Source: Bacteroidales bacterium (GTDB lineage: Bacteria; Bacteroidota; Bacteroidia; Bacteroidales; VadinHA17). Taken from it: a stretch of DNA of 64,000 nucleotides. Numbering within the stretch: position 1 is the first letter of the stretch; each line of letters begins with the position of its first letter. The notes under the pieces were generated by a model. That model made no database searches and was not told the origin of the DNA. It saw only the letters and a list, made by a program, of their open reading frames with translations. This document shows positions 1 through 64,000 of the stretch, one piece after another. The stretch lies in contig JARKQN010000078.1 of NCBI GenBank assembly GCA_029974835.1, positions 11,172 through 75,171 on the forward strand, written 5' to 3'. Made by a program: the position numbers and the translations under genes.

Positions 1-302
1 AAAAAGCCTGAGATGGAGTCAAGATCACGGGAAGGGAGGTTTCGGACTTTCAGGAAATCAAAAAGATCTGTTACGGACAGGTAAAGATCATTGCCTTTTA
101 TCGCTGAAGGAATTTCCGTACCGCCGAATCCGGGGATTTCTACATAAATGAGTATTTCATCAAATTCTGTCTCTTCCTGTGCATGGAGCGTTGTGTTAAA
201 TAATGAAAACAGGAACGGAATGCACAACAGGGAAAGTACAGTTTTCCGCAGACGCAAAACTCCGAAGGTTAAAACACTGGAATCTGCATCTGCCCTGATC
301 AT
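1..302 (-). CDS. Secreted protein, N-terminal fragment only (the gene runs off the left edge). Possible outer-membrane partner of the DUF4402/chaperone operon.
   Basis: My own minus-strand translation from the ATG at 302-300 gives MIRADADSSVLTFGVLRLRKTVLSLLCIPFLFSLFNTTLHAQEETEFDEILIYVEIPGFGGTEIPSAIKGNDLYLSVTDLFDFLKVRNLPSRDLDSISGFF. The frame stays open to position 1. There is a signal-like hydrophobic segment. The gene lies 26 nt downstream of the 329..853 gene on the same strand. It is missing from the ORF track because it is truncated. Confidence 0.5.
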   Translation of the reverse strand, partial: MIRADADSSVLTFGVLRLRKTVLSLLCIPFLFSLFNTTLHAQEETEFDEILIYVEIPGFGGTEIPSAIKGNDLYLSVTDLFDFLKVRNLPSRDLDSISGF

Positions 303-328
303 ATCATTTTCCCACTATAGTTGAACGG

Positions 329-853
329 TTATTCCTGGATGAAAGTAATATTGAATGTCCCGGAGTAGTTTCCGGGCGGATTTGATGCCGGCGGCCCTAC
401 ACCCAGGCTACCCCCTATATAAAGCAGTAAGGGAACAGGCGGATCGGATGGTATGACAAAAGGTGATGCCGGGGATGAAGCCCCTAAGGTAAGCACCATG
501 GAGCCTCCTCCGGAACCCGGAAGCGTGACATCCGGCCCGTTGAGCACCGAAACTACGGTACCTGCATTTCCGGTTATTTCGATAAGTGCAGCAGAATATG
601 TGTAACCAAGACTTAAAAGGATTACATCACCGGTAGAGGCCCTGGTACCATCAGGGTTAATTGTAACTGACCCGCCCGATGATCCCATTGTGAATGCCCC
701 GAAGCTAAGCTGCTGGGAAGTTACGGTGACGGTAATAGGCCTTGGAGGAGGTTCCTGCCCGTAAGCCGGATAAAAGAATAACGATGAGAATACAACAGCC
801 TGTATTATCCTGCAAATCCGGTCACAAAACTCTTTTCGTCGGTAATTAATCAT
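329..853 (-). CDS. Small secreted DUF4402 / spore-coat-U-like (pilin-like) protein, paralogue C
   Basis: Signal peptide ending FFYPAYGQ. It shares the motifs (Q)LSFG near the N-terminus and GNYSGTFNITF at the C-terminus with the ORFs at 6573 and 7123. Its start overlaps the stop of the 1593-aa gene by 8 nt. Confidence 0.7.
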   Translation of the reverse strand: MINYRRKEFCDRICRIIQAVVFSSLFFYPAYGQEPPPRPITVTVTSQQLSFGAFTMGSSGGSVTINPDGTRASTGDVILLSLGYTYSAALIEITGNAGTVVSVLNGPDVTLPGSGGGSMVLTLGASSPASPFVIPSDPPVPLLLYIGGSLGVGPPASNPPGNYSGTFNITFIQE

Positions 854-3800
854 TCCCGGTAACTATAAATTTTACAATAAACCTGCGGCTTCCTGTTTCA
901 AGAACACCTAAATAAAAGCCCTGCTTAAGGTTCAGATCTGTCTCAAACCGGCAGGGGAGTGTGACTCTCCTGCTGAAAACACTCTGCCCGGCCATATTGA
1001 TTATCGAGAATGACCCTTTTTCAGACTTAACACTGCCGATTTCTGTAACAATAATACCATTCGACTCGTATACATTTAATTCAGGCTCCTTATTTACTGT
1101 CAGATTTTCAGCACCTGTAACTTCCGGGCCTATGTCAAGGTAAAACCTGTCTGTGTATTCATTTTTGGCCAGTGCAACAAGGTATCCCTGTTCCCCGTCG
1201 AGCCTGTGAGTTACGGAATTAACGGCATCAAAAAGAGAGATACCATTTGCCTTCGTCGATTCATCAGCCCCCGCAAGAGTGATTTCAATGGTTCCTGACC
1301 GATTGGTTTTAAGTCCCAGCGGTATCCGGATGTAAGGCTCTGTCATCGGCGGCAGGGCATTCACAGACAGCTTGTAATTGTCCGGCGTTACAGAATAAAG
1401 ATTTGGAACGCCGGGGTTGGTATTATACAGTTTGAGGCCGTCTGAGTATTTGTCAAAAAGCATGGATGCTTTTGTATCAAAATAGACCACCATCGGGTCG
1501 GCCGACAATGAGTCATCCGTAAATTGGGCCTTCAGCCGGAGATAATTCTCCGGACCGGATTTGCCCGATTTTGCGAAGGGCTGGGAGAAATTGTTTACCC
1601 GAACGTTGTTATTGCATGCAAGGGTGCCGGTAACAGGATAGGTTCCGTCGGAAACATGAACAAAGAATCCCTGCATCGATGGTATAATTCCCGATACGAT
1701 TCCGTCGCTTGAGATGCCGTTGATATACGTACTGTATGTACCTGTGTACTGATCGGTTACGCCGGCCTTAAAAAAATAGAGTGCATCATCAATATTGATC
1801 TTTGTCCATCCCGAAGGAGCATCCCAGTCTATGGGCGACGGGTAAGGATTACCTGCCAGATTGAATCCTTTTGTATATGGCTGGTTATGGTTATATAACG
1901 TAACTGAAAGCGCCCCGTTGTTAACTGTACCTGAAAGGTCGGCAGTGAAAGGCACTCCGCTCGTTCCGAACTGCGCCGAGAACCCCTGAAGGGGATTAAG
2001 TACGTTAGAGGGATTAATATAGCTTACCCAGCCTGAAGCTGCACGGCTTTCGTCATATCTGTAGAGCGAAGGGAAGGCAGAACCCAGATCAATGTCATCG
2101 GCAAGGTCGCCAACCTGGGTTGACTGAAAAGGCGAAGAAATATACTTATATCCGTAAGCCGAAGGAAGGTAGCGCTGCATGGTGACATTGCCTGAAATTG
2201 TTCCCGTTCCCGAACCATCAATAAGAGCCGTACCTGAGGCATCTGATAACAGAACAAGGTTTCCTGAAGTATTAAGCGGACCATGACATAGCACAATGCC
2301 CTTCACTCCAAGCTGCTGGTTATTCAGCGTCACGCCGTTGGTGCGGTAAACAGTAAGCCTGTTAATTATTGCGGGTTCCTGAAACAGGTTGTCGGGAAGG
2401 GTAAAAGCCGCTCCTCCGGTTACACCTGCCGTACCGAATGCCAGTGTTGCCGAAGGATTAAGCGACAGAGTACCGGCTGTTACTGAAACGGGGTTATCCG
2501 ACGCCAGAAAAGTAAGGTTGTTCGACCCGGTCGAAAACACTCCGTTTTCCAGCGAAAGTGTTCCGCTTATATTTATATCAGACGACAGAGTAACACCGCT
2601 GTTATTGTTTATTGTGAGATTATTGACAGTTGCCGGGAGTCCGTCACCGGTTACCTGGGAAGCAGTTCCGTTATATTCATAATTTGCGCTGCTGCTGTAC
2701 TGGCGGGTGGCCGTACGGATGCTGCCTGCCGGTGCGGAGGAGGTGATTCCGTCAGCCGACCCTGTAATAAGAGTAGCTCCGGGAGAAAGCACAAACGATC
2801 CGGTGCCTGAAATGGAATTTTCACCTGTTATTTCCAATGTCCCGTTAACAACCATGTCGTCGCCGGCTCCGTTTTCCAGGGTTACATCGGCACTGACTGT
2901 CAGCCTGGCACCCGGGTTCAGGGTCACTTCATCGATGCTGACGGGAGCGTTGATCGTTACAACATCCGGATTCCTCAGTGTAATAGTTCCGTTGGCCGAG
3001 TTGGGGGTTGCGGGAGCAGGTATCCATGAACCGCCGGCAAATACTTCCCATGTTGAGTTCTGGCTCCAAAGGCCGGTTGCCTTGCTCCTGAACTGGGAAA
3101 CCATCTGACCTATCTGAAAACTTCCGAGGTTTGCAAGGTTGGTAACTTCGAGGGTTGTGGATGTTTTTATTCCTGAGGAGGGATAGGACCATGCTCCTCC
3201 CGAGTACAGACCGGCAATAAAATAATTATAATCCGCCCCTGCATCTTTATCCGTTTCATTAAAACTGAAAGTGGCATCAATACCCGTATAGCCGGTAACG
3301 CCGTTATTAACCAGAGTCCAGTAACGGTTTACCGAAAGCGACGGATTAATGGCAGAAGAAGCTATGTTCGGGTGATCTCCCGATGCTGTTGTGGCAACTA
3401 TGTTGCCTGTTCCGTTGGTTGTGCCGCTGAAATTAAGTGTAACGGGAGCATATTGGGCGGCGTCTCCGATCTCAAATTTTATTGCAGCTGTAGCATCATC
3501 AATATCCATTTGCAGATTTCCGTTGACATACCTGCCGACACCTGCCCCTGTTATAGAGGCATCAACTCCCAGAGTCAGAGTATATGAGGCTGTGGTGAGT
3601 CTGCCGTTCAAAAAAGTAAGAAGGCTGTTGATGGTTCTGTTGTTGTTCAGGGTCACCCCTGCCGGGTTATCAATTATTACTCCTCCGCCTGCATTGAAAG
3701 CAGCCGGAAATTCGGGACCGGTTGTCTGTGAGGCTGATCCTCCGTAACGCAGGGATGCTGATGCACCATAAACGGGCGCCGCTGAGGCAGTGGCTGTGCC

Positions 3801-5627
3801 CTCAAGACTAAGGGTACCGTTTACGGTTGCCGGGGAGACGGATTTTACCCCGGAACCGGAGAGGGTAAGGTTTCCGTAAGAAGCATTAACGACTGTCTGG
3901 GCACCTGACAATCCGTAATTCACTGTTGAATTATCCTCGAATATTTTTCCGCCCGCGAATATGGTAACCGAGTTTACGTTATGATTGAGTATTCCGCCGT
4001 TATATATTTTAAAATCAGAGTTTGCCGAAAACGAGACCGGATATTGTTCGGTAAGGATGCCTCCGTTCTGTATTTCTACCACTGAGCGGGAACCGCTTAC
4101 TGACCAGCCGGAGGCTGTTGCCGTCATGTTATGGCCGTTTTGAATTATAAATTTTTGTCCGGGTGTTGAGAAGTCGGCCGGGTTGTATCCGTCGGAGGTT
4201 CTCCAGTTTGTCAACAGGGCGGGGTCGCCCGAGGTCTGGGAATAGAAAACAGGTGGAGCGTATGAGATTATTATTTGTCCGCCGGCGCCGTTTCCTCCTG
4301 CCACATTACCTTCGCCTGATCCGCCTCCGCCTCCGCCAGGCAGACTTCCCGCAAGGCCGGCCCCTGTTCCGCCATCGCCTCCTTTGCCTCCGCCTGAAGG
4401 AGCTGCTGCGGCAGTCACTGTTGCCCATGGGTCAGGTCCGGATACTCCGTCGGATGCTGTGCCTGCCGATGAGCCTCCCGGCCCGCCTCTGCCTGTATTA
4501 CTATTTCTTCCTCTCCCTCCATTGCCGCCGCTGTATTTAACATCTCCCACCGAGGCAGCTGCTGATCCGCCTGCTCCGCCTGCTCCGGGCAATCCGCCCG
4601 TGACCCTTAATCCTCCGCTTCCGCCTTTTGCCATAACCGTAGCAGCCGATCCGAACCAGGTATCGCCGCCGGCTGTTCCGTCAGAGCCGGAAGCACCTGT
4701 ACCGCCGGCTCCTATTACATATGAATAACTTGTACCGGGTATTACAGAGAGTGTTCTTCGGCTGTATGCCCCTCCTCCGCCGCCGCCGCCGCCATCAGCG
4801 GTAGAATTGTTTCCGCCACCGGCGCCTCCGCCACCCCAGCATTCAACTGTTATTGATGTCACCCCGGCCGGGACGGTAAAAGTTCCGCTGGAAGTGAATC
4901 TCTGACTGGGTGTCCATGAAACTACCACCAGTCCCTGAGCTCCGCTGCCGCCGGTACGGTTTGTATTGTTATTGACGTATGCTCCGCTGCCGCCGCCGCC
5001 ATAAATAAAGCCTGCTGATCCATTACCTCCCGTTGTCCTGCCTGTGGCGCCGTTACCGCCATATTCGGCTGTACCTGTACCTGCGGTTGTTCCGGAGGCA
5101 TTTCCTCCGGCACCTCCCGAGCCTGCGCCTCCTCCGCCGCCGCCGCTGGCTGTGGTGGTTCCGTTAGCGCCGCTGCCACCAGGAAAAACCACGTCACCGA
5201 TGCTTGCCGCAGCTGAACCGGTCCCGCCTGCTGCGGTACCGCCGTTTGGTGCTGCACCTCCGGCGCCTCCCTGAGCATAAACCAGTGAAGGATCTCCGAA
5301 CCACGAAGGCGCTCCTGTTGCCCCTGCCGACTGTGCACCCGCTGTTACTCCTCCAACCGTGACGGTATAGATTTCTCCTTCGTTTACACTGATCGTCTTC
5401 CTTGCATAGGCACCCCCTGCACCGCCACCGCCTCCCCGGGACCTGTTTGCAGTTGTGCCTCCCCCCGCTCCACCGGCACCCCAGCACTCCACAACAATGG
5501 AAGTCACCCCGGCGGGTACGGTAAAAGTTCCGCTGGAGGTGAAAGTCTGGCTTTGCCCGGAAAGATCAACGAGTAAACCGGATAAAATAACTAAGAGAAA
5601 TGATATTTTATATATTCTGAGGACCAA
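846..5627 (-). CDS. Giant glycine-rich surface protein with a T9SS C-terminal sorting domain
   Basis: N-terminal signal peptide (ISFLLVILSGLLVDLSGQ). Two tandem Gly-rich modules each begin FTSSGTFTVPAGVTSI.VECWG.GGAGGG (aa 29 and aa 244). The central region is long, T/S/N/G-rich and beta-helix-like. The last ~80 aa (FSIINMAGQSVFSRRVTL...GFYLGVLETGSRRFIVKFIV) fit the Por secretion tail pattern. Confidence 0.85.
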   Translation of the reverse strand: MVLRIYKISFLLVILSGLLVDLSGQSQTFTSSGTFTVPAGVTSIVVECWGAGGAGGGTTANRSRGGGGGAGGAYARKTISVNEGEIYTVTVGGVTAGAQSAGATGAPSWFGDPSLVYAQGGAGGAAPNGGTAAGGTGSAAASIGDVVFPGGSGANGTTTASGGGGGGAGSGGAGGNASGTTAGTGTAEYGGNGATGRTTGGNGSAGFIYGGGGSGAYVNNNTNRTGGSGAQGLVVVSWTPSQRFTSSGTFTVPAGVTSITVECWGGGGAGGGNNSTADGGGGGGGGAYSRRTLSVIPGTSYSYVIGAGGTGASGSDGTAGGDTWFGSAATVMAKGGSGGLRVTGGLPGAGGAGGSAAASVGDVKYSGGNGGRGRNSNTGRGGPGGSSAGTASDGVSGPDPWATVTAAAAPSGGGKGGDGGTGAGLAGSLPGGGGGGSGEGNVAGGNGAGGQIIISYAPPVFYSQTSGDPALLTNWRTSDGYNPADFSTPGQKFIIQNGHNMTATASGWSVSGSRSVVEIQNGGILTEQYPVSFSANSDFKIYNGGILNHNVNSVTIFAGGKIFEDNSTVNYGLSGAQTVVNASYGNLTLSGSGVKSVSPATVNGTLSLEGTATASAAPVYGASASLRYGGSASQTTGPEFPAAFNAGGGVIIDNPAGVTLNNNRTINSLLTFLNGRLTTASYTLTLGVDASITGAGVGRYVNGNLQMDIDDATAAIKFEIGDAAQYAPVTLNFSGTTNGTGNIVATTASGDHPNIASSAINPSLSVNRYWTLVNNGVTGYTGIDATFSFNETDKDAGADYNYFIAGLYSGGAWSYPSSGIKTSTTLEVTNLANLGSFQIGQMVSQFRSKATGLWSQNSTWEVFAGGSWIPAPATPNSANGTITLRNPDVVTINAPVSIDEVTLNPGARLTVSADVTLENGAGDDMVVNGTLEITGENSISGTGSFVLSPGATLITGSADGITSSAPAGSIRTATRQYSSSANYEYNGTASQVTGDGLPATVNNLTINNNSGVTLSSDINISGTLSLENGVFSTGSNNLTFLASDNPVSVTAGTLSLNPSATLAFGTAGVTGGAAFTLPDNLFQEPAIINRLTVYRTNGVTLNNQQLGVKGIVLCHGPLNTSGNLVLLSDASGTALIDGSGTGTISGNVTMQRYLPSAYGYKYISSPFQSTQVGDLADDIDLGSAFPSLYRYDESRAASGWVSYINPSNVLNPLQGFSAQFGTSGVPFTADLSGTVNNGALSVTLYNHNQPYTKGFNLAGNPYPSPIDWDAPSGWTKINIDDALYFFKAGVTDQYTGTYSTYINGISSDGIVSGIIPSMQGFFVHVSDGTYPVTGTLACNNNVRVNNFSQPFAKSGKSGPENYLRLKAQFTDDSLSADPMVVYFDTKASMLFDKYSDGLKLYNTNPGVPNLYSVTPDNYKLSVNALPPMTEPYIRIPLGLKTNRSGTIEITLAGADESTKANGISLFDAVNSVTHRLDGEQGYLVALAKNEYTDRFYLDIGPEVTGAENLTVNKEPELNVYESNGIIVTEIGSVKSEKGSFSIINMAGQSVFSRRVTLPCRFETDLNLKQGFYLGVLETGSRRFIVKFIVTGND

Positions 5628-5677
5628 ATGATATTAGTTATATAACCCGCCGTCCTGTTATTGTGAAAAAATGTTTT

Positions 5678-6550
5678 TTATTGTTTCAGCCGCAATTCGG
5701 CTTCAGCAAATTTCTGCGGTTTTGTATCCGAAGGAGCTGAATATGTAACCTTCAGTGTGCCGGATGAAAAATCCACTCCCTGGGTTTTATTTAGGATAAG
5801 CCTGAAATGCCTGACGGTATTTGGGGTATAAACGGCAAGACCATTTGCTATGCCCACTCTTGTTATTCTTCCATCAGGAGAAAGATGATCAACGGTTAAA
5901 TCTCCGTATACAGATGCATTACCTGTCCTGTTGAAAGTCATGCTGAGTATGAATTGTCCGTTCTGGTCGGTATCAAGCGACAGGTTTGTGATTTCGGTTT
6001 TTGCCGTCAGTTCTCCAACCCTTATTATAACCGGGATTGTAATGCCAAAAACCGGGGTAAGACGTACCGATATTGAGGTTGTATCTCTTTTTTCTTCCTT
6101 TTCGCCGGCCGGATTAATTTCGGGCACTGCCCTGAAGTAAAAATGCGACCTGTATTCACCGGTCTCAAGTTCGCCCGAACGAATCAGTTGCACTTTAACC
6201 ACCTGCGATTCATTAGGACCCAGCGTCACGGAACGAGGGAAAAACCTGATGAAGCGGTCGGCAAACTTCTGTCCGGGATCTGGCTCTGTTATCTCCTCAA
6301 AACCGCCGTTCTCAGTCATCCTAATCTGGATGATTGAAATAGCATAGGTAGCGCTGGTCTGGCCAGTGTTGGCCAGATTAAGGTCGAATGACCGTTTATT
6401 CCCTTCAAAAACCACCCTTCTGGGTGTAATCAGAAGGTTGCCCTGTGCCAATACCACCGGACCTGTCAGGAGAAAACAGGCAAGAATAAATAAAAATATT
6501 TTTTCGCCGGACTGCTGTCTGCCGGAAAACCTGAATAAATGCATTAACAT
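5678..6550 (-). CDS. PapD-like periplasmic pilus chaperone (putative)
   Basis: Signal peptide ending VVLAQG. The following LLITPRRVVFEGNKRSFDLNLANTG matches the first-strand pattern of chaperone-usher chaperones (PxR..v......l.l.N.g). The size fits two Ig-like domains. It sits between pilin-like genes. Confidence 0.6.
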   Translation of the reverse strand: MLMHLFRFSGRQQSGEKIFLFILACFLLTGPVVLAQGNLLITPRRVVFEGNKRSFDLNLANTGQTSATYAISIIQIRMTENGGFEEITEPDPGQKFADRFIRFFPRSVTLGPNESQVVKVQLIRSGELETGEYRSHFYFRAVPEINPAGEKEEKRDTTSISVRLTPVFGITIPVIIRVGELTAKTEITNLSLDTDQNGQFILSMTFNRTGNASVYGDLTVDHLSPDGRITRVGIANGLAVYTPNTVRHFRLILNKTQGVDFSSGTLKVTYSAPSDTKPQKFAEAELRLKQ

Positions 6551-6572
6551 GCTATCTTATATTTAATTAAAC

Positions 6573-7103
6573 TCAGTTAAAGTCGAAAGTAATGTTGAAA
6601 GTACCCGTATATATACCTACAGGGTTATCAACCAGTGTTCCGACTTTCAGCGTTGCACCCACATAAACCATCTGAAACCCGTTCTTTAACATTCCCGTTC
6701 CGTTACCTGCCGGGGGATATGATATAAAGTTATCGACCAGCATGGTTCTTGAACCGGAGTTATGGTTAAGTATCACGGGGTTCACGGGAAGGGAAACAGA
6801 AAAAGCTGCATCGGCATCGCCGCTAACATAAAATGATGCCGTGCTGTGAAGTCCTGATCCGGCAAAAACACTTCCCGTTACGGAAATGGTGTTCTGGGGT
6901 GTAATAATTATTTCCCCTCCCTGTGGTCCGGGTGAAAACTTTCCGAAATTCAGCTGTGAAACCTCGCTTGCCGAGAAAACAGGTATGACTTCGGCAAATA
7001 TGTGTGCCGTTACGCTGGCTGATGCCAGCGGCTGGGCAGCAGATTCACAAACTGCAGATAATGCCAACAGAAGGCTTAAAGCCGGTATATAAACCCTGGT
7101 CAT
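6573..7103 (-). CDS. Small secreted DUF4402 / spore-coat-U-like protein, paralogue B
   Basis: Signal peptide ending CESAAQ. Carries the QLNFGKF motif and the C-terminal GIYTGTFNITFDFN motif. Confidence 0.7.
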   Translation of the reverse strand: MTRVYIPALSLLLALSAVCESAAQPLASASVTAHIFAEVIPVFSASEVSQLNFGKFSPGPQGGEIIITPQNTISVTGSVFAGSGLHSTASFYVSGDADAAFSVSLPVNPVILNHNSGSRTMLVDNFISYPPAGNGTGMLKNGFQMVYVGATLKVGTLVDNPVGIYTGTFNITFDFN

Positions 7104-7122
7104 TATCCGTCATTAATTTATT

Positions 7123-7635
7123 TTAGTTATAATTTACCGTAACGGTAAATGGCGTACCTGAAACATATGTTCCTGCAGCCTGGCTGGCTGCAACGTTAAG
7201 GGTTGCTCCCACATTCAGGGTCTGGTTTCCGCTGCCGTCGAGGGTGCCGGTTGCATTTGGGTTGCTGGTCCATGTATCAACGGTCATGTTATTAGCACCT
7301 GATGTAATGGTGGTTGCCCCCGAAGGAAGAGTTATGGAATAGGTTGCATTGGCCTGACCGGAAACGCTGAATACAGCCTGCGATACTGTACCGGCTGATG
7401 CAGGAAGAGTAACGCCTCCCGTGGCCGAACGTGTGCCGGCAGGTGTAAGAACAACAGTACCGGGGGTTGCATTAACGGCAACATTACCGAAATTCATGTC
7501 GGTTGTTTTACTGATTGCAATAGGCGTAATAATGGTCGCTGTGGCTGTGGCTGTTGCACTGGCCTGTGAAAAAACATTCAGTGAAAACGCAGCAAAAAGA
7601 GTTGCTGCAGCAAGAAATTTTGAAATCTGTTTCAT
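7123..7635 (-). CDS. Small secreted DUF4402 / spore-coat-U-like protein, paralogue A (probable major subunit)
   Basis: I prefer the internal start MKQISKFLAAATLFAAFSLNVFSQA (Met35 of the tracked ORF 7123..7737). It gives a clean signal peptide and lies downstream of a promoter-like motif. Carries DMNFGNV and the C-terminal GTYVSGTPFTVTVNYN motif. Confidence 0.7.
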   Translation of the reverse strand: MKQISKFLAAATLFAAFSLNVFSQASATATATATIITPIAISKTTDMNFGNVAVNATPGTVVLTPAGTRSATGGVTLPASAGTVSQAVFSVSGQANATYSITLPSGATTITSGANNMTVDTWTSNPNATGTLDGSGNQTLNVGATLNVAASQAAGTYVSGTPFTVTVNYN

Positions 7636-7675
7636 TCTTATTTTAATGTTTAGGTTAATTGTTAAAAAATTTTGC

Positions 7676-7704
7676 CAAAAATAAGTTTTTAAGTTTTCCG
7701 CAAA
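7676..7704 (-). promoter_or_regulatory. Candidate Bacteroides-type promoter (-33 TTTG, -7 TATTTTTG) for the DUF4402 operon
   Basis: The minus strand reads cattTTTGcggaaaacttaaaaactTATTTTTGg. TTTG is at 7704-7701 and TAnnTTTG at 7683-7676, 17 nt apart. The motif is about 40 nt upstream of the ATG at 7635. Confidence 0.35.
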
Positions 7705-7853
7705 TGCGAAAATGTTAATTTTTATAAAAAAAGGCATTAAAAGATTTCGGGTTCTGTTAATTAATTAACAAATCCGGACAGTTTTCAACAATCCTGATTA
7801 ATATGAATCGTCTAAAGATTAAGATTGAAGGCAGCGAAGCTGCAGAAAAAGTT

Positions 7854-10373
7854 TTAATAAACCATTATATATTTCTGAAGTACCGAATTGAGTTTCTCCC
7901 TGCTGAAAGGTTTCGAAATGTACTCATTGCATCCGGCCTCGATGGCTTTCTCCCTGTCTTCAGGAAATGCATAGGCCGTCTGGGCAATTACCGGCACGAG
8001 AGGGTTAATCTCGTGTATCTTCCTGGTGGCTACCAGTCCGTCCATTACCGGCATCTTAATATCCATCAGAACGATTCTTACATCCTGGTTCTTCTTAAAT
8101 AAGTCTATTGCCTCCTGTCCGTTTCTGGCACGCAGAATGCTGTATCCATAATTGCTGAGCAATGCCTCCAGAAAAAGATAATTGGACTCCTCATCCTCCG
8201 CAACTATGATTTTGACGCTTTTCATCTTCTTGATCTTCCCTTTCTCAGGTTCGGATGGAGAAGGATTACCGGCCGGCCTTGTATCTTTCACCGGGATGCT
8301 TACCACAAATGTGGAGCCTTTCCCGGGTTCGGAAAAAAGGGAGATTTCCCCGTCCATAAGAGTGACCCATGCTTTTGATATTGCAAGACCAAGCCCCGTT
8401 CCGCCATATTTTCTTGTCGCTGATTTGTCAACCTGGTAAAATCTTTCAAATATTTTTGAATGTTCACTTTCCGGGATTCCTATGCCTGAGTCCGATACTT
8501 CGATCTTTAATAAATTCTTATCGCGTATACACCTGAGTATTACAAAACCTGACCATGTGAATTTAAATGCATTGCTGAGAAGATTGTTGATTACCTGATA
8601 TAGTTTGGTTTCGTCAACAAGAATTGTCTCGTTGCATAGTGATTGATTTTCTTTCTTAAGAACAAACTCCAGTCCTTTCCGGTCGGCCTCGGGTTTATAT
8701 TGTTCATAAAGGCTTTCAATAAGCCTGCAGGGATTTGTATACGATTCGCGCAGCGATAACTGGCCTGTCTCTATTTGCGATATATTCAGAACATCCTCAA
8801 TTATTGAGAGCAGCTGATTATTACTCTGCAGAATTATGTCCATATAGTTTTTCCTTTCATCATCGTTGAGAGACTTGTTGTCGAGGAATGAGGAGAAACC
8901 CACAATTGCGTTTAGAGGAGTTCTTATTTCATGGGAGATATTTTGTAGAAATGCCGTTTTAAGCCTGTCGCTCTCCTCGGCTTTGTTTTTCTCATTTGTA
9001 AGCCTTTCAACCAGTAAGGCATTCTCGAGTGATAATGAGGCGATATTGGACAATGTCTGGCCGAGAGATATTTCAATCGGGGTAAATTTATGGAACACAC
9101 CTGTTGTGCCCAGGTTAAGAACACCACGAAGACTCCCGGGCGAGGAGAGGGGAAAGTAAATCAGGGATTTAATGTCCATCCTGTCCACTATTATCTTCTC
9201 CTGGGGCGTAAGCTGCTCCGAAGCTATATCTTCAGCAACAACCGGCTTGCCCGTTTCGATAGCTTTTCTGATGTGCAGGTGTTCTTTGATGTCAGCCACC
9301 CTGAATATTTCAGGATAATCATCCGGAAGCGGCGGAATTGTTGCTTCAAGATAGAGTTTTTCACCCGAAAGTGTATAGATTGCTCCGGCGTTGCCGTCGA
9401 TCAGATCAAGTGCGCCCTTAATGATTTTATTAAGGATTGTTTTTTTATCCAGAGATTCGAAAAGGCCGAGACTGATATTGAGCAACTGGTTTAATTCCTC
9501 GTTTCTTCTCTTGAGCTCAGCTTCAATTTTCTTTCTGTAAGTGATATCCTGAATAATCCCGAAGACGACTTTTTCTTCCGGTTTGTATTCAGCAACGGAA
9601 TAAATATCCAGGACTTCGCCTGTTGCCTGGTTTCTGATTTTGAACTCGATGTTATATGGCTTTATGCCTTTAATAAGGTTCTGTAGTTCCTCATCCAGGG
9701 CGGCGCGGTATTCGGGTAAAGGTATATCTTTTATATCCTCATATCTGAGCAGTTGGTTTGAAAGACCATAAAGTTTAATAGCCCCTTCAGAACCGTAAAT
9801 CATTCCGGTTCTGAGGTTAAGTTCCCAGTTTCCTGTGCCGGAAACAAGTTCAGCCCTTCTAAGCCTCATCTCGCTGTTCTTTACAGCCTCATCTGCCCTG
9901 ACTTTATCGGTTATATCCCTGATTGTCCCTGTTATACGGCGCGAATTAAGGTTAAGCCTGGCGCCAACCTCAAGATATTTGTTTTTGTACCGGACAATAA
10001 AAGGCTCAACATTCGTACCTTTTATAATAAGTTCCAGCAGAGGTCTTACAACTGAATTTTGTTTTTCATCAAGGAGGCGGGCAGCCAGCTCAAGAATACT
10101 TTTCTTCTCAATATCCTCTCTCTTTACATCAAGAATTTCAATAAGCGCATCATTGACGGATATTACTTTCCCTGTAAGGGATGTATAGGCAAGGCCGTCT
10201 GAAACAGTGTTGAAGATATCCCTGAAATCATTGCCGGCCCGGTTATAGTTTTCCTCTGCGATCCGTAGTTCGGCCAGCTCGCTTTCCAACTTTTTGATTC
10301 TTTCCTTAAGCTTCTGTATATCAGGAATATCAACTGCTTCTGCAGTTTTGTTTTTTTTCTTTTTTCCAAGCAT
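7854..10373 (-). CDS. Hybrid sensor histidine kinase/response regulator (coiled coil, PAS, GAF, HisKA, HATPase, REC)
   Basis: H-box FLQNISHEIRTPLNAI. ATPase G-box GGTGLGLAISKAW. C-terminal receiver KIIVAEDEESNYLF...RIVLMDIKMPVMDG. Confidence 0.9.
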   Translation of the reverse strand: MLGKKKKNKTAEAVDIPDIQKLKERIKKLESELAELRIAEENYNRAGNDFRDIFNTVSDGLAYTSLTGKVISVNDALIEILDVKREDIEKKSILELAARLLDEKQNSVVRPLLELIIKGTNVEPFIVRYKNKYLEVGARLNLNSRRITGTIRDITDKVRADEAVKNSEMRLRRAELVSGTGNWELNLRTGMIYGSEGAIKLYGLSNQLLRYEDIKDIPLPEYRAALDEELQNLIKGIKPYNIEFKIRNQATGEVLDIYSVAEYKPEEKVVFGIIQDITYRKKIEAELKRRNEELNQLLNISLGLFESLDKKTILNKIIKGALDLIDGNAGAIYTLSGEKLYLEATIPPLPDDYPEIFRVADIKEHLHIRKAIETGKPVVAEDIASEQLTPQEKIIVDRMDIKSLIYFPLSSPGSLRGVLNLGTTGVFHKFTPIEISLGQTLSNIASLSLENALLVERLTNEKNKAEESDRLKTAFLQNISHEIRTPLNAIVGFSSFLDNKSLNDDERKNYMDIILQSNNQLLSIIEDVLNISQIETGQLSLRESYTNPCRLIESLYEQYKPEADRKGLEFVLKKENQSLCNETILVDETKLYQVINNLLSNAFKFTWSGFVILRCIRDKNLLKIEVSDSGIGIPESEHSKIFERFYQVDKSATRKYGGTGLGLAISKAWVTLMDGEISLFSEPGKGSTFVVSIPVKDTRPAGNPSPSEPEKGKIKKMKSVKIIVAEDEESNYLFLEALLSNYGYSILRARNGQEAIDLFKKNQDVRIVLMDIKMPVMDGLVATRKIHEINPLVPVIAQTAYAFPEDREKAIEAGCNEYISKPFSREKLNSVLQKYIMVY

Positions 10374-10488
10374 ACCTGTATGAATGGGATTAACCTGAGT
10401 ATTGAAACATCACTCAAATATAATTAATTATAATAAATTGCTGATCAGGTTAATGCCAAAAAGAGCAGAAATGAGGAAAGCAAGTTAT

Positions 10489-11292
10489 TCAGGGGAGATC
10501 ATTTTCCCCCTTCACATATCCGAAATTGGCCAGGATGCCGCCGTCGACGTACAGTATATGACCGTTTACGAAGTTGCTGGCTTTTGAAGCGAGGAAGAGT
10601 GCCGCATATGCCACATCTTCAGGTTCACCCCACCGGCCTGCCGGGGTGCGGGTCATAACAAGGTCGTTAAACGGATGATTTCCCTCCCTGATAGGTGCAG
10701 TCTGGGCAGTGGCAATGTATCCGGGTCCGATGCCGTTAACCTGGATATTGTATTTTGCCCATTCGCACGTCATGGTTCGGGTCAGAAGTTTCAGCCCTCC
10801 TTTTGCGGATGCATATGCCGCAACGGTATTTCTTCCGTAAACGCTCATCATTGAGCACATGTTTATGATTTTTCCCGCACGTTTCCTTATCATATTAGGG
10901 ACGACCCGTTTCGTAACTATAAGCGGTCCCACGAGGTCCACGTCGAGCACAGTCCTGAAGTCAGACACGGCCATTTCAAGAATCGGTATTCTTTTTATTA
11001 TTCCGGCATTGTTAACAAGGATGTCCACCTCCCCCACATTCTGTTCTATTTCAGTGATACCTCTGTTTGTATCAGCCTCATTGGTTACATCAAACTGCAG
11101 GGTGTAGACTTCAAGTCCCTCTTTCTGAAATTCCCCTTTGCAGATTTCAAGTTTCTCCCTGCTAAGGTCATTTACGCAAACGTTTGCCCCAGCCCGGGCA
11201 AGCAGTATTCCTGTTGCCAGGCCTATCCCGTGAGTACCTCCGGTAACAAGGGCAACTTTTCCGGTAAGGTCGAATAAGTCCTTCATAATCAA
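10489..11292 (-). CDS. kduD: SDR oxidoreductase, KduD/gluconate-5-dehydrogenase type (2-dehydro-3-deoxy-D-gluconate 5-dehydrogenase)
   Basis: TGGTHGIG cofactor motif, NNAG, and the catalytic Y..AK (AAYASAKGG). Immediately downstream of kduI. Confidence 0.7.
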   Translation of the reverse strand: MIMKDLFDLTGKVALVTGGTHGIGLATGILLARAGANVCVNDLSREKLEICKGEFQKEGLEVYTLQFDVTNEADTNRGITEIEQNVGEVDILVNNAGIIKRIPILEMAVSDFRTVLDVDLVGPLIVTKRVVPNMIRKRAGKIINMCSMMSVYGRNTVAAYASAKGGLKLLTRTMTCEWAKYNIQVNGIGPGYIATAQTAPIREGNHPFNDLVMTRTPAGRWGEPEDVAYAALFLASKASNFVNGHILYVDGGILANFGYVKGENDLP

Positions 11293-11304
11293 ATGCCTGT
11301 TTTA

Positions 11305-12141
11305 TTACTTTAATGTATCAGGATATCTGACATCCATATCGCCGTAATCGAGATTTTCTCCTGCCATACCCCATATGAACGTATAGTTTGAAGTACCAGC
11401 AGCGCTGTGGATGCTCCAGGAAGGAGAAAGCACGGCCTGTTCATTTTTCATCCAGATATGCCGTGTTTCATCTGGATCACCCATAAAATGGCAAATTCCC
11501 TCTTTTTCGGGAACTTCAAAATAAAAATAAGCCTCCATTCTCCTTGCATGCGTATGAACAGGCATTGTGTTCCAGACGCTGCCGGGTTTAAGTTCCGTCA
11601 TTCCCATCTGAAGCTGACAGGTTTCAAGTACACTGTTTACAATCAGTTTATTCACAGTTCTGTGGTTCGACTGTTCTGGTGACCCAAGGACAACAACCTC
11701 GGCCTCCTTAACGGTTATCTTACGGCAGGGATGTTCGTGATGTGCAGGTGCCGAATTAATGTAAAGTCTGGCAGGATTTCCGGGAGTAACTGAACGAAAT
11801 TCAACGTTTTCGGTGCCTTTGCCAAGGTAAAGAGCTTCCTTATAATCAAGGGTAAAGACTCCCCTGCTGGTTGATATTTCGGCTTTACCTCCCGCGTTAA
11901 TTATTCCAAGCTCGCGCCTTGCAAGAAAATTCTCCGCCTTAAGTTCATTGAAAGGTTCAAGTTTGAGTGTTTTGCCGCCGGGCATTGCACCTCCGACAAT
12001 AAATCTGTCGTACATTGAATACACAAGAATTATTTCATCCTTTTCAAAGAGCCTTTCAATTAAAAATTCTTTTCTGATTTTTTCGGTGTCATAACACTTA
12101 AAATCACCAGGATGAACTGCATAGCGCATTTCTGTTTTCAT
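11305..12141 (-). CDS. kduI: 5-dehydro-4-deoxy-D-glucuronate isomerase
   Basis: 278 aa, the same length as E. coli KduI. The N-terminal segment IRKEFLIERLFEKDEIILVYSMYDRFIVGGAMP closely parallels the enzyme as I recall it. Confidence 0.9.
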   Translation of the reverse strand: MKTEMRYAVHPGDFKCYDTEKIRKEFLIERLFEKDEIILVYSMYDRFIVGGAMPGGKTLKLEPFNELKAENFLARRELGIINAGGKAEISTSRGVFTLDYKEALYLGKGTENVEFRSVTPGNPARLYINSAPAHHEHPCRKITVKEAEVVVLGSPEQSNHRTVNKLIVNSVLETCQLQMGMTELKPGSVWNTMPVHTHARRMEAYFYFEVPEKEGICHFMGDPDETRHIWMKNEQAVLSPSWSIHSAAGTSNYTFIWGMAGENLDYGDMDVRYPDTLK

Positions 12142-12200
12142 TGGAATAATTTATATGTTTTTAAATACAGGTTCATTAAAAATACCATTTTCTCAATCCA

Positions 12201-12208
12201 TATTTTTG
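12201..12208 (+). promoter_or_regulatory. Candidate -7 box (TATTTTTG) for the uxaC operon
   Basis: Matches the Bacteroides TAnnTTTG consensus. It lies 84 nt upstream of the uxaC ATG. I saw no clear -33 TTTG. Confidence 0.25.
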
Positions 12209-12239
12209 CGAAATATAGTATATTTTATATTTTCGTGTT

Positions 12240-12247
12240 CGTTAACG
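12240..12247. promoter_or_regulatory. Perfect 8-bp palindrome CGTTAACG between the candidate promoter and uxaC. Possible core of a LacI-family operator.
   Basis: The palindrome is visible in the sequence. It sits in the divergent kduI/uxaC spacer, and a LacI-family regulator is encoded in the same operon. Confidence 0.2.
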
Positions 12248-12291
12248 TAAATATATTTCATTAATTTCACACGGAAAAATTTTTTGGAAAA

Positions 12292-13689
12292 ATGCCTGAT
12301 TTTATTCATCCCGATTTTCTGCTGACCAATAAAACAGCAAAAAGATTATATCACGAATATTCTGAGAACCTGCCGATTATCGATTTTCACTGCCATCTTT
12401 CGCCGCAGATGATAGCCTCCGACAGGCAGTTTGAGAATCTTGCTCAGATATGGCTTGAAGGAGATCATTATAAATGGCGTGCCATGAGGACTAACGGCAT
12501 TCCGGAGAAATATTGCACCGGAGATGCACCTCCGGAAGAGAAGTTCGGCAAGTGGGCGGAAACGGTCCCGTATACTGCCGGCAATCCACTGTACCACTGG
12601 ACGCATCTTGAGCTCGCAAGATATTTCGGGATATTTGATCTGCTTTCTCCCTCAACCGCACCAAAAATATATAGCGAAGCCAATGCAATGCTCAAGGGCA
12701 GGGACTTCACCACCAGGTCGCTCATTAAAAAAATGAACGTTGAACTGATATGCACCACCGACGACCCTGTCGACTCCCTCGAATTTCACAGACAGTTGAA
12801 GGCGGATTTTGATGTAAAAGTGCTGCCGACATGGAGACCTGACGCCGTGATTAAAATCGAGGACAATGCAAAATGGAGGGAGTACGTGGAAAAGCTGGGA
12901 GTGAGTGCAAACCTGAGCATAAAAAATTTCAGCGATCTTATAAGTGCCCTCGAAAAGAGGCACGGTTTCTTCCACGAAAACGGGTGCAGGCAGTCTGATC
13001 ACGGGCTGGACAGGTTTTATTATTCCGCATATGACAGTTCTGAAGTGGAGAATATAACCAGAAAAATGCTCGGCGGCAAACCACTAAACGAAGGAGATCC
13101 CGAGAAATTCAGATGTGCCGTTATGTATGAACTCTGCTGCATGAATCATCGAAGGGGCTGGACCCAGCAGTTTCACGTGGGGGCCATGAGAAACAATAAC
13201 CTGAGAATGTTCAGAATGCTCGGACCCGACACCGGTTTCGACTCCATTGCCCCGCCACAGGATGCACTGAAAATGTCACGCTTCCTGAGTATGCTTGATG
13301 AAAGGGACCAACTGGCAAAAACCATCCTTTATAATCTTAACCCCGCCGATAATGAGGTTATGATAACTATGGCCGGCAATTTCAACGACGGAACTGTCCC
13401 TGTAAAGGTTCAGTATGGGCCTGCCTGGTGGTTTCTCGATCAGAAAGCAGGTATGGAAAAACACCTCAGGGATTTATCGTCACTCGGACTCCTCCCAAGG
13501 TTCATCGGAATGGTGACAGACTCAAGAAGCTTTATGTCGTACCCGAGGCACGAATATTTCAGGCGCCTGGTATGTAATTACGTAGGCGAGGAAGTGGAAA
13601 AAGGACTGATGCCATCTGATGAAAGCCTGCTAAGGATGATCGTTGAAGGTATCAGTTACCGCAACGCAAAAGAGCAGCTCGGCTATTGA
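12292..13689 (+). CDS. uxaC: Glucuronate isomerase (uronate isomerase)
   Basis: The N-terminal segment DFLLTNKTAKRLYHEYSENLPIIDFHCHLSPQ matches the UxaC signature. 465 aa. Confidence 0.92.
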   Translation: MPDFIHPDFLLTNKTAKRLYHEYSENLPIIDFHCHLSPQMIASDRQFENLAQIWLEGDHYKWRAMRTNGIPEKYCTGDAPPEEKFGKWAETVPYTAGNPLYHWTHLELARYFGIFDLLSPSTAPKIYSEANAMLKGRDFTTRSLIKKMNVELICTTDDPVDSLEFHRQLKADFDVKVLPTWRPDAVIKIEDNAKWREYVEKLGVSANLSIKNFSDLISALEKRHGFFHENGCRQSDHGLDRFYYSAYDSSEVENITRKMLGGKPLNEGDPEKFRCAVMYELCCMNHRRGWTQQFHVGAMRNNNLRMFRMLGPDTGFDSIAPPQDALKMSRFLSMLDERDQLAKTILYNLNPADNEVMITMAGNFNDGTVPVKVQYGPAWWFLDQKAGMEKHLRDLSSLGLLPRFIGMVTDSRSFMSYPRHEYFRRLVCNYVGEEVEKGLMPSDESLLRMIVEGISYRNAKEQLGY

Positions 13690-13721
13690 AAAAAATGTTT
13701 TAAACCAAACCTAAAAAAAAT

Positions 13722-14558
13722 ATGCTGAATCTTAAAGATAAAGTCGCAGTTATTACAGGGGGAGCCGGCATAATATGCTCCAGCATGGCCAAAGCCCTTG
13801 CATCGCAGGGAGTAAAGACAGCCATTCTCGACCTTAATAAGGAGGCAGCAGAGAAAGTGGCTGCGGAAATAAAAAACGAATTCAATGTTGCGTCAATAGG
13901 AGTCTCTGCAAGCGTACTTGATAAAAACTCCCTCGAAGCAGCCAGGGAAAAGATAGTTTCCGCGCTGGGAACACCAGATATTCTTGTGAACGGTGCCGGA
14001 GGAAATTCACCTGCCGCAACAACAAAACTGGAATGGATACCGGAGTCAGGTGCCGGGAATCCGGAAGATACCTTTTTTGGCCTTAAGCTGGAAGGTTTTG
14101 ATAAGGTTTTCGACCTTAATTTCAAGGGAACTCTCCTGCCTACCATGGTTTTCGGTAAGGATATGATTAATAAGAAATCGGGCGTCATTATAAATATATC
14201 CTCCATGAACTCCTACCGCCCGCTTACAAAAATCCCTGCATACTCTGCATCCAAGGCTGCCATCAACAATTTCACACAATGGCTCGCCGTCCATTTCGCA
14301 AAAACAGGTGTAAGAGTGAATGCCATTGCTCCGGGTTTCCTGCTTACCAGCCAGAACCGCTTCCTGCTTATTGATGAAAACACGGGTGATCTTACCCCGA
14401 GAGGAAAAAAGATAATAAACGGAACCCCCATGGGCAGATACTGCATGCCTGAAGAACTTAACGGAACATTGTTGTTCCTCGCTTCGGAAATGTCATCCTT
14501 TATCACAGGTATTGTGATCCCTGTCGATGGAGGTTTCAGCGCATACAGCGGAGTATAG
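13722..14558 (+). CDS. SDR oxidoreductase, probable fructuronate/D-mannonate oxidoreductase (short-chain UxuB type)
   Basis: TGGAGIICS cofactor motif and catalytic YSASKAA. The function is inferred from its position directly after uxaC. Confidence 0.6.
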   Translation: MLNLKDKVAVITGGAGIICSSMAKALASQGVKTAILDLNKEAAEKVAAEIKNEFNVASIGVSASVLDKNSLEAAREKIVSALGTPDILVNGAGGNSPAATTKLEWIPESGAGNPEDTFFGLKLEGFDKVFDLNFKGTLLPTMVFGKDMINKKSGVIINISSMNSYRPLTKIPAYSASKAAINNFTQWLAVHFAKTGVRVNAIAPGFLLTSQNRFLLIDENTGDLTPRGKKIINGTPMGRYCMPEELNGTLLFLASEMSSFITGIVIPVDGGFSAYSGV

Positions 14559-14568
14559 TAACAAGGCG

Positions 14569-14600
14569 AAAGGAGAAAGGAGAAAGGAGAAAGGAGAAAG
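14569..14600. repeat. Heptanucleotide tandem repeat (AAAGGAG) x4 plus a partial copy
   Basis: Counted directly: aaaggag aaaggag aaaggag aaaggag aaag. It starts 11 nt after the SDR stop codon. Confidence 0.9.
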
Positions 14601-14689
14601 TTGAGTAAAACGAAACCCTGACCGGAGTGTCAGGGGAGAAAGTTGAGTAAAACGAAACCCTGACCGGAGTGTCAGGGGAGAAAGTTGAG
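14593..14689. repeat. 42-bp perfect tandem direct repeat x2 plus a 13-bp third copy. Each unit carries a CCCTGAC-N6-GTCAGGG hairpin.
   Basis: Units 14593-14634 and 14635-14676 are identical (ggagaaagttgagtaaaacgaaaccctgaccggagtgtcagg). 14677-14689 repeats the first 13 nt. Confidence 0.9.
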
Positions 14690-14815
14690 CCCCGCTTCGC
14701 GGGGTAAATTCAACAAAACTCCAGACACTACGGTCTGGACAGGCCTGACCGGATTGAAAATCCTGACCGAATTGAAAATCCTGACCGGAGTGTCAGGAGC
14801 GTCAGGAGTGTCAGG
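14690..14815. repeat. Cluster of short GC-stem hairpins and an 18-bp tandem repeat
   Basis: CCCCGC-ttc-GCGGGG (14690-14704). CCAGAC-N6-GTCTGG (14721-14738). cctgaccgRattgaaaat x2 (14744-14779). Three CCTGAC (14744, 14762, 14780) are followed by three GTCAGG (14792, 14801, 14810). Confidence 0.85.
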
Positions 14816-14863
14816 GGAGAAAGGAAATTAGGGTAACCGGATTAACAAATAAACTGTGAGGGA

Positions 14864-16135
14864 ATGATTTATTACGGAACTGGTTCTGAAAAGACGACTT
14901 TAACAGAAGAAGATCTTAGAAACGGGCTATATACGGCACTTGACAAGATCGGCAGAAAAAAGAAAGTACTGGTTGTTCCTCCCGACATTACCAGAATTCA
15001 TTCGCGTGCTGGCGAGATTACAAAGCTGGCCTATGACTATTACAAGAAAAACCTGACAGATATACTTCCTGCCCTGGGTACCCATGTCCCCATGACTGAT
15101 GATGAAACTGCAAAAATGTTTCCCGGGATACCCCTGAACCTTTTCAGGGTACACAACTGGAGAAATGAGGTGGTTACTCTCGGCATTATCGGGGAGGATT
15201 TCATCTCTGAAATCACCGAAGGAAAAATAAAATATCCGTGGCCGGCGCAGGTTAACAGACTAATTAAAAACGGAGGTCACGACCTTGTGCTTTCTGTAGG
15301 ACAGGTTGTGCCGCATGAAGTGACGGGAATGGCAAACTATACCAAAAACATTCTGGTCGGAACAGGCGGCTCCGAAGGCATTAATAAAAGTCATTATATA
15401 GGCGCAGTTTACGGGATGGAACGGCTTCTCGGCAAGGCAGATAACCCCGTAAGACAACTTCTCAATTTTGCCGCTTCAAAATACCTTAATGACATACCTG
15501 TTGTTTATGTCCTTACGGTCATCGGACGGGACGAATCGGGAAAACTTGTTACGCGTGGACTTTTTATCGGGGATACCAGCGAAGTTTTCATGCTGGCATC
15601 AGACCTGTCGCTTAAAGTGAATTTCACAGTCCTGGAAAAACCGATAAGGAAAGCAGTGGTATATCTCGACCCGGATGAATTTAAAAGCACATGGCTCGGC
15701 AACAAAAGCATTTACCGTACAAGGATGGCGATGGCAGATAACGGGGAGCTGATAGTCATAGCTCCAGGTCTGAAGGAGTTTGGAGAGGACAGGGAGATTG
15801 ACCGGCTTGTAAGGAAATACGGATACAGGGGAACACCCGCCACCCTGAAAGCTGTTGAGGAGAATGAAGAACTTCAGAAAAACCTTGGAGCCGCAGCCCA
15901 CCTGATTCACGGAAGTACCGAGGGAAGATTCTCGGTGACTCTCTGCCCGGGAAAACTTACAAAAAATGAAATCGAATCTGCAGGTTTTAAGTACGCGGAT
16001 ATCAATGAGATAACAAAAAGATACAATCCTGCTGAACTGAAAGACGGATTCAATACACTTCCGGGTGGCGAAGAAATATATTATATTTCGAACCCCGCTA
16101 CCGGATTATGGGCTTCGAAGGAGAGACTGAGATAA
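14864..16135 (+). CDS. LarA-family (nickel-pincer-nucleotide-dependent) 2-hydroxyacid racemase/epimerase homologue. Substrate unknown; possibly an aldonate epimerase.
   Basis: PPDITRIH resembles the LarA SDHTRP motif. His74 (GTHVP), His151, Lys161 and His177 have H-to-K +10 and K-to-H +16 spacing. This equals the spacing of L. plantarum LarA His174/Lys184/His200. Confidence 0.65.
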   Translation: MIYYGTGSEKTTLTEEDLRNGLYTALDKIGRKKKVLVVPPDITRIHSRAGEITKLAYDYYKKNLTDILPALGTHVPMTDDETAKMFPGIPLNLFRVHNWRNEVVTLGIIGEDFISEITEGKIKYPWPAQVNRLIKNGGHDLVLSVGQVVPHEVTGMANYTKNILVGTGGSEGINKSHYIGAVYGMERLLGKADNPVRQLLNFAASKYLNDIPVVYVLTVIGRDESGKLVTRGLFIGDTSEVFMLASDLSLKVNFTVLEKPIRKAVVYLDPDEFKSTWLGNKSIYRTRMAMADNGELIVIAPGLKEFGEDREIDRLVRKYGYRGTPATLKAVEENEELQKNLGAAAHLIHGSTEGRFSVTLCPGKLTKNEIESAGFKYADINEITKRYNPAELKDGFNTLPGGEEIYYISNPATGLWASKERLR

Positions 16136-16202
16136 ATACATTAATCGTAATGGTGAATAAACAATCTATACAAAAGCAATAATAAAAATATAACTACTGA
16201 TT

Positions 16203-17657
16203 ATGAAAGAATTATCCGATATCGGACTTATTGGCCTCGCCGTTATGGGCGAGAATCTTGTTCTAAACATGGAAAGTAAGGGATTCAGGGTCACTGTGTT
16301 CAACAGGACCATATCCAAAGTCGATGATTTCATCAACGGAAGGGCAAAAGGGAAAAATATCACCGGCGCCCATTCGATTGAAGAACTCATTTCATCACTT
16401 AAGCGCCCGAGAAAGATAATGATCATGGTTAAGGCCGGGAAAGCTGTTGATGAAATGATTGAAACGCTTCTTCCGCACCTCGAAAAAGGTGATATAATAA
16501 TCGACGGAGGCAATACCCATTTCCCCGATACCAACCGGAGAACAGCCTATGTTGAAAGCAAAGGCATGCTTTATATAGGCACAGGTGTCTCGGGCGGAGA
16601 AGAGGGCGCTCTTCTGGGCCCCTCCATTATGCCGGGAGGATCAAAAGCAGCATGGCCTGAGGTGAAACCCGTCTTCCAGGCAATAGCAGCCAAAGTTGAG
16701 GACGGAACCCCCTGCTGCGACTGGGTGGGCGAAAACGGTGCCGGCCATTTCGTTAAAATGGTCCATAACGGAATCGAATACGGAGATATGCAGCTTATTT
16801 GTGAAGCATATCAGATTATGCGCGACCTTCTTGGGATGAAACCCGATGAAATGCACCTCGTTTTCAGGGAATGGAATGAGGGCGAACTCAACAGCTACCT
16901 TATTGAAATTACAAGGGATATCCTTGCCTATAAAGACACTGACGGACAGCCTCTTGTAGATAAGATTCTCGACACTGCCGGACAGAAGGGAACCGGAAAA
17001 TGGACCGGTGTAACAGCTCTTGACCTGGGAATTCCTCTTACACTGATTGTGGAAGCCGTATTCGGAAGGTGCCTGTCGGCAATAAAGGACGAAAGGGTAA
17101 CAGCTTCAAAAATATTATCGGGACCAAAACCTGTGTCTCCCGACGACAGAGATATGTTCATCAGGGATCTGAAGGAAGCTCTGTACGCAAGCAAGATAGT
17201 ATCCTATGCCCAGGGTTATGCCCTGATGATGGAAGCGGGCAGGGAATACAAATGGGACCTTAATTACGGAGGCATTGCGCTTATGTGGAGAGGAGGATGT
17301 ATTATACGGTCGGCCTTCCTCGGAAAAATCAAAGAGGCCTTCGATAAAAACCCCGCTCTGAACAACCTCCTGCTCGATCCTTTCTTTAAGGAAAAAGTGC
17401 AAAAGGCACAGACAGGATGGAGAAATGTTGTTGCAACAGCTGTTAAAAACGGGATACCCGTGCCGGCCATGGCTTCGGCGCTAAATTATTACGACGGCTA
17501 CCGGTGCGAGAGACTGCCGGCAAACCTCCTGCAGGCGCAAAGAGATTACTTCGGTGCCCATACATACGAAAGAACCGACCGACCCAGAGGTGAGTTCTTC
17601 CATACCAACTGGACAGGCAGGGGTGGCACCACAGCTTCAACAACATACAACGTTTAA
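16203..17657 (+). CDS. gnd: 6-phosphogluconate dehydrogenase, decarboxylating
   Basis: N-terminal Rossmann segment [30 protein letters not shown]. Also [18 protein letters not shown] and [11 protein letters not shown] near the C-terminus. 484 aa. Confidence 0.92.
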
Positions 17658-17760
17658 TCATGCAAATTCAAACCATCTGCCGGCGGAGAGCCGGTATGGA
17701 AAGGACTAAGATGACCGATAATAATTGACCAAGTAATATTAATCTAACCAACCTTTTATT

Positions 17761-19059
17761 ATGACTGAAGCAGTAAAAAAAATCGGGAACTACAGGTGGA
17801 CAATCTGTGCCCTTATCTTTTTTGCAACCACGATCAACTATCTCGACAGGCAGGTCATAGGCATTCTTAAACCACTGCTCGAGTCGGACCTTGACATCGG
17901 AGAAAAAGCATATTCACATATTGTGATGGCATTCCAGTTTTTCTATGCCTTCGGTATGGTTGTAACCGGCAGGCTTATAGACAAATGGGGAACAAAAATC
18001 GGATACGGTATTGCCGTTATCTTCTGGAGCCTGGCCGCAATGGGTCATGCCCTGGCAAAAGGGGCTCTCGGCTTCGGCTTCTGGAGATCATTACTCGGAC
18101 TGGGTGAATCGGCCAACTTTCCGGCTGCCAATAAAAGTATGGCAGAATGGTTCCCAAAGAAAGAAAGAGCCGTTGCTTTCGGTATTCTGAATTCAGGCAC
18201 CAACGTAGGCGCAATTGTTGCCCCACTTGCCGTTCCCGCCATAGTTGCTGTTTGGAGCTGGCAGGCTGCATTCATCCTCACCGGTGCAGTCGGCTTTATC
18301 TGGTTAATATTCTGGTTCATGATGTATGAAGTTCCGGCGAAAAAGAAGTCACTCTCAAAAGCTGAATACGATTACATACACTCCGACCCTGAAGAACAGA
18401 CTGCGTCAGAAGAACATGTACCGTGGCTGAAACTGCTGAAATACCGCCAGACGTGGCTCTTCTTTATCGGAAAGGGAATGACCGACCCGATCTGGTGGTT
18501 TTACCTCTTCTGGATACCCGGCTGGCTTGCAGATGTAAGGGGAACAGGTCTTAACATTAAATCATTCGGACTTCCGCTCGCGTTTATCTATACGGCCACA
18601 ACAGTCGGATCAATTTTCGGGGGATGGCTTTCTTCCTACATGATAAAAAAGGGAATGACACCCTTCCGCGCCCGCAGCATAACAATGCTTATTTTTGCCC
18701 TGCTTGTTACTCCCATTGCTTTTGCATCCTCTCCTTCCATAAGCACATGGGGAGCTGTATGTCTGATAGCCCTGGCAGCAGCTTCTCACCAGGCATGGTC
18801 AGCAAATATTTTTACAACCGTATCCGATTCATTCCCCAAAAAAGCGGTCAGCTCCGTCACCGGAATAGGTGGCATGGCCGGTGCTCTCGGAGGTCTGGGG
18901 GTTTCATACTTCGCCGGGTTTATACTTGATCTGTATAAGAAAGCAGGACACGTAGAAACCGGGTATGTGGTAATGTTCGCTATAGCAGCAAGCGCATATA
19001 TACTTGCATGGATTATCATGAATGTTTTTGCCCCGAAAAAGAAGGTAGTGGAAATCTGA
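17761..19059 (+). CDS. exuT: MFS transporter, hexuronate (ExuT-like, anion:cation symporter family)
   Basis: About 12 predicted transmembrane segments. The N-terminal segment YRWTICALIFFATTINYLDRQVIGILKP is typical of ACS-family hexuronate transporters. The operon context agrees. Confidence 0.7.
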   Translation: MTEAVKKIGNYRWTICALIFFATTINYLDRQVIGILKPLLESDLDIGEKAYSHIVMAFQFFYAFGMVVTGRLIDKWGTKIGYGIAVIFWSLAAMGHALAKGALGFGFWRSLLGLGESANFPAANKSMAEWFPKKERAVAFGILNSGTNVGAIVAPLAVPAIVAVWSWQAAFILTGAVGFIWLIFWFMMYEVPAKKKSLSKAEYDYIHSDPEEQTASEEHVPWLKLLKYRQTWLFFIGKGMTDPIWWFYLFWIPGWLADVRGTGLNIKSFGLPLAFIYTATTVGSIFGGWLSSYMIKKGMTPFRARSITMLIFALLVTPIAFASSPSISTWGAVCLIALAAASHQAWSANIFTTVSDSFPKKAVSSVTGIGGMAGALGGLGVSYFAGFILDLYKKAGHVETGYVVMFAIAASAYILAWIIMNVFAPKKKVVEI

Positions 19060-19075
19060 CCCAAACATCATTTTT

Positions 19076-20140
19076 ATGTTCAGCAGAAAGGCACGACTTA
19101 AAGATATTGCTGCTCATACCGGAGTATCTATAGGCACCGTCGACAGGGTTCTTCACGACAGAGGACAGGTAGCGGAGAAAACAAGAGAAAAAGTACTTAA
19201 GGCAGCAAAGGAATTAAATTATTCTCCCAACATCATCGCAAGAGCACTTAAAACAAGGAAAGGCTTTAATATTGTCTCATTGCTGCCATTCCCAACCGCG
19301 GAAAACCCCTTCTGGGAAAAACACCCGGAGGGAATGGAAAAAGCGATGCTCGAACTCGATCAGTTCCCGGTCTTACTAAGGCAATATACATTTGACCTGA
19401 ATAATGAAAAAAGTTTCCAGAAAAAAGCCGCGGAAGTTATGAGGCAAAATTTCGACGGAATAGTGCTTGCGCCGGTATTTAAGAATGAATCCATCACCTT
19501 CTGTTCCCTCCTGAGAAAGAAAAAAATTCCTTTTGTATTTGTCGACAACTTCCTTACAGAGACCAATTTCCTGGCATACATAGGGGAAAATATCTTCAGC
19601 AGCGGAAGGGTGGCCGGACAACTGGCCGACCTTGTTACTCCCGTTAACAAAGACATTCTTGTTATAAACATCGCAAAAAACCTTCGCAACATGCACCACC
19701 TTAACAAAAGGACTGACGGATTCATCAGCTACCTTTCCGACAAAAGCTACCGGAAAAGGAAAACACTAAGGCTTAATATTCCCGGCACCGACAAACAGGT
19801 GGTCAAAAAGTCACTCGAAAAAGTATTTCTGAAGTACCCTGATATTGCAACAATCTTCGTTACAGGGTCAAAGTCATATAAGATTGCAGAAAACGTTAAC
19901 GGTATTGGTGAAAATGGCGTGAATATTATTGGCTACGACCTTCTCGACAACAATGTCGAATGCCTGAAGGAGGGGAAAATAAGATTTCTTATCGGCCAGC
20001 GGCCAGAGGAGCAGACATACAGGGCAATAAAGAAGCTTTTTGAGTATCTTTCCCTGAAAAAAATGCCCGACAAACTCGACTATCTTCCCGTCGATATCGT
20101 AACAAGCGAAAACGTTGATTTCTTTATAAACAGCCGCTGA
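19076..20140 (+). CDS. LacI-family transcriptional regulator
   Basis: N-terminal HTH segment RLKDIAAHTGVSIGTVDRVLHDRGQVAEKTREKVLKAAKELNYSPN, followed by a periplasmic-binding-like sugar domain. Confidence 0.85.
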   Translation: MFSRKARLKDIAAHTGVSIGTVDRVLHDRGQVAEKTREKVLKAAKELNYSPNIIARALKTRKGFNIVSLLPFPTAENPFWEKHPEGMEKAMLELDQFPVLLRQYTFDLNNEKSFQKKAAEVMRQNFDGIVLAPVFKNESITFCSLLRKKKIPFVFVDNFLTETNFLAYIGENIFSSGRVAGQLADLVTPVNKDILVINIAKNLRNMHHLNKRTDGFISYLSDKSYRKRKTLRLNIPGTDKQVVKKSLEKVFLKYPDIATIFVTGSKSYKIAENVNGIGENGVNIIGYDLLDNNVECLKEGKIRFLIGQRPEEQTYRAIKKLFEYLSLKKMPDKLDYLPVDIVTSENVDFFINSR

Positions 20141-20158
20141 ACCAATACAAATATTTTT

Positions 20159-21412
20159 ATGAAAAAACTGGGAAAATATTCCATGGGCCTGGGTGACAGG
20201 TTTGGCCGTCAGGCCCCTGCTCAGCTTAAGGCAGTTATTGATGCGGGGAAAAAAGGCATTGAAATAACTCCCGTCTGGAATAAATCAAACAGGGAACACC
20301 TGATTATCGGAACAGCTCCCGGTGACGTAAGGGCAGAGGCGGATGCTGCAGTAAAGGCATTAAAATTCAGAAAGCCATATTTTGTCGACGCCGACCACAT
20401 TAATTTTGATACGGTGGGAAGATTTACAGATGCTTCCGATTTTTTCACTATCGACGTGGCTGCCTACATCGGGCAGAAGGCCGGCGATGAAGACATAAAG
20501 GCTTTCGTAAAGAAGGCAGAAAAACTAAAAGGTAAACTCAGGATACAGGGAATCCCCAAACCTTTTAATATTACCTCATTATACCTGAAAAAAGTAGCAG
20601 AGAAATACCTGTTTGCCACCAAGATGGCAGGAGTGATTTACCGCCGGATAGAAAACCTGAAGGGGAAAGGGAATTTCGTGACTGAAATTTCTATGGACGA
20701 AGTTCCTGAACCTCAGACTCCTTCCGAGCTTTATTTCATTCTGTTCATGCTCGCAATCGAAAAAATCCCGGTTCAGACAATAGCACCCAAATTCCAGGGC
20801 AGATTCAATAAGGGTGTTGATTATGTCGGGAAACCGGAACTGTTTGCCCTTGAATTTGAATCTGATCTGCTGGTTATCAAACAGGCTGTTAAGAAGTTCA
20901 ATCTGCCCGAAAACCTGAAAATAAGTGTCCACTCGGGATCTGATAAATTTGCCCTCTATCCTCATATCGGAAGGATTATCAGAAAACATGATGCAGGTAT
21001 CCATCTGAAAACTGCAGGTACCACCTGGCTTGAAGAGGTTACCGGGCTGGCAATGGCAGGAGGCGAATCGCTGGCGTTTGTAAAGGAGATATACAAAAAT
21101 GCATTCGAGAAAGCTGATGAACTATGTGCTCCCTATGCAGATGTCATTGACATTAAGAAGGAACGGCTCCCCTCTCCTTCCACGGTAATGAAATGGAACA
21201 GCAGGGAGTTTTCATCGGCAATTTCTCACAACAGCGATTGTCGCGATTATAATCCCGACATGCGACAGTTGATCCATGTCGGGTACAAGCTTGCTGCATT
21301 AAGGATGGATGAGTATCTGGCTCTGATCGACAGGAACAGGGACATAGTCGCAAAATGCGTCTATGAAAATATATATGACAGACACATCTGCAGGATATTC
21401 GGTATAAAATAA
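20159..21412 (+). CDS. uxaE: Tagaturonate/fructuronate epimerase (UxaE-like)
   Basis: The N-terminal segment YSMGLGDRFGRQAPAQL...PYFVDADHINFDT resembles the UxaE family as I recall it from Thermotoga. The hexuronate operon context agrees. Confidence 0.55.
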   Translation: MKKLGKYSMGLGDRFGRQAPAQLKAVIDAGKKGIEITPVWNKSNREHLIIGTAPGDVRAEADAAVKALKFRKPYFVDADHINFDTVGRFTDASDFFTIDVAAYIGQKAGDEDIKAFVKKAEKLKGKLRIQGIPKPFNITSLYLKKVAEKYLFATKMAGVIYRRIENLKGKGNFVTEISMDEVPEPQTPSELYFILFMLAIEKIPVQTIAPKFQGRFNKGVDYVGKPELFALEFESDLLVIKQAVKKFNLPENLKISVHSGSDKFALYPHIGRIIRKHDAGIHLKTAGTTWLEEVTGLAMAGGESLAFVKEIYKNAFEKADELCAPYADVIDIKKERLPSPSTVMKWNSREFSSAISHNSDCRDYNPDMRQLIHVGYKLAALRMDEYLALIDRNRDIVAKCVYENIYDRHICRIFGIK

Positions 21413-21423
21413 GTCCGGTTCCT

Positions 21424-23811
21424 TTACTTCAATACCCTGAGGGTACTGTCCAGTAAGACCGGCTCTCCCTTTTTCAGTTTCAGACTGGTTTTCAGGCTGC
21501 CCGACCTGACAATTATATTAATATTTTCGGCCGCCTCCAGTTTTGCACGGGTTAGTCTGTTGTTATCCCATGATATTTCAACCGAAATATTACCCCTTGC
21601 CTTTAATCCGGAAACAGTGCCATTTTTCCATGCTGCAGGCAATGCCGGCAGCAGAACAATCTCCCCTGAATGCGATTGCAGCAGCATTTCGGCAATCCCT
21701 GCAGTAAGGCCAAAATTACCGTCAATCTGAAACGGCGGATGAGTGTCGAACAGGTTGTTCAATGTTTTCTCTCTTTGCAGTTCAAGTATTTTGTTCCATG
21801 CAGCATCGCCGTCGTTGAGCCTGGCCAGGAAGTTCACCATCCATGCCTTGCTCCATCCTGTTGATGAACCCTGTCCCTTAACGGCGTAAGTCTGCCGGCG
21901 TTCAATGGTCTTTTTTGCGGCTTCAAACAATTCAGGCTGAGCAGGTGTTATCTGAGTTCCCGGGTGTAGCCCGAAAAGCTGCGACATGTGCCTGTGACCC
22001 GGTTCATTCTCTTCGTAATCTTCGATCCATTCCTGCACTATTCCATAACGTTTGCTCACCCTGTTAGGAGGAAGATTCCTTAGTACATTTTTCATCTGTG
22101 AGATGAATTGTTTGTTTCCGCCAAGTAACTCCCCTGCTCTCACACAGGCATTCAGTAACTCTCTTATTATCTGGATATCCATCGTAGCACCGTAGGTCAG
22201 ATTAAATTTTCCGCCGTCAGGAAGACGGTAAGTGTTTTCAGGGGAGTTTGAAGGTGCAGTCACCAGATAACCATTCTTATCCTTTATAAGGAAGCCAATA
22301 ACAAATTCCGCACTCTCCTTCATTGAAGGCCATGCCTCGTTTCTCAGATACTCCATGTCTTGAGTAAACAGAAAATGTTCCCACTGGTGAAGTACCAGCC
22401 ATGGTCCGGCCATGGGGAAAGTACCCCACCCTACACCATCGGAAATTGAAGTCCGGCCAAAAGGATCAGTGAGATGGTTCACCGTCCAGCCGGTTGAGTT
22501 GAAGGTTTTCTGTGCAGTCACCCGGCCGGGTTCCCTTAACCTGTTTATCAGGTCGGAAAGAGGAATTACCGTTTCGGGAAGGTTACAGACTTCGGCGGGC
22601 CAGTAATTCATCTGGATATTTATATTGGTATGAAAATCGGAGTTCCATGCGGCGGAATAGTCCTGATTCCAGATTCCCTGGAGGTTTGCCGGGAGTATGC
22701 CGGGTTTTCGCGACGACCCCATCAGGAGGTAACGCCCGTACTGGAACTGAAGCACGGCCAGCCCGGGGTCTTCTGCTCCTTCCCTTACGAGTTTCAGACG
22801 CTGGTCGGTGGGCAGGTCCCTCATTCTATCCTCCCCGAGCGAAAACTTCACCCTGTCAAAAAGTTCAGAGTGATCAGCAATATGTTTCTGTATAACTTCC
22901 TCATATGTCTTATATCTGACGGGTTCAAGGATCCGGGCACATATCGCGGCGGGATCAATATTCCTGTCAAAATTCAGAAGGGAAGGATTATAATCGGTAG
23001 CAGCTGTCAGGTAAAACAGGGCTTCGGAGGCGTTCTCCGCGAACAGGCTGTTATTGACACTCCTCAGCGATCCGTCTTTGACTCTTCCCCATAATCTTGC
23101 AGCAAACTTCATGTGAAGCCCGGGCGGGCATACATCTTTGTCGGGCAGGTCAACTATCTGGCCGGTCATCAGAAGCTCATCCTCCGATGCCGGTACAACA
23201 ACCGCATCCTGCTCCCTTGAAAGTGATATTTTGAAGGTCAGTCTGCCGGGCTGAGAACAGGTTAATCTGATAACAATAACATTATCGGGTGCAGAGGCAA
23301 AAACTTCCCTGGTAAAAGTTATTCCTTCCCATGACCAGGAGGTTGTTGAAATGCCGTTACCGAGGTTCAGTTCGCGGCGATAGTTTTCTCTTTCAGGCAG
23401 AGAGCGGTTCTGACCGAACATATCGATATAAATGTCGCCCAGAGGCTGGTATGAACGGATGCGCATAGGATTGCTCCGCAAATGTTTTTCAGACAATTCC
23501 ATAGCCTCCTTAATCTCTCCGTTCAGAAGTTTCTGCTGGATGGCCGGAAGATATCCGCGTGCATCGGCATCGGCATTTTCCACTCTCATACCGGCCCATA
23601 TGCTTTCTTCGTTAAGCTGGATCCGTTCACGCATGATATCCCCGAACACCATTGCACCAAGGCGTCCGTTGCCAACCGGTAATGCCTCGTTCCAGTCAGC
23701 CGCCGGCTGTTTATACCAGAGGATCAGACTTTGATTACCGGCAGGCTGACCCGGTAAGTTCAGGGCAAAGAATAATCCCGGGAAATACAGAAATATCTTT
23801 ACAAACCTCAT
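21424..23811 (-). CDS. Glycoside hydrolase family 95 (alpha-L-fucosidase/alpha-L-galactosidase)
   Basis: Signal peptide. The N-terminal segment LWYKQPAADWNEALPVGNGRLGAMVFG and the catalytic-region segment NLQGIWNQDYSAAWNSDFHTNINIQMNYWPAEVCNL are both typical of GH95. Confidence 0.88.
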   Translation of the reverse strand: MRFVKIFLYFPGLFFALNLPGQPAGNQSLILWYKQPAADWNEALPVGNGRLGAMVFGDIMRERIQLNEESIWAGMRVENADADARGYLPAIQQKLLNGEIKEAMELSEKHLRSNPMRIRSYQPLGDIYIDMFGQNRSLPERENYRRELNLGNGISTTSWSWEGITFTREVFASAPDNVIVIRLTCSQPGRLTFKISLSREQDAVVVPASEDELLMTGQIVDLPDKDVCPPGLHMKFAARLWGRVKDGSLRSVNNSLFAENASEALFYLTAATDYNPSLLNFDRNIDPAAICARILEPVRYKTYEEVIQKHIADHSELFDRVKFSLGEDRMRDLPTDQRLKLVREGAEDPGLAVLQFQYGRYLLMGSSRKPGILPANLQGIWNQDYSAAWNSDFHTNINIQMNYWPAEVCNLPETVIPLSDLINRLREPGRVTAQKTFNSTGWTVNHLTDPFGRTSISDGVGWGTFPMAGPWLVLHQWEHFLFTQDMEYLRNEAWPSMKESAEFVIGFLIKDKNGYLVTAPSNSPENTYRLPDGGKFNLTYGATMDIQIIRELLNACVRAGELLGGNKQFISQMKNVLRNLPPNRVSKRYGIVQEWIEDYEENEPGHRHMSQLFGLHPGTQITPAQPELFEAAKKTIERRQTYAVKGQGSSTGWSKAWMVNFLARLNDGDAAWNKILELQREKTLNNLFDTHPPFQIDGNFGLTAGIAEMLLQSHSGEIVLLPALPAAWKNGTVSGLKARGNISVEISWDNNRLTRAKLEAAENINIIVRSGSLKTSLKLKKGEPVLLDSTLRVLK

Positions 23812-23817
23812 AATACG

Positions 23818-24999
23818 TTATTTGTCAAGTTCCAGGGCTGCAAGTATAAACGGGGCAACACCCTTTGTATCGTTATCGAATCTCTTCTCATTAATATAAT
23901 ACTCATACGATCCGTCCCTGTAGGGTGTACCTCCAAGTCCGCAGCCGCCGCAGATATTGTGTATTGTAACCATTCCTTTTTCATCGGTTGTAATGAATTC
24001 CTTTATGAAATCGTCAAAAGCATCTTCGGCAATTTTCCTGAATTTATTGTCAATATATCCGAGCCGGGCGCTTTTTGCAAAAACATAAATATACATTGCC
24101 GAACCGGAGGCTTCAAGGTAATTGCCTTCCCTGCCGCCCATATTCAGGACCTGATACCATAATCCTGATTTCGTGTCGCGTACTTTCAGAAGAGCCTCAC
24201 AGGTATTCTGAAGTATGGTTATAAGGTCTTTGCGGCCGGGATGGTCAGGGGGCAGGTAATCGAGAATATCGGTGATGGCCATAATGTACCAGCCCATTGC
24301 CCTGCTCCACGGGTACTTAGACTGTCCGGTTTCGGGTTCGCACCATTTCTGGGTACGGCTCTCATCCCAGGCGTGTCTGAGCAGACCTGTCTCCCTGTCG
24401 AGGGTTTTTTCATAGATCATTTTTGTCTGGTTTACCGCCTCATCGTACCATACGGGAACATTGAACTCTTTTGCATATTGCACCATAAAGGTTGATCCCA
24501 TAAAGATCCCGTCGAGCCACATCTGCCAGGGATATATCTTTTTATGCCAGTACCCGCCTGAATTTGTCCTGGGGTGTGTTTTGAGCTGTTCTATAAAATT
24601 GTCAAGCGCTATCTTATATTCAGGAAGGGGATTTCTCCTGTACAGGGTCATAATGTTTCTGCCAGGCAGAATTCTGTCAAGGTTGTACTCATCTGATTTA
24701 TAGTCAATCACAGACCCGTCGCTCCTGACAAAGTAATTGACCCAATCCTCCATGTACCGGGAATATTTCCGGTCGGTGCTTCCCAGTTTATCGATAGCCA
24801 TCCCCAGGAATGACACGTCGTAAGCCCATTTGGGTTTACCGCTTACATAATGGATCAGGCTGTCGGCCTGCGTCATGACAGTATTGGCCATTCTGACAGA
24901 CCATTTCATGGCGTTGTTCTGTCCTGAAGTCTTCTGCCCGCATTCATATAATGAAAGTATGGCAATAAGGGCTGCTGCAAGAATTGATTGTCTGCTCAT
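23818..24999 (-). CDS. Glycoside hydrolase family 105 (unsaturated rhamnogalacturonyl hydrolase, YteR/YesR-like)
   Basis: Signal peptide. Carries the motifs GGYWHKKIYPWQMWLDGIFMG and WSRAMGWYIMAITDILDYLPPDHPGR. Confidence 0.85.
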   Translation of the reverse strand: MSRQSILAAALIAILSLYECGQKTSGQNNAMKWSVRMANTVMTQADSLIHYVSGKPKWAYDVSFLGMAIDKLGSTDRKYSRYMEDWVNYFVRSDGSVIDYKSDEYNLDRILPGRNIMTLYRRNPLPEYKIALDNFIEQLKTHPRTNSGGYWHKKIYPWQMWLDGIFMGSTFMVQYAKEFNVPVWYDEAVNQTKMIYEKTLDRETGLLRHAWDESRTQKWCEPETGQSKYPWSRAMGWYIMAITDILDYLPPDHPGRKDLITILQNTCEALLKVRDTKSGLWYQVLNMGGREGNYLEASGSAMYIYVFAKSARLGYIDNKFRKIAEDAFDDFIKEFITTDEKGMVTIHNICGGCGLGGTPYRDGSYEYYINEKRFDNDTKGVAPFILAALELDK

Positions 25000-25123
25000 A
25001 ATTTTAATTAATATGTTTTTATTTTACCCTTAAAAAGCAACCGGAAGGTCCTGTGATTATTCACTGATCAGAATACAATTTATGTTAACGGTTCCCGGGT
25101 TTCTCCTGAATAATGAAGGTAAG

Positions 25124-25198
25124 TGGGATGTACTGGACTCGAACCAGTGACCTCTTGTATGTGAAACAAGCGCTCTAAACCTGCTGAGCTAACATCCC
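25124..25198 (-). tRNA. tRNA-Val (anticodon CAC)
   Basis: Folded by hand as GGGATGT TA GCTC AGCAGGTTTA GAGC G CTTGT TTCACAT ACAAG AGGTC ACTGG TTCGAGT CCAGT ACATCCC A. All four stems pair. 75 nt. No CCA is encoded. Confidence 0.9.
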
Positions 25199-25337
25199 TC
25201 AGCCACAAATATAACACGAAATTTTCTTAAATATACCCATAAAAATTTTGATGATAATTACAGCAAAAATTGTTTTTATTGCTCCATTTTTTATTTTTAA
25301 GACGGATGAAAGAAGTATTAACCCAATAATTAATATT

Positions 25338-26006
25338 ATGAATACCAAAAGATTATCACTCTTACCATTTCTGACATTAATTGTTTTTTTATCAGGTTGT
25401 AAAAAAGAAGCCATGACGGTAACAGACATTGATGGAAATACGTATAAAACTGTTTCCATAGGAGGGAAGGTCTGGATGGCTGAGTCGCTCCGTACAACCA
25501 AATTCAGGGATGGTTCTGCAATACCTCTTGTTGCGCCGGGGAACCAGTGGAGCCTTACAACAACAGCGGCTTATTCCGATGTAAACGGCTCCGCCGATAA
25601 TGCTCCGGTATATGGCAGACTTTACAACTGGTATGCGGTTGCTGACTCAAGGAATCTTTGTCCGGCAGGATGGCATGTGCCCTCAAACCAGGAGTATTCT
25701 GATCTTTTCACGGCGCTCGGCGGTTCATCGGTTGCCGGGGGCAAGATGAAAGAGACGGGAACGGACCACTGGAATGCACCCAACGGCGGAGCTACAAACC
25801 AGTCGGGTTTTACAGGTCGCGGAGCAGGTTATATCAATTACCTTGGCGTATTTAAGGATTTCAGGTATATAACCGGGTTCTGGACTTCCACGGCGGCGTC
25901 AGCCTCTGCAGCATATCATGTAGGACTTCTTTTTGATCTGCCGGATGCAGACAATTACTCTGTCGAGAAAAGGACCGGCTTACAGGTTCGTTGTGTAAAG
26001 GACTGA
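25338..26006 (+). CDS. Lipoprotein with a Fibrobacter-succinogenes-major-paralogous (FISUMP) domain
   Basis: I prefer the start MNTKRLSLLPFLTLIVFLSGC, which has a lipobox (Met31 of the tracked ORF). Carries DIDGNTYKTVSIGGKVWMAESL and NLCPAGWHVPSNQEY, both typical of the FISUMP domain. Confidence 0.75.
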   Translation: MNTKRLSLLPFLTLIVFLSGCKKEAMTVTDIDGNTYKTVSIGGKVWMAESLRTTKFRDGSAIPLVAPGNQWSLTTTAAYSDVNGSADNAPVYGRLYNWYAVADSRNLCPAGWHVPSNQEYSDLFTALGGSSVAGGKMKETGTDHWNAPNGGATNQSGFTGRGAGYINYLGVFKDFRYITGFWTSTAASASAAYHVGLLFDLPDADNYSVEKRTGLQVRCVKD

Positions 26007-26058
26007 GAAACATCCTTTTAAAGAAAATCTTGCCGGATGCCTGTCAGCCGCCGGGTTA

Positions 26059-27879
26059 TCAGATTACCTGGAAGCTGCGCAGTCGCTGGTAATAACCGTC
26101 CCTGCGCTGTATAAGTTCTTCATGGGTTCCTGACTCAACTATCCTGCCGTCCTCCATAACGACAATAAAATCAGCGTTCTGAACGGTTGAAAGGCGGTGG
26201 GCAATTACAATTGAGGTGTGGTTTTCCATGAGCCTGATTATTGCGTCCTGCACAAGACGTTCCGACTCCGTGTCGAGCGATGAGGTTGCTTCGTCGAGTA
26301 TGAGTACGGGGGGGTTGGCCATAACTGCGCGGGCAATGCTTATGCGCTGGCGCTGGCCTCCGCTGAGCTTGCAGCCACCCTCTCCCACTATGGTGTCGTA
26401 ACCCTCTTCCGATTCCATAATGAATTCATGCGCGTGGGCAATGCGTGCCGCATTCTCAACTTCCTCCATCGAAAAGTCATCCAGTCCGAAGGCAATGTTC
26501 TCAGCAAAAGATGTATTGAAAAGAATGGGATTCTGGCTTACAATGCCCATAAGGCTTCGCAGATCCCTTATTCTTACATCCTTTATGTTTATACCGTCAA
26601 TCATAACCTCCCCGCTGTTAACATCCATAAACCTTGGAATAAGATCAACAAGGGTTGACTTTCCGCTTCCCGATTTCCCGACAATTGCCACTGTCTGACC
26701 CTTCTTTATCTTCAGGTTAATATCCTTAAGAACAGGGTCTGTGTTGTATGAGAACCATACGTTGCGGAATTCTATGCTCTCCCTGAACGATTCAAGAGGT
26801 ACGGCATTTTCCTTCTCTTTAATCTTCTCATCGGCGTTGAGCATCTGGTCAAGCCTTTCTATAGAGGCAAGTCCCTTCTGAATCATGAAATACCCGGTTG
26901 TAATGTTTTTGGCCGGGGGTATTATCTGAGAAAAGACCACAACAAACGTAATGAGTCTTTCTGGAGTCATGTTGCCTGAACCGCCCAGGGCCAGGCGGGC
27001 TCCGAAATACATCAGGATCATTACCACAATTGTTGCCAGGAACTCGCTCAGGGGCGATGCCAGGTACGCTTTGCGTGTAACTCTTTTGAAAATCTTCGAA
27101 TACTTTTCATTTGTATCCCCGAACTGATGGTTCATCTTTGATTCAGCGTTGAAGCCTTTTATGATTCTCAGTCCGGTAAGTGTCTCCTCCACGTGCGAGA
27201 GCAGACGTCCAAGGCTTTGCTGACCTGCAAGGGAGGTTGCCTTTAGGGTTTTGCTGGCCTTGCCGATCAGCCAGCCGCTGACAGGCATCATAATCATGGC
27301 AAAAAGCGTGAGCTCGGGACTGGTGATGACAAGATATACAACAAAAATAATTATGTAGAGAGGATCCCTGAACATCATTGTAAGAGAGGACATCACTGAA
27401 AGCTCTATTTCCTGGACATCATTTGATATCCTTGTCATCACGTCTCCTTTTCGCGCATCGCTGAAATATGAAAGAGGCAGCCGGAGAACCTTGTCATAAA
27501 GTTTCCGCCTCAGATCCCTGACCGTCCCGGCCCTTATATAGGCCATATTATTGTTTGCCAGGAAGATAAAACCGTTCTTAAGAAGGCTGGCAATAATAAC
27601 TATTATGCAGACTGCAAGGAGGGTCTTTGCCTCACCGTGCTCGGTTACAAAAGAATAAAAGAAATGTCTTGCCCATGAGGTTATCCAATCTATGCTGAAG
27701 GAGAAGCTTCCCGGGTCGGGAGCAGGTTTTACACCCTTAAAAAGAACATTCAGGAAAGGACCTACCAGTGTGTAGGTGAAAAGGGCAAAAAAAGCGCTGA
27801 GGATATTGAATACCACATTTCGGACGGCATGCCAACGGTAAGGGGAAATAAATCTTGCGAGTATTCTTATTGTATTCAT
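26059..27879 (-). CDS. ABC transporter permease/ATP-binding protein (MsbA-like exporter)
   Basis: N-terminal six-helix transmembrane domain. Walker A GKSGSGKST, signature LSGGQRQR, Walker B VLILDEATS. Confidence 0.88.
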   Translation of the reverse strand: MNTIRILARFISPYRWHAVRNVVFNILSAFFALFTYTLVGPFLNVLFKGVKPAPDPGSFSFSIDWITSWARHFFYSFVTEHGEAKTLLAVCIIVIIASLLKNGFIFLANNNMAYIRAGTVRDLRRKLYDKVLRLPLSYFSDARKGDVMTRISNDVQEIELSVMSSLTMMFRDPLYIIIFVVYLVITSPELTLFAMIMMPVSGWLIGKASKTLKATSLAGQQSLGRLLSHVEETLTGLRIIKGFNAESKMNHQFGDTNEKYSKIFKRVTRKAYLASPLSEFLATIVVMILMYFGARLALGGSGNMTPERLITFVVVFSQIIPPAKNITTGYFMIQKGLASIERLDQMLNADEKIKEKENAVPLESFRESIEFRNVWFSYNTDPVLKDINLKIKKGQTVAIVGKSGSGKSTLVDLIPRFMDVNSGEVMIDGINIKDVRIRDLRSLMGIVSQNPILFNTSFAENIAFGLDDFSMEEVENAARIAHAHEFIMESEEGYDTIVGEGGCKLSGGQRQRISIARAVMANPPVLILDEATSSLDTESERLVQDAIIRLMENHTSIVIAHRLSTVQNADFIVVMEDGRIVESGTHEELIQRRDGYYQRLRSFQVI

Positions 27880-27890
27880 CTCGTTCCCGT

Positions 27891-29261
27891 CTATTTGCCC
27901 GTATAATTAAAAGGAGTTACAGATTTCAGTTCTTGCTTTACCTGCGGGCTGACATCTAGATTATCAATGAATTCCTCAATAGCTTCACGTGCAACTTTAT
28001 CCTCCTTTCTGGTGAGGTTCAGAAGTGCCTCATAGGGTTTCCCGTAACCTTCGCGACGCAGGATGGTCTGAATGGCCTCAGCCACCACCAGCCAGTTCTC
28101 TTCAAGATCCTGTCTCATCTTTGCTTCATTTAAAACAATTTTGTTCAGTCCTTTCAACACTGAACTGAACGCTATTATTGTGTGAGCAAAGGCAACTCCA
28201 GTGTTTCTTGTCACTGTCGAATCTGTAAGGTCGCGCTGAAGCCTCGAAACAGGAAGCTTCTCAGCCATAAAAGTAAGGAGGGCATTCGCGACTCCCAGGT
28301 TACCCTCCGCGTTCTCAAAATCGATCGGGTTAACCTTATGAGGCATGGCCGATGATCCGATTTCACCCTTTTTCACCTTCTGCCTGAAATAATCCATTGA
28401 AATATAAGTCCAGAAATCCCTGCACAGATCAATAAGTATAACATTGATTCTCTTTATGTTATCAAACAATGCAGCCAGGTTGTCGTAATGATCGATCTGA
28501 GTTGTCGGCCAGGATCTTTTCAATCCGAGAATATCATTCACAAAATTATCAGCGAATGAGTGCCAGTCAATTTCCGGGTATGCTGCATAATGTGCGTTCA
28601 TATTTCCCGTGGCTCCGCCGAATTTTGCCGAAAAGGGTATCTGGGCGAAATACTTTATCTGTTCGTCAAGCCGTGCGATGAATACTTCGATTTCCTTACC
28701 TGCCCTGGTGGGGGATGCAGGCTGGCCGTGAGTATGGGCAAGCATAGGAATATCTTTCCATTCCGCGGCAAGTGATGCAAGATTTTCCCTGATGTCGTAC
28801 AGCATAGGTGTGTAGATATTGCTCATGGCATCGCGGATGGAAAGCGGTAGTGCTGTATTGTTTATGTCCTGCGAAGTAAGACCGAAATGAATGAACTCCT
28901 TCGTCATTCCCATTCCGGCCCTGTCGAACTTATCCTTAAGGAAATATTCAAGAGCCTTTATATCATGATTGGTGGTTTTCTCATACTCTTTGATCTTCAT
29001 TGCATCCTCCATGGAAAAATCACGCCAGATCATACGCAGTTCATCGGCATTTACGGTCTCCGGAATCAGGTTTTTCCCGAGAGGCAACCCGCAAAGAGCG
29101 ATAAAATATTCTATTTCAACGTAGAGGCGGTACTTCATCAGCGCAAACTCCGAAAAATATCCTGCGAGAGCAGCTGTCTTTCTGGCATACCTTCCATCCA
29201 CTGGCGAAATCGCGGTAAGATAATTTAATTCCATTTCTGCTTTTTTATCGTTTTCCATCAA
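27891..29261 (-). CDS. purB: Adenylosuccinate lyase
   Basis: 456 aa. N-terminal segment LTAISPVDGRYARKT and the fumarate-lyase signature SSAMPHKVNP. Confidence 0.92.
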   Translation of the reverse strand: MMENDKKAEMELNYLTAISPVDGRYARKTAALAGYFSEFALMKYRLYVEIEYFIALCGLPLGKNLIPETVNADELRMIWRDFSMEDAMKIKEYEKTTNHDIKALEYFLKDKFDRAGMGMTKEFIHFGLTSQDINNTALPLSIRDAMSNIYTPMLYDIRENLASLAAEWKDIPMLAHTHGQPASPTRAGKEIEVFIARLDEQIKYFAQIPFSAKFGGATGNMNAHYAAYPEIDWHSFADNFVNDILGLKRSWPTTQIDHYDNLAALFDNIKRINVILIDLCRDFWTYISMDYFRQKVKKGEIGSSAMPHKVNPIDFENAEGNLGVANALLTFMAEKLPVSRLQRDLTDSTVTRNTGVAFAHTIIAFSSVLKGLNKIVLNEAKMRQDLEENWLVVAEAIQTILRREGYGKPYEALLNLTRKEDKVAREAIEEFIDNLDVSPQVKQELKSVTPFNYTGK

Positions 29262-29340
29262 CCCTCAGGAACAAAAGTAGTATTTTAGATGTTTGGAAAA
29301 AAGGTATACTCCCTCTAATTATACCTTAATTTGAATAATT

Positions 29341-30099
29341 ATGGAGAAAATAAAAATTTCCGTTGTCAGGTATGCCAATTCCTACCCGTTTATATGGGGT
29401 TTAAGCAAAAGCAGGCTTACTGACCGGGCCCTGATCGAGACCGATCACCCGGTTGTATGCGCCGAAAAGCTGAAATCGGGATCAGCCGATATCGGGCTTA
29501 TTCCCGTAGCCGCCCTGCCTGAAGTGGCGGGTTACCGGATAATAAGCGACTACTGCATAGGGGCCTGCAGGAAAGTCAAGACCGTGCTTCTGCTCAGCAA
29601 TTCGGACTTTGACGATATCAATACAGTATATCTCGACTACAGGTCAAGGTCCTCGGTTGCGCTTGCCCGGGTTCTTGCCCGTTTTAAATGGAAAAAAGAT
29701 TTCCGGTGGATCCCGACAGGCGAGGGATTTAACTTCACCGGCATTAAAAAAAATGAAGCTGTCGTTCTTATAGGGGATCAGTGCTTTGAAATGGAGTCAT
29801 CATTCAGTTACGGGCTCGACCTGGCTGAAGAATGGAAAGATTTTACCGGACTATGTTTTGTTTTTGCATGCTGGGTGTCGAACAGGGAAATACCACCCGA
29901 TTTCATCGGTGAATTCAACTCGGCCCTTAAGTACGGGGTGGATAACAGGGAGGAAGTGAGCCGCCATTTCGGAGGTTCAGGAGTGATGAGCCGGGAAGAA
30001 CTGCATCATTATCTTCAGAATAACATAGACTACATACTCGACGCGGAAAAAAGGGAGAGTATGAAAATATTTCTTGATCTGATAAAAAAATCCCAATGA
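29341..30099 (+). CDS. mqnA: Chorismate dehydratase (futalosine-pathway menaquinone biosynthesis, MqnA family)
   Basis: The N-terminal segment KIKISVVRYANSYPFIWGL is typical of MqnA/MqnD-family proteins. 252 aa. Confidence 0.7.
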   Translation: MEKIKISVVRYANSYPFIWGLSKSRLTDRALIETDHPVVCAEKLKSGSADIGLIPVAALPEVAGYRIISDYCIGACRKVKTVLLLSNSDFDDINTVYLDYRSRSSVALARVLARFKWKKDFRWIPTGEGFNFTGIKKNEAVVLIGDQCFEMESSFSYGLDLAEEWKDFTGLCFVFACWVSNREIPPDFIGEFNSALKYGVDNREEVSRHFGGSGVMSREELHHYLQNNIDYILDAEKRESMKIFLDLIKKSQ

Positions 30100-30548
30100 A
30101 CAGTAAAATTAATTCTCCCGTTAACAGTGATTTCATCATAAGAGATTTTAAGGATGAGGATTTCGACGAGGTTGCCGGGCTATGGGAATCGACCGGTATG
30201 GGCAGGCGTGAGAGGGGCGACGGCAAAGAAGTGATAATCAGAACTCTCAGGGCAGGAGGCTCGCTACTCGTAATGGTTGAGAAAAATTCCGGAATTATTT
30301 GCGGCACGTCATGGATCACCTGCGACGGAAGAAGAACATACCTCCATCACTTCGGCATCCTGCCGTCGTTCCAGGGCAAAGGACTTGCAAATCTTCTTAT
30401 GGAAGCTACAATGGAGAAGTTAAGGGAAAAAGGCCTTCAGGCAAAACTGGAAGTGCACCGTTCCAACCACAGGGCCGTGAACCTTTATAAAAAATTCGGA
30501 TTCGGGTATCTTGGTGATTATGATGTATATATAAAAAGGGACATCTGA
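30096..30548 (+). CDS. GNAT family N-acetyltransferase
   Basis: 150 aa. Acetyl-CoA motif FQGKGLANLLM. 4-nt overlap with mqnA. Confidence 0.75.
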   Translation: MNSKINSPVNSDFIIRDFKDEDFDEVAGLWESTGMGRRERGDGKEVIIRTLRAGGSLLVMVEKNSGIICGTSWITCDGRRTYLHHFGILPSFQGKGLANLLMEATMEKLREKGLQAKLEVHRSNHRAVNLYKKFGFGYLGDYDVYIKRDI

Positions 30549-30634
30549 AATTGAAATTTAATTGTTTTTTACATGTTTTTTGATTATATTTGGAAATAAA
30601 CGGTTTTTTATAAAAGCCATATAGCCAGAAGATT

Positions 30635-30862
30635 ATGAGCAGAACCATTACATTTAACGAACTCAGGAGAATAAAGGACAGCCTGCCCGAAGGAGGTATA
30701 AGGCAGATAGCCCGGAAACTTGAATTAAGCGAAGATGCTGTGAGAAACTATTTCGGGAAGGGTGAAACTGAAGGAGTTCATTATGAGAAAGGGCCAAACG
30801 GAGGGATTGTTGTAATTGAGGATACCACTATTCTCGACCTGGCAAAAAAAATGATCGAATAG
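30635..30862 (+). CDS. Small hypothetical protein, possibly helix-turn-helix
   Basis: 75-aa ORF. The segment GGIRQIARKLELSEDAVRNYF looks like an HTH. I recognise no family. Confidence 0.45.
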   Translation: MSRTITFNELRRIKDSLPEGGIRQIARKLELSEDAVRNYFGKGETEGVHYEKGPNGGIVVIEDTTILDLAKKMIE

Positions 30863-30889
30863 CCGGCCGGCGGAATTTTTTTACTTCCG

Positions 30890-31720
30890 ATGGAATCCGA
30901 GCAGTATCTTGCCGCTGCCGAAAAAAAGTATAAGCAGAACCTTGAAAATTTCATTTCCGGAATCTTCCGGGAATCTTTTCTCCCTTCCCACGGTCCCGGC
31001 CATCACCGAAGAGTCTGGAAATACGGCTGTGAACTCGCAGTGAACGGCCTCTTTCAGGTACGTGATGAACTGTCAGCCCTGAAACTGTTAATTGCCTGTT
31101 ACCTGCACGATGCCGGAATGGCATACGAAAGAGGTGAAATGCACGGTAAAAGAAGTATGGAACTGTGCAGGATTTTCCTGCGGAAAAATCATCTGCACGA
31201 TGAGGATTTTGAAGATGTGCTGGGGGCAATTGAGAATCACGACAAAAAAGATTATTCAGAGGCCGGCGATCCGTCATCACTGAAATTAATTCTCAGTATT
31301 GCCGACGACCTTGATGCTTTCGGATTTACGGGAATATACAGGTATATTGAGATTTACCTTGAAAGGAATGTGCCGCTGAATCAGCTCGGCAGGAAAATCG
31401 GTATCAACGCCGGAACCAGGTATGAAAACTTCAGAAAACACTGCAGCCATTCACCGGATTTATTAAACCGTCACAGCATCAGGTACAGAGTGCTTGAGGA
31501 CTTCTGCCTTAATTACACCATGCAGTCGGACAGCTACATTTTCGGCACAGGTTCGCCTCAGGGTTTCTGCGGTATTGCCGAAATAATCGGCGAAATGCTT
31601 AAGCAGAAGATTTATCCGGGTACGGAAATGAACCGGTATATTGCAGAAAGGGCGTGCAGTGACACTGTAATACTCTGGTTTTCCGGTGAACTTGAAAAGG
31701 AAATGTCAGAAGCTATTTAA
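30890..31720 (+). CDS. HD-domain metal-dependent phosphohydrolase
   Basis: HGPGHHRRV ... LIACYLHDAGM (H...HD motif). Confidence 0.7.
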   Translation: MESEQYLAAAEKKYKQNLENFISGIFRESFLPSHGPGHHRRVWKYGCELAVNGLFQVRDELSALKLLIACYLHDAGMAYERGEMHGKRSMELCRIFLRKNHLHDEDFEDVLGAIENHDKKDYSEAGDPSSLKLILSIADDLDAFGFTGIYRYIEIYLERNVPLNQLGRKIGINAGTRYENFRKHCSHSPDLLNRHSIRYRVLEDFCLNYTMQSDSYIFGTGSPQGFCGIAEIIGEMLKQKIYPGTEMNRYIAERACSDTVILWFSGELEKEMSEAI

Positions 31721-32324
31721 TCAAAAAATCCAGAACAGGAATATCCCCGATATAGGCAACAAGCCGGTCATTCCTGTGGAGCTGTCCCACTCCCGGAGGT
31801 GTGCCGGTGAATATCAGGTCACCCGTTTTCAGAGTAAAGAATACCGAGGCATATTCGATTATCCTGTCGATACTGAAGATCATGTCGGAAGTATTGCCTC
31901 TCTGAACCGTAGAGCCGTTTATGTCGAGTCTGAAATCAATATTTCCGATATCCTGAAACTGTCTAACAGGCAGGAATTTACCTACAGGGGCTGCTCCGTC
32001 AAATCCCTTTGTTATTTCCCACGGAAGGCTATCCTTCCTGACCCTGGCCTGCAGGTCGCGGGCAGTGATATCAATCCCGAGTGTGACCTCATCGTAATAC
32101 CTGTGAGCATATTTCAGCGCTATCCCCTTCCCCAGCCTGTTGATCTTAACCACAAGTTCCACCTCGTAATGAATATCTGAGGAAAAATCGGGAAGGAAAA
32201 ATGGTTTATTGTTTTTAAGAAGTGCGGAGTCGGGTTTCATAAAAAGAACCGGCTCTTCGGGTATGGGCCAGTTAAGCTCTCTCGCATGCTGCCGGTAGTT
32301 AAGCCCTGTACAGATTATTTTCAT
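31713..32324 (-). CDS. Fumarylacetoacetate hydrolase (FAH) family protein
   Basis: MKIICTGLNYRQHARELNWPIPEEPVLFMKP and GDLIFTGTPPGVG are characteristic of the FAH family. Confidence 0.85.
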   Translation of the reverse strand: MKIICTGLNYRQHARELNWPIPEEPVLFMKPDSALLKNNKPFFLPDFSSDIHYEVELVVKINRLGKGIALKYAHRYYDEVTLGIDITARDLQARVRKDSLPWEITKGFDGAAPVGKFLPVRQFQDIGNIDFRLDINGSTVQRGNTSDMIFSIDRIIEYASVFFTLKTGDLIFTGTPPGVGQLHRNDRLVAYIGDIPVLDFLIK

Positions 32325-32346
32325 CTTAAGTTATTGTCAGCAAATA

Positions 32347-33123
32347 TTATTTTCCAAAATGCCTCAGTCTGATTTCCGTAAGCACTTTCTTGGTATAAAG
32401 CGGAAAGTCGCCGTTCATCATCCACGAATAATATGAGGGGTCTGTTTTAAGGACCTCTTCTACGAGACGGCCCTTGTACTTACCGAAATTAAAAACCTCC
32501 CTTCCTTCCTCATCAAAGATGATTCTTCCGGCAAAGTCGGCATTGCTTGTGAATGCGCTGTATTCCGACAATTTGTTTACCGTGCCTTCCAGGTCTGTAT
32601 AGCGTTCCAGCTGAGCCTGAAGGATTTCGAAGGTGGCCTCGGTATCGGCCATCGACGAGTGAGCCTCCTTCAGTTCCCTGTCGCAGTAGAAGCGGTATGC
32701 TGCGCTGAGTGTCCTTGGTTCTTTCTTCTGAAAGATGACCTGCACATCAATGAATTTTCTTCTTCTGAAATCGAAATCCACTCCCGCCCTGAGAAATTCT
32801 TCCGCAAGCAGCGGTATATCGAATCTTCCGGCGTTATATCCTGCCAGGTCGGTACCTTCCAGAAATGTTGCGAGACTGACTGCTATCTCCTTAAATGATG
32901 GGGCTTCCCTGAGGTCTTCATCTGTAATACCATGCACAGCAACAGCCTGTGGCGGAACGGGCATACCGGGATTAACCCTCGAATGGAACCATTCTTTTTT
33001 CCCTCCGGGATGGATTTTAAGAACAGAAATCTCAACAATTCTGTCGGTGCTGATGCTGATTCCTGTTGTTTCGAGGTCGAAAAAGGCAAGCGGCCTCTTC
33101 AGTAACAGGTTCATCTCAGGCAT
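32347..33123 (-). CDS. 3'-5' exonuclease, DnaQ/DEDD family
   Basis: ExoI motif FFDLETTG. HGITDEDL. AHSSMADTEA (ExoIII His/Asp). Confidence 0.85.
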   Translation of the reverse strand: MPEMNLLLKRPLAFFDLETTGISISTDRIVEISVLKIHPGGKKEWFHSRVNPGMPVPPQAVAVHGITDEDLREAPSFKEIAVSLATFLEGTDLAGYNAGRFDIPLLAEEFLRAGVDFDFRRRKFIDVQVIFQKKEPRTLSAAYRFYCDRELKEAHSSMADTEATFEILQAQLERYTDLEGTVNKLSEYSAFTSNADFAGRIIFDEEGREVFNFGKYKGRLVEEVLKTDPSYYSWMMNGDFPLYTKKVLTEIRLRHFGK

Positions 33124-34246
33124 TTATCATCATAGGCATCAGAAGCATGAGAAGATCTTCCGCTTCTGTTTCTGTTTCCGCAGGCAGGAAGAGACCCGCC
33201 CTGGTGGGATCGGCGAGTTCAATTATCACGTCCTGTGAGTTAAGGTTGGCCAGGATTTCAAGCAGGAACCCGGATTTGAATCCGATTTCCATCTCATCTC
33301 CCTCGTACTGGCATTTGATTCTTTCGTATGCCGAGATTGAGAAATCGATATCCTGTGCCGAAACGGTAATCTGGTTACCGGTAAGGTGCAGTCTCACAAG
33401 GTTACTGGCCTGATTAGAGAATACAGACACGCGCCTGAGGGTATTATAGAACTCCGACCTGTCGATGGTAAGTTTCCTTGGGTTGTTTTTCGGTATTACC
33501 GAGTTATAGTTGGGGTAGTTTCCTTCGACCAGGCGGCACACTGCCTTATATCCGGCAAGTGTGAAGGATGCGTTTTTATCATCAAATTCGACGCTTACAG
33601 GTCCCGCCTCCTTGGGCAGAATATTTTTAAGAAGGGTCGCGGGTTTCTTTGGAAGGATGAATGAGCAAGCGGTATCCGCTTTTGCGTCAGTGCGCTGGTA
33701 TCTCACCAGCTTGTGTGCATCTGAAGCCACAAAGGTCAGTTTCTCGGGTGAGGCTTCGATAAGGATCCCTCCCATCACCGGGCGCAGCTCATCGTCGGCT
33801 GTGGCAAAAACCGTACGGCTTATGCCCGCAAGAAGGACCTCTGAATTCAGTGTGAATGAGTTCTTTTTTTCCTTCTTTAACACCGGCAATACCGGGAAAT
33901 CTACACCGTTTTGCCCCATGGCGTTGAACTTACCGTTTTCGGAATTGATAACTATCGCCAGGGTATCCATGTTAATGTCGAAGGTAAGAGGCTGCGCGCT
34001 GAACTCCTTAAGCATATCGAGCAATATTCTTGCCGGTATGGCAATTAATCCGCTTCCTTCAGAATTTTCAATACTCATTTTTGTAATGAGCGTCGACTCA
34101 AGGTCGGAAGCTGTTATCTCCAGCTCGTTTTTGTTGAGATTGAACAAAAAATTATCAAGAATAGGCAGGGTGTTTTTTGTACTTATTACCCTGCTGATTG
34201 CCTGCAAGTGCGATAAAAGCTCGCTGCTTGATACAACAAATTTCAT
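33116..34246 (-). CDS. dnaN: DNA polymerase III subunit beta (sliding clamp)
   Basis: 376 aa. The N-terminal segment MKFVVSSSELLSHLQAISRVISTKNTLPILDNFLF is typical of DnaN. Confidence 0.92.
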   Translation of the reverse strand: MKFVVSSSELLSHLQAISRVISTKNTLPILDNFLFNLNKNELEITASDLESTLITKMSIENSEGSGLIAIPARILLDMLKEFSAQPLTFDINMDTLAIVINSENGKFNAMGQNGVDFPVLPVLKKEKKNSFTLNSEVLLAGISRTVFATADDELRPVMGGILIEASPEKLTFVASDAHKLVRYQRTDAKADTACSFILPKKPATLLKNILPKEAGPVSVEFDDKNASFTLAGYKAVCRLVEGNYPNYNSVIPKNNPRKLTIDRSEFYNTLRRVSVFSNQASNLVRLHLTGNQITVSAQDIDFSISAYERIKCQYEGDEMEIGFKSGFLLEILANLNSQDVIIELADPTRAGLFLPAETETEAEDLLMLLMPMMINA

Positions 34247-34376
34247 ATTATCAGTGTATTTTTGTTAAACAAACTATATAATTTGCAATCTTTCCGTGAA
34301 TAATCATTTGAATTTCAGCTTACTTTATTTACTCTCCTGAAAAATCAATATTACAAAAAAAAGAATTACCATCAAA

Positions 34377-35360
34377 TTAATCCTTTAAGAAATATCCCGC
34401 ATTTCTCAATATGGGATCAATGTCGAAATATCTCAGAATTACCAGCCTGTCTGTTCCTTCGATTCTGCCCCATACCCTGTCGGTATCGGCAACCCTGATT
34501 CCATCGGAATTCTTAACGTATTTTTCCCAGATTTTCACGGTACTGACGGTTCCATCCGTCTTCCCTGCTGTAATAATATAAAGGGGTTCTGAGGTTACAA
34601 TGTCATTGATTTCTTCACGGGTAAGGTCACTCACGGGTTTCTCAAACGGCACATAGGAAAAATATGAAAGATATCTTTTAATCTTTGAGGTATCAGGCCT
34701 TTTGGCATCAGCTTTTAACGCAGACTCAAAATTCATTTCACCGGGTACATGGTAAATCTTAAATGATGATGCTGTATCTCTCAGGTTTCTGACCTCCACG
34801 AAACTGAGTTCGGACGGCATGACGTTAAAAACCATGAAGGGCCGCCAGAAGAACGGATCAGCCGTAAAATATGACCCGATGTCCTCCTCCATTCCCGGTA
34901 CATGCATGACAAAGGGCCGGGAGGCGACTCTCATCTTCATTATATTACCATAAACATTTGAGGATGTGTGATATACAAAAAAGCTCCTTTTCAGCCTCCA
35001 TCCAGAATATACAAAAACCTTTACGGGTTCGGGTTTTACGGAGATCATTTCCTTAAACACGTCGGCTCCTACCGGCGATTTCACCTGCATATCCCGCAGG
35101 ATAAGCAAGAGCATATTCACTGCAAGGGGGCGGGCTTCAGTCTCTCCTCCCACACTCCAGTTTTTTCCATTCTTCTCAAGTACGAGTTTCCTGCCGCCTT
35201 CAAAAAAGACGATCCTGCTGATTTCAGTTTTTTCATCTATGCTGAAGGAAGTGTTTTTTCTTCCGAAAGGAGATCTTTGTCTTGCCAGCAAAATGAGAAT
35301 TGCCGCACCGGCAACCACAATCAGCATCAGGAGAGACAAATCTGTATACTTCCTTTTCAT
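34377..35360 (-). CDS. DUF4340-like protein associated with GldG
   Basis: N-terminal membrane anchor. It is translationally coupled to gldG by a 4-nt overlap. The family assignment is from memory of the typical gldFG neighbourhood. Confidence 0.5.
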   Translation of the reverse strand: MKRKYTDLSLLMLIVVAGAAILILLARQRSPFGRKNTSFSIDEKTEISRIVFFEGGRKLVLEKNGKNWSVGGETEARPLAVNMLLLILRDMQVKSPVGADVFKEMISVKPEPVKVFVYSGWRLKRSFFVYHTSSNVYGNIMKMRVASRPFVMHVPGMEEDIGSYFTADPFFWRPFMVFNVMPSELSFVEVRNLRDTASSFKIYHVPGEMNFESALKADAKRPDTSKIKRYLSYFSYVPFEKPVSDLTREEINDIVTSEPLYIITAGKTDGTVSTVKIWEKYVKNSDGIRVADTDRVWGRIEGTDRLVILRYFDIDPILRNAGYFLKD

Positions 35361-37081
35361 CGGGAGTATTTCTTACGGCGTAAAATATTAAAGATTATTC
35401 CCGCCATTATAACAATCAGAACCGGTCCGGCAGTATTTGCAACTTTAATCAGTGTTCCGTACCTGCTCAGCTTCTTTTTATCGAGCAGACGCAATTTCAG
35501 CTCCCTGGCACGGAGGTTTATCAGACCCTTGTCGTCAACAAGGTAATTGACGCAGTTTAAGAGGAAATCGCGGTTGCCGTAAACCTGCAGCGTATACCTG
35601 TCCTGGCCGAGTGGCAATGGTATTTCGGTCTTCCCTGAACGGCTCACCTCATTCCTGATGATGTCCCTGTCGGCAATTACGATCATGGCTGTAGGTTTAC
35701 TTTCGGTTTTGTTTTTTTCAGGGTTGTTTTCCGTCAGTCCGGGTATATATCTGTTTGTGAATGCCGATCTGAATTTACCTTCGAGCAGCACGGCGACTGG
35801 GAGATGTTGTCTGTTAAAGAGTTCCATATCAGGCAACCTGTCTATCTCCTTCAGGTTTATTGCTACCGGCGGACTTACCGTTCGGCACTGGTTTCCGGTT
35901 GTAAGCAGAATATGTTTTTTCACGCCGGTGTCTCTTCCCACGGTATCGATGTAATTGACAAATTTTCCTGCCACCCTGTTAACATTTCGTGTTACGGGGT
36001 GGTCGGGTGAAGGGTGAAGCAGCGGATAATAGATCCAGGGAGCAGGCACTACCTGCTGTGCCGCACCTCCCGACACCGCCTTCAAAGGTATAAGCATGCA
36101 ATCAAGGTCCTGCACAACTACGGGATTGATTCTAACCCCGTATTTAAAGAGCATCTCCTCAAGCCCTGTAGGTTTGTAAAGAGCAACCGTTTCGCCGTAG
36201 ACGAGGCTGTCGGCGTTCACTTCCACCTCTTCGCAGAGCCATAACACCCTGCCTCCATTCATGATGTACCGGTCAATAACATAGAGGTCCGGCTCATCGA
36301 TCTTTTCCTTGGGTCCTGCCACAATCACAGCTGCATACTTATCGAGTATGCCGGGCTTCCCCTGCGGATTTCCCCTGTCGACAGTATAAAACTTTGCAAG
36401 ACTCATTATAAAGTCGGCCACTTCAATCTCAGGCACTTCCCCATGACCTTCAATAAATGCAACACGGTAAACGGTATCTGAAACAAGTGTCGAGATGGTT
36501 CTGATAAGTTCATATTCAAGACCCTCGGCCGAATGGAGCAGGTTCTCCTCGGGAGAAAGGGAAGGATTGTTTTTCAGGAAATTAACCGGCACCTCTATGT
36601 TGTTATAGTTTATCAGCATCCCCGGATAAATCATTTTTCTGCTTGATCCGCCATCCTTCTCCCTTATAATGACGTTTACCGGCGACAGACCTTTGGCTAT
36701 AAGCTGTTCCTGTTCTTTCTGTCTGAGAGCGGGATCATCCTGTGAATAGGGATTGATAAACTGGTAATCTACTCTCCTGTTCGATGCAAGGCTGAACTCA
36801 TCCAGCATTTCCCTGACGGATCTTTTAAGTTTTTTAAAAAGTACAGGCATTTCTCCGTCAAGATAGACCTGGATAAAAATATCATCGTGCAGGTTTCGTA
36901 GAATTTCCCTTGTGGGTTTTGAAAGCGAGTACCTGTTGTCTTCTGTCAGATCGAGACGAAATCTTACTACCGATCCGGCTGCAGCGGCCAGAAAGACAAA
37001 AAAGCACACCAGCAGAAACTGCGACCAGCTTCTTAACCTCAGACCTTTACGGTCAGTGTTGTCTAATTTGTTTTCTTCCAT
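35357..37081 (-). CDS. gldG: Gliding-motility-associated ABC transporter substrate-binding/accessory protein GldG
   Basis: 574 aa with N- and C-terminal transmembrane anchors. It immediately follows the gldF-like permease. The segment YSLSKPTREILRNLHDDIFIQVYL is typical of GldG. Confidence 0.75.
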   Translation of the reverse strand: MEENKLDNTDRKGLRLRSWSQFLLVCFFVFLAAAAGSVVRFRLDLTEDNRYSLSKPTREILRNLHDDIFIQVYLDGEMPVLFKKLKRSVREMLDEFSLASNRRVDYQFINPYSQDDPALRQKEQEQLIAKGLSPVNVIIREKDGGSSRKMIYPGMLINYNNIEVPVNFLKNNPSLSPEENLLHSAEGLEYELIRTISTLVSDTVYRVAFIEGHGEVPEIEVADFIMSLAKFYTVDRGNPQGKPGILDKYAAVIVAGPKEKIDEPDLYVIDRYIMNGGRVLWLCEEVEVNADSLVYGETVALYKPTGLEEMLFKYGVRINPVVVQDLDCMLIPLKAVSGGAAQQVVPAPWIYYPLLHPSPDHPVTRNVNRVAGKFVNYIDTVGRDTGVKKHILLTTGNQCRTVSPPVAINLKEIDRLPDMELFNRQHLPVAVLLEGKFRSAFTNRYIPGLTENNPEKNKTESKPTAMIVIADRDIIRNEVSRSGKTEIPLPLGQDRYTLQVYGNRDFLLNCVNYLVDDKGLINLRARELKLRLLDKKKLSRYGTLIKVANTAGPVLIVIMAGIIFNILRRKKYSR

Positions 37082-37806
37082 TTTCCCGAGAGTAATGAAA
37101 GTCTGGTTGCCTCTGTAAAAATAAATGCAATGCCGGTGAAGTATATCAGGTCGCGGGAGTCAACCACTCCCCTGCTCACCGATTTATAGTGTTCGTTGAT
37201 GCCCAGCATCGAAATGATCTCATTTATTTTCCCCGAACCCGGCAGCAGGGCAGCGTAGTCAAATCCTGCATAAAGAAAAAAACATAAAAAAACGGCGGTG
37301 ACGAATGCAACAACCTGGTTGGATGTAAGCGATGAGGTAAACATTCCGGCGGCGGCATAAACTGAAGCCAGGAGAAAGAGTCCGATAAATGATCCGGCGG
37401 TGGCGGCATTGTCAATGTTCCCCGGAGGGTCACCGGTAAAAAAGACGGTGAGGTAATAGACAATACCCGGCAGAAGAGCCACGAAAACAAGAAAAAGCGA
37501 TGCCAGGAACTTACCGTAAACGACCGACCGTTCGGTGAGAGGTTTTGAAAAAAGAAGTTCTATCGTGCCCAGCCTCTTTTCCTCCGAAATCATTCTCATC
37601 GTTATGGCAGGTACAAGGAAAAGAAAAATCCATGGAGAGAGAAAGAAAAGGGTGTCCAGGTTTGCATATCCGGTTTCGGGAATGTTCCATTCACCCGGCA
37701 ATATCCACATAAACAGGCTGTTAACAGTTATGAACACTATGATCACAACGTAGCCTGTTATATTACTGAAGAAACCGTTTATCTCCTTTTTAAAAATTGC
37801 GAACAT
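37063..37806 (-). CDS. gldF: Gliding-motility-associated ABC transporter permease GldF
   Basis: I prefer the start MFAIFKKEINGFFSNITGY (Met12 of the tracked ORF). ABC-2-type polytopic permease. No adjacent gldA ATPase gene is present. Confidence 0.75.
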   Translation of the reverse strand: MFAIFKKEINGFFSNITGYVVIIVFITVNSLFMWILPGEWNIPETGYANLDTLFFLSPWIFLFLVPAITMRMISEEKRLGTIELLFSKPLTERSVVYGKFLASLFLVFVALLPGIVYYLTVFFTGDPPGNIDNAATAGSFIGLFLLASVYAAAGMFTSSLTSNQVVAFVTAVFLCFFLYAGFDYAALLPGSGKINEIISMLGINEHYKSVSRGVVDSRDLIYFTGIAFIFTEATRLSLLSGKWKKTN

Positions 37807-37855
37807 GGGTCTCTTTGATTGGATAGCAAAAATAATCAATTAGGCGGAAGAGCAT

Positions 37856-39061
37856 TCATTTTTTTACTTCCGGAGGTCTCCTTGCATATCTGCTGTCTGT
37901 TATAACGACGCCCTTGTAATAAAACCTTATTATGTCTTCGTATCTGTATCCTTTCAGCGCCATTGCCAATGCTCCCTCCTGGCAGAGCCCGACTCCGTGT
38001 CCGTACCCTCTGCCGCGGAGTACAAGCGAATCGCCGTCGGCAGAAACAGAAAACCAGGATGAACGAAGTCCGAGCGTTGTTCTGAGGAGGTTAAACGGCA
38101 CACTGAAAGAGCCTGCCGTATAATTCATTACTCGTGCGGGCTGACTGAATACAAAGGGTGCCGGCTTGTTAACATGGCCTTCGTATCCGTATGTTTTAAG
38201 GGCCCCGGTCCATTCTTCCACACTTAGTTTCTTTTCCCAGACTGCATTACGCGAAGATGTACAAAAAGTATCAGTAACTTTTGAGAGATAAGGCAGTGAT
38301 GTCAGCCAGACGAATTCAGACGGAGATGTTTCTCCACCGCAATTTGAATGGAATGCGGAAATTATCAGGATGCTGTCGGGGGTTGTGATTACCTTGTCTG
38401 ATGTGGATCTTACTGCATTGATAATCATTGTGTCGCCGGTGATGCCGTTGTACACCTGGCAGTGTGTGCCGTCGCACAAATTGTACCCGTCGCTCAGATG
38501 CTTGCTGAAATATCTTTCGGTGTAAGTCCTTGTTATCAGGGCCAGAGTCCTGGCATATTCCGGATGTTTACCCGGACCACCTTCGGCCCTGACAACCCCG
38601 GCAATATAATCTTCCGTTTTACATTCGTTTATCAGCAGCAAGCCGTTAAGATCATGGTAAGCTGAAAGAGATCCCGTATAGGTTTTTCTTTCATCCTTTT
38701 CTCCCGGAGCAGTAATAGTGAACCTGCAGGCTGCAGAGGTTGAAGAAAAAATTACCGAGTCGGCCACAAGAGCCTTATGGTCCCCGACCTTGCACGCCAG
38801 CCTGTTTCCGAAAAGTGTTATTGCTACACTTTTTCCTTCTTCCACCTCAGCGCCGAAACCGGGGAAAACCTTAATTATAAATTTTCCCGTGGCAGCTTTC
38901 AGAATGACTGTTTCATTTTTCTGTTCAGTCCTGAGCCGGATTTTTATTTTACCATCATCCTGCCCGGCAGCAGTACCGCACAATGGCAGGTTAGTATTTA
39001 AAGTACAGAATGTCAAAAGAATAAGAACAAGGCCCTTATTAGACATTTTTTCCGAGTTCAT
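37856..39061 (-). CDS. SpoIID/LytB domain protein (peptidoglycan-remodelling)
   Basis: Signal peptide. Carries FHSNCGGETS and GHGVGLCQEGA, both typical of the SpoIID domain. Confidence 0.8.
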   Translation of the reverse strand: MNSEKMSNKGLVLILLTFCTLNTNLPLCGTAAGQDDGKIKIRLRTEQKNETVILKAATGKFIIKVFPGFGAEVEEGKSVAITLFGNRLACKVGDHKALVADSVIFSSTSAACRFTITAPGEKDERKTYTGSLSAYHDLNGLLLINECKTEDYIAGVVRAEGGPGKHPEYARTLALITRTYTERYFSKHLSDGYNLCDGTHCQVYNGITGDTMIINAVRSTSDKVITTPDSILIISAFHSNCGGETSPSEFVWLTSLPYLSKVTDTFCTSSRNAVWEKKLSVEEWTGALKTYGYEGHVNKPAPFVFSQPARVMNYTAGSFSVPFNLLRTTLGLRSSWFSVSADGDSLVLRGRGYGHGVGLCQEGALAMALKGYRYEDIIRFYYKGVVITDSRYARRPPEVKK

Positions 39062-40181
39062 TAATGAATGTAACCATCTCTGATGCTATTCTGGAAGAAG
39101 CCCCGGCCGGGCCGAGAATATTTTTTATTTCTTCATAGTCTTTCAGAAGCCTTTCCCTGTCGCTGCCACCGGGCATTATTTTCTCAAGTGAGGCAGCCAG
39201 GTTTTCCCTGGTAAGAAGGTGCTGGATAAGTTCCGTTACCGCTTCACGGCCGAGAATTAGGTTGACGAGAGAGATGTACTTTACCTTCACCAGGCGGCGC
39301 GCAATGAAAAAAGAGACCGGATCGCCCTTGTAACAGACTACCTGAGGGACGCCGAGAAGGGCTGCCTCAAGAGTCGAAGTGCCGGATTTCACAAGGGCGG
39401 CTTCTGACGCCGAAAGGATCTCATATGTTCTGCCATATACTGTCTTTACCGGAAGATTTCCCGTATGTTTATCGTAAACCGAGAGTGGAATATTCTGTGC
39501 AGCCGTTATAATAAAAGTATGCTCCGGGAACAGAGGAACAATTTTCAGCATCTCCGGCAGGATATGGTTCACTTCATGAATCCGGCTTCCCGGCACAAGT
39601 GCAATAGTGCGCTTAAAAGCATCTGCCGTTATTGATGAGGATGATTCTTCCTTTCCGTAAACCGGGGAATTTCTGAAGTTTTCTATTTCGTCGGTCAGCG
39701 GGTTTCCGTAATACTTCACCTCAATGCCGTGTTTCCGGTAAAACTCCTCCTCGAACGGGAAGATAATGTACATTCTGTTTACATACTTTTTAATAATCTT
39801 CACCCTCGATTCATTCCATGCCCAAAGTTTGGGGGAGATATAATAAAGTACATTTAGTCCGGTGGTTCTGGCGTACCGTGCTATCCTGAGATTGAATCCG
39901 GGATAATCGATCAGTATTACTGCGTCAGGTCTGAGGCCCGCGATCTGCCTTTTACAGAGTTTTAAATTTCTGACAACGGAAGGCAGATGCAGGAGAACGG
40001 TCAGGAAACCCATAAATGCATTTTGCCTGTAATGCATCAGCAGCTTTGCCCCGGCTTTTTCCATCAGGTCGCCTCCCCAGCAGAAAATCTCGGCTCCGGG
40101 GTCGGCAGCAAATATGCCCTTCACAAGGTTTGAACCGTGAAGGTCGCCCGATGCCTCACCTGCAATAATGAAATATCTCAT
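39039..40181 (-). CDS. lpxB: Lipid-A-disaccharide synthase
   Basis: I prefer the start MRYFIIAGEASGDLHGSNL (Met8 of the tracked ORF), which matches the canonical LpxB N-terminus. Confidence 0.9.
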   Translation of the reverse strand: MRYFIIAGEASGDLHGSNLVKGIFAADPGAEIFCWGGDLMEKAGAKLLMHYRQNAFMGFLTVLLHLPSVVRNLKLCKRQIAGLRPDAVILIDYPGFNLRIARYARTTGLNVLYYISPKLWAWNESRVKIIKKYVNRMYIIFPFEEEFYRKHGIEVKYYGNPLTDEIENFRNSPVYGKEESSSSITADAFKRTIALVPGSRIHEVNHILPEMLKIVPLFPEHTFIITAAQNIPLSVYDKHTGNLPVKTVYGRTYEILSASEAALVKSGTSTLEAALLGVPQVVCYKGDPVSFFIARRLVKVKYISLVNLILGREAVTELIQHLLTRENLAASLEKIMPGGSDRERLLKDYEEIKNILGPAGASSRIASEMVTFINELGKNV

Positions 40182-40182
40182 A

Positions 40183-40473
40183 TCAGAAAATACGTTCAAC
40201 AAGTATTACCAGCACCCAGAAAAAGGTTGCTGCAAGGAGTCCTTTGGCACCCCTGAGCATGTCGAGCCGGTTGAAAATAAAGAAAAGGATGACCACAGGG
40301 ATGACGCAAAGACTTACAACCCTGGTAACCTTCCCGGAAGATACTATATCGGTAATGTACTGAAAGAACGGCACTCCTCCGGAGGTAACGAGGTAAAGAA
40401 CCGCGAGAGTGGCTGCAGGAAGCACGATGCCCAGGACAAAACCTGATACTGTATTGTCAATTTTTGATTTCAT
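40183..40473 (-). CDS. Small integral membrane protein, hypothetical
   Basis: 96 aa with about three hydrophobic helices. It is packed tightly between surE and lpxB. Confidence 0.55.
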   Translation of the reverse strand: MKSKIDNTVSGFVLGIVLPAATLAVLYLVTSGGVPFFQYITDIVSSGKVTRVVSLCVIPVVILFFIFNRLDMLRGAKGLLAATFFWVLVILVERIF

Positions 40474-40475
40474 TA

Positions 40476-41258
40476 TTACTGTTCAAACCATGTTTTTAAA
40501 GCCTGCAGTGTCTTATATGCCGTCAGGTCGGTGGTTACGGGCACAATTGATACATAATTATTTGCAAGGGCCCATTCATCGGTATCCTGAGCATCGGGCT
40601 CATGATTACGGAAATAGCCAGTGAGCCAGTAATATGTCTTCCCCATGGGGTCCTTCCTTTTTTCAAATTCCTCCTTCCAGTTTCCGCGGGCCTGCCGGCA
40701 TATTCTGATACCTTTTATTTGTTCACCCGCGACGGAAGGTATATTAACGTTCAGGCAAACACCTGCAGGCAGCTTCCTGATTGTGAGAATGTTGAGCACT
40801 TTCCTTATATAATCCCGGCAGACTGAGAAATCTGCTTTCGGAGAGAAATCGTTCAGAGAGAAGCCGGCCGACTGTATTCCGTAAAGGCATCCCTCAAGTG
40901 CAGCAGCCATTGTGCCTGAATAAAGTATGCTGACTGATGCATTTGACCCATGGTTAATGCCGGACAGAAGCCAGTCGGGTTCTCTTTCAAGCAGCTGGTT
41001 TATTGCAAGCTTAACGCTGTCGGTTGGAGTTCCGTTGCAGGTGTAAATCCTGTGTTTATCATTCTCTTCGAGCAGTTTAACCCTGATCGGATTTTTTACG
41101 GTCAGTGCCTGCGACATGCCCGACATGCTCTCAAGTGTGGAAATCAGTACAACCTTCCCGAACTCCTCTGCCACTTCAAGCAGCGTTTTCAGTCCTGCAG
41201 CATAAAGACCATCATCGTTTGTAATCAGTATAAGCCTGTCACCGGTTTCGACTGTCAT
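40476..41258 (-). CDS. surE: 5'/3'-nucleotidase SurE
   Basis: ILITNDDGLYAAGLKTL is the SurE signature. The start is uncertain: I prefer Met19 (MTVETGDR), while the tracked ORF extends to 41312. Confidence 0.88.
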   Translation of the reverse strand: MTVETGDRLILITNDDGLYAAGLKTLLEVAEEFGKVVLISTLESMSGMSQALTVKNPIRVKLLEENDKHRIYTCNGTPTDSVKLAINQLLEREPDWLLSGINHGSNASVSILYSGTMAAALEGCLYGIQSAGFSLNDFSPKADFSVCRDYIRKVLNILTIRKLPAGVCLNVNIPSVAGEQIKGIRICRQARGNWKEEFEKRKDPMGKTYYWLTGYFRNHEPDAQDTDEWALANNYVSIVPVTTDLTAYKTLQALKTWFEQ

Positions 41259-41378
41259 AATAAAAAATAATCTCATGCAAATATATGCAAATGGCGACGA
41301 TTGAATTATCATCTTGTCAAACCTTCTGCTTTTTTTTAATTTTCTTACTTTTGCAGATTCAGTAACATTTTTTGACGA

Positions 41379-43832
41379 ATGAAAATATCGTATAACTGGC
41401 TCAGGGATTATTTGCCTCTAAATACAGACCCTCACGAACTTGCAGAGATTCTTACGGATATCGGCCACGAGATAGAAGATTTTGAGGAATGGTGGCCCGT
41501 GGAAGGAGGCATGAAGGGAATTGTAATCGGCAAGGTCCTCGAATCTCACAAACACCCCTCAGCCGATAAATTAACCGTCAATCTTGTTGAGGCAGGCCAG
41601 GGCAAGCCGCTAACCATTGTATGCGGGGCACCAAATGTGGCAGCCGGGCAGATTGTTCCAGTTGCGCTTCCCGGCTCTGTGGTGAGCAAGGGTAAAGAAA
41701 AGATTGAAATAAAAACAACCACAATCAGGGGACAGGTGTCGGAAGGCATGATATGCGCCGAAGACGAAATTGGGATGGGAAATTCACATGAAGGCATTAT
41801 GGTTCTTGACAGGCCGGCGGAACCCGGAACCCCGGCCGCCGGTTATTTCGGCATTGAAAAAGATTACGTCTATACCGTGGGATTCACACCAAACAGGATC
41901 GACAGCGCCTCTCATTTCGGCATTGCCAGGGAACTTGCAGCCTACATGTCTGTAAACAGGGGCATTGAGCTTTCACCTGTTCTGCCCGGTTTAGAAAACT
42001 TCGGCGCCGGAACTTCTGAAGAAACATTTGAGGTTATTATTGAAAATCAGGAGTTGTGCCCGAGGTATACAGGTGTTAACATTTATAATGTAAAGGTAGC
42101 CGAATCTCCTCTCTGGCTTCAGAACAGGCTGAAGGCAATCGGTCTCGGCCCTGTCAATAACGTGGTCGACATCACCAATTACGTACAGCATGAAATAGGT
42201 CAACCGCTGCATGCCTTTGATGCCGATATGATCAAAGGCAGGAAGGTGATAATAAGAAACCTGCCGGATAAGACAAGGTTCATTACGCTCGACGGCGTTG
42301 AACGGGAGCTTTCAGGGAAAGACCTTATGATTTGCAATACCGAAGAGGGAATGTGCATCGCCGGCGTTTTCGGAGGGTTAAAATCGGGAGTGACTGAGAA
42401 AACAGTCAACGTCTTCCTTGAAAGCGCATATTTCAATCCTGTATCGATAAGGAAAACAGCCAAAAGACACCAGCTGAATACGGACGCTTCATACAGGTTC
42501 GAAAGAGGTGCCGACCCTGAAATCACAGACTGGGCTCTCAAAAGGGCGGCCCTGTTGATAAAAGAGATCGCAGGCGGAAAAATCGCATCAGGAATAAGAG
42601 ATATCTATCCCCGGAAAATAAACCGTATCATCCTCCCTGTTTCGTGTGAAAGAATCAACAGGCTCATCGGAAAGGAGATACCCGTTGAAGATATCAGGAA
42701 GATACTTACACGGCTGGGAATAAATATTCTTTCGGAGAATCTGCCTGAGATGCAGGTCGAAATCCCTCCGAGAAAAACAGACATGCAGAACGAAGCAGAC
42801 GTCACAGAGGAGATACTTCGTATTTACGGTTACAACCGTATAGAAACGGGAACACATATCAATTCATCCCTGACATTCAGCGTCAAACCCGACAGAAACC
42901 GGATGATAAATGTTATCTCCGAAATGCTTTCATCAAACGGTTTTAACGAGATAATGTGCAACTCGCTTGTACCCTCTGCATGGTTTGATGATAATCCCGA
43001 TTTTGATAAAAACACACTCGTCAGGCTCGCAAATCCCCTCAGCTCAGATCTCAATGCAATGAGGCAGTCGTTGCTTCCCGGCGGGTTGTCGGTGATTGCA
43101 AGAAACATAAACCATCAGAATTACAATTTAAAACTGTACGAATTCGGAAACTGTTATTTTTACGGCAATCCCTCAGCTCCAAGGCCGGTCGACAGGTACT
43201 CTGAAAAAATGAGCCTCGACCTTTTCCTGACAGGCAACAGGCACAAGCAGTCGTGGAATGAAAAGAGCACACATGGAGATTTCTTCTATCTGAAATCATT
43301 TATAGAGATGATCTTCCGCAGGATGGGTCTGGAACCGGAATCGCTTAACCTTTACGAAAGCGGCAAAGCCTGTTTTTCTGATTCCCTTGTTTATCTTAAG
43401 AACAACAAGGTAGTGGCTGAAGCCGGCAGAATCAGTCAGGCGTATCGTCTTAAATTTGACATAGAACAGGAGGTCTATTACGGCCATATAGAATGGGATT
43501 ACCTCTTTAACCTGACTGCTGACCATGCAGTCTCATACAGGGAACTCCCAAAATTCCCGTGGGTCAGAAGAGACCTCGCACTTCTTGTCGACAGGGAGGT
43601 CAGATTCAGCCAGATACGGGAAATTGCATCGAAGACCAATAAACACATCATCAGGGAGGTTGGTTTGTTTGATGTTTATGAGAGCGAGTCGCTAGGTCAT
43701 AACAGAAAATCCTATGCTGTAAGTTTCATCCTGCAGGATCAGCAGCGCACTCTTACCGAAAAGCAGATCGATAAAATAATGAGCGACCTGATAAAAGAGC
43801 TGAACACAAAACTGGGAGCTGTACTGAGATAA
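41379..43832 (+). CDS. pheT: Phenylalanine--tRNA ligase beta subunit
   Basis: 817 aa. N-terminal MKISYNWLRDYL, a tRNA-binding domain (HPSADKLTVNLVEAG), B3/4 and B5 regions, and a C-terminal FDX-ACB-like end. Confidence 0.93.
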   Translation: MKISYNWLRDYLPLNTDPHELAEILTDIGHEIEDFEEWWPVEGGMKGIVIGKVLESHKHPSADKLTVNLVEAGQGKPLTIVCGAPNVAAGQIVPVALPGSVVSKGKEKIEIKTTTIRGQVSEGMICAEDEIGMGNSHEGIMVLDRPAEPGTPAAGYFGIEKDYVYTVGFTPNRIDSASHFGIARELAAYMSVNRGIELSPVLPGLENFGAGTSEETFEVIIENQELCPRYTGVNIYNVKVAESPLWLQNRLKAIGLGPVNNVVDITNYVQHEIGQPLHAFDADMIKGRKVIIRNLPDKTRFITLDGVERELSGKDLMICNTEEGMCIAGVFGGLKSGVTEKTVNVFLESAYFNPVSIRKTAKRHQLNTDASYRFERGADPEITDWALKRAALLIKEIAGGKIASGIRDIYPRKINRIILPVSCERINRLIGKEIPVEDIRKILTRLGINILSENLPEMQVEIPPRKTDMQNEADVTEEILRIYGYNRIETGTHINSSLTFSVKPDRNRMINVISEMLSSNGFNEIMCNSLVPSAWFDDNPDFDKNTLVRLANPLSSDLNAMRQSLLPGGLSVIARNINHQNYNLKLYEFGNCYFYGNPSAPRPVDRYSEKMSLDLFLTGNRHKQSWNEKSTHGDFFYLKSFIEMIFRRMGLEPESLNLYESGKACFSDSLVYLKNNKVVAEAGRISQAYRLKFDIEQEVYYGHIEWDYLFNLTADHAVSYRELPKFPWVRRDLALLVDREVRFSQIREIASKTNKHIIREVGLFDVYESESLGHNRKSYAVSFILQDQQRTLTEKQIDKIMSDLIKELNTKLGAVLR

Positions 43833-43841
43833 ATTCACACC

Positions 43842-44357
43842 ATGCCTGAGAACCGGATAGATATTATTAAAGGTGATATCACTAAAATTGAGGCTGATGC
43901 CATTGTCAACGCGGCCAACAATTCGCTGCTGGGAGGAGGTGGTGTTGACGGGGCCATTCACAGGGCAGCGGGGCCCGGACTTCTGGAAGAGTGCAGACAG
44001 TTGAACGGATGTGAAACGGGAAAGGCTAAACTTACATCAGGACACAACCTGAACGTTAAATACATAATCCATACCGTAGGCCCCGTATGGAGAGGCGGCA
44101 TCTTCGACGAGACGGAACTGCTGGCTTCCTGTTACACTGAATCGCTTGAGCTGGCACGCCGGAAAAAGATTGATACAATTGCTTTCCCCGGTATCTCAAC
44201 AGGCGTTTACGGCTTTCCGAAAGATCTTGCCGCGGTGATTGCCATAAATGAGACAAGAAGATTCCTTACCGGTAACAGGTACCCCAGGAAAGTGATCTTT
44301 GTAGCCTTCGATGATGAAACTTTTGCATTGTATCAGAAGTACCTGAACGAAAAATGA
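43842..44357 (+). CDS. Macro-domain protein (O-acetyl-ADP-ribose deacetylase, YmdB-like)
   Basis: [34 protein letters not shown]. Confidence 0.88.
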
Positions 44358-45223
44358 GCAGACTCACCGCAACTCTCAGGAACTATCTGTCATTTATTAA
44401 ATTCAGCCATACTGTTTTTGCCCTGCCCTTTGCCGTAACAGGATACTTTCTTGCCGTATCCCGCCCGGGTTACGGCTTCAGTCTGCGCATCCTTATACTG
44501 GTAATTCTTTGTATGGTTTTCGCGCGCAATGCGGCAATGGCATTTAACCGGTATGCCGATATAAGTTTTGATGCAGCGAACCCCCGGACCGCTTCCAGGG
44601 AACTGCCGTCGGGTAAAATAAGCAAACGTTCAGCCCTGCTTTTCGTGATTGCCAACTCTGTGTTTTTTGTAATCTCGGCCGGTCTGATCAACAATCTCAC
44701 CCTTGCATTGTCGCCGGTTGCTCTTTTGATAATTCTTGGCTACAGCTTTACAAAAAGATTTACAGTGCTTTGTCATTTTATTCTGGGTCTGGGACTTAGC
44801 CTTGCCCCTTCAGGTGCCTATATTGCGGTTACAGGCCATTTCAGCGCATTGCCGGTGATTTATTCATTTATCGTACTTACATGGGTGAGCGGATTTGACA
44901 TAATTTATGCAATTCAGGATGACAGCTTTGACCGCGAAGCGAATCTTTTCTCACTGCCTTCAAAGAGAGGCAGGAAGAAGTCGCTGATAATATCCGCTGC
45001 TGCCCACACCCTGACCGTTATTCTTGTTGTTGCTGCAGGAGTGGCAGGCAAGGGCGGCATTCTGTACTGGACCGGCGCCCTGATCTTTACTGCCATGCTT
45101 GTGTATCAGCACATCATTGTGACACCTTCCGATACCAGCAGGATAAATTTGGCGTTTGCAACAGTTAACGGCGTGGCAAGCATAATTTATTCCGTTTTCG
45201 TAATTGCCGATCTTCTGTCCTGA
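44354..45223 (+). CDS. UbiA-family aromatic prenyltransferase (possibly the futalosine-pathway MqnP type)
   Basis: Polytopic membrane protein. Asp-rich motifs NRYADISFD and IQDDSFD. The MqnP assignment is an inference from the presence of mqnA. Confidence 0.7.
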
Positions 45224-45298
45224 AAAAATAAAAGCTCGCATATTATGCGATTCTTACGTTTTTTTTATAACTTGCCCCGTTTAAAAAATTAAAATCCC

Positions 45299-46420
45299 AT
45301 GAGTGACCTGGAAATTAAAGAAGTCAGATCGCGCAGAGAACTTCGTGATTTCATTTACCTGCCGGGGATGGTTCACAAAAACGACAAAAAATGGCTTCCT
45401 CCTCTTTATGCTGATGAATGGGCGCTATATAACCCTAAAAAGAACAAATCGTTCAAACACACCGATACAATTCTGTATGTTGCGTACAGACAGGGAAGGC
45501 CCGTCGGAAGAATTATGGGGCTGATTCACAGGTTATACAATCAGATACACAATGAACGTCATGCGAGGTTTGCATTTATTGAAAGTTTTAACGACAGGGA
45601 GGTTGTTCACAGCCTTCTGTCGAAGGCTGAAGAGTGGGCACGCGGACATGGAATGGTAAAAATAGTAGGCCCTCTCGGCTTTTCCGACAAAGATCCGCAG
45701 GGACTGGTTGTAAGCGGGTTTGACGATCCACAGTTCTTTACAAGCCCGACAAACGATCCATATCTACCGGAACTGGTTGCCGCAGAGGGTTATTCCAAGA
45801 AAGTGGATCTTGTCAATTACCTTCTTCCGATCCCTGAAAAATTGCCTGAAGTATATAACAGGATGCTGGAACGTTTCAGAAACTCAGGCACTGTAAGGGT
45901 TGTGGAGTTTGAAAACAAGAGACAGCTCAGGCCTTTTATTCTGCCCGTGCTCGAGGTAATGAACCAGACCTATATGGAAATATACGGCTATTACCCGCTT
46001 GACGACGAGGAAAAGAAAGATCTTGCATCGAGGTATCTTCCGGTGCTCGATCCTCATTTTATAAAAGTTATTCTGAGCGGTGATGAGGTGGCGGCTTTTG
46101 CCGTGGCAATGCCCGACCCGAGTGAAGGCATCAGGAAGGCCGGAGGAAAACTGCTGCCTTTTGGCATATTTCACATCCTCAGGGAGATAAAAAGAACCGA
46201 CGTACTTCTTACCATGCTCGGAGGCGTCAGAAAAGAGTACCGTGAACAGGGCCTGGATGTACTTATGGCGGTAAAACTGTATGAGTCGGCAATAAAATAC
46301 GGGATAAAAACAGTAAACAGCCATCTCATTCTGGAAACCAATTCCAGGATGAGGGGAGAATTCGAACGTGTGGGAGGTTCGGTCTCAAAGATATTCAGAA
46401 TCTTTCAGAAAGATTTGTAA
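45299..46420 (+). CDS. Conserved hypothetical protein, possibly a two-lobed GNAT-like acyltransferase
   Basis: 373-aa ORF with strong coding character. The central/C-terminal segment GGVRKEYREQGLD resembles an acyl-CoA-binding motif. The family is not firmly recognised. Confidence 0.4.
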   Translation: MSDLEIKEVRSRRELRDFIYLPGMVHKNDKKWLPPLYADEWALYNPKKNKSFKHTDTILYVAYRQGRPVGRIMGLIHRLYNQIHNERHARFAFIESFNDREVVHSLLSKAEEWARGHGMVKIVGPLGFSDKDPQGLVVSGFDDPQFFTSPTNDPYLPELVAAEGYSKKVDLVNYLLPIPEKLPEVYNRMLERFRNSGTVRVVEFENKRQLRPFILPVLEVMNQTYMEIYGYYPLDDEEKKDLASRYLPVLDPHFIKVILSGDEVAAFAVAMPDPSEGIRKAGGKLLPFGIFHILREIKRTDVLLTMLGGVRKEYREQGLDVLMAVKLYESAIKYGIKTVNSHLILETNSRMRGEFERVGGSVSKIFRIFQKDL

Positions 46421-46423
46421 TAT

Positions 46424-48214
46424 TCAGAACCTGAAAACAAAGGATATACCCATCAGCTCCTTGAATTGTATCCTTGCAGTCTTCTTAGGTTTGCCGAATT
46501 CATCCAGTTCAAGGGTTCCGTCTTTTTTCCTGATCACGGTTTTGGTGTCGTCATCAAAAATCAGTTGAGTGTTAAGCCTGAGGTCTGTAAACCAGTTAAG
46601 CTTGAATGTTGCTATCATTTCCCAGTCAATATCGATGTTCTGAGGCTTGTTAATGTAGTTTGTAAACAACTGTATTCTGTTTTTCACATTCACCGTCCTG
46701 AAGGGATTGATCTCAGAGTTTATCTGAATACTGGCTCCGGGTTCATGCATGGACCTTCTGTCTTTTGGTACGCCATACTTTGTCTGGTCGATCATGGCCG
46801 TATCGGATACAAAAGTCGCCTTGTAAGAGAGAGGAGCCACATTGATTGAAGTGGTTTTGTCAGGCTTGTAATCAAGGCCGAAACCAAGTGTAAGGGTTGC
46901 AGGGTTAAAGAATTTCGACACCGGGACAGAGTCGTTCGGATAATTGTAACCCTTGGCTATCTGTGTTTTGAAAAGCATTGTGGCGCTGAAATCGAACTTC
47001 CCGAAAGCCTTATGGTTCAGTTTTGAGTTCGTTTCAAGCAGGTCGAGGTTTTTACGGATATGCTTGTCTCCGGGTTTTATGAGGCCGTATTTGAGTCTTG
47101 CAAAATTATTGGACACAAGTTTAAGCTCCTTATTATTGTAATCGGCATAGCCGGTTATATCAAGGGCTGTGGATATGCTGTTCTCACCACCTTTCACCCA
47201 GTTGGTCAGATATGTCTGGTTAAAGGTGAAGGCTGCCTCCGACCGGTATTTCCAGTACTGTGGTTTGACGTAAATCTTGTTTACCTCGAGCAGCTTGCGG
47301 CTGTTGATCTGATTGATGTCGAGCCTTGCATCCTGGATATTTGTGTGCTTGGTCGGGCGCCTGAACATTATGCCCTCCTCAAGAAAGATTCCGAGAGTGT
47401 CACGCGAAAGAGTTCCGATCCACACCGTGACAGAATCATCGAATTCATTTCTGAGCCAGAATCTGCTGAGACTTCCGGTTCTTGAGTTTATCCACACCGG
47501 CAGCTCTTCAGAGGATTTTCCTTTCAATACTATCAATGATGAATCCCTGTCACGCAGAAAACCCGTTATTGTCGTAACAGCTGCATAAATAGAATCTCCC
47601 GACCAGGGGCTGTAAAAGAGTCTGAACGGTTTGAGTCTGTCTTCGGGATAATACTCTGCAAGCCTGCTTCTTACGATCAGAAGAGAAGTATCTTTCAGCA
47701 CAAACTGCATAACAGGTTGCTCATCAGGCTTTAGTGCTGCCGTATCGGCAGGCATGTCATGGAGATATGCTTTCAGGGAGTCTGGAATGGAGAGCGAATC
47801 GGGCGGATGGATCTTCTGCGGTTCTGATAAAACCGGCACTTTGACCGTAACCGTATCAAAGACAAGAAATTTTTCCGGTGACACATTCAATGAATCATAG
47901 GGATATTTTTCGAGGAAAAGCCTCAGCGAATCGTAAGGGCTGCTGGTTGCATAGAAAATAAGCTGCCCCAATGCTGTCCTAAGAGGATCAAGCCTGCTGC
48001 GCCAGATGCCGGATGAATATTTCGTCTGCAGAAACTTCAGGGCTTCCTCTTTTGTGAATTTTATTGAGTCTCTGTTATGCACCGGCTTTACATAGTAACC
48101 CATTTTATGAAGGGAATCGCGCAGGTTAACTATTCCAGGTTCCTGTGCCCGCACGACCACAGGCATTAAAAAAAACACCAGAACCGAAATACCATGTATG
48201 AGATTTTCCCGCAT
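46424..48214 (-). CDS. Outer-membrane protein, DUF3078-like C-terminal beta-barrel region
   Basis: Signal peptide ending VVRAQE. The C-terminal half has alternating beta-strand character, with TNWVKGGENS and a terminal aromatic residue (FVFRF). Confidence 0.5.
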   Translation of the reverse strand: MRENLIHGISVLVFFLMPVVVRAQEPGIVNLRDSLHKMGYYVKPVHNRDSIKFTKEEALKFLQTKYSSGIWRSRLDPLRTALGQLIFYATSSPYDSLRLFLEKYPYDSLNVSPEKFLVFDTVTVKVPVLSEPQKIHPPDSLSIPDSLKAYLHDMPADTAALKPDEQPVMQFVLKDTSLLIVRSRLAEYYPEDRLKPFRLFYSPWSGDSIYAAVTTITGFLRDRDSSLIVLKGKSSEELPVWINSRTGSLSRFWLRNEFDDSVTVWIGTLSRDTLGIFLEEGIMFRRPTKHTNIQDARLDINQINSRKLLEVNKIYVKPQYWKYRSEAAFTFNQTYLTNWVKGGENSISTALDITGYADYNNKELKLVSNNFARLKYGLIKPGDKHIRKNLDLLETNSKLNHKAFGKFDFSATMLFKTQIAKGYNYPNDSVPVSKFFNPATLTLGFGLDYKPDKTTSINVAPLSYKATFVSDTAMIDQTKYGVPKDRRSMHEPGASIQINSEINPFRTVNVKNRIQLFTNYINKPQNIDIDWEMIATFKLNWFTDLRLNTQLIFDDDTKTVIRKKDGTLELDEFGKPKKTARIQFKELMGISFVFRF

Positions 48215-48436
48215 GATAATTTAAAATAGTTTTTGCAAAATACACATTTTTTTCATTCACCCTTCCCGTACCTTCTGCCGCTTCAGTGTTTATCTTACTA
48301 CCCATTATTTCAAAGCTTTGGCAAACGCGTACACCTTTCACCCACTGTATTATCCTTTTCAGTCAGAACGTAAAATAGATCACTTTCTTTTGTCCTTGGC
48401 TGATTTATGATTTTCTTTGCTGTTCATTATTTTTTT

Positions 48437-49783
48437 ATGAAAGATCTGACCCGGGGACCAGAGGGTAAAATGATACTGAATTTTGCTGCACCCATGCTGC
48501 TGGGAAATGTATTTCAGCAGTTATTCTCTGTTGTTGACAGTATCATCGTAGGCAAACTGATTGGAAAAGAGGCACTCGCGGCAGTGGGAGCATCGTTCCC
48601 TGTAATATTCATACTGGTTTCGCTGATTATCGGACTTGTAATGGGCACCACAGTTGTAATTTCGCAGTATTTCGGTGCAGGTGACCTTAAAAAAGTAAGA
48701 CTCGCAATAGACACGATGTATATCTATACGTTCTTTGGTTCGTTAATTCTGACAATAGCCGGACTGCTGATGAGCGGCCCTCTTTTAAGACTCCTCGGAT
48801 TGCCTGACGAGCTGATGCCTCCCGCCCTTCAGTATCTTAATATTTTCATTGCAGGAATGGTTCTTATGTTCGGGTACAACGGAACAAGTGCAGCCCTCAG
48901 AGGGCTCGGTGATTCAAAAACGCCGTTATGGTTTCTTATTATCGCGATTATTCTAAATATTATTCTTGATATCGTTTTTATTGCCGTTCTGAAAATGGGA
49001 ATTGCGGGCGCCGCATGGGCAACGGTGGCTTCACACGGAGTGGCTTTCCTCCTCGCGGCGTGGTACCTTAATAAAACCCACAAAGTCCTTAAAGTCGTAA
49101 TAAAAGGTATAAAGTTCGACAGGGAGATTTTCAGGCAAAGCATCCGCATCGGCCTTCCCAACGGACTTCAGCAGACTTTCGTAGCGCTGGGCGGACTGGC
49201 TCTTCTGGGTATTGTTAACAAATTCGGAACCGACGTAATAGCAGGTTTTTCCGTCGCCAGCCGGCTCGATGCCATCGCCACCGTTCCTGCAATGTCGTTC
49301 GCAGCAGCCATTTCAGCTTTCACCGGCCAGAACATAGGGGCCAACAAACAGGACAGAATAAAAAACGGCCTTTCTTCCACCCTCAAAATGATGACGATTG
49401 TAACATTTGTTACAACCATGTTTATCATCCTTGCCGGCCGTTATATGATCAACCTTTTCACCAATGATATCAGGGTGATTGAATATGGAGCTCAATACCT
49501 AACGATAGTTGGGCTTTTCTACATTCTTTTCACCCTTATGTTCATATACACGGGCCTGATGAGAGGCGCAGGAGACTCAATTGTTCCAATGTTTATTACC
49601 CTTGCATCACTGTGGATAATAAGGATCCCCTTCGCATGGATAATGGCGGGAAAAATAGGAGTTACGGGAATATGGTGGTCTATCCCCGCAGGTTGGTTCG
49701 TGGGACTTATACTCTCATATCTTTATTATAAAACCGGCCGTTGGAAAAAGAAAGCCGTTGTGACCTACACTGAGGAATTTTAA
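48437..49783 (+). CDS. MATE family efflux transporter
   Basis: I prefer the start MKDLTRGPEGKMILNFAAPMLLGNVFQQLFSVVDSIIVG (Met11 of the tracked ORF). 12 transmembrane segments. Confidence 0.85.
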   Translation: MKDLTRGPEGKMILNFAAPMLLGNVFQQLFSVVDSIIVGKLIGKEALAAVGASFPVIFILVSLIIGLVMGTTVVISQYFGAGDLKKVRLAIDTMYIYTFFGSLILTIAGLLMSGPLLRLLGLPDELMPPALQYLNIFIAGMVLMFGYNGTSAALRGLGDSKTPLWFLIIAIILNIILDIVFIAVLKMGIAGAAWATVASHGVAFLLAAWYLNKTHKVLKVVIKGIKFDREIFRQSIRIGLPNGLQQTFVALGGLALLGIVNKFGTDVIAGFSVASRLDAIATVPAMSFAAAISAFTGQNIGANKQDRIKNGLSSTLKMMTIVTFVTTMFIILAGRYMINLFTNDIRVIEYGAQYLTIVGLFYILFTLMFIYTGLMRGAGDSIVPMFITLASLWIIRIPFAWIMAGKIGVTGIWWSIPAGWFVGLILSYLYYKTGRWKKKAVVTYTEEF

Positions 49784-49821
49784 TAACTTAGTAACCGCTA
49801 ACATCATACAGACAGGTAACC

Positions 49822-50697
49822 ATGATACTATCAATGACCGGTTACGGCAAAGCCACAGGTGACCTTCCCGGCAAAAGGGTTATGGTCGAGGTAAAGACAA
49901 TCAATTCCAGGCAGAACGATCTCAATATCAAACTCCCGCAGGTACTCAGGGAGAAGGAGAGTGAAATACGGAACATGCTGAGCCAGAAGCTTGAAAGAGG
50001 GAGAATAGATCTCATTGTCACTTACGAAATACATAATATCCAAAGTCTTCCTGTTATAAACAAAGACGCTGTGAAAATCTATTATCAGCAGGTTAAGGCG
50101 CTTTCGGAGGAGCTTGGAATTAAGGTTTCCAAAAATATCCTGACGGCACTGCTGAGATTCCCCGACGCCATGCAGGTTGAGAAAGAGGAACTTGCAGAGG
50201 AGGACTGGACCAACGTCAGATACCTTATCGAAGAGGCTGTCGGAAAAGCAATCCAATACAGGATTGAGGAAGGCAAAGCCCTTGAAAAGGATATTGTGAA
50301 TTCGTTAACAAGAATACTCAGTGCACTGGAGGAAATAAGACGTTTTGAGCCCGGCCGCACTGAAAAGATAAGGGAAAAACTTACCCAGCTGCTTGAGACA
50401 ACAATTCAGGCAGATAAAATAGACAGAAACCGCCTTGAGCAGGAAATTATCTATTACCTCGAAAAATTTGACATCAACGAAGAAAAGGTAAGACTTAAGC
50501 AGCATTGCGACTATTTTCTCGAAAAGCTTAATGAGAAATCTTCAAACGGCAAGATGCTGGGTTTCATTTCCCAGGAAATAGGAAGGGAAATAAACACAAT
50601 CGGGTCAAAGGCCAATGATGCTGATATTCAGAAGATTGTTGTCGGAATGAAAGATGATCTGGAAAAGATCAAGGAGCAACTTCTTAATGTGCTCTGA
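49822..50697 (+). CDS. YicC family stress-induced protein
   Basis: MILSMTGYGKA at the N-terminus and EIGREINTIGSKAND near the C-terminus are typical of YicC. Confidence 0.85.
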   Translation: MILSMTGYGKATGDLPGKRVMVEVKTINSRQNDLNIKLPQVLREKESEIRNMLSQKLERGRIDLIVTYEIHNIQSLPVINKDAVKIYYQQVKALSEELGIKVSKNILTALLRFPDAMQVEKEELAEEDWTNVRYLIEEAVGKAIQYRIEEGKALEKDIVNSLTRILSALEEIRRFEPGRTEKIREKLTQLLETTIQADKIDRNRLEQEIIYYLEKFDINEEKVRLKQHCDYFLEKLNEKSSNGKMLGFISQEIGREINTIGSKANDADIQKIVVGMKDDLEKIKEQLLNVL

Positions 50698-50739
50698 ACC
50701 GGAAAACACCGTTATAGAAAGCGATTTAAAACCTGGTAA

Positions 50740-51309
50740 GTGAAGGAAGGAAAAGTAATAATTGTTTCAGCCCCTTCAGGGTCAGGAAAGTCCACACTGG
50801 TTAATCACCTTCTTTCCTCTGACCCCGGACTGGAGTTTTCCGTATCAGCAACAACCCGCAGTCCAAGGGGTACGGAAAAAAACGGAGTAGATTATTTTTT
50901 TCTAAGCGTACCTGAATTTAGGAGCCGCATTGAAAAAGGAGAGTTCGCGGAGTGGGAGGAAGTGTACAACGGCCAGTATTACGGAACACTCAAAAGCGAA
51001 CTCGAAAGAATATGGGCTACGGGCAAAACAATACTGTTCGACGTCGATGTAAAGGGGGGCATTTCACTGAAAAAAATCTTCGGCGACAGGGGGCTCTCAA
51101 TCTTCATAATGCCTCCTTCCGTTGAAGCCCTCAGACAACGTCTTATTGCCAGGGGAACAGATTCACCCGAAAAAATCGACGAGAGAGTAAAAAAAGCCGG
51201 TATCGAGATAGAATCAGCAGGCTTGTTCGACCTGGTGATTGTAAATGACAATCTCGAAACCGCAAAAAACGAGATTCTGAAGGCTGTTAAAGATTTTACC
51301 GGAAGATGA
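50740..51309 (+). CDS. gmk: Guanylate kinase
   Basis: P-loop SAPSGSGKST and TTRSPR. GTG start as given in the track. Confidence 0.9.
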   Translation: MKEGKVIIVSAPSGSGKSTLVNHLLSSDPGLEFSVSATTRSPRGTEKNGVDYFFLSVPEFRSRIEKGEFAEWEEVYNGQYYGTLKSELERIWATGKTILFDVDVKGGISLKKIFGDRGLSIFIMPPSVEALRQRLIARGTDSPEKIDERVKKAGIEIESAGLFDLVIVNDNLETAKNEILKAVKDFTGR

Positions 51310-51911
51310 CAAAAAAGATCAGAACGTGCCTTTATTTCGGATCCTTTAACCCTGTACATATCGGGCACACGGTTATTGCAGGTTATTTAACCGAATACAC
51401 CGATATCGACGAGGTATGGTTCGTGGTAAGCCCGCATAACCCGCTGAAGAAAAAGGAAACATTGCTGCCGGGAAGGGACCGGCTCTATATGACCAGTCTG
51501 GCAATAGCCAACCACTATAATTTCAGGACCTGCGATATTGAGCTTACACTGCCTCAGCCTTCATATACAATTGATACGCTGGCCTATCTCAGGGAAAAAC
51601 ACCCGGGAAACGATTTCGCACTGGCCATGGGCGAGGATAACCTCTACACTCTTCATAAATGGAAGAATGCAGCCGAACTTGTGAAACTGTACCCCATATA
51701 TGTTTACCCGCGCAAGGAGGCTTTTAAGCCCCCCCACCCGCTGCTTGAGGAGATTCTGAAGAAAGCCGATATCAGGTTTGTTAAAGCTCCCCTTATAGAG
51801 ATTTCGGGAACTTTTATCAGAAAGGGGATCAGGGCAGGCAAAAACATGTCGTACTACCTGCATCCTGCAGTGTGGAAATATATTCAGGAGATGAATTTCT
51901 ATAAAAAGTAA
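51306..51911 (+). CDS. nadD: Nicotinate-nucleotide adenylyltransferase
   Basis: GSFNPVHIGH and ISGTFIRK motifs. 4-nt overlap with gmk. Confidence 0.9.
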   Translation: MTKKIRTCLYFGSFNPVHIGHTVIAGYLTEYTDIDEVWFVVSPHNPLKKKETLLPGRDRLYMTSLAIANHYNFRTCDIELTLPQPSYTIDTLAYLREKHPGNDFALAMGEDNLYTLHKWKNAAELVKLYPIYVYPRKEAFKPPHPLLEEILKKADIRFVKAPLIEISGTFIRKGIRAGKNMSYYLHPAVWKYIQEMNFYKK

Positions 51912-51925
51912 TTATCCTGCCCCGG

Positions 51926-52471
51926 CTAATTTAACCTCCTTATTATCTCCATGCCTCTTTTTAACGCCGCCTCATTTTCCGGAATGAGTTTATGGTGCCG
52001 TTCGGGCAGTGATTTTTTAAGTCCCTTAACCACATTTTCGATGCTTATAAGCGGTTTTATTTTAAGATATCCGCCGAGAACAATCATATTAAAAGTCTTC
52101 TGGCTCTTCATTCTTGAGGCTTCTTCTGCAGCATCGATCCTGTAAATTGTTATATCCTTTCTCACAGGGTGCCTTGTTATCCCGTTGCCGTCATAAATAA
52201 GAATGCCTCCGGGTTTAACGGAATTTTCAAACTTATCGAGCGACTGCTGGTTAAGGATGATTGCCGTGTCAAACCGTCTCAATATGGGAGAGCTGATTCT
52301 TTCGGAGCTTATAATTACCGTCACGTTGGCTGTTCCTCCCCTCATCTCAGGCCCGTAAGAAGGCATCCAGCTTACTTCCATATCCTGCATAAGGCCGGAA
52401 TATGCGATTATTTTTCCCATTGAGAGGACCCCCTGGCCGCCAAAACCTGCAATAATAATTTCTTCTGTCAT
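51926..52471 (-). CDS. 2-oxoacid:ferredoxin oxidoreductase, gamma subunit
   Basis: IIIAGFGGQGVLSMGKI is typical of the gamma subunit. It is the last gene of a delta-alpha-beta-gamma set. Confidence 0.88.
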   Translation of the reverse strand: MTEEIIIAGFGGQGVLSMGKIIAYSGLMQDMEVSWMPSYGPEMRGGTANVTVIISSERISSPILRRFDTAIILNQQSLDKFENSVKPGGILIYDGNGITRHPVRKDITIYRIDAAEEASRMKSQKTFNMIVLGGYLKIKPLISIENVVKGLKKSLPERHHKLIPENEAALKRGMEIIRRLN

Positions 52472-52485
52472 TGCAATGGTAATTT

Positions 52486-53298
52486 TTATTGTTCATTCTT
52501 ATTTTCAGCATCCGCGTCGCTTTCTGCCGGCACCTTAAGATCGCCCGGCTTATAGTAAGCGAACATATTCTCTTCCATCCACTTGTTTGATTCCACAGGT
52601 GTCATTTTCCATCCGGAAGGGCAGTTGGAGACAATTTCTATAAAGCACGTTCCCATGCCTTTTTTCTGGTAACCGACTGCTTTTTTTATTGCCTTTTTGG
52701 CCTTTCTCACCGCTGCCGGCGTATGGACACTCTGACGGGTAACGTAGCATGTTCCCGGGAGCATTGCAACCAGTTCGGTCATTTTAAGTGGGTTGCCCAT
52801 CATCTTAACATCCCTTCCGTAAGGCGATGTGGATGATTTCATTCCTTCGAGTGTTGTGGGAGCCATCTGACCGCCTGTCATGCCGTAAATACCGTTGTTA
52901 ATAAAGACAATAAGTATATTCTCGCCACGGTTGCATGCGTGAATTGTTTCGGAAGTACCGATAGCTGCCAGGTCGCCGTCGCCCTGGTATGTAAAAACGA
53001 ATTTTTCAGGCATCAGCCTTTTTATTGCCGTAGCCACCGCGGGGGCTCTTCCGTGTGCTGCCTGCTGGATATCGAGATCGAGGAAATCGTACATCAGTAC
53101 CGAACAGCCAACCGGGCATACGCCTATAGTATTTTCTGCCAGGTTTTCTTCCTCAATCACCTCTGCAATTATTCTGTGGGTGGTTCCGTGTCCGCAGCCG
53201 GGGCAGTACGAAAATGGCTTATCTGTAATCAGGGATGATTTCCTGTATACAAGGTTTTCCGGCTTAATTATATCTTTAAGTCCTTCAGCTGTTTTCAT
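52486..53298 (-). CDS. 2-oxoacid:ferredoxin oxidoreductase, beta (TPP-binding) subunit
   Basis: CPGCGHG and GDGDLAAIG motifs. Confidence 0.9.
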   Translation of the reverse strand: MKTAEGLKDIIKPENLVYRKSSLITDKPFSYCPGCGHGTTHRIIAEVIEEENLAENTIGVCPVGCSVLMYDFLDLDIQQAAHGRAPAVATAIKRLMPEKFVFTYQGDGDLAAIGTSETIHACNRGENILIVFINNGIYGMTGGQMAPTTLEGMKSSTSPYGRDVKMMGNPLKMTELVAMLPGTCYVTRQSVHTPAAVRKAKKAIKKAVGYQKKGMGTCFIEIVSNCPSGWKMTPVESNKWMEENMFAYYKPGDLKVPAESDADAENKNEQ

Positions 53299-53303
53299 GA
53301 TTT

Positions 53304-54365
53304 TCAGATTTTTGTTTTCAGGTATTCAAGAACCTCTTCCGGTTCGGTGATCACTCCCCCCATACGTCCGAAATGGTATACCGGAACCTGCCCGTTGACG
53401 GCGAGCTTAACATCTTCCACCATCTGACCCATGCTCATTTCAACGGAAACGATAATTTTCATGTGTGATGCAAGCGATCTGATCCTTTCATACGGGAACG
53501 GGTAAAGTGTGATGGGTCGCAGAAGGCCGGCCTTAATTCCTTCGGCCCGTGCCAGCTGAAGAGTTTTCTGGCAGACCCTTGCACTGGTGCCGTAAGCCAC
53601 CAGAAGGAATTCGGCATCATCAACCATAATCTCTTCGAACCTCACCTCATTTCGTTCAATTTCCCTGTATTTCTCCTGCAGTCTTAACAGGTGCTGTTCC
53701 TGGGCGTAAGGATCAAGGTCGAGTGAGGTAATAATATTTCTTTCCCTCTCTTTTGTTTTTCCGGTTGTTGCCCACGCCGGCACCTCGGTGCTTCTCTGTT
53801 TCTGGGGTTTCAGGTAAACCTTTTCCATCATCTGCCCGATGGCCCCGTCCGATAAAATCATTGCGGGGTTTCTGTATTTAAAGGCAAGATCGAAGGCCAG
53901 TTCCACAAAATCGGCCATTTCCTGTACCGAGGCCGGTGCAAGTACAATAAGGTGGTAATCGCCATGTCCCCCGCCCTTGACAGCCTGGAAATAATCAGAC
54001 TGTGCCGGTTGAATTGTTCCCAAACCCGGGCCGCCCCTCACAACGTTTACAATAAGGCACGGAAGCTGAGCTCCGGCGATATAAGAGATGCCTTCCTGTT
54101 TCAGGCTTATTCCGGGAGAAGAGGAAGAGGTCATCACTTTCTTTCCGCATCCGGCACCGCCGTATACCATATTTATGGCGGCAACCTCACTTTCTGCCTG
54201 AAGAACGACCATTCCTGTTCTTTCATGCGGATTGGCAGCCATGAGATATTCAAGAATTTCGCTCTGTGGAGTGATGGGATAACCGAAATAGGCATCGGCT
54301 CCGGCCCTTATTGCAGCTTCGGCAATGGCCTCATTGCCCTTCATCAACCGCATTTCTTTTTCCAT
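53304..54365 (-). CDS. 2-oxoacid:ferredoxin oxidoreductase, alpha subunit
   Basis: MKGNEAIAEAAIRAGADAYFGYPITPQSEI. Confidence 0.9.
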   Translation of the reverse strand: MEKEMRLMKGNEAIAEAAIRAGADAYFGYPITPQSEILEYLMAANPHERTGMVVLQAESEVAAINMVYGGAGCGKKVMTSSSSPGISLKQEGISYIAGAQLPCLIVNVVRGGPGLGTIQPAQSDYFQAVKGGGHGDYHLIVLAPASVQEMADFVELAFDLAFKYRNPAMILSDGAIGQMMEKVYLKPQKQRSTEVPAWATTGKTKERERNIITSLDLDPYAQEQHLLRLQEKYREIERNEVRFEEIMVDDAEFLLVAYGTSARVCQKTLQLARAEGIKAGLLRPITLYPFPYERIRSLASHMKIIVSVEMSMGQMVEDVKLAVNGQVPVYHFGRMGGVITEPEEVLEYLKTKI

Positions 54366-54371
54366 AGTGCT

Positions 54372-54596
54372 TCAGATTTTCATTCTATAAACTGTAATAA
54401 CACCATCGGGGCATACCGTTGCACAGTTTGTGCATCCGATACATAGTTCGGGATTGGCCGGGTAGGCATAATGGTATCCTTTCCCGTTAACCTCCGCAGC
54501 AAGCGCGATGGTTTTGGTGGGACATGTAACCACGCAAAGCTCGCATCCCTTGCATTTTTCAATATCTACTACAATACTTCCTTTTACTTTTGCCAT
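54372..54596 (-). CDS. 2-oxoacid:ferredoxin oxidoreductase, delta subunit (2x[4Fe-4S] ferredoxin)
   Basis: CKGCELCVVTCP and CIGCTNCATVCP. Confidence 0.88.
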   Translation of the reverse strand: MAKVKGSIVVDIEKCKGCELCVVTCPTKTIALAAEVNGKGYHYAYPANPELCIGCTNCATVCPDGVITVYRMKI

Positions 54597-54603
54597 ATCT
54601 GGT

Positions 54604-55944
54604 TCAGTTATTTACAGGATGATCTTTCGAAAATTTTTCAAGTCTTTCAATCAGGTCGGGAAACTGTTCCCGCTTAATTCTTGAGACGCATGCTCTCAGT
54701 CCTTCCGTGCGTTCGCTTCCCGTAATTATCAAAGATATTGCGCTGATGCCGTAGCACAGCAGTTCCCTGATCAGTTCTCCCGACGACATTCCCGGGTACG
54801 AGATTGTAAAATAGAATCCGTCAGCCAGCGGCTCATCGAGGTCCCTGTCATAGACAAGCCGGAAACCGTTCTTCAGGAATATTTCTTTCATAATGGCCGC
54901 TTTCTCTCCATACTCCTTAACATCCTCCCTGTAACGGTAGGTTCCGTCGTTTACTGCCTTAAGAAGCGCAGCCAGCCCATATTGTGCCGAGTGAGTCACA
55001 CCTGCCGACAATGCATAAAGGGCTCCGTAAATAAGTGCCTGCCCAAAACTGTCGGATGAATAATATCTCAGCAGGTCGGGATAGCGTCTGTTAAAAAGAT
55101 GGTCGGAAATAGCCATAAGCCCTATTCGCTGCCCGGCGTAGCTGAATATTTTTGAGCTTGAGAGGAGTATCACGTAATCCTTTGTGTAATGGGCTACACT
55201 CGGCTGGTACGGCGGCTCTCCCGGCACAGTGTAATCCTTGCGGAAATCCATCCCGAAATATGCAAGGTCCTCGATGACAATTACATCATGCTTGTCACAA
55301 AGCTCTCCGATTATTGACAATTCCTCCTCGGTAAAACATATCCACGACGGGTTATTCGGATTGGAAAAAAGAATTGACGATATTTTTCCTCCCGAAAGGC
55401 ATGACTCGAGTTTATCGCGAAGCTTTTTACCCCTGTAATTGTAAACATCGAAGGAATGGTAGTCATGGCCCAGCATTCTTACCTGTTGCTTCTGTACGGG
55501 GAAGCCCGGGTCGAGAAAAAGTGTGCCTTCCTTTGTTCTGTCGTTGCGGTTTGCTACAAGGAAACAGAGCATCCCGCCCATTAAAGACCCGACCGTGGGT
55601 ATACACCCCTTCGGGCTTATGTCAATATTAAGAAAAAGCTTAAAGAATCTTGAAGCCTCTTCTTTAAGGATTTTTAATCCTTCGATATTCGGATACACTG
55701 CACCCACACCCTTCTTCAGAGCTTCAATCTCGGCATCAATCCCGATCGTCGGAGGAGGAATGCCGGGCTCTCCGATTTCCATCCTGATAAACTTCACACC
55801 GGTTGCATATTCGATCTGGTTGACAAGCCTCACAATCTCCCTTATGCTTGCCGTCCCGGGATCTTTTATTCCACTCTCCTCCAGCTTGCGTTTTACCACT
55901 TCCGGATCAACGGGTGTTTTATTTATTTTAAAAGGTTGTGACAT
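54604..55944 (-). CDS. PLP-dependent aminotransferase (class I/II)
   Basis: SSSKIFSYAGQRIG (the SxSK...GxR PLP-lysine motif). 446 aa. Confidence 0.8.
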   Translation of the reverse strand: MSQPFKINKTPVDPEVVKRKLEESGIKDPGTASIREIVRLVNQIEYATGVKFIRMEIGEPGIPPPTIGIDAEIEALKKGVGAVYPNIEGLKILKEEASRFFKLFLNIDISPKGCIPTVGSLMGGMLCFLVANRNDRTKEGTLFLDPGFPVQKQQVRMLGHDYHSFDVYNYRGKKLRDKLESCLSGGKISSILFSNPNNPSWICFTEEELSIIGELCDKHDVIVIEDLAYFGMDFRKDYTVPGEPPYQPSVAHYTKDYVILLSSSKIFSYAGQRIGLMAISDHLFNRRYPDLLRYYSSDSFGQALIYGALYALSAGVTHSAQYGLAALLKAVNDGTYRYREDVKEYGEKAAIMKEIFLKNGFRLVYDRDLDEPLADGFYFTISYPGMSSGELIRELLCYGISAISLIITGSERTEGLRACVSRIKREQFPDLIERLEKFSKDHPVNN

Positions 55945-56068
55945 TTTCTCAGAAGCGAAGTTAAAAATAATAATTATTACCCTTCCAAAACCTGCTTAAT
56001 ATCAGTATTATAACCTGCCTATAACATTGATTATCAATTAAATGATAATCTAAAGCATTTTCAGCGCT

Positions 56069-58141
56069 TCAACTGTCCGGAATTCTTTTTTCAATCCGGA
56101 TTCTTGCGTCAACTGCAATAATTTCTTCGCCGTTTCCCATCAGTGGGTTAAGGTCAAGTTCTATTATTTCCGGTGCAGCTTCAATAAGTGCGGATAGCCG
56201 GCATATCAGCTCTGCAAATGATTTTTCGCTCACGCCGCCCTGCCCCCTGACTCCCTTTATTAAGCCATATCCTTTAAGGGAGCGTATCATATCGATGGCG
56301 GTATTTATTCCTACCGGTATAAGGGAAAATGAAAAATCCTTAAGAACCTCCACAAAAATACCCCCCAGGCCAGCCAGCAGGATGTGTCCGAATCCGGCTT
56401 CATACTTAACACCTGCAAAGAGTTCGGTTCCCGGGGTCATTTTCTGTATTAATACCTTTCTGCATTCTTTAATTGCCATTAGCCGGCGGAATGATTCCAG
56501 GGCTTTTTCATTGTCTGAAACATTAAGTACCACACCTCCGGCATCTGTTTTATGAAGAGGTCCGACCGCCTTCATGGCAACCGGAAATCCTACACTCTTT
56601 ATAGCTGATATTGTCTCCTTCTCACCGGCTGCATATAACGAAAGCGGTCTTTGTATTCCTGCCGCATCAAGAAGTATATCTGCATCCTCAGGTTCAAGGT
56701 ATCCGCCGGCAGCGGATTCAATTACAGATCTTATCAATTTATGATTAACTCTGAAGCCATTATCCGTACCGGTTTCCGGCTGAGGTGCATTCAGGACTGC
56801 CGAAAGGGCTTTGCCGAATATTGCCTCATCTGTGAAGTAAATATTTCCTTTTGCCGCAAATTCATCCATCTCCTTCCCGGCATTGATAAGTGAAGGCAGA
56901 ATTGCATAGACAGGTTTACGGCAGATTCTCATTTTCTCATGAAGAACTTTATAGACATTTTTCACGGAAAAGAGTCCAGGGCTGCCGAAGATAACGGCTA
57001 TTGAATCAATGTTACTGAAGTCATTGTCACAGGCATCAAGTATAAGTCCGAGTTGTTCTGCGGTGCCTGTAGCCAGGAAATCCACCGGGTTTGCAACCGA
57101 AGAGCCCGGGTGGAGTTTCTCCTTCAGCCGTTCAGCTGCAGGGCCTGTAATATGCGGCACCTCAATGCCGTTCTTCGAGAGAACATCCGTAAGTATTACT
57201 GCGGGTCCTCCTGCATGGGTAACTATTCCGACCCTCCTGCCTGCAGGTTTCCTGTGAAGGAATACCGAAGCGACTGCAACCAGTTCCGAACGGCTGTGAC
57301 ATCTGATAATTCCGGCCTTTCTGAACAGGGCGTCGTAAGCCATATCCGGACTAGCCATTGCCCCTGTGTGTGATGAAGCGGCCCTTATGCCGGCCTCAGA
57401 CACCCCTGCTTTAAGGGCGGCTATCCTGCATCCTTTGGCTATCAGTGAAGCAGAGTGTTTAAGGAGTTTTCCGGGGTTACGGATGCTTTCGATGTAAAGC
57501 AGTTTGACGCCGGCACTGCTTCCGGGCGTGTAGGAATCGTCAAGATATTCAAGCACGTCCTCGATGCCTGTCTGGGCACTGTTGCCCACAGACCATACCG
57601 CGGAGAAAGGCACACCGTTTGTAACGGCAGCCTCCATTATGAATACCGCCGTTGCACCTGATCCGGAGATAAGCTCTACGCCGTCGGGTCTAAGTACCGG
57701 CAGGGGTGTTGTAAAAACCCCCGCATAATTCATGTTCAGAAACCCTATGCAGTTCGGACCAATCAGGGTCCCCCCTGCCGAACTGATGACCGAAGCAATT
57801 TTCTGTTCAGCCTCACGACCTTCTCCGCTCTCCTCGCCAAAGCCGGCCGAAAGAATTATGAATGCCCCGGTCTTTTTCTGCTCCGCGAGCACCGTAACGG
57901 CCTGCAGGCACATCTTCGCCGGTATGGCAAGAATGGCAAGATCGCAGGGCGGAAGAAGAGAGACATCAGGATAAGATTTAATACCTTGTATAACCTGTGC
58001 TTTGGGGTTTACAACATAGAGATGCCCCTTGTATCCTCCCGAAATGAGATTATACAATACTTTGCCTCCGGTTTTGGATATATCTTCGGATCCTCCTACC
58101 ACGGCAATGCTGCCGGGATTTAACAGTTTTTCATTGATCAT
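56069..58141 (-). CDS. ADP-forming acetyl/acyl-CoA synthetase (fused CoA-binding, ligase and ATP-grasp domains)
   Basis: N-terminal CoA-binding segment LLNPGSIAVVGGSED. Phosphohistidine loop ASSHTGAMAS. C-terminal ATP-grasp half. 690 aa. Confidence 0.82.
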   Translation of the reverse strand: MINEKLLNPGSIAVVGGSEDISKTGGKVLYNLISGGYKGHLYVVNPKAQVIQGIKSYPDVSLLPPCDLAILAIPAKMCLQAVTVLAEQKKTGAFIILSAGFGEESGEGREAEQKIASVISSAGGTLIGPNCIGFLNMNYAGVFTTPLPVLRPDGVELISGSGATAVFIMEAAVTNGVPFSAVWSVGNSAQTGIEDVLEYLDDSYTPGSSAGVKLLYIESIRNPGKLLKHSASLIAKGCRIAALKAGVSEAGIRAASSHTGAMASPDMAYDALFRKAGIIRCHSRSELVAVASVFLHRKPAGRRVGIVTHAGGPAVILTDVLSKNGIEVPHITGPAAERLKEKLHPGSSVANPVDFLATGTAEQLGLILDACDNDFSNIDSIAVIFGSPGLFSVKNVYKVLHEKMRICRKPVYAILPSLINAGKEMDEFAAKGNIYFTDEAIFGKALSAVLNAPQPETGTDNGFRVNHKLIRSVIESAAGGYLEPEDADILLDAAGIQRPLSLYAAGEKETISAIKSVGFPVAMKAVGPLHKTDAGGVVLNVSDNEKALESFRRLMAIKECRKVLIQKMTPGTELFAGVKYEAGFGHILLAGLGGIFVEVLKDFSFSLIPVGINTAIDMIRSLKGYGLIKGVRGQGGVSEKSFAELICRLSALIEAAPEIIELDLNPLMGNGEEIIAVDARIRIEKRIPDS

Positions 58142-58332
58142 TGCAAAAAATGCTAAGAAAAAGACAATAAAACTCCTGGAAAAGGTACCGGATTACGTCT
58201 TCTATAAACCGGCAAACCGTTTCAGAAACCCGACATTCAGGGCAATATTATAAAGGTATTGCTGAGAAATATATTCAGGACACATAAATCCTACCGAAAA
58301 GTCTTCGAAAATTATAAAAATTATTTTCAATC

Positions 58333-59253
58333 TCAGTATATAAGTTCGCTTACCTCTTCAATAGCTTTTTTGACAGTCGTGCTGAAATATCTTTGATCGT
58401 AGAGGTTAAGGGTTTCGGAAAGCCGTTTATGGAAGTAAAGAATAATCTTTTTGCCCCTGTAGTCGTTACCGGTGCCGGGAGTATGAAAATATACTCCGTT
58501 CTCTCCGTCTGTGTTCTCGCCTATCAGCACTATACATTTATGCCGTGAGTTATCTGAGGAAACGGAAGCGGCATAGATGCCTCCAGGTGGAATCAGCTTG
58601 TCCGGTTCGATCTTCCCGGCGGAAAAGAAATTATAATCACTGACCGGCAGGTTGCGGGCCTCTTCCGGAAAACACATTATCATATAATGATTATCGAGGT
58701 AGGCATTTGCCCGCTGAATATATCCGTCGCTGATTGCTTTCCTGATCCTGGTGGAGCTGACTGTTTCATGCTCCACTTCCCTGGCAGGAATCTCTTCTGC
58801 TTCAAATCCGTAGATATCCTTCAGATTCCAGAGGTAGTTATAATCTCCCTGTCTGTTGCAGCCGAAATGATGATTGAATCCGACCACAATAACTCTGGCC
58901 CCGATAACAGAGACCAGGTAATCCCTTACAAACTCCTCGCAGGTGATCCTTGAGAATTCTCTAGTAAATTCAGCGATTATGACATTATCTACACCGGCTT
59001 TTTCAAGCAGCAGCATTTTTTCGTCCGTTGTATTTATCAGCCTGAGGCTTTTGCCTGCAGATTCAGGGTAAAGCACCTTCCGCGGGTGAGGATGAAAAGT
59101 GATCAGTACTGTTTCACCGTTATACAGCGAGGCAAGGTTACGCAGACGGTTGATAATTGCTTTGTGCCCCACGTGCACGCCATCGAACGAACCGGTAGTG
59201 ACAACAGGATTTCTGAATTGCTTTAACGCTCCAAAGCCTCTGAAGATATCCAT
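58333..59253 (-). CDS. ribF: Bifunctional riboflavin kinase / FMN adenylyltransferase
   Basis: VVTTGSFDGVHVGHKAII and SSTRIRKAI motifs. Confidence 0.9.
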   Translation of the reverse strand: MDIFRGFGALKQFRNPVVTTGSFDGVHVGHKAIINRLRNLASLYNGETVLITFHPHPRKVLYPESAGKSLRLINTTDEKMLLLEKAGVDNVIIAEFTREFSRITCEEFVRDYLVSVIGARVIVVGFNHHFGCNRQGDYNYLWNLKDIYGFEAEEIPAREVEHETVSSTRIRKAISDGYIQRANAYLDNHYMIMCFPEEARNLPVSDYNFFSAGKIEPDKLIPPGGIYAASVSSDNSRHKCIVLIGENTDGENGVYFHTPGTGNDYRGKKIILYFHKRLSETLNLYDQRYFSTTVKKAIEEVSELIY

Positions 59254-59263
59254 CCCCGGTTTG

Positions 59264-59890
59264 TTATCTGATGCTTTCCTTTACAAAATAGGCCACTTTT
59301 TCGATTGAAGTCACCATGTCATATTCTTCGAGATAGACCGTCGGCGGTACATTCAGTGACACAGTTGTGAAGTTGAGTACACCTTTAACGCCGAAACGGA
59401 CGGCATCATCGCAGGTGCTCCTGGCGTAATCGGGAGGGACGGTAAGGATAATTATTGAGATATTGAGCTCTTTTATCATGTTTTCCATCTCCCTTACATC
59501 ATAGCACCTTACACCGGAAATAACTTTTCCGGTTTTCTGCTGATCATTATCGAAGGAAGCAACCAGATTAAGCTTGGATCTTTTCCCTCTGAAATATGAA
59601 GAAACGGCACGTCCGAGGTTTCCCATGCCGATGATCGCGACATTCAGCGGTGTCTCGGAATCGATTACCCTGCCAATAGTTTCCACGAGCACCCTGATAT
59701 CATAACCTTTTCTAATTCCGCTCGAGTATCCGATAAGCATTAAGTCGCGACGCACCTGTACTGCTGTAATGTGCAGCAATGAGGCCAGTTCATGTGAATA
59801 AATGTAATTCTTTCCCTGAGAAATAAGTGTAAGCAGGACTCTCCTGTATTCACTCAGCCTTTCGACAGTTTTTCCGGGAAGTTTTTTCAT
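59264..59890 (-). CDS. rex: Redox-sensing transcriptional repressor Rex
   Basis: I prefer the start MKKLPGKTVERLSEYRRVLL (Met24 of the tracked ORF). Winged-helix segment AVQVRRDLMLIGY. Rossmann segment VAIIGMGNLGRAV. Confidence 0.88.
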   Translation of the reverse strand: MKKLPGKTVERLSEYRRVLLTLISQGKNYIYSHELASLLHITAVQVRRDLMLIGYSSGIRKGYDIRVLVETIGRVIDSETPLNVAIIGMGNLGRAVSSYFRGKRSKLNLVASFDNDQQKTGKVISGVRCYDVREMENMIKELNISIIILTVPPDYARSTCDDAVRFGVKGVLNFTTVSLNVPPTVYLEEYDMVTSIEKVAYFVKESIR

Positions 59891-59900
59891 AATTGATGTT

Positions 59901-61025
59901 TTATTGATTAAGTGGTAACCTGACCGTAAAAATAGAACCTTTTTCCGGTATACTTTCAACTGATATTGTTCCTTTGTAAAGGTCGACTACTTTTTTTACA
60001 ATGGACAAGCCGAGTCCGCTGCCGGTTATATTTTTTGTTTCATCGCGTTTTATTCTTACGAATTCGGTAAAGAGGGATTCCATATCTTCAGGTCTGATGC
60101 CTATTCCGGTGTCGGAGAATATCACGACAGCCTCACCCGGGCTTTTGTCGATTGTTATTTCCACCTTACCTTCCCTGCGGTTATACTTTACGGCATTCGA
60201 TATCAGGTTATTAAAGATTATGGCGATATCTTCCGGGTCGGCCATTATTACGGCTTCGGCTTTTTTAATCACCTCTATCTGCACCTCCATCTGGATTGCA
60301 TAAGGCTGTATTGTTGCCACGGAATCGGACACGGCAGAAGCCAGGTTAACCGGTTGCAGTTTCTCTTCACGTTTCTCGAGTCTTATCTTCGTAAAATCAA
60401 GCAGGTCCATGATCAGGTTTCTCATTCCCTGGATTCTCTGCAGCGATCTGTCGATGGGTACCGCATAATCGTCAATTTTTTCGCCGTACTGTCTTTCCTG
60501 CATCATCCTCAGGTATCCTTCAATGGCGTTTAATGGCGCCTTGAGCTCATGTGAGAGTACTGAAAGAAACTGGTATCTTACTTTTTTACCCTCCTCGTTG
60601 AGCCTGTGAGTTATTCTTTTCAGATAGAGTTGCTTGGTTATATTCTCAATGCTCGATTTCAGTTCCTGAGGGGTAAATGGTTTGGGAATGAAATCGGAGG
60701 CTCCGTTCCGGGTCGCCCTGACAGCCACGTCGAGTGAAGCATATGAGGTTATCATAGCCACAACCATGTCGTGATTTTTCTTTCTGATATTATCCAGTAC
60801 ATCCACGCCCTGCATTCCCGGCAGTTTATTGTCGAGAAGAACGATATCGGGTTTGTTTTTTTCGATAATCTCAAGAGCCTCCTCTCCCGTGGGTGCTTCA
60901 AGGATTTCGAAAGAAAAATCCTCATCCATAAAAGGATAGGTCACGGAAAAATTTCCCAGGATTCTGGCCACGCCCGATCTTATTCCTGGTTCATCATCAA
61001 CCACAAGAACCTTAAGAATACCCAT
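59901..61025 (-). CDS. Response-regulator receiver fused to a histidine kinase (REC-HisKA-HATPase)
   Basis: REC segment KVLVVDDEPGIR...IVLLDNKLPGMQG. H-box LSVLSHELKAPLNAI. G-box GSGLGLSIVKKVV. Confidence 0.9.
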   Translation of the reverse strand: MGILKVLVVDDEPGIRSGVARILGNFSVTYPFMDEDFSFEILEAPTGEEALEIIEKNKPDIVLLDNKLPGMQGVDVLDNIRKKNHDMVVAMITSYASLDVAVRATRNGASDFIPKPFTPQELKSSIENITKQLYLKRITHRLNEEGKKVRYQFLSVLSHELKAPLNAIEGYLRMMQERQYGEKIDDYAVPIDRSLQRIQGMRNLIMDLLDFTKIRLEKREEKLQPVNLASAVSDSVATIQPYAIQMEVQIEVIKKAEAVIMADPEDIAIIFNNLISNAVKYNRREGKVEITIDKSPGEAVVIFSDTGIGIRPEDMESLFTEFVRIKRDETKNITGSGLGLSIVKKVVDLYKGTISVESIPEKGSIFTVRLPLNQ

Positions 61026-61026
61026 T

Positions 61027-61431
61027 TCAGCGATTTAAGAGTTTGATTATTTCCTGATCAAGCTGTTCCGGTCTCACTCCTTTTTCAAGGTATGAATCTG
61101 CCCTTATCCAATCTTTTTCGGTACGGCTGTCGGTACTGAATGATATACCGGTTTCGCGGGCAACTGCGGTGGGTATTATAACAGGCACGTCAGGATACTT
61201 TTTCTTCATCTTATAACATAGAATAAATCCGCTGTCGTCATTCTCCATCATCAGGTCGAATACAGCGACATCAGGTTTCTGGCCTGCTATATAGGCTTCA
61301 GCCTCAGCCTGGCTGCTTACGCCGGCAACTCTGTAACCCGCCTTTTCGAGCCCTGCTATAGTCTGGAAGAGGTAATCGGGATCATCATCCGCAACAAGCA
61401 CTGTATATTTTTTCCTGTCCATAATCTGCAA
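61027..61431 (-). CDS. Stand-alone response-regulator receiver domain protein
   Basis: TVLVADDDPD...VAVFDLMM. There is no output domain. Its stop codon lies 1 nt from the start of the next gene. Confidence 0.85.
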   Translation of the reverse strand: MQIMDRKKYTVLVADDDPDYLFQTIAGLEKAGYRVAGVSSQAEAEAYIAGQKPDVAVFDLMMENDDSGFILCYKMKKKYPDVPVIIPTAVARETGISFSTDSRTEKDWIRADSYLEKGVRPEQLDQEIIKLLNR

Positions 61432-61465
61432 ATATCAAATATTTAATAAAACAACAATAGTCAGT

Positions 61466-63421
61466 TTACTCTTTTTTCCTTGGCAGCACAATACGGAAAC
61501 TTGTTCCTGTAGGACCTTTCGATGGATCGTCATTTGATTCAACCGTAATCTGGCCCTTATGCATTTTAACAATGCCATAGGCTGTTGCTAGGCCCAGCCC
61601 GGTACCATGGCCTATACCCTTGGTTGTAAAGAACGGTTCAAAGATTTTGGATCTGTTCTCCTCCTTAATGCCTGTACCTGTGTCTTTCACCTCAATTATA
61701 ATATCCCCCGGAGTATCTTTCATCGTCAGTGTAACAGTACCTCCCTGCGGCATGGCATCGATGGCATTCTTGATGAGATTTGATATTACCTGGGTCATCT
61801 GTTCGTGATCGAGCATTGCCTGGGGACTTGTAAGATTACAGACTATTTCGGTTTTAACATTTTCTGGAACAATAACACTTTCCAGGCTGTGCCCTACAAG
61901 CTCTTTCACGTTCACCTCCTGGTGGTTTACCTGGTTTTTACGTGCAAAATTAAGTAGTCCCCCCACAATTTTCTTGCAGCGGCCGGCCTGTTCGGCTATC
62001 AGTTTGAGGTCTTCTCTCATGGGATCATCCGGCCGGCATTCATCAAGAAGTATGTTACTGTACATTATCACCACCCCAAGGGGGTTATTCAGTTCATGGG
62101 CAATGCCTGCCGAAAGCTGTCCCATATGAGCCAGTTTCTCGGATTGTCTGAGGGCCTGTTTCATGGTACTGAGTTTCTCGTTCGACACTTCGAGCTGCCG
62201 TACCATATTATGAAGATTCTCTATGGTCCATGGAAGGCACATTTCCGACTCGGCCAGTCCTTTCTTAATGGCTATTGCGTGTTCCACGCAGGTTTCGTAG
62301 CCGCAGGCGCCGCAATTAAGATGATCCTTGATGGTATGCTTGCCCATTGCTGCCAGAATATCTGTTACGTCTTCGTCGGTATTTATGATTCTCTGGTCGG
62401 CCGGGGAATAACGCACAGAGAGGTCGAGTGATGAAAATTCGTCCATGTTTTTTTCCCACTCAAGGAGGTTCATGTTCCACATCTTTTCGCGTGCATAGGA
62501 ACTTACCAGGTTTCGCCTGTTATATTGTTTCCCGTTCCTTGAGAGTCCCGGTCCCATTATACAGCCTTCGCAGCAAAGCAGCTCCATATGGGAATTCTTC
62601 AGTAGTCCTGCCTCATACTCCTTAAGGGCATTCTGAAAATCTATTCTTCCTTCGGCTGCAATTATATTGCCCGTTATTGCATCATCGTTAATACCGGCCG
62701 TCTGCATCAAACCTCTTGTAACAGGGAATATTGCACCTCTTCCTCCCTTGGGGGGATCAAAATCGGACGGGGTACTATTTTCAGGCCTGATACCACTTCT
62801 CTGAAACAGGTCTCTCAGTTCCAGAAAAGTTATTGCCTCATCTATTTCCTGGCTTTCAGCCTTTTTGGCAATGCAGGGTCCGATGAAAACTATTTTCAGA
62901 TTATCTCCGTATTTTTTCCGCATTACCCTTGAAGTTGCAACCATTGGAGAGACTACAGGGGCGAGATGGTCGACAAGATCCGGATGATAAAACCTTACGT
63001 AATTAACTATGGAAGGACAGTCGGATGAGATGTAATACCTGTCTCCCGACATGAGGCTTCCGAAGCGGTGAGCGACAAGGTCGGCCCCGAAAGAGACCTC
63101 TGCCACAAGGCTGAACCCCAGACTCCTTACCATGCCCACAAAAACCCTGTAATCAGTAATCTCCTGAAACTCAGCCGGAAAGCTGGGTGCAATGATTGCA
63201 GCGGTTCTTTCACCCGATTCAATAAGGTTAATAACCCTGCCGGTAGTATCGAGGAAGACCTTTGCACCCTGGCTGCAAACCTTTGTGCAGTTTCCGCAGG
63301 CGATACACCTGTCGGCAATGACTTCCGCCTGACCTCCGACAATCCGTATTGCCTTGGCCGGGCATTCCCTCACACATGTATAACAGGTGCGGCAGAGTTC
63401 TTTAATGGTATATACAAGCAT
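61466..63421 (-). CDS. [FeFe]-hydrogenase-like sensor domain (HydS-type) fused to a histidine kinase
   Basis: N-terminal 2x[4Fe-4S] motifs (CRTCYTCVRECP, CIACGNCTKVC). H-domain motifs SSDCP (aa 132-136), GPCIAKKAE (aa 181-189) and LLCCEGCIMGPG (aa 281-292). Cx2Cx4Cx16C at aa 370-395. A coiled linker follows, then H-box AGIAHELNNPL and GHGTGLGLATAYG. Confidence 0.8.
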   Translation of the reverse strand: MLVYTIKELCRTCYTCVRECPAKAIRIVGGQAEVIADRCIACGNCTKVCSQGAKVFLDTTGRVINLIESGERTAAIIAPSFPAEFQEITDYRVFVGMVRSLGFSLVAEVSFGADLVAHRFGSLMSGDRYYISSDCPSIVNYVRFYHPDLVDHLAPVVSPMVATSRVMRKKYGDNLKIVFIGPCIAKKAESQEIDEAITFLELRDLFQRSGIRPENSTPSDFDPPKGGRGAIFPVTRGLMQTAGINDDAITGNIIAAEGRIDFQNALKEYEAGLLKNSHMELLCCEGCIMGPGLSRNGKQYNRRNLVSSYAREKMWNMNLLEWEKNMDEFSSLDLSVRYSPADQRIINTDEDVTDILAAMGKHTIKDHLNCGACGYETCVEHAIAIKKGLAESEMCLPWTIENLHNMVRQLEVSNEKLSTMKQALRQSEKLAHMGQLSAGIAHELNNPLGVVIMYSNILLDECRPDDPMREDLKLIAEQAGRCKKIVGGLLNFARKNQVNHQEVNVKELVGHSLESVIVPENVKTEIVCNLTSPQAMLDHEQMTQVISNLIKNAIDAMPQGGTVTLTMKDTPGDIIIEVKDTGTGIKEENRSKIFEPFFTTKGIGHGTGLGLATAYGIVKMHKGQITVESNDDPSKGPTGTSFRIVLPRKKE

Positions 63422-63438
63422 TCTCTATACTTTTTTTA

Positions 63439-64000
63439 TCAGAGTAGCACATCCCTTTTCACGAATGAAGTGTGAAGCAGTTTGCCGGCAGGGTTTTTCG
63501 CATTTTGTTTCACCTCTTTCAGGTAGAAATTAAATATTGCCGGTGATGCGGACGGCATCTGGACAGGGTCTGTTTCTTCGTTCTGGTAAGCCAGCCTGGC
63601 CCTGTTTCTGATTTCCTCCTTCGATGCCGGGGCGGGCATGCCTCCTCCGTTTACACACCCTCCCGGGCATACCATTACCTCGACCAGGTCATATTGCTTT
63701 CCTGAAGAGATTTGTTCTTTGAGCTTTGCAAAACCTGCCAGGCCGTCAACGACGGCAACTCTAATTTTTCTGCCCTGAATTTCAGGTTCAGCTTCACGGA
63801 ACGAAGATGTTCCTCTGAGGCTTTTAAAAGGTTTTCTGCCCGGGTCATTCCCTGAAAGCTTCAGTGAAGTGTAGCGCATTACGGCTTCAGCGAGACCTCC
63901 TGAGACTTCCGCAATAACCGCTGCAGAACTTTTCAGTGAGGCAGGTTCGTCAGCCTGCTCCCCTTCGGTTTCAACAGCATCGATGCCGTAAAGCTTTATC
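63439..64000 (-). CDS. hydA: [FeFe]-hydrogenase catalytic subunit, C-terminal part (5' end lies beyond the right edge)
   Basis: The canonical L3 motif VEVMVCPGGCVNGGGMP is present. My own translation upstream of the tracked Met stays open to nt 64000: ...KLYGIDAVETEGEQADEPASLKSSAAVIAEVSGGLAEAVMRYT. This parallels the clostridial HydA GGVMEAALR region. Confidence 0.8.
   Translation of the reverse strand, partial: IKLYGIDAVETEGEQADEPASLKSSAAVIAEVSGGLAEAVMRYTSLKLSGNDPGRKPFKSLRGTSSFREAEPEIQGRKIRVAVVDGLAGFAKLKEQISSGKQYDLVEVMVCPGGCVNGGGMPAPASKEEIRNRARLAYQNEETDPVQMPSASPAIFNFYLKEVKQNAKNPAGKLLHTSFVKRDVLL

What the first reader, a model, noticed from the sequence alone, without database searches (positions are those of the whole stretch)
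14864..16135. LarA-family enzyme with a complete nickel-pincer site inside a hexuronate operon, next to gnd
- **Conserved site:** The 423-aa protein keeps the residues that define lactate racemase LarA. In L. plantarum numbering, recalled from the literature, these are catalytic His108 and His174, Lys184 tethering the nickel-pincer nucleotide, and His200 ligating Ni.
- **Counterparts here:** His74 (GTHVP), His151, Lys161 and His177, with the identical +10 and +16 spacing, plus a DxTR motif (PPDITR).
- **Context:** It sits between a mannonate/fructuronate-type SDR and 6-phosphogluconate dehydrogenase.
- **Precedent:** Published biochemical surveys of LarA homologues report other 2-hydroxyacid racemases/epimerases, including a D-gluconate 2-epimerase.
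- **Hypothesis:** This is a mannonate-gluconate (or altronate/other aldonate) C2 epimerase. It would divert hexuronate carbon to gluconate, then 6-phosphogluconate, then ribulose-5-P. That bypasses the dehydratase/KDG route.
- **Missing partners:** No larB/larC/larE cofactor-synthesis genes and no gluconate kinase are in this window.
Basis: partly seen in the sequence, partly recalled or inferred. Interest (0 to 1): 0.65.

Follow-up and report, generated by a model that had tools for sequence, protein, structure and literature searches.

The report
Nickel-pincer hexonate epimerase in uronate operon
This gene encodes a nickel-cofactor enzyme of an already catalogued family that most likely flips one carbon of mannonate to make gluconate, letting a gut or digester-type Bacteroidales bacterium send sugar acids from pectin-like polymers into the pentose-phosphate pathway; the idea is sound but already published and curated.

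Summary
ORF 14864-16135 (+) encodes a 423-aa LarA-superfamily protein. It keeps every catalytic and cofactor-binding residue: D41, R44, H74, H151, K161, H177, K281. It sits in a uxaC / mannonate-SDR / LarAH / gnd / MFS / lacI / uxaE cluster.

- The protein scores 646 bits (cutoff 500) on NCBIfam NF052594, "nickel-dependent putative hexonate epimerase". This is LarAH group 18 of Desguin et al. 2020, who tabulated the same neighbour gene families.
- Its nearest solved structure is 4NAR, the proven Thermotoga D-gluconate 2-epimerase GntE2.
- A Phytophthora enzyme shown in 2024 to be a narrow gluconate/mannonate epimerase very probably belongs to group 18.

- Natural gluconokinase-LarAH18 fusions occur in the same uxaC-SDR context.
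- A dedicated non-KdgK PfkB kinase lies next to the gene in many genomes, and gnd lies within 10 kb in 54 of 80 loci.
- A larB-larC-larE-nikR cluster abuts the gene in a Saccharicrinis isolate.

Two points remain open: whether the substrate is mannonate or 6-phosphomannonate, and whether this genome carries larBCE.

The parts
14864..16135 (+). LarA homologue of group 18 (NPN-dependent putative hexonate 2-epimerase), 423 aa. Key codons: D41 14984-14986, R44 14993-14995, H74 15083-15085, H151 15314-15316, K161 15344-15346, H177 15392-15394, K281 15704-15706.
   Evidence: ORF. NF052594 645.9 bits against cutoff 500. Pfam Lar_N. 4NAR E = 1.7e-39. Residue homology. Model pLDDT 94.9 and Foldseek 4NAR TM 0.83.
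13722..14558 (+). SDR-type D-mannonate oxidoreductase (fructuronate reductase), the step that makes D-mannonate.
   Evidence: NF006132 398.6 bits against cutoff 281. An SDR-family gene lies within 10 kb of the LarAH in 58 of 80 related loci and directly precedes it, or its kinase, in many; the cluster also holds KduD-type SDRs.
12292..13689 (+). Glucuronate/galacturonate isomerase UxaC.
   Evidence: Pfam UxaC 666.6 bits; NF002794 619 bits. Present in 34 of 80 loci.
14559..14863 (.). Repeat-rich, hairpin-rich 305-nt spacer between the SDR and the LarAH gene. It may separate two transcription units.
   Evidence: Tandem units of 7, 42 and 18 nt. CCTGACCGGAGTGTCAGG hairpins occur only here in the window. 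The middle is rearranged in another sample of the same organism. No Rfam match.
16203..17657 (+). NADP-dependent decarboxylating 6-phosphogluconate dehydrogenase Gnd, the proposed sink of the pathway.
   Evidence: TIGR00873 785.6 bits against cutoff 426.7. Within 10 kb of the LarAH in 54 of 80 loci.
17761..19059 (+). MFS sugar-acid transporter (D-galactonate/hexuronate type).
   Evidence: Pfam MFS_1 183.5 bits; TIGR00893 subfamily 220 bits, below its cutoff. Present in 25 of 80 loci.
19076..20140 (+). LacI-family regulator of the cluster.
   Evidence: Pfam LacI plus Peripla_BP_4. Present in 34 of 80 loci, usually at the head of the operon.
20159..21412 (+). UxaE-like tagaturonate 3-epimerase. 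It would bring galacturonate-derived tagaturonate to fructuronate.
   Evidence: Pfam UxaE 165 bits against cutoff 27.1. Present in 37 of 80 loci.
11305..12141 (-). KduI (5-dehydro-4-deoxy-D-glucuronate isomerase), part of the divergent unsaturated-uronate branch.
   Evidence: NF002091 412.7 bits against cutoff 250.
10489..11292 (-). KduD-type SDR, matching the NCBIfam 'gluconate 5-dehydrogenase' model NF005488. It is the partner of KduI.
   Evidence: NF005488 416.6 bits against cutoff 369.
21424..24999 (-). GH95 and GH88 (unsaturated glucuronyl hydrolase) glycosidases that would supply uronates.
   Evidence: Pfam Glyco_hydro_95_cat 545 bits; Glyco_hydro_88 308.5 bits.

Best explanation
**What it is.** The gene encodes a nickel-pincer-nucleotide (NPN) dependent C2 epimerase of LarA-homologue group 18. 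It most likely interconverts D-mannonate and D-gluconate.

**Pathway (inferred from gene content).**
1. GH88, GH95 and other enzymes release uronates.
2. UxaC isomerises glucuronate to fructuronate and galacturonate to tagaturonate.
3. The UxaE-like enzyme epimerises tagaturonate to fructuronate.
4. The SDR reduces fructuronate to D-mannonate.
5. The LarA homologue inverts C2 to give D-gluconate.
6. A kinase encoded elsewhere in this genome makes 6-phosphogluconate.
7. The adjacent Gnd oxidatively decarboxylates it to ribulose-5-phosphate. This returns the NAD(P)H spent by the reductase.

**Chemistry (by homology to LarA and GntE2, not shown here).**
- The NPN cofactor is tethered to K161, and its nickel is ligated by H177.
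- H74 or H151 takes the C2-hydroxyl proton while the C2 hydride moves to C4 of the pyridinium ring. This gives bound 2-keto-gluconate.
- The hydride returns to the opposite face, and the other histidine reprotonates.

**Shown here:** the fold, all catalytic and cofactor residues, family membership, the substrate-signature residues and the gene linkage.

**Inferred:** the identity of the substrate, the use of NPN, and the pathway flux.
For: **Family placement**
- NF052594 'nickel-dependent putative hexonate epimerase' scores 645.9 bits against a cutoff of 500, whereas the lactate racemase model scores 20 against 460.
- The protein is 58-63% identical to published group-18 sequences, 28% to GntE1 and GntE2, and 17% to LarA. 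It clusters with group 18.
- All seven catalytic and NPN residues are conserved, and the GntE-type signature E152-V153, W277, AAAH is present (PMC7583248, PMC11770544).
- The best structural match is GntE2 (4NAR) at TM 0.83.

**Biochemical precedent**
- GntE1, GntE2 and Phytophthora LarAH15 epimerise D-mannonate to D-gluconate in vitro.
- LarAH15's primer-encoded N-terminus equals the start of the LarA domain of the group-18 P. infestans entry.

**Gene context**
- In 80 species-level loci the neighbours are SDR 58, gnd 54, PfkB kinase 47, uxaE 37 and uxaC 34.
- Four divergent GntK-LarAH18 fusion clusters exist. One lies in a uxaC-SDR-fusion order in two independent assemblies.
- uxuA shares the operon in six loci, which places the enzyme at the mannonate node.
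- The published context table for group 18 lists the same partner families.

**Cofactor supply**
- larB, larC, larE and nikR abut the gene in Saccharicrinis.
- LarC is common in Bacteroidota families that carry this enzyme.
Against: - No activity was measured for this protein or for any bacterial group-18 member. NCBIfam still calls the family 'putative'.
- The window holds no kinase and no larBCE, so both the next step and cofactor supply are assumed to be encoded elsewhere.
- In L. suebicus the proven order is mannonate kinase, then 6-phosphomannonate 2-epimerase, and the genes are unidentified. The gene linkage seen here fits that order equally well.
- The KM values of characterised GntEs for mannonate are high, 9-120 mM. 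That leaves room for a different native substrate.
- Group 18 differs from groups 19 and 20 at signature positions: L278/N280 against T/G or T/A, a final S against R, and an extra conserved R287.
Confidence: 0.7

Rival explanations
1. The enzyme is a 6-phospho-D-mannonate 2-epimerase. A kinase first phosphorylates mannonate, and the LarA homologue then converts 6-phosphomannonate directly into 6-phosphogluconate for the adjacent Gnd. In relatives the kinase would be the LarAH-adjacent PfkB or the fused GntK-type domain.
For: - L. suebicus extracts show exactly this order, and the genes are unidentified. No later paper in the library identifies them.
- A dedicated PfkB kinase lies immediately upstream of the LarAH in many loci. 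It is only 25-31% identical to the KdgK in the same genome.
- PdxB, which acts on a phosphorylated 2-hydroxy acid, sits between the LarAH and gnd in 34 of 80 loci.
- Group 18 has a conserved R287 that GntE1 and GntE2 lack.
- Characterised GntEs have high KM values for free mannonate.
Against: - GntE1, GntE2 and the probable group-18 member LarAH15 all work on unphosphorylated mannonate. LarAH15 has kcat 111 per second and a narrow spectrum.
- The fused kinase domain matches the gluconokinase model TIGR01313 above its cutoff. On present knowledge that points to gluconate as the kinase substrate.
- Only one extra basic residue distinguishes group 18, and the final signature position loses an Arg relative to groups 19 and 20.
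- No phosphorylated substrate is known for any LarA homologue.
Confidence: 0.17
2. The enzyme epimerises a different sugar acid from uronate metabolism, for example D-altronate/D-allonate, L-gulonate/L-idonate, or an aldarate such as glucarate/mannarate.
For: - Desguin et al. only claim 'a hexonate' for group 18, and they raise uronic or aldaric acids for group 19.
- Group 18 differs from groups 19 and 20 at several specificity positions.
- A Gfo/Idh/MocA oxidoreductase follows the gene in 24 loci, and its role is unknown.
Against: - The upstream SDR matches the mannonate oxidoreductase model.
- UxaE funnels tagaturonate into fructuronate, and there is no uxaB or uxaA here, so mannonate is the aldonate the cluster makes.
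- The strong link to gnd and to gluconokinase fusions requires gluconate or 6-phosphogluconate as the product.
Confidence: 0.08
3. The protein is a lactate racemase or another small 2-hydroxy-acid racemase that happens to lie in a sugar-acid cluster, or it is a non-functional apoprotein because the genome lacks NPN synthesis.
For: - Public sources name the protein 'lactate racemase domain-containing protein' or 'nickel-dependent lactate racemase'.
- No larBCE genes are in the window, and only 1 of 80 related loci has them within 10 kb.
Against: - The lactate racemase model scores 20 bits against a cutoff of 460.
- The hydrophobic F175/F176/W358 lactate pocket is replaced by E152/V153 and small residues.
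- High conservation across at least 597 species genomes and a fixed operon position argue for a working enzyme.
- larBCE are usually unlinked to LarA homologues; the group-18 context table lists none, while group 19 lists them in a third of cases.
- LarC is widespread in Bacteroidota.
Confidence: 0.04

Closest known systems
LarAH group 18 of Desguin et al. 2020 ('G2E3', putative hexonate epimerase) = NCBIfam NF052594 NPN_18_hexonate
   Same: - The full-length match is far above the curated cutoff.
- It has the same 20-residue signature, D R H H E V K H. W L N K G A A L I H S.
- It is 58-63% identical to the published members from Tannerella, Melioribacter and Acidobacterium.
- It has the same tabulated neighbour families: SDR, 6-phosphogluconate dehydrogenase, MFS, glucuronate isomerase and KduI.
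   Different: Nothing of substance. This copy lacks the ribokinase-family kinase that many members have beside them.
GntE2 / LarAH20 of Thermotoga maritima (TM0442, PDB 4NAR), D-gluconate 2-epimerase
   Same: - Same fold, TM 0.83.
- Same catalytic and NPN residues and the E-x loop after the catalytic His.
- Same pathway logic: UxaE, a fructuronate reductase, the epimerase and Gnd. This was proposed by Rodionova 2012 as cited in PMC7583248 and PMC6978723.
   Different: - Only 28% identical.
- Different signature residues: S156, T284, G286 and a final R, against V153, L278, N280 and S.
- It is from a thermophile.
- Its cluster includes a gluconate kinase, according to the cited papers.
LarAH15 of Phytophthora nicotianae (JBC 2024), a narrow-spectrum D-gluconate/D-mannonate 2-epimerase
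   Same: It is probably in the same group 18. The P. infestans orthologue is listed in group 18, and the cloning primer encodes the same N-terminus. The paper gives E, V, A, H as the usual GntE signature and says LarAH15's catalytic pocket resembles those of known GntEs.
   Different: It is eukaryotic. Its full sequence could not be retrieved here, so identity to the window protein is unknown; diatom group-18 members are 52% identical.
Lactate racemase LarA of L. plantarum (PDB 5HUQ)
   Same: Same fold (TM about 0.7), same catalytic His pair, Lys tether, His nickel ligand and D/R/K triad, and the same presumed proton-coupled hydride-transfer mechanism (PMC11770544).
   Different: 17% identical. 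The substrate pocket residues are replaced, and it fails the LarA equivalog model at 20 bits against 460.
Mannonate kinase / 6-phosphomannonate 2-epimerase route of Lactobacillus suebicus (Valk et al. 2020)
   Same: Same overall conversion of uronate-derived mannonate to 6-phosphogluconate and then to ribulose-5-phosphate, with redox balance.
   Different: The order of steps is kinase first, and the genes are unknown. No link to the LarA family has been shown.

Membership tests
LarA superfamily (NPN-dependent 2-hydroxy-acid racemases/epimerases) | Lar_N domain and the two-domain LarA fold | tested here: met
   Pfam PF09861 36.3 bits against cutoff 23.3. The AF2 model has pLDDT 94.9, and the top 19 Foldseek PDB hits are all LarA-family, TM 0.53-0.83.
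LarA superfamily (NPN-dependent 2-hydroxy-acid racemases/epimerases) | Two catalytic histidines (LarA H108, H174) | tested here: met
   H74 and H151 fall in the same alignment columns. They are conserved in 42 and 45 of 46 representatives.
LarA superfamily (NPN-dependent 2-hydroxy-acid racemases/epimerases) | Cofactor-tethering Lys184 and nickel-ligating His200 | tested here: met
   K161 and H177, with the same +10 and +16 spacing. They align with GntE2 K164 and H180 (PMC7583248).
LarA superfamily (NPN-dependent 2-hydroxy-acid racemases/epimerases) | D72, R75 and K298 equivalents | tested here: met
   D41, R44 and K281.
LarA superfamily (NPN-dependent 2-hydroxy-acid racemases/epimerases) | Bound nickel-pincer nucleotide and nickel-dependent activity | not testable with these tools
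   This needs purified protein.
LarA superfamily (NPN-dependent 2-hydroxy-acid racemases/epimerases) | larB, larC and larE present in the same genome | tested here: inconclusive
   They are absent from the 64-kb window, and the rest of the genome is not available. They lie next to the orthologue in Saccharicrinis sp. FJH62. LarC is common in Bacteroidota.
LarAH group 18 / NCBIfam NF052594 (putative hexonate epimerase) | Equivalog HMM score above the curated cutoff over the full length | tested here: met
   645.9 bits against 500; residues 10-417 match model positions 2-410 of 411.
LarAH group 18 / NCBIfam NF052594 (putative hexonate epimerase) | Published signature residues (E-V loop; W-L-x-N-K in helix 11; G/S-A-A..L-I-H..S in helix 14) | tested here: met
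   E152, V153, W277, L278, N280, K281, G342, A344, A345, L347, I348, H349, S351, compared with the supplement of PMC7583248.
LarAH group 18 / NCBIfam NF052594 (putative hexonate epimerase) | Gene neighbourhood of SDR, 6-phosphogluconate dehydrogenase and uronate genes | tested here: met
   Window genes, 80 loci and the published table.
D-gluconate 2-epimerase (GntE; characterised groups 19 and 20, LarAH15) | Interconversion of D-mannonate and D-gluconate | not testable with these tools
   Only inferred, from homology, the signature and gene context.
D-gluconate 2-epimerase (GntE; characterised groups 19 and 20, LarAH15) | GntE residues E, V, A, H at LarA positions F175, F176, W358, T359 (PMC11770544) | tested here: met
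   E152 and V153 are certain. The helix-14 stretch reads AAAH (A343-H346) when anchored on GntE2. Direct alignment of this helix to LarA is unreliable.
D-gluconate 2-epimerase (GntE; characterised groups 19 and 20, LarAH15) | Gluconate kinase encoded alongside | tested here: not met
   There is no kinase in the window cluster. Relatives have a fused GntK domain or an adjacent PfkB kinase.
Lactate racemase LarA sensu stricto (NF033504) | Equivalog HMM cutoff and the hydrophobic F-F / W pocket | tested here: not met
   20.1 bits against cutoff 460. F175/F176 are replaced by E152/V153.

The most novel reading that the evidence does not exclude
Group-18 LarA homologues are the missing 6-phosphomannonate 2-epimerases. 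The PfkB kinase that sits immediately upstream of them in many genomes would then be the missing mannonate 6-kinase. It is distinct from KdgK. That would make this the first nickel-pincer enzyme acting on a phosphorylated sugar acid. It would also supply candidate genes for the pathway shown biochemically in Lactobacillus suebicus in 2020.
Probability: 0.15. Interest if true: 0.55.

Novelty: already known. Interest (0 to 1): 0.25.

Why it matters
- **Physiology.** The route turns uronic acids from pectin, hemicellulose and host glycans into ribulose-5-phosphate without net use of reducing equivalents. That is useful for anaerobic fermenters.
- **Distribution.** The gene family is very common. 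At least 597 species-level genomes carry it, and the metagenome protein search reached its ceiling of 8,000 scored candidates, all significant.
- **Annotation.** Public sources name many members 'lactate racemase', which hides a nickel-dependent step in carbohydrate use by Bacteroidales and other polysaccharide degraders.
- **Limits.** Nothing here changes current understanding, because the prediction is published and now curated in NCBIfam.
- **What is worth carrying forward.** The linkage evidence found here could guide the one experiment still missing for bacterial members. That evidence is the gluconokinase fusions, the dedicated PfkB kinase paralogue, and PdxB and Gfo-type genes inside the operon.

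Tried and rejected
- **RNA element in the 305-nt gap.** An Rfam scan of 10000-26500 found only a tRNA and sub-threshold noise, with no riboswitch upstream of the gene. The gap is a repeat mosaic instead.
- **Plain sequence search against solved structures.** It finds 4NAR but not LarA itself. Homology to LarA needed a family alignment and a fold search.
- **Stand-alone GntK-type kinases.** BLAST with the fused kinase domains found none in the 80 loci.
- **larBCE in the window's own organism.** Motif scans found them only in L054. A LarC homology search returned Marinilabiliales-type proteins that cannot be tied to this MAG.
- **Pocket geometry.** Model coordinates are not exposed, so I compared conserved basic residues instead. 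Only R287 is specific to group 18.
- **PfkB tree.** Midpoint rooting did not split the two kinase classes cleanly. Classification by identity to same-genome paralogue pairs did.
- **Antisense ORF.** The 103-aa ORF at 15599-15910 (-) lies wholly inside the LarAH gene. I treated it as a shadow ORF without testing it.
Full report
**1. The observation**

An ATG-to-stop ORF of 423 aa lies at 14864-16135 on the + strand. An identical protein is deposited from a Bacteroidales MAG and was read on 22 metagenome contigs with the same neighbours.

The set was L. plantarum LarA, GntE1, GntE2, two published group-18 sequences and 46 diverse representatives. The reference sequences came from the supplement of PMC7583248.

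| LarA (L. plantarum) | D72 | R75 | H108 | H174 | K184 | H200 | K298 |
|---|---|---|---|---|---|---|---|
| Window protein | D41 | R44 | H74 | H151 | K161 | H177 | K281 |

- The same columns hold the residues published for GntE2: R41, K164, H180, E155/S156 and G286.
- The +10 and +16 spacing is exact.
- A model built from a 20-sequence alignment is confident (pLDDT 94.9, pTM 0.90).
- Its best PDB match is 4NAR (TM 0.83). The next 18 matches are all LarA-family structures.

**2. What family it is**

- Pfam sees only the general Lar_N domain.
- NCBIfam is specific. NF052594, 'NPN_18_hexonate, nickel-dependent putative hexonate epimerase', is an equivalog model. It matches over the full length at 645.9 bits against a cutoff of 500.
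- The lactate racemase model scores 20 bits against 460, and the malate racemase models score 26-37 against 462-500.
- '18' refers to LarAH group 18 of Desguin et al. 2020. [quoted passage not shown]
- Their dataset labels the group 'G2E3' and gives it a 20-residue signature. The window protein has that signature: E152-V153 after the catalytic His, W277-L278-x-N280-K281, and G342/A344/A345/L347/I348/H349/S351.

| Compared with | Identity to the window protein |
|---|---|
| Melioribacter roseus (group 18) | 63% |
| Acidobacterium capsulatum (group 18) | 59% |
| Tannerella forsythia (group 18) | 58% |
| Diatom member (group 18) | 52% |
| GntE1 and GntE2 | 28% |
| LarA | 17% |

**3. What is known about the nearest relatives**

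- 4NAR, the only PDB entry reached by plain sequence search (E = 1.7e-39), is GntE2 of Thermotoga maritima.
- GntE2 and GntE1 of Corynebacterium glutamicum convert D-mannonate to D-gluconate with added NPN.
- Rodionova et al. 2012 predicted the role of GntE2, as cited in PMC7583248 and PMC6978723. It lets uronate-derived mannonate enter the pentose-phosphate pathway through gluconate kinase and Gnd. I could not read that paper itself.
- A 2024 study added LarAH15 of Phytophthora nicotianae, a narrow-spectrum gluconate/mannonate epimerase with KM 9.4 mM and kcat 111 per s.
- The 2020 dataset places the P. infestans homologue PITG_09435 in group 18.
- The LarAH15 forward primer encodes MATLLFAE. 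PITG_09435 reads MTLLFAEG exactly where its LarA domain begins.

So a group-18 enzyme has very probably been characterised already. I could not retrieve the full sequence to prove it.

**4. The locus**

On the + strand:
- uxaC (12292-13689).
- An SDR matching 'D-mannonate oxidoreductase' (13722-14558).
- A 305-nt spacer.
- The LarA homologue.
- gnd (16203-17657).
- An MFS sugar-acid transporter.
- A LacI regulator.
- A UxaE-like tagaturonate epimerase (20159-21412).

Divergent upstream are kduI and a kduD-type SDR. Convergent downstream are GH95 and GH88.

The rest of the window is housekeeping and signalling genes. No larB, larC, larE, gluconate or other sugar-acid kinase, uxuA or eda is present (same calls, plus the motif scan).

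**5. Gene linkage elsewhere**

They include Bacteroidales families, Ignavibacteria, Verrucomicrobiota, Planctomycetota, Acidobacteriota and others. I clustered the ORFs of the best 80 loci and named the clusters.

| Neighbour | Loci (of 80) |
|---|---|
| SDR | 58 |
| gnd | 54 |
| PfkB-family kinase | 47 |
| uxaE | 37 |
| uxaC | 34 |
| lacI | 34 |
| pdxB | 34 |
| MFS | 25 |
| Gfo/Idh/MocA oxidoreductase | 24 |
| eda | 12 |
| kduI | 11 |
| uxuA | 6 |

- The recurring core is lacI > SDR > PfkB > LarAH > [GFO] > [pdxB] > gnd.
- The window has the arrangement seen in Rikenellaceae-type genomes, the nearest at 77% identity. That arrangement is uxaC > SDR > LarAH > [GFO] > gnd > MFS > [lacI] > uxaE, usually without the kinase.
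- These neighbour families, apart from pdxB and the Gfo-type gene, are already in the published context table for group 18: SDR 36%, 6-phosphogluconate dehydrogenase 32%, ribokinase-family kinase 16%, and MFS, UxaC and KduI at 12% each.

**6. Points I did not find stated in the papers I read**

- **Kinase fusions.** Four mutually divergent clusters fuse an N-terminal GntK/IdnK-type gluconokinase domain to a group-18 LarA homologue. The kinase domain scores 124-180 bits on TIGR01313 against a cutoff of 113.75. One fusion lies in a uxaC > SDR > fusion order in two independent assemblies. That is the window's gene order with the kinase attached.
- **A dedicated kinase paralogue.** Nine loci carry two PfkB kinases. 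One lies next to eda and/or uxaC, the KdgK position. The other is immediately upstream of the LarA homologue. The two are 25-31% identical to each other, against 59% and 67% within each class. The LarAH-linked kinase is therefore a separate paralogue. Its nearest solved structures are KDG kinases.
- **Cofactor genes beside the enzyme.** In Saccharicrinis sp. FJH62 the LarAH-gnd pair abuts a TonB-dependent receptor, NikR, a membrane protein, LarB, LarC and LarE. NikR, LarB, LarC and LarE all score above their curated cutoffs. This is the only one of the 80 loci with larBCE within 10 kb. It shows that Bacteroidota carriers of this enzyme can make the cofactor. LarC is common in Prolixibacteraceae, Draconibacterium and related families that also carry the enzyme.

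**7. Mechanism and its rivals**

The best-supported reading is NPN-dependent C2 epimerisation of D-mannonate to D-gluconate. Phosphorylation by a kinase encoded elsewhere would follow, and then Gnd.

- The upstream SDR and UxaE make mannonate the aldonate this cluster produces.
- uxuA shares the operon in six loci, so the enzyme sits at the mannonate node.
- The fused kinase matches the gluconokinase model.

The serious rival comes from L. suebicus. There, extracts phosphorylate mannonate first and then epimerise 6-phosphomannonate, and the genes are unknown. No later paper in the library identifies them. Gene linkage cannot tell the two orders apart.

- For the rival: pdxB in the operon and a group-specific conserved R287 lean slightly towards a phosphorylated substrate.
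- Against it: the in-vitro activity of GntE1, GntE2 and LarAH15 on free mannonate leans the other way.

My estimates are 0.70 for the free acid, 0.17 for the phosphate, 0.08 for another sugar acid, and 0.04 for a lactate-type or inactive protein.

**8. Verdict**

That hypothesis is already encoded in an NCBI naming model and is probably already backed by an assay on a eukaryotic member.
- I rate it 'already known', with interest 0.25.
- Residual value lies in two things. One is correcting the 'lactate racemase' names these proteins carry in public sources. The other is using the kinase linkage found here to settle the substrate question.

Noticed in passing
window 14559-14863: The spacer between the SDR and the LarAH gene is a mosaic of short repeats. 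It holds (AAGGAGA) x5.4, a 42-nt unit x2.3 at 100% match, an 18-nt unit x2.6, and several GC-rich hairpins. The motif CCTGACCGGAGTGTCAGG occurs three times here and nowhere else in the window. In another sample of the same organism (L001) the flanks are identical, but the middle is rearranged and 39 nt longer. No Rfam family matches. It may be a terminator or attenuator, or a small mobile repeat.
   Followed up: partly
L054 12819-18599 (Saccharicrinis sp. FJH62): A TonB-dependent receptor, NikR, a 244-aa membrane protein, LarB, LarC and LarE lie convergent to the LarAH18-gnd pair. This looks like a nickel-uptake and NPN-maturation island beside the enzyme. Only 1 of 80 loci shows it.
   Followed up: partly
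L055 11357-12487, L013 11265-12275 and 30+ other loci: A PdxB-family 4-phosphoerythronate dehydrogenase sits between the LarAH and gnd in 34 of 80 loci; its representative scores 457 bits on NF001309 against a cutoff of 434. It is often preceded by a Gfo/Idh/MocA oxidoreductase (24 loci). From my own knowledge, a PfkB kinase plus a D-2-hydroxy-acid dehydrogenase recalls the KguK/KguD 2-ketogluconate route. These genes might handle a 2-keto or phosphorylated intermediate. The window lacks both.
   Followed up: no
L043, L055, L057, L064, L070, L078, L066, L017, L049: There are two PfkB kinases per locus. One lies with eda and/or uxaC (KdgK-type). The other, immediately upstream of the LarAH, is 25-31% identical to it. 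It is a candidate hexonate (gluconate or mannonate) 6-kinase that none of the NCBIfam equivalog models matched above cutoff.
   Followed up: partly
P0149 (823 aa, metagenome representative): A group-18 LarA homologue (531 bits on NF052594) is fused to a C-terminal N-acylglucosamine 2-epimerase / cellobiose 2-epimerase-like domain. That places two different epimerase types in one protein.
   Followed up: no
window 61466-63879 (-): A histidine kinase carries an N-terminal [FeFe]-hydrogenase-like domain (Fe_hyd_lg_C plus 4Fe-4S motifs). It is followed upstream by a second hydrogenase-like fragment and by response-regulator genes. This may be a redox- or H2-sensing signalling module.
   Followed up: no
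window 329-7737 (-): A run of three DUF4402 proteins, an Fn3-like protein and a 1593-aa glycine-rich (Gly_rich_2) protein. It may be a surface or fimbria-like cluster.
   Followed up: no
window 25124-25198 (-): A tRNA gene (Rfam 69 bits) lies between GH88 and a Fibrobacter-type (Fib_succ_major) lipoprotein gene. It marks the end of the carbohydrate cluster.
   Followed up: no

Follow-up and report, generated by a model that had tools for sequence, protein, structure and literature searches.

A putative sensory [FeFe]-hydrogenase fused to a histidine kinase in a conserved hydCBA–rex gene block of Bacteroidales with candidate Rex operators

The window, that is, the whole stretch of 64,000 nucleotides that was analysed, ends within a hydrogenase gene followed on the minus strand by genes for signalling proteins and the regulator Rex. 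Analysis of open reading frames together with Pfam and NCBIfam searches confirmed the five-gene unit of the original prediction, with all genes on the minus strand, under the names and at the positions it gave, and with gaps of 17, 34, 1 and 10 nt between hydA, kinase, REC, REC-HK and rex. The 34-nt gap becomes 43 nt if REC is counted from the ATG at 61422, which is conserved in relatives and chosen by gene callers; a TTG at 61431 is a further possible start of this reading frame. The features are:

63439..64000, minus strand: 3' fragment of hydA, 186 codons, frame open to the end of the window
61466..63421, minus strand: HydS-HK, 651 aa, putative sensory [FeFe]-hydrogenase fused to a histidine kinase
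61027..61422, minus strand: REC, stand-alone single-domain response regulator (receiver only), 131 aa with the conserved ATG as start
59901..61025, minus strand: REC-HK, 374 aa, REC-HisKA-HATPase_c
59264..59890, minus strand: rex, 208 aa, NADH/NAD+-sensing transcriptional repressor
58333..59253, minus strand: ribF-like FAD synthetase with a weak flavokinase domain, final gene of the conserved block

Since the ribF-like gene (Pfam FAD_syn, 2.5e-44; Flavokinase, 5e-4; under all NCBIfam RibF cut-offs) begins 10 nt past rex on the same strand, the block extends beyond rex. At the other end, hydB and hydC lie upstream of hydA beyond the end of the window, where we read them in contigs L001 and L003; L003 represents the same species, at about 99.6% identity along the initial 5.4 kb common to both. 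The block was thus drawn too short by the original prediction, which ended it at hydA and rex: the unit runs from hydC to ribF and is joined by a divergent second sensor operon. Because hydC and hydB precede hydA, the relevant promoter is that of hydC. The original prediction had instead pointed to a hydA promoter outside the window. No terminator-like hairpin was found on the minus strand in any gap of the five-gene block, and the 43-nt gap before REC contains neither a Rex box nor an exact TAnnTTTG -7 box in this organism. Given the short gaps and the lack of such sites, co-transcription from hydA to rex is plausible here.

Within the window, the hydA fragment matched Pfam Fe_hyd_lg_C (3.3e-17), with a weak small-subunit-like tail, and NCBIfam FeFe_hydrog_A6 (1.8e-36) at model positions 388-571. 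The complete gene in L001 and L003 encodes 572 aa and follows hydB (644 aa) and hydC (161 aa). The three subunits characteristic of electron-bifurcating HydABC (group A3) are all encoded in L003: a NuoE-like HydC (2Fe-2S_thioredx, 6e-44), a NuoF-like HydB (Complex1_51K, 2.5e-41; NADH_4Fe-4S) and a HydA with a 2Fe-2S/NuoG-like N-terminus (Fer2_4, NADH-G_4Fe-4S_3; Fe_hyd_lg_C, 7e-68), whose best solved match was T. kivui HydA1 (8A6T, 6e-132). The canonical motifs TSCCPxW, MPCxxKxxE and ExMxCxxGCxxGGGQP were not found in the HydA proteins of the clade, which read SACPAW, TPCxAMKFE and EVMxCPGGC..G[GA]G, so that in all species checked Cys299 is replaced by Ala, Met353 by Thr or Ser and Lys358 by Met. 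HydA also scored below the NCBIfam cut-offs (586.8 versus 765 and 351.7 versus 405.95). The four cluster cysteines are kept. With a one-residue shift of the alignment, Glu279 and an acidic side chain at 282 are probably kept as well.

HydS-HK begins with a ferredoxin domain for two [4Fe-4S] clusters, followed by an H-cluster domain, a Cx2Cx4Cx16C Fe-S motif, HisKA and HATPase_c. Pfam matches were Fe_hyd_lg_C (5e-41), Fer4_10 (9e-8), FeS (PF04060, 3e-7), HisKA (1e-13) and HATPase_c (4e-26). Residues 4-53 matched Fer4_10, Fer4 and Fer4_9 and contain CxxCxxCxxxC twice, invariant in 38 relatives. Cys135, Cys183, Cys284 and Cys287 correspond in the alignment to the cluster cysteines of HydA; they are kept in 80 species, as are the motifs SSDCPS, GPCxAKKAE, ELLCCEGC, Cx2Cx4Cx16C and HELNNP. 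Three positions of the H-cluster pocket are replaced, namely Cys299 by Asp (SSDCPS), Met353 by Gly (GPC) and Met497 by Leu (ELLCC), and Lys358 is retained. The Cx2Cx4Cx16C stretch, CGACGYETCVEHAIAIKKGLAESEMC, was also present in the relatives examined. Pfam detected no PAS domain in HydS-HK, where HisKA starts about 38-47 residues past the last Cys; by its domain order, the kinase takes the place of PAS, as in the "histidine-kinase-linked" class of HydDB. The kinase core resembles ZraS (9JFJ, 2e-33), and Foldseek searches with a low-confidence model of HydS-HK (pLDDT 63.9) also matched CpI.

These features are those of HydS proteins (HydDB group C = M2f and group D = M2e), known from T. maritima, Thermoanaerobacter mathranii, Ruminococcus albus and, as HfsB, Thermoanaerobacterium. 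Like them, HydS-HK has two N-terminal [4Fe-4S] motifs, four cluster cysteines and the C-terminal Cx2Cx4Cx16C, has lost the proton-relay cysteine and the Met residues at 353 and 497, and is encoded beside a trimeric hydABC; its cysteines, replaced residues and Fe-S motif agree with the published description of M2e/M2f HydS (PMC8163306). Unlike them, its Fe-S motif runs straight into a complete HisKA-HATPase kinase, so that it lacks the PAS domain after the Fe-S motif by which M2f/group C was first described, and it has Asp at position 299 where T. maritima HydS has Ala. We therefore infer that HydS-HK is a putative sensory [FeFe]-hydrogenase, and its N-terminal HydS-type H-cluster domain is the reason, not given in the original prediction, for proposing that the kinase senses H2. 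A class "C1 histidine-kinase-linked (putative)" is already listed in HydDB, and kinase-domain fusions adjoining group A3 genes have been noted in Hydrogenedentota; our literature searches found no experimental study of fused-kinase HydS forms.

Position 299 bears on whether HydS-HK is a dedicated sensor. In CpI and HydA1, the C299D exchange keeps 30-80% of H2-release activity, and C299A abolishes the activity of CpI (PMC6226526). Asp at this position supports proton transfer in CpI, unlike the Ala of T. maritima HydS, so HydS-HK may be more active in H2 turnover than the latter. With Asp299 and Lys358 kept, the kinase-fused protein may even have the more competent H-cluster pocket, HydA with Ala299 and Met358 being the atypical partner. 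HydS-HK might then report the electron flux or redox state of ferredoxin or HydABC, or be a working hydrogenase module read by its kinase, and the replacements and sub-cut-off scores of the clade's HydA fit such a reading. We nevertheless consider it unlikely: HydS-HK bears the full set of HydS hallmarks listed above and has no counterpart of the 2Fe-2S/NuoG-like N-terminal part through which HydA is connected to HydB and HydC, and HydA has not lost its cluster cysteines or, probably, the two acidic residues.

The remaining signalling genes encode two receivers, one of them fused to a second kinase. REC matched Response_reg (6e-15) and no further domain; its acidic pocket DDD, the phospho-acceptor Asp59 in FDLMM and the Lys are kept in 73 sequences, and it shares only 22% identity with the REC domain of REC-HK. 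The latter protein consists of Response_reg (2e-26, residues 6-126), HisKA (2e-12, 150-215) and HATPase_c (4e-28, 263-373), with no sensor domain besides REC; Asp65, Thr/Ser, Lys114, the H-box His158 and the N and G boxes are kept in 70 sequences. Thus, the catalytic residues are conserved in both kinases and both receivers. Pfam found no Hpt or output domain in HydS-HK, REC or REC-HK, in agreement with the earlier view that the three proteins lack an output domain. The conserved genes of the block likewise include no Hpt gene and, over about 60 species, no DNA-binding response regulator, the absence of which had also been predicted. A classical His-Asp-His-Asp phosphorelay, one form of the multi-step relay originally suggested, was rejected for want of an Hpt domain or conserved Hpt gene.

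REC-HK has the architecture of a Rec-controlled histidine kinase, the prototype of which is LvrB of the Leptospira Lvr pathway (LvrA -> LvrB -> LvrC), where phosphorylation of the receiver activates LvrB's own kinase (PMC13269768). It shares with LvrB the REC-DHp-CA order, a similar length (374 versus 377-382 aa), the conserved Asp and His, and a preceding kinase that could in principle phosphorylate its receiver; the NCBIfam architecture hybrid_RR_LvrB-like was among the matches of the sister kinase. However, REC-HK resembles LvrB through generic kinase and receiver domains only, LvrB not being among its best matches. In contrast to the Lvr pathway, the kinase encoded before it is a cytoplasmic protein whose sensor is a metallocluster, and a stand-alone REC is co-translated. 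Judged by its domains, the signalling branch pairs one kinase with a second, Rec-controlled one of the LvrB type.

We compared 80 related loci, all from one order, the Bacteroidales. Downstream of the kinase gene, the order REC, REC-HK, rex, ribF was found in 61 of the 63 species-representative genomes with enough flank, which bears out the co-occurrence of the five genes that the original prediction had proposed to test and adds ribF to it. Upstream, the order hydC, hydB, hydA was present in 62 of 65, and a further synteny count gave 52 of 56 species-level genomes, at HydS-HK identities of 64-78%. This arrangement is far beyond chance. Spacing is tightest downstream: the gap between REC and REC-HK is 1 nt in 60/72 species, REC-HK and rex are separated by a median of 6 nt and overlap by 4 nt in 20/70, and rex and ribF lie a median of 14 nt apart, never more than 100. 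The loosest junction is that between hydS/HK and REC (median 81 nt; more than 100 nt in 33/76 species), and a Rex box stands 58-61 nt before REC in 20/76 related species. In these 20 species, REC-REC/HK-rex-ribF appears to form a separate unit, autoregulated by Rex, and not a section of one long transcript. The co-transcription originally thought likely is thus plausible in this organism, but because of this junction a single transcript is not general for the clade. The HydS-HK family as a whole is very common, with thousands of protein matches and at least 593 species matched, in anaerobic Bacteroidales of fens, sediments, digesters and guts.

As all 80 loci come from a single order, common descent contributes to this conservation, and the variable junction before REC could be taken to mean that Rex controls hydCBA while the kinases and receiver regulate something unrelated, the genes having merely been inherited together. 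We hold this to be very improbable. Around a constant core, the outer flanks, past ribF and past the divergent operon, vary from species to species; non-coding DNA near the operators is not conserved, so there has been divergence enough for gene order to change; the kinase and a hydrogenase-type sensor domain form a single protein; and the Rex boxes before REC stand at a fixed distance in the 20 species.

The rex product is a standard Rex, in which a winged-helix DNA-binding domain at the N-terminus is joined to a Rossmann NAD(H) domain with GxGxxG. It matched NCBIfam NF003995 (1.1e-55, 188 bits versus a cut-off of 126), PF06971 (Put_DNA-bind_N, 4e-14) and PF02629 (CoA_binding Rossmann, 3e-17), as well as the solved structures 2VT2, 5ZZ5, 3WG9, 3KEO and 1XCB (1e-31 to 4e-25), the first three over its full length (1e-31 to 1e-28); B. 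subtilis Rex (2VT2) was the best solved relative (1.6e-31). The stretch VQVRRDLMLIGY of the recognition helix is kept across 70 species, as is most of the GMGNLGRA motif that binds the nucleotide.

No Rex box is present within 59264..64000 of the window, as had been noted, but boxes exist outside it on the hydC promoter, where the upstream scan proposed with the original prediction found them. These candidate operators, read from same-species contigs and not from the exact genome, are two adjacent 18-bp boxes, TTGTTAATAAAATAACAA and aTGTTTATTTATTAACAA, located 8-10 nt upstream of the Bacteroidetes -7 box of hydC. The double box occurs in the same-species contigs and in 63/69 related species; in L003, at 37 nt before the hydC ATG, it reads TTGTTAATAAAATAACAG and GTGTTTATAAAATAACAA, after which comes TATCTTTG. 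The 35-nt element carries 1.61 bits per position, versus 0.30-0.35 in its flanks, with TGTT...AACA invariant, and TAnnTTTG begins 43-45 nt after its start in 60/63 species. The surrounding non-coding DNA is not conserved. In one species, box 1 is the canonical TTGTGAAAATATTCACAA, a symmetric change in both half-sites. A matrix search of 1.45 Mb of related loci gave 172 matches of at least 14 bits, of which about 170 fall in three places: before hydC, at the head of the divergent operon, and 58-61 nt ahead of REC. One is in a mapped coding region. Among the first 120 matches of an exact 17-mer, 17 lie beside hydABC, hydS and rex genes of distant metagenome lineages.

The boxes resemble the published Rex consensus TTGTGAANNNNTTCACAA (PMC6391272, PMC5317091), which has a 4-nt spacer (TTGTGAA-N4-TTCACAA) and not the N6 assumed before, and the TTGTTAA-type Rex sites before hfsABCD, hydG, ech and adhE of Thermoanaerobacterium (PMC5886521). 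From this likeness and their co-location with rex, the boxes are likely to be Rex sites; another regulator with a similar palindrome would be the alternative. With these operators conserved, NADH control of the hydC operon is well supported by sequence, in line with the earlier proposal that NADH sensing bears on hydrogenase expression. The best reading is an operon hydCBA-hydS/HK-REC-REC/HK-rex-ribF that would be repressed by Rex.

Rex regulons with hydrogenase genes have been described in Clostridia, Thermoanaerobacterales, Caldicellulosiruptor and Thermotogales, and a rex-hydABC operon in Caldithrix abyssi. The present case agrees with them in its standard Rex, in 18-bp repeats of the TTGTGAA/TTGTTAA-N4-TTCACAA/TTAACAA class on hydrogenase promoters and in a rex gene inside its own, probably autoregulated, operon. 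It differs in belonging to the Bacteroidota, with operators paired to a Bacteroidetes-type TAnnTTTG promoter, in two abutting boxes that share one base and have their centres 17 bp apart, and in the distal position of rex behind two kinases and a receiver. We found no description of Rex operators in Bacteroidales in the searched literature.

If Rex itself were the output of the kinase pathway, with phosphorylated REC, or REC-HK, binding or modifying it, the absence of a DNA-binding response regulator among the conserved genes would be explained. The near-fusion of REC, REC-HK and rex, typical of partners made in fixed proportion, and the separate Rex-boxed unit of these genes in 20/76 species also speak for this idea. 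Yet Rex is ordinary in length and domains, with no receiver or added module, our searches found no precedent for a receiver acting on Rex, and LvrB, the sole characterised Rec-controlled kinase, signals to a regulator encoded elsewhere; moreover, tight spacing indicates co-expression, not contact. We thus regard Rex as a rather improbable output, and as slightly less probable again its specific form, in which REC or REC-HK would act directly on Rex at the double operator, so that one promoter integrates H2 partial pressure and NADH/NAD+. Were this true, a two-component pathway would end in a transcription factor that has no receiver domain.

The explanation we favour, and consider somewhat probable as a whole, combines a Rex-controlled operon, H2/redox sensing by HydS-HK and LvrB-like wiring. 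In this model, Rex would bind the two adjacent 18-bp operators, which overlap the -33 region of the hydC promoter, and at low NADH/NAD+ would repress the whole unit, itself included; high NADH would free the promoter of Rex, and the NADH-linked hydrogenase would be made. HydS-HK would act as the sensor of H2, or of H2 and redox state. The state of its H-cluster would be relayed by the C-terminal [4Fe-4S] motif and a short, presumably helical stretch to the kinase core, which has no PAS before it, and would so set autophosphorylation. We infer this step from the domain architecture and the known HydS proteins. The phosphoryl group of HydS-HK may then pass to the receiver of REC-HK and switch on its kinase as in LvrB, and REC-HK would in turn phosphorylate the stand-alone REC translated with it, a regulator whose gene lies elsewhere, or both; this wiring is suggested by gene order and one characterised analogue.

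The logic proposed here is that described for H2-sensing [NiFe] systems, in which a low-turnover hydrogenase signals to a histidine kinase that controls hydrogenase genes (PMC5707799), as in HoxJ/HoxA of Ralstonia eutropha and HupUV/HupT/HupR. In contrast to those systems, metal site and protein family are unrelated, sensor and kinase are fused and not separate proteins joined by PAS, and the conserved cluster genes encode no counterpart of HoxA, a DNA-binding response regulator. A Ser/Thr type of signalling is represented by hydS/Ser-Thr kinase-phosphatase/rex of R. albus and hfsABCD of Thermoanaerobacterium, for which joint action of a sensory hydrogenase, protein-phosphorylating enzymes and Rex on hydrogenase and fermentation genes has been proposed. 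The divergent operon of L003, a second sensor operon encoding a 2Fe-2S protein, HydS2 (without PAS by Pfam) and a PP2C phosphatase, resembles this type. The branch in the window differs in using His-Asp and not Ser/Thr phosphorylation, and both branches flank hydCBA.

For the characterised HydS proteins of T. maritima and T. mathranii, no output has been demonstrated (PMC8163306), and the sensor-kinase fusion offers a one-protein assay for the signal output of an [FeFe] sensory hydrogenase. The atypical active site of HydA, if real, bears on what the widespread "HydABC" does. Finally, the conserved double Rex operator provides a testable model in which NADH load sets H2 production in fermenters; in such anaerobic habitats, syntrophy and methanogenesis are governed by the H2 that primary fermenters release.

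An ORF listing and translation of the window end revealed five co-directional genes on the minus strand at 59264..64000, with names backed by Pfam and NCBIfam profile matches. With small corrections, this confirms the five-gene block of the original prediction.

Genes of the block and the gene that follows it
63439..64000, minus strand, 3' fragment of hydA: last 186 codons, running off the window (full gene at L003:8265-9983, on a contig of the same species)
61466..63421, minus strand, HydS-HK: HydS-type putative sensory [FeFe]-hydrogenase fused to a histidine kinase, 651 aa
61027..61431, minus strand, REC: stand-alone receiver; this span counts from a TTG, whereas relatives conserve the ATG at 61422 as the start
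59901..61025, minus strand, REC-HK: REC-HisKA-HATPase kinase, 374 aa
59264..59890, minus strand, rex, counted from its ATG
58333..59253, minus strand, ribF-like FAD synthetase gene, beginning 10 nt after rex

The intergenic gaps from hydA to rex were as reported (17, 34, 1 and 10 nt), the second measuring 43 nt from the conserved ATG of REC. No terminator-like hairpin was found on the minus strand in any gap of the block. Sigma-70 promoters and terminators were also scanned for over 55900..64000, but shuffled sequences gave more sites, which makes such a scan uninformative for a Bacteroidetes genome. The Rex protein scored above the curated NCBIfam cut-off, and solved Rex proteins aligned over its full length.

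While the five genes stood, the boundaries of the block did not, as hydCBA extends it upstream and the ribF-like gene downstream. The latter was always found behind rex, often overlapping it; its flavokinase domain is weak (5e-4) and it scored below every NCBIfam RibF cut-off. Since HydB binds FMN, a dedicated flavin-cofactor role of the ribF-like product is conceivable. An ADP-forming acyl-CoA synthetase gene, which follows ribF in about one third of the related species, lies 191 nt further on, succeeded by genes for an aminotransferase and a three-subunit 2-oxoacid:ferredoxin oxidoreductase. Together with a small 4Fe-4S protein encoded on the same strand, these genes (51926-58141) make up a module for amino-acid fermentation, which would feed reduced ferredoxin to the hydrogenase. 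A tblastn search of the window for hydG gave no match.

The exact HydS-HK protein was present on Logan contigs. Over the 5.4 kb that they share with the window, contigs L003-L006 were ~99.6% identical to it and were thus assigned to the same species. Directly upstream they encode hydC (161 aa), hydB (644 aa) and hydA (572 aa). Across a 296-bp spacer from hydC, beyond the window end, follows a divergent operon (L003:2196-5537) encoding, in this order, an 86-aa [2Fe-2S] thioredoxin-like protein, a second putative sensory hydrogenase of the HydS type (HydS2) and a PP2C (SpoIIE) phosphatase. HydS2 (628 aa) carries TANCPV and the same Cx2Cx4Cx16C motif as HydS-HK. Its C-terminal 200 aa gave no Pfam match, and the phosphatase has a 165-aa C-terminus without an assigned domain.

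We then analysed the conservation of this locus. A scan with one genome per species yielded at least 593 confirmed relatives; the best 80, all Bacteroidales or Rikenellaceae metagenome-assembled genomes with 64-78% identity, were used. Mapping the locus proteins onto them gave a near-universal order of PP2C < HydS2 < 2Fe-2S, diverging from hydC > hydB > hydA > HydS-HK > REC > REC-HK > rex > ribF. Among species with sufficient flank, REC > REC-HK > rex > ribF was found in 61/63, hydC > hydB > hydA in 62/65 and the divergent operon in 52/56, so the arrangement is clearly kept in relatives. The conservation of the divergent operon argues that hydCBA is flanked by two different putative H2-sensor branches. 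Catalytic residues are conserved in both receivers, both kinases and Rex.

Gaps between adjacent genes across species
hydA to HydS-HK: median 18 nt
HydS-HK to REC: median 81 nt; >100 nt in 33/76 species
REC to REC-HK: 1 nt in 60/72 species
REC-HK to rex: median 6 nt; 4-nt overlap in 20/70 species
rex to ribF: median 14 nt; never >100 nt

As originally seen by eye, no Rex operators were found within 59264..64000; the N6 spacer assumed for them did not hold, the general Rex consensus being TTGTGAANNNNTTCACAA with an N4 spacer (PMC6391272, PMC5317091). Instead, the boxes lie outside the window, where a search upstream of hydA had been proposed. On L003, TTGTTAATAAAATAACAG and GTGTTTATAAAATAACAA lie 37 nt ahead of the hydC ATG, joined through one shared base and followed by TATCTTTG. 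This 35-nt double-box element was present in 63/69 species, with TGTT...AACA invariant in both boxes and an information content of 1.61 bits per position versus 0.30-0.35 in the flanks. The -7 box TAnnTTTG, which Bayley and colleagues are said to have described in 2000 as the Bacteroidetes promoter consensus, begins 43-45 nt past the element start in 60/63 species. In one species, box 1 is TTGTGAAAATATTCACAA, the canonical Rex box, the two half-sites being changed symmetrically. The hydC boxes belong to the same sequence class as the general consensus and the TTGTTAA-type Rex sites that have been predicted in Thermoanaerobacterium upstream of hfsABCD, hydG, ech and adhE (PMC5886521).

A position matrix built from these boxes and run over 1.45 Mb of related loci gave 172 matches of at least 14 bits. 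Of these, about 170 fell upstream of hydC, upstream of REC or where the divergent operon begins, and one in a mapped coding region. Rex thus very probably represses hydCBA and the downstream genes, itself included, from a predicted double operator that would overlap the -33 region of the hydC promoter. The proposed bearing of NADH sensing on the hydrogenase genes, through putative Rex control, thereby gains strong comparative support. L073 showed no Rex element in the 160 nt ahead of the hydC start, and a ~45-nt unit, ACTTTAACCGCTACGCGGTATGAAATGACTGATAACTTTGACCT, is repeated 133 nt before hydC. Short direct repeats of the GCCAACTGCC type occur in the same region of L045, and L030 also has inserted repeats.

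In 27/61 species the divergent [2Fe-2S] gene has a weaker Rex-like box (CTGTTTATAAATAAACAA type; L003:5542-5559 and equivalents) ahead of it, mostly 6-8 nt from its start codon, suggesting that Rex may also control this second sensor operon. The exact 17-mer TGTTAATAAAATAACAA adjoins hydABC, hydS and rex genes of distant metagenome lineages in 17 of the first 120 matches listed (for hydABC or rex at L089, L107, L117, L125, L146, L160 and L192). The neighbouring HydABC proteins are 31-47% identical and one Rex is 55% identical, with the 17-mer 14 nt before its gene, which argues that one putative operator sequence is used across distant lineages. Genes downstream of metagenome copies were weak evidence for Rex control: a few were Rex-typical (Fe-ADH, POR, class-V aminotransferase), but most were unrelated. 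Copies lay inside ORFs at 36/104 metagenome sites, and the remaining matches were mostly noise.

Within the window, the canonical consensus with up to three mismatches gave 6 matches, not more than expected by chance. The matrix matched only at 7754 and 50294, with nothing in 55900..64000 or before the acetyl-CoA synthetase or aminotransferase genes. The site at 50294-50311 (TTGTGAATTCGTTAACAA) is one mismatch from the consensus and was rejected as an operator, since it lies inside a YicC-like coding sequence (49822..50697) and is probably a chance match. The box at 7754-7771 (CTGTTAATTAATTAACAA) scored 24.2 bits, whereas a shuffled window is expected to give 0.1 matches of 12 bits or more. 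It is intergenic, 17 nt ahead of a group of two DUF4402 genes and one chaperone-like gene, and just downstream of a PAS-GAF hybrid kinase gene (7854..10373). Literature searches on Rex in Bacteroidetes or on the present gene module found nothing specific.

Since the 43-nt spacer before REC in the window has neither a Rex box (best 1.9 bits) nor an exact -7 box, the simplest reading for this organism is that transcription from the hydC promoter continues into the downstream genes. A strong Rex box (ATGTTAATAAAATAACAA type) is located 58-61 nt before the REC start in 20/76 related species (loci including L002, L011, L013, L023, L024, L033, L034 and L037), where REC, REC-HK, rex and ribF probably form a second, Rex-autoregulated unit. 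The predicted single transcription unit is hence plausible in this genome but not general. The window species either lost the pre-REC box or never had it.

HydS-HK consists of two [4Fe-4S] motifs, an H-cluster domain (Fe_hyd_lg_C, 5e-41), a PF04060 Fe-S motif (Cx2Cx4Cx16C), HisKA, which begins 38 residues past the last cysteine, and HATPase_c. Alignment to HydA of its own locus and motif searches in 80 species revealed that it keeps the four cluster cysteines and Lys358 (CpI numbering throughout), with Cys299 replaced by Asp, Met353 by Gly and Met497 by Leu. Lys358 forms a hydrogen bond to one of the cyanide ligands of the H-cluster. HydS-HK shares the published hallmarks of putative sensory M2e/M2f [FeFe]-hydrogenases (PMC8163306), but has no PAS domain. 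While HydS of T. maritima has Ala at position 299, HydS-HK has Asp; C299D variants of CpI and HydA1 retain 30-80% activity and C299A is dead (PMC6226526). An AlphaFold2 model (38 close relatives; pLDDT 63.9, pTM 0.47) was unusable for the sensor-to-kinase linker, and Foldseek with this low-confidence model recovered kinase cores and CpI only. Putative H2 sensing by HydS-HK is well founded in its domain architecture. Since HydDB lists a class "C1 histidine-kinase-linked (putative)" (PMC5037454) and Hydrogenedentota are described as having kinase-domain fusions adjoining group A3 genes (PMC11406978), such a protein is of a kind already catalogued, but uncharacterised.

HydA itself is atypical in sequence. 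SACPAW, TPCxAMKFE and EVMxCPGGC were found in all species examined, the clade's HydA also reading GGGMP, and Cys299 is replaced by Ala, Met353 by Thr or Ser and Lys358 by Met, as confirmed by alignment to T. kivui HydA1 (8A6T). All three lost residues are near-universal in catalytic [FeFe]-hydrogenases, and C299A abolishes CpI activity (PMC6226526). Given these substitutions, and scores that fall short of the group A cut-offs of NCBIfam, HydABC of this clade may not be a normal hydrogenase. The same atypical active site feeds the reading that HydS-HK may be more than a passive sensor.

Pfam and NCBIfam profiles detected neither an output nor an Hpt domain in HydS-HK, REC or REC-HK, upholding the predicted lack of output domains; because Hpt is missing, a strict phosphorelay does not apply. 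Likewise, the conserved genes of the block in relatives include no DNA-binding response regulator. REC-HK has the same REC-DHp-CA build as LvrB, the prototype Rec-controlled kinase, whose receiver is phosphorylated by an upstream kinase, freeing the catalytic domains to phosphorylate a regulator whose gene lies elsewhere (PMC13269768). If the analogy holds, the REC-HK receiver would be the target of HydS-HK, and REC-HK would in turn phosphorylate the co-translated REC, an unlinked regulator or both. Identity is only 22% between the receivers and 29% between the kinase cores; in either kinase the DHp helices vary so little among relatives that covariation gave no signal for kinase-receiver pairing. 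That Rex is the output of the kinase pathway would fit the near-fusion of REC-HK and rex, but is improbable given that Rex carries no extra module and the literature searches found no precedent. A link from the kinase branch to hydrogenase expression is conjecture, and the original interpretation is overall partly supported.

Taken together, the locus combines a putative kinase-fused sensory hydrogenase with probable Rex control, both of previously known kinds, and is widespread in anaerobic Bacteroidales. The HydS-HK system is an attractive experimental handle on [FeFe] sensory hydrogenases.

Follow-up and report, generated by a model that had tools for sequence, protein, structure and literature searches.

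The gene at positions 61466 to 63421 of the Bacteroidales DNA analysed here (the window, 64,000 nucleotides) places an [FeFe]-hydrogenase domain and a histidine kinase in one polypeptide, and so raises the question of what such a protein senses and where the signal goes. The best explanation, which we hold to be fairly probable, is a cytoplasmic histidine kinase with a HydS-type (group C) H2-sensing input that feeds a phosphorelay for tuning hydrogenase. Its most likely function is H2- or redox-controlled autophosphorylation leading through that phosphorelay to an adjustment of hydrogenase expression. Conservation of all cluster cysteines (16/16) and of the [2Fe]-site residues, together with invariant kinase boxes, supports an H2 sensor, as do the conserved hydrogenase cassette, Rex and the frequent presence of maturase genes nearby.

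Domain architecture and the hydrogenase cassette

The 651-aa protein comprises five modules, namely a ferredoxin domain, an H-domain, a Cx2Cx4Cx16C motif, a helical linker and a HisKA/HATPase kinase (Table 1), and sub-range translation reproduced all quoted coordinates. The fused architecture put forward in the original prediction is thus confirmed by translation and by Pfam, with matches to a Fer4 dicluster of the bacterial ferredoxin type (aa 4-53, E = 8.6e-8), Fe_hyd_lg_C (aa 72-291, E = 5e-41, 141 bits, cut-off 22), PF04060 "FeS" (aa 368-397, 30.6 bits, cut-off 23) and HisKA (aa 433-496, E = 1.2e-13). The exact accessory-cluster motif predicted at aa 370-395 was recovered both by motif search and by PF04060; this motif has been described for the M2e and M2f subclasses of HydS (PMC8163306). 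All eight F-domain cysteines (C10, C13, C16, C20, C39, C42, C45 and C49; alignments A1 and A2) and all four of the accessory motif (C370, C373, C378 and C395) are invariant. Searches with the family profile matched hydrogenases in the PDB at E = 1e-37 to 1e-45, and the predicted fold (mean pLDDT 82.8) resembles solved [FeFe] hydrogenases across approximately 360 to 445 residues, with Foldseek matches to CbA5H (E = 8e-22), CpI (approximately 1e-18), DdH and TmHydA, while its C-terminus resembles the ZraS kinase core. The top sequence and fold matches of the H-domain were all bacterial hydrogenases.

Table 1. Positions of the sensor kinase, its modules and motifs, and the adjoining genes in the window
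Feature	Position	Strand	Basis
hydA 3' end (HydABC-type large subunit), runs off the window	63439..64000	-	Pfam; 17-nt gap to sensor gene
Sensor kinase gene, 651 aa	61466..63421	-	Single ORF and Pfam; public data contain an identical protein (P0001)
2x[4Fe-4S] ferredoxin (F) domain, aa 4-53	63263..63412	-	Pfam Fer4_10/Fer4
[FeFe]-hydrogenase H-domain (PF02906), aa 72-291	62549..63208	-	Pfam, PDB profile search, Foldseek
L1/P1 motif SSDCP, aa 132-136	63014..63028	-	Alignments to solved hydrogenases
L2/P2 motif GPCIAKKAE, aa 181-189	62855..62881	-	Alignments to solved hydrogenases
L3/P3 motif ELLCCEGCIMGPG	62546..62584	-	Alignment with solved structures, one-residue gap
C-terminal accessory [4Fe-4S] motif Cx2Cx4Cx16C, aa 370-395	62237..62314	-	Pfam PF04060 and motif search
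Helical signalling linker, 47 residues, aa 396-441	62099..62236	-	DSSP and conserved a/d positions
Phospho-acceptor His442 codon, H-box AHELNNPL	62096..62098	-	Translation
HATPase_c catalytic domain, aa 538-649, N/G1/F/G2 boxes	61475..61810	-	Pfam, E = 4e-26
Stand-alone CheY-like receiver, probable start ATG 61422, 131 aa	61027..61431	-	Pfam Response_reg; L001 gene call
Receiver-HisKA-HATPase hybrid kinase, 374 aa	59901..61025	-	Pfam
Redox-sensing repressor Rex, probable start ATG 59890	59264..59959	-	Pfam; NCBIfam Rex, 188 bits against cut-off 126
ribF (FAD synthetase/riboflavin kinase)	58333..59253	-	Pfam FAD_syn; 10-nt gap after rex

No Pfam PAS family was matched at E <= 0.01 in the 651 residues, and a hidden PAS domain can be dismissed, with aa 396-494 entirely helical in the model and a linker of just 47 residues. 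The proposal that PAS is missing and that the Fe-S/H-cluster module abuts the kinase therefore holds; as a peculiarity of this gene it does not, since direct fusion without PAS is the dominant form among kinase-fused proteins.

The window contains the 3' part of a hydC-hydB-hydA, sensor kinase, receiver and hybrid cassette; the full hydA, preceded by hydB, lies at 2136-3854 of L001, a 7-kb Logan contig. The tightly packed run ends with ribF, which comes after rex in Bacteroidales loci, and 2-oxoacid:ferredoxin oxidoreductase genes as well as Rex are found near the sensor kinase gene. Neither NCBIfam searches of 20 large ORFs nor tblastn with HydG, HydF and HydE of related loci detected hydEFG in the 64-kb window, and the cassette holds no DNA-binding response regulator. 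A promoter and terminator scan, in which Bacteroidota promoters are not covered, gave counts no higher than those in shuffled sequence. It found no intergenic terminator on the minus strand, which is compatible with one operon, and was otherwise uninformative.

Species-representative genomes from about ten phyla contain at least 600 loci of this family, with Bacteroidales and Hydrogenedentota both represented, and we compiled locus statistics from a set of 80 related genome loci. Nearly all loci of the family carry hydC-hydB-hydA, the sensor kinase, a stand-alone receiver and a receiver-kinase hybrid, and the order hydB, hydA, sensor, receiver, hybrid is repeated across the approximately ten phyla. 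The kinase is fused to the sensor in 75 of the 80 loci; in the other five the sensor ORF is shorter, some being truncated by a contig end and one being split (L005). The sensor directly follows hydA in 62/80 loci, the receiver lies directly downstream of it in 57/80, and the hybrid is found downstream in 67/80. Rex is present in 39/80 loci; in Bacteroidales it comes downstream, whereas in the others it precedes hydCBA. Rex-box-like palindromes precede rex or hydC in relatives. Many loci have maturase genes no more than 10 kb away from the cassette (hydG in 32, hydE in 20 and hydF in 16 of the 80).

Such tight linkage admits a second reading, in which the sensor is an accessory HydABC subunit, bound to the bifurcating hydrogenase and trading electrons with it, so that the kinase reports turnover or acts on the complex itself. 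The 17-nt gap to hydA, the order kept in 62/80 loci, the cassette's lack of a DNA-binding regulator and the treatment of group C3 proteins as BfuT ("T") subunits in Hydrogenedentota (PMC11406978) would fit this arrangement. However, a complete transmitter with two receiver proteins of its own speaks for a phosphorelay of the conventional kind, solved HydABC structures contain no such subunit (7p5h, 8a6t and 7q4w match only as HydA), and some loci (L042, L043 and L052) have a sensor with no adjoining hydA, although contig ends complicate these cases. We regard an accessory subunit as improbable. Sensing of O2, CO or NO, whereby cluster damage or ligand binding would switch the kinase and protect oxygen-labile hydrogenases, is less probable still and would come as a surprise here. 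Fe-S clusters and H-clusters do react with all three gases, and TamHydS has unusual reactivity with CO and O2 (PMC8163306), but the gene neighbourhood examined holds no oxidative or nitrosative stress genes, and the linkage is specific to hydrogenase, Rex and maturases.

The putative H-cluster site

Whether the H-domain could hold a complete H-cluster was assessed from its three motifs, and the residue equivalences given here derive from motif alignment to solved hydrogenases. SSDCP aligns with TSCCP, which places Asp134 at the proton-relay position C299 of CpI, as originally proposed, and Cys135 at the cluster ligand C300. GPCIAKKAE likewise aligns with MPCxxKKxE, so that the predicted L1 and L2 both stand; Gly181 replaces M353, and Cys183, Lys186 and Glu189 correspond to C355, K358 and E361, with G181, P182, C183, K186, K187 and E189 invariant in A2. 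The L3 region (LLCCEGCIMGPG, aa 281-292) aligns with EVMACxGGC, with Leu282 in place of M497. Here the original assignment of a CxxxC pair needs amending: C283 and C287 do have that literal spacing, but C283 is variable, a clade-specific extra, and alignments to solved structures require a one-residue gap that equates C284 with CpI C499 and C287 with CpI C503. C283/C287 is thus rejected as the conserved pair, which is probably C284/C287, spaced CxxC and not CxxxC within a CxGC motif. This spacing, one residue less than in all solved hydrogenases compared, occurs in 77/80 loci, and C284 and C287 are invariant family-wide. The shorter L3 loop, whose bridging of the [2Fe] subcluster is putative, counts against an H2 sensor.

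All four ligand or bridge cysteines of [4Fe-4S]H (CpI C300, C355, C499 and C503) are thus present as C135, C183, C284 and C287, and all are invariant. The residues lining the [2Fe] site are also invariant, namely A78-P79-S80 (CpI A230-P231-S232), K186 (K358), P159 (P324) and C287 (C503), and the near-invariant F232 falls on the phenylalanine in the canonical segment IFGxxGG (CpI F417 in our own numbering). The canonical proton path is absent, with the E279 region deleted, E282 replaced by Arg and S319 by Ala.

Nar1-like proteins have kept the fold and lost the chemistry of hydrogenases. By the same token, the H-domain might carry [4Fe-4S] only and no [2Fe], its three or four cubanes reporting how reduced the ferredoxin or Fe-S pool is, and the protein would be a redox sensor and not an H2 sensor. 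The shortened L3 loop, the replacement of M353 and M497, the missing proton path, a C299 position that ranges over T, S, A, P and D across the family, and the proximity of Rex and 2-oxoacid:ferredoxin oxidoreductase genes all favor such a protein. A study of Hydrogenedentota also found motifs P1 to P3 hardly recognizable in C1 sequences and doubted that these sense H2 (PMC11406978). Against this, residues that contact only [2Fe] (K186, the APS triad and C287) vary little or not at all, hydG, hydE and hydF often lie beside the cassette, and true hydrogenases are the nearest matches in sequence and in fold. Moreover, the HydS proteins of Thermotoga maritima (TmHydS) and Thermoanaerobacter mathranii (TamHydS), which have the same F-domain, H-domain and C-terminal cluster layout and similar substitutions, bind a functional H-cluster (PMC10055695, PMC8163306). 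We consider a pure redox sensor unlikely, although less so than the accessory subunit.

The Asp at the C299 position is not a family-wide feature, being almost wholly restricted to Bacteroidota: it occurs in 117/120 close homologues and in 25/80 genome loci, 24 of them from Bacteroidota, the only group in which Asp134 is invariant. It co-varies with the polar residues S190 and H278, which flank motifs L2 and L3, and the partner HydA in the window's own clade lacks equivalents of C299 and K358. The solved structure of CpI C299D is PDB 6glz. In prototypical enzymes, Asp is the only C299 substitution reported to preserve activity (PMC10055695). Asp134, S190 and H278 could therefore form a natural alternative proton relay, and the kinase-fused protein could be catalytically competent. 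To judge from these residues, it would then be an H2-activating unit in the Bacteroidota branch that couples turnover to signalling, with the role of the HydABC-like complex changed, an idea to which we give little credence.

From the Fe-S module to a proposed phosphorelay

For the H2-sensing kinase that we prefer, the connection between input and output is short. The last cluster cysteine, C395, is joined to DHp helix 1, which carries His442, by a linker that DSSP assigns as helix in the predicted model (helices at aa 396-416 and 423-461). The DHp helical hairpin is seen as helices 423-461 and 468-494. The predicted short linker leading straight into AHELNNPL and an HATPase domain was thereby borne out by Pfam, by the invariant boxes and by a model that is helical up to the DHp helix, though with pLDDT <50 at aa 413-439 in the monomer. 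Hydrophobic a/d positions are conserved (400, 403, 407, 410, 417 and 424), and among the 80 loci the linker is 47 residues long in 64 and 40 in 12, the two lengths differing by one heptad, since an indel of exactly 7 residues occupies aa 410-416. The hydrophobicity periodicity spectrum of the linker had no sharp peak, and the case for a heptad pattern is made by the conservation at positions a and d together with the 7-residue indel.

The kinase boxes themselves are those of NtrB/AtoS/ZraS-type HisKA kinases. In A2 the H-box residues H442, E443, N445, N446, P447 and L448 are invariant, as are N552, D580, G582, G584, F594, P596, F597 and G606-L611 of HATPase_c. The closest PDB sequence to the transmitter core is ZraS (9jfj, E = 2e-33), and the NCBIfam AtoS model scores 197 bits with it, every specific NCBIfam kinase model falling below its own cut-off. 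Unlike these kinases, which take their input from a periplasmic or PAS sensor, the protein described here has a cytoplasmic Fe-S/H-cluster module as its input.

We propose that, by analogy with TmHydS and TamHydS, H2 binding and slow oxidation at the H-cluster would set both the redox state and the conformation of the Fe-S module. H2 does not reduce the C-terminal cluster of TamHydS, and catalysis hardly changes when that cluster is removed (PMC13104023); therefore, a simple "cluster reduction" signal is unlikely. C395 stands at the foot of the 47-residue helix that runs unbroken into the DHp helix of His442, and given this continuity a change in the cluster domain may be relayed as a change of register or rotation in a dimeric coiled coil. 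This in turn could toggle the NtrB/AtoS-like kinase between autophosphorylating and phosphatase states. Judging by the conserved gene order, the phosphoryl group would pass to the stand-alone receiver, the receiver-kinase hybrid or both, in a multi-step or branched relay. Acting alongside Rex, the NADH sensor, this relay might adapt the expression or activity of the HydABC-type hydrogenase to the H2 and redox load. Weighing against an H2 sensor, besides the L3 loop, are the lack of hydEFG in the window and of a DNA-binding regulator in the cassette, and the low-confidence linker model.

Relation to known sensory hydrogenases and significance

Histidine kinase-linked sensory hydrogenases had been said to be recorded in genomic classifications only, and the literature agrees. 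HydDB contains "[FeFe] Group C1, histidine kinase-linked (putative)", and H2 sensing via histidine kinases has been proposed (PMC5037454); kinase-fused forms were noted in Elusimicrobia in 2020 (bioRxiv 10.1101/765248) and Hydrogenedentota in 2024 (PMC11406978), and C1 is also the class given to a Bacteroidales protein whose gene adjoins hnd genes (PMC7768429). We found no functional study of kinase-fused sensory [FeFe] hydrogenases. By its kinase fusion, the protein appears to be a further member of this catalogued type, exemplified by Petrimonas mucosa ING2E5A_0849. Like Group C1, it combines an H-domain with a histidine kinase, adjoins a multimeric group A hydrogenase, has Rex nearby and comes from a family that occurs in the same phyla, Bacteroidales included, and we see no essential difference between the two. 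Those parts of the Group C1 papers that we consulted make no mention of a family-wide CxGC, of 47- and 40-residue linkers or of a Bacteroidota-specific Asp at C299.

Every hallmark by which Land et al. (PMC8163306) and Chongdar et al. (PMC10055695) characterise HydS recurs in this protein: the 2x[4Fe-4S] N-terminus, Cx2Cx4Cx16C, replacement of C299, M353 and M497, absence of the proton path and an adjoining group-A-type operon. A C-terminal PAS domain, which defines only the M2f or TmHydS type, is lacking. TmHydS (group C, M2f) shares the F-domain, H-domain and accessory cluster and likewise has no Cys at C299, Gly at M353, no canonical proton path and operon linkage to another hydrogenase (PMC10055695, PMC8163306). 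However, it ends in PAS with no kinase, whereas here the kinase is fused via a helix with no PAS; it has Ala at the C299 position and Ser at M497, where our protein has Asp and Leu, and PAS-type relatives retain the canonical CxGGC in place of CxGC. TamHydS (group D, M2e) has the same three-module Fe-S layout without PAS (PMC8163306, PMC13104023), the same Leu at M497 and C-terminal cluster cysteines that also span 25 residues (C379-C404, against C370-C395 here). Its gene adjoins a bifurcating hydrogenase and a kinase-like ATPase gene (PMC8163306, PMC13104023), but the protein has nothing beyond the cluster domain, the kinase that may partner it being encoded by a separate gene, and M2e proteins have Ser or Thr at M353 where Gly is found here. 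A similar logic operates in group 2b [NiFe] HoxBC of Cupriavidus/Ralstonia, a low-activity hydrogenase that serves as H2 receptor for the histidine kinase HoxJ, which controls hydrogenase genes (PMC5037454, PMC5665086). In contrast, the metal site and fold of HoxBC are unrelated to those of the H-domain, HoxBC and HoxJ are separate polypeptides joined via a PAS-like region, and their output is the DNA-binding regulator HoxA, which has no counterpart in the cassette.

New here are the two linker lengths, the restriction of Asp134 to Bacteroidota and a partner HydA with no C299 or K358 equivalents. That such proteins exist, and how they are built, had been recorded before, and the value of this one therefore lies in being a good experimental target and not a discovery. 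It bears on how sensory [FeFe] hydrogenases transmit their signal: no output can be measured for TmHydS or TamHydS, whereas a kinase-fused member has one that can be assayed directly, as autophosphorylation of His442 and transfer to the two adjoining receivers, and the one-heptad variation in linker length suits clear mutational tests. The family probably reports H2 level or reducing power to anaerobic bacteria. Bacteroidales and other fermenters that live in anoxic habitats commonly carry it, and it is therefore relevant to the control of H2 production in digesters, sediments and possibly guts.

Architecture and relatives of the sensor

A single open reading frame on the minus strand (63421 to 61466) encodes the 651-aa sensor, whose domains and neighboring genes are listed in the table. 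In an AlphaFold2 model (input alignment of 74 sequences; mean pLDDT, 82.8), residues 1 to ~430 superpose on the solved [FeFe] hydrogenases CbA5H, DdH, TmHydA, and CpI (Foldseek E = 1e-18 to 8e-22), and the C terminus superposes on the ZraS kinase core. The motifs named in the original prediction, SSDCP (aa 132-136), GPCIAKKAE (aa 181-189), and LLCCEGCIMGPG (aa 281-292), were all correctly placed, as were the Cx2Cx4Cx16C motif (aa 370-395, nt 62237-62314) and the H-box AHELNNPL with His442. It was also right that a PAS domain is missing: Pfam matched no PAS family in the protein at E <= 0.01, and residues 396 to 494 are all-helical in the model, so that a hidden PAS fold there is ruled out on the predicted structure.

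Features of the sensor, its surroundings in the window, and Rex-box-like palindromes in related loci (L numbers)
Feature	Position	Strand	Remark
hydA, 3' end	63439 to beyond 64000	-	17-nt gap to sensor
Stand-alone receiver	61027-61431	-	Directly after sensor in run
Receiver-HisKA-HATPase hybrid	59901-61025	-	1-nt gap after receiver
Rex	59264-59959, probable start 59890	-	After hybrid kinase
ribF (FAD synthetase/riboflavin kinase)	58333-59253	-	10 nt after rex
ADP-forming acetyl-CoA synthetase	56069-58141	-	Downstream of cassette
Aminotransferase	54604-55944	-	Downstream of cassette
VorB-type 2-oxoacid:ferredoxin oxidoreductase set	51926-54365	-	Downstream of cassette
GldG gliding-motility ABC-transporter component	35357-37081	-	NCBIfam 531 bits vs cut-off 390
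Sensor, Fer4 dicluster ferredoxin	aa 4-53		Pfam E=8.6e-8
Sensor, Fe_hyd_lg_C (PF02906)	aa 72-291		Pfam E=5e-41
Sensor, PF04060 'FeS'	aa 368-397		Pfam 30.6 bits vs cut-off 23
Sensor, HisKA	aa 433-496		Pfam E=1.2e-13
Sensor, HATPase_c	aa 538-649		Pfam E=4e-26
Rex-box-like palindromes	L045 4126; L048 5062/5105; L056 4986/5049; L030 4663; L071 4588; L011 5786; L035 5700		Among others

A word-index search with the sensor returned more than 100 clusters at 74 to 100% identity with the same Pfam architecture, mostly from Bacteroidales MAGs. An exhaustive search with its N-terminal 400 aa, against clusters at 50% identity, gave 932 clusters at E < 1e-30; a kinase core was present in 43 of the best 150 of these representatives, with its histidine mostly ~47 residues past the last cluster cysteine. 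Profile searching added 120 further proteins, one of them from the cultured strain Ignavibacterium album JCM 16511. HisKA and HATPase domains were present in all except three shorter entries that are probably truncated, and none of the 120 had a PAS domain. Direct PAS-less fusion is therefore the normal form of kinase-fused proteins. In one-genome-per-species contigs, at least 599 matching stretches were confirmed (of 600 listed). Record titles among the matches listed name Bacteroidota, Planctomycetota, Myxococcota, Ignavibacteria, Acidobacteriota, Actinomycetes/Thermoleophilia, Elusimicrobia, Verrucomicrobiota, Spirochaetota, Hydrogenedentota, and Deltaproteobacteria-type lineages, and none of the matches listed in these species-representative genomes exceeded 74% identity to the sensor domain. 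Close homologues confined to Bacteroidales, along with the GldG gene, assign the window to Bacteroidota.

Kinase-linked C1 forms are already on record, and the window sensor thus belongs to a known kind; a specialist would find nothing unexpected in its existence or architecture. HydDB describes [FeFe] Group C1 as 'histidine kinase-linked (putative)' (PMC5037454), a C1 gene adjoins hnd genes in a Bacteroidales genome (PMC7768429), and C1 proteins of Hydrogenedentota contain HATPase_c (PMC11406978). In groundwater Elusimicrobia, a kinase HATPase domain replaces PAS as the fusion partner of a group C hydrogenase, whose gene adjoins that of a trimeric group A enzyme and lies near Rex (bioRxiv 10.1101/765248). 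Membership of the sensor in C1 rests on architecture, context, and literature.

Cluster ligands and the [2Fe] site

Alignment to solved hydrogenases, both pairwise and by profile, placed the H-cluster ligands, with CxGC for CxxxC as the sole correction. In L1, SSDCP aligns with TSCCP, which puts D134 at the proton-relay cysteine C299 of CpI, as predicted, and C135 at C300. In L2, GPCIAKKAE aligns with MPCxxKKxE (G181 = M353, C183 = C355, K186 = K358, E189 = E361), and in L3, ELLCCE-GC aligns with EVMACxGGC through a one-residue gap (L282 = M497, C284 = C499, C287 = C503). Conservation was assessed in 17 distant kinase-fused relatives (37 to 52% identity) and in 74 full-length relatives. In both sets, the eight F-domain cysteines, C135, C183, C284, C287, C370, C373, C378, and C395 are invariant. 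The CxxxC pair read earlier in L3 is literally present but probably the wrong pair, since C283 is not conserved and the alignments match C284 and C287 to C499 and C503; the L3 motif of the kinase-fused family is therefore CxGC (77 of 80 genome loci), whereas PAS-type HydS relatives (~570 aa) have the canonical CxGGC.

In canonical enzymes, the A-P-S triad, the K358- and P324-type residues, and a Phe contact the [2Fe] subsite only. These contact residues are kept in the sensor family (A78-P79-S80, K186, P159, and the near-invariant F232). Nothing is left of the canonical proton path (E279 segment deleted, E282 replaced by Arg, S319 by Ala), as described for sensory [FeFe] enzymes (PMC8163306, PMC10055695). 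The shortened L3 speaks for a plain Fe-S redox sensor without the [2Fe] subcluster, the main rival explanation, and so do doubts raised in PMC11406978, but conservation of the [2Fe]-site residues argues against it, as do the maturases linked to the cassette (hydG in 32, hydE in 20, and hydF in 16 of 80 loci). Within the window, no hydEFG genes were found. Further rival readings would make the protein an accessory subunit of HydABC or a sensor of O2, CO, or NO. The reading with the most support is that of a sensor kinase responding to H2/redox state, with a HydS-type hydrogenase module as its input; the H-cluster would be occupied, and H2 would be the signal. The domain layout, the conserved gene cassette, and the fact that every ligand and kinase box is conserved bear out the original interpretation of a hydrogenase module fused to a kinase.

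Asp occupies the C299 position in 117 of 120 close homologues and in 25 of 80 loci, all Bacteroidota bar one Gaiellales sequence; the remaining loci have Thr, Ser, Ala, Pro, or Asn. Asp134 co-varies in Bacteroidota with S190, adjoining L2, and with H278, which precedes the L3 cysteines by five residues. Six positions (D134, S190, H278, S437, Q497, S512) are fixed in this branch and different in all others, and three of them flank L1, L2, and L3. Asp is the only C299 substitution reported to leave prototypical enzymes active (PMC10055695), and a structure of CpI C299D is on record (6glz). We consider it improbable that in the Bacteroidota branch a natural proton relay through Asp operates alongside a partner HydA that has degenerated.

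The partner HydA, of HydABC type (window 63439-64000, minus strand; 2136-3854 in the identical contig L001; relatives in L002 to L010), is divergent around the [2Fe] site. Its L1 is I[ST]ACPAW (C299 to Ala), its L2 is [TS]PCxAMKFE in 9 of 10 loci (M353 to Thr/Ser, K358 to Met), and the APA/APS triad is altered in all 10, reading SPS in the gene of the window. It lacks the Phe that canonical enzymes have in IFGxxGG and retains the four Cys and EVMxCPGGC; its score is below the NCBIfam A6 cut-off (587 versus 765). Sensor-adjacent HydA proteins of other phyla are canonical.

The hyd cassette and its neighborhood

In the window, the sensor comes second among the visible genes of a closely spaced minus-strand run, and the identical contig L001 has hydB and a full hydA upstream, the latter encoding 572 aa with Fer2, NuoG-type, and Fer4 domains and an H-domain. 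Across 80 loci, with contig ends accounting for many of the absences, the sensor is kinase-fused in 75, hydA lies directly upstream in 62, hydC is present in 58, and a stand-alone receiver and a receiver-kinase hybrid lie downstream in 57 and 67, respectively. No DNA-binding response regulator was found as a cassette member in the window or related loci. Rex is present in 39 of the 80 (20 downstream and 19 upstream of hydCBA). Rex-operator-like palindromes TTGTGAAnnnnTTCACAA (<=2 mismatches) gave 71 matches in related loci versus 20 to 39 in shuffled loci, and in many related loci such palindromes immediately precede rex or hydC. The operon promoter lies beyond the window end, and the two matches inside the window (37728, 50294) lie elsewhere.

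The order rex then ribF recurs in Bacteroidales loci, and it may be no coincidence that a flavin-cofactor gene is tied to an operon whose HydB has an FMN-binding domain. Further downstream, the genes at 51926-58141 belong to ferredoxin-reducing, ATP-yielding amino-acid fermentation, which would feed a ferredoxin/NADH-dependent hydrogenase. Bacteroidales relatives also have a second sensory-hydrogenase paralogue (L010 3141-5024 and 1949-3187, minus strand; similar regions in L002, L004, L008, L009, L011, L015, L022, L025, L035, and L070). Its ~625 aa comprise Fer4, Fe_hyd_lg_C, and PF04060, no kinase, and ~210 C-terminal aa without a domain match. Its gene is transcribed divergently from hydCBA and followed by a SpoIIE/PP2C phosphatase, an arrangement resembling phosphatase-linked group C3; the corresponding region lies beyond the window end. 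In Ignavibacteria (L068 12456-19444; also L066, L069, L073, L075, L079, and L081), the signaling genes are followed by another receiver, a second, shorter hydB' (~400 aa), a hydA' (~640 aa) that is canonical and has a small-subunit tail, and a further kinase. One sensor may thus sit between two hydrogenase operons.

Proposed signal transmission

The short coiled linker predicted to run straight into HisKA was recovered as a helix beginning at C395-L396-P397 (DSSP 396-416 in the model). Its hydrophobic residues at 400, 403, 407, 410, 417, and 424 and an Asn at 414 are conserved in the alignment, and the a/d heptad pattern runs on into DHp helix 1. The monomer model has low confidence at aa 413-439, which is what a dimeric element would give. 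The linker is 47 residues long in 64 of 80 loci and 40 in 12, the shorter form being an exact loss of residues 410-416. Judged from sequence, this pattern with its 7-residue indel is the signature of a register-sensitive coiled-coil signaling helix, which would carry the signal to the kinase. By analogy with the studied sensory hydrogenase TamHydS, in which H2 does not reduce the C-terminal cluster (PMC13104023), simple reduction of that cluster is unlikely to be the signal. A phosphorelay could proceed via the two receivers beside the sensor, and the relay may control the hyd operon jointly with Rex. The kinase-fused family is the most direct experimental handle on sensory [FeFe] hydrogenase signaling.
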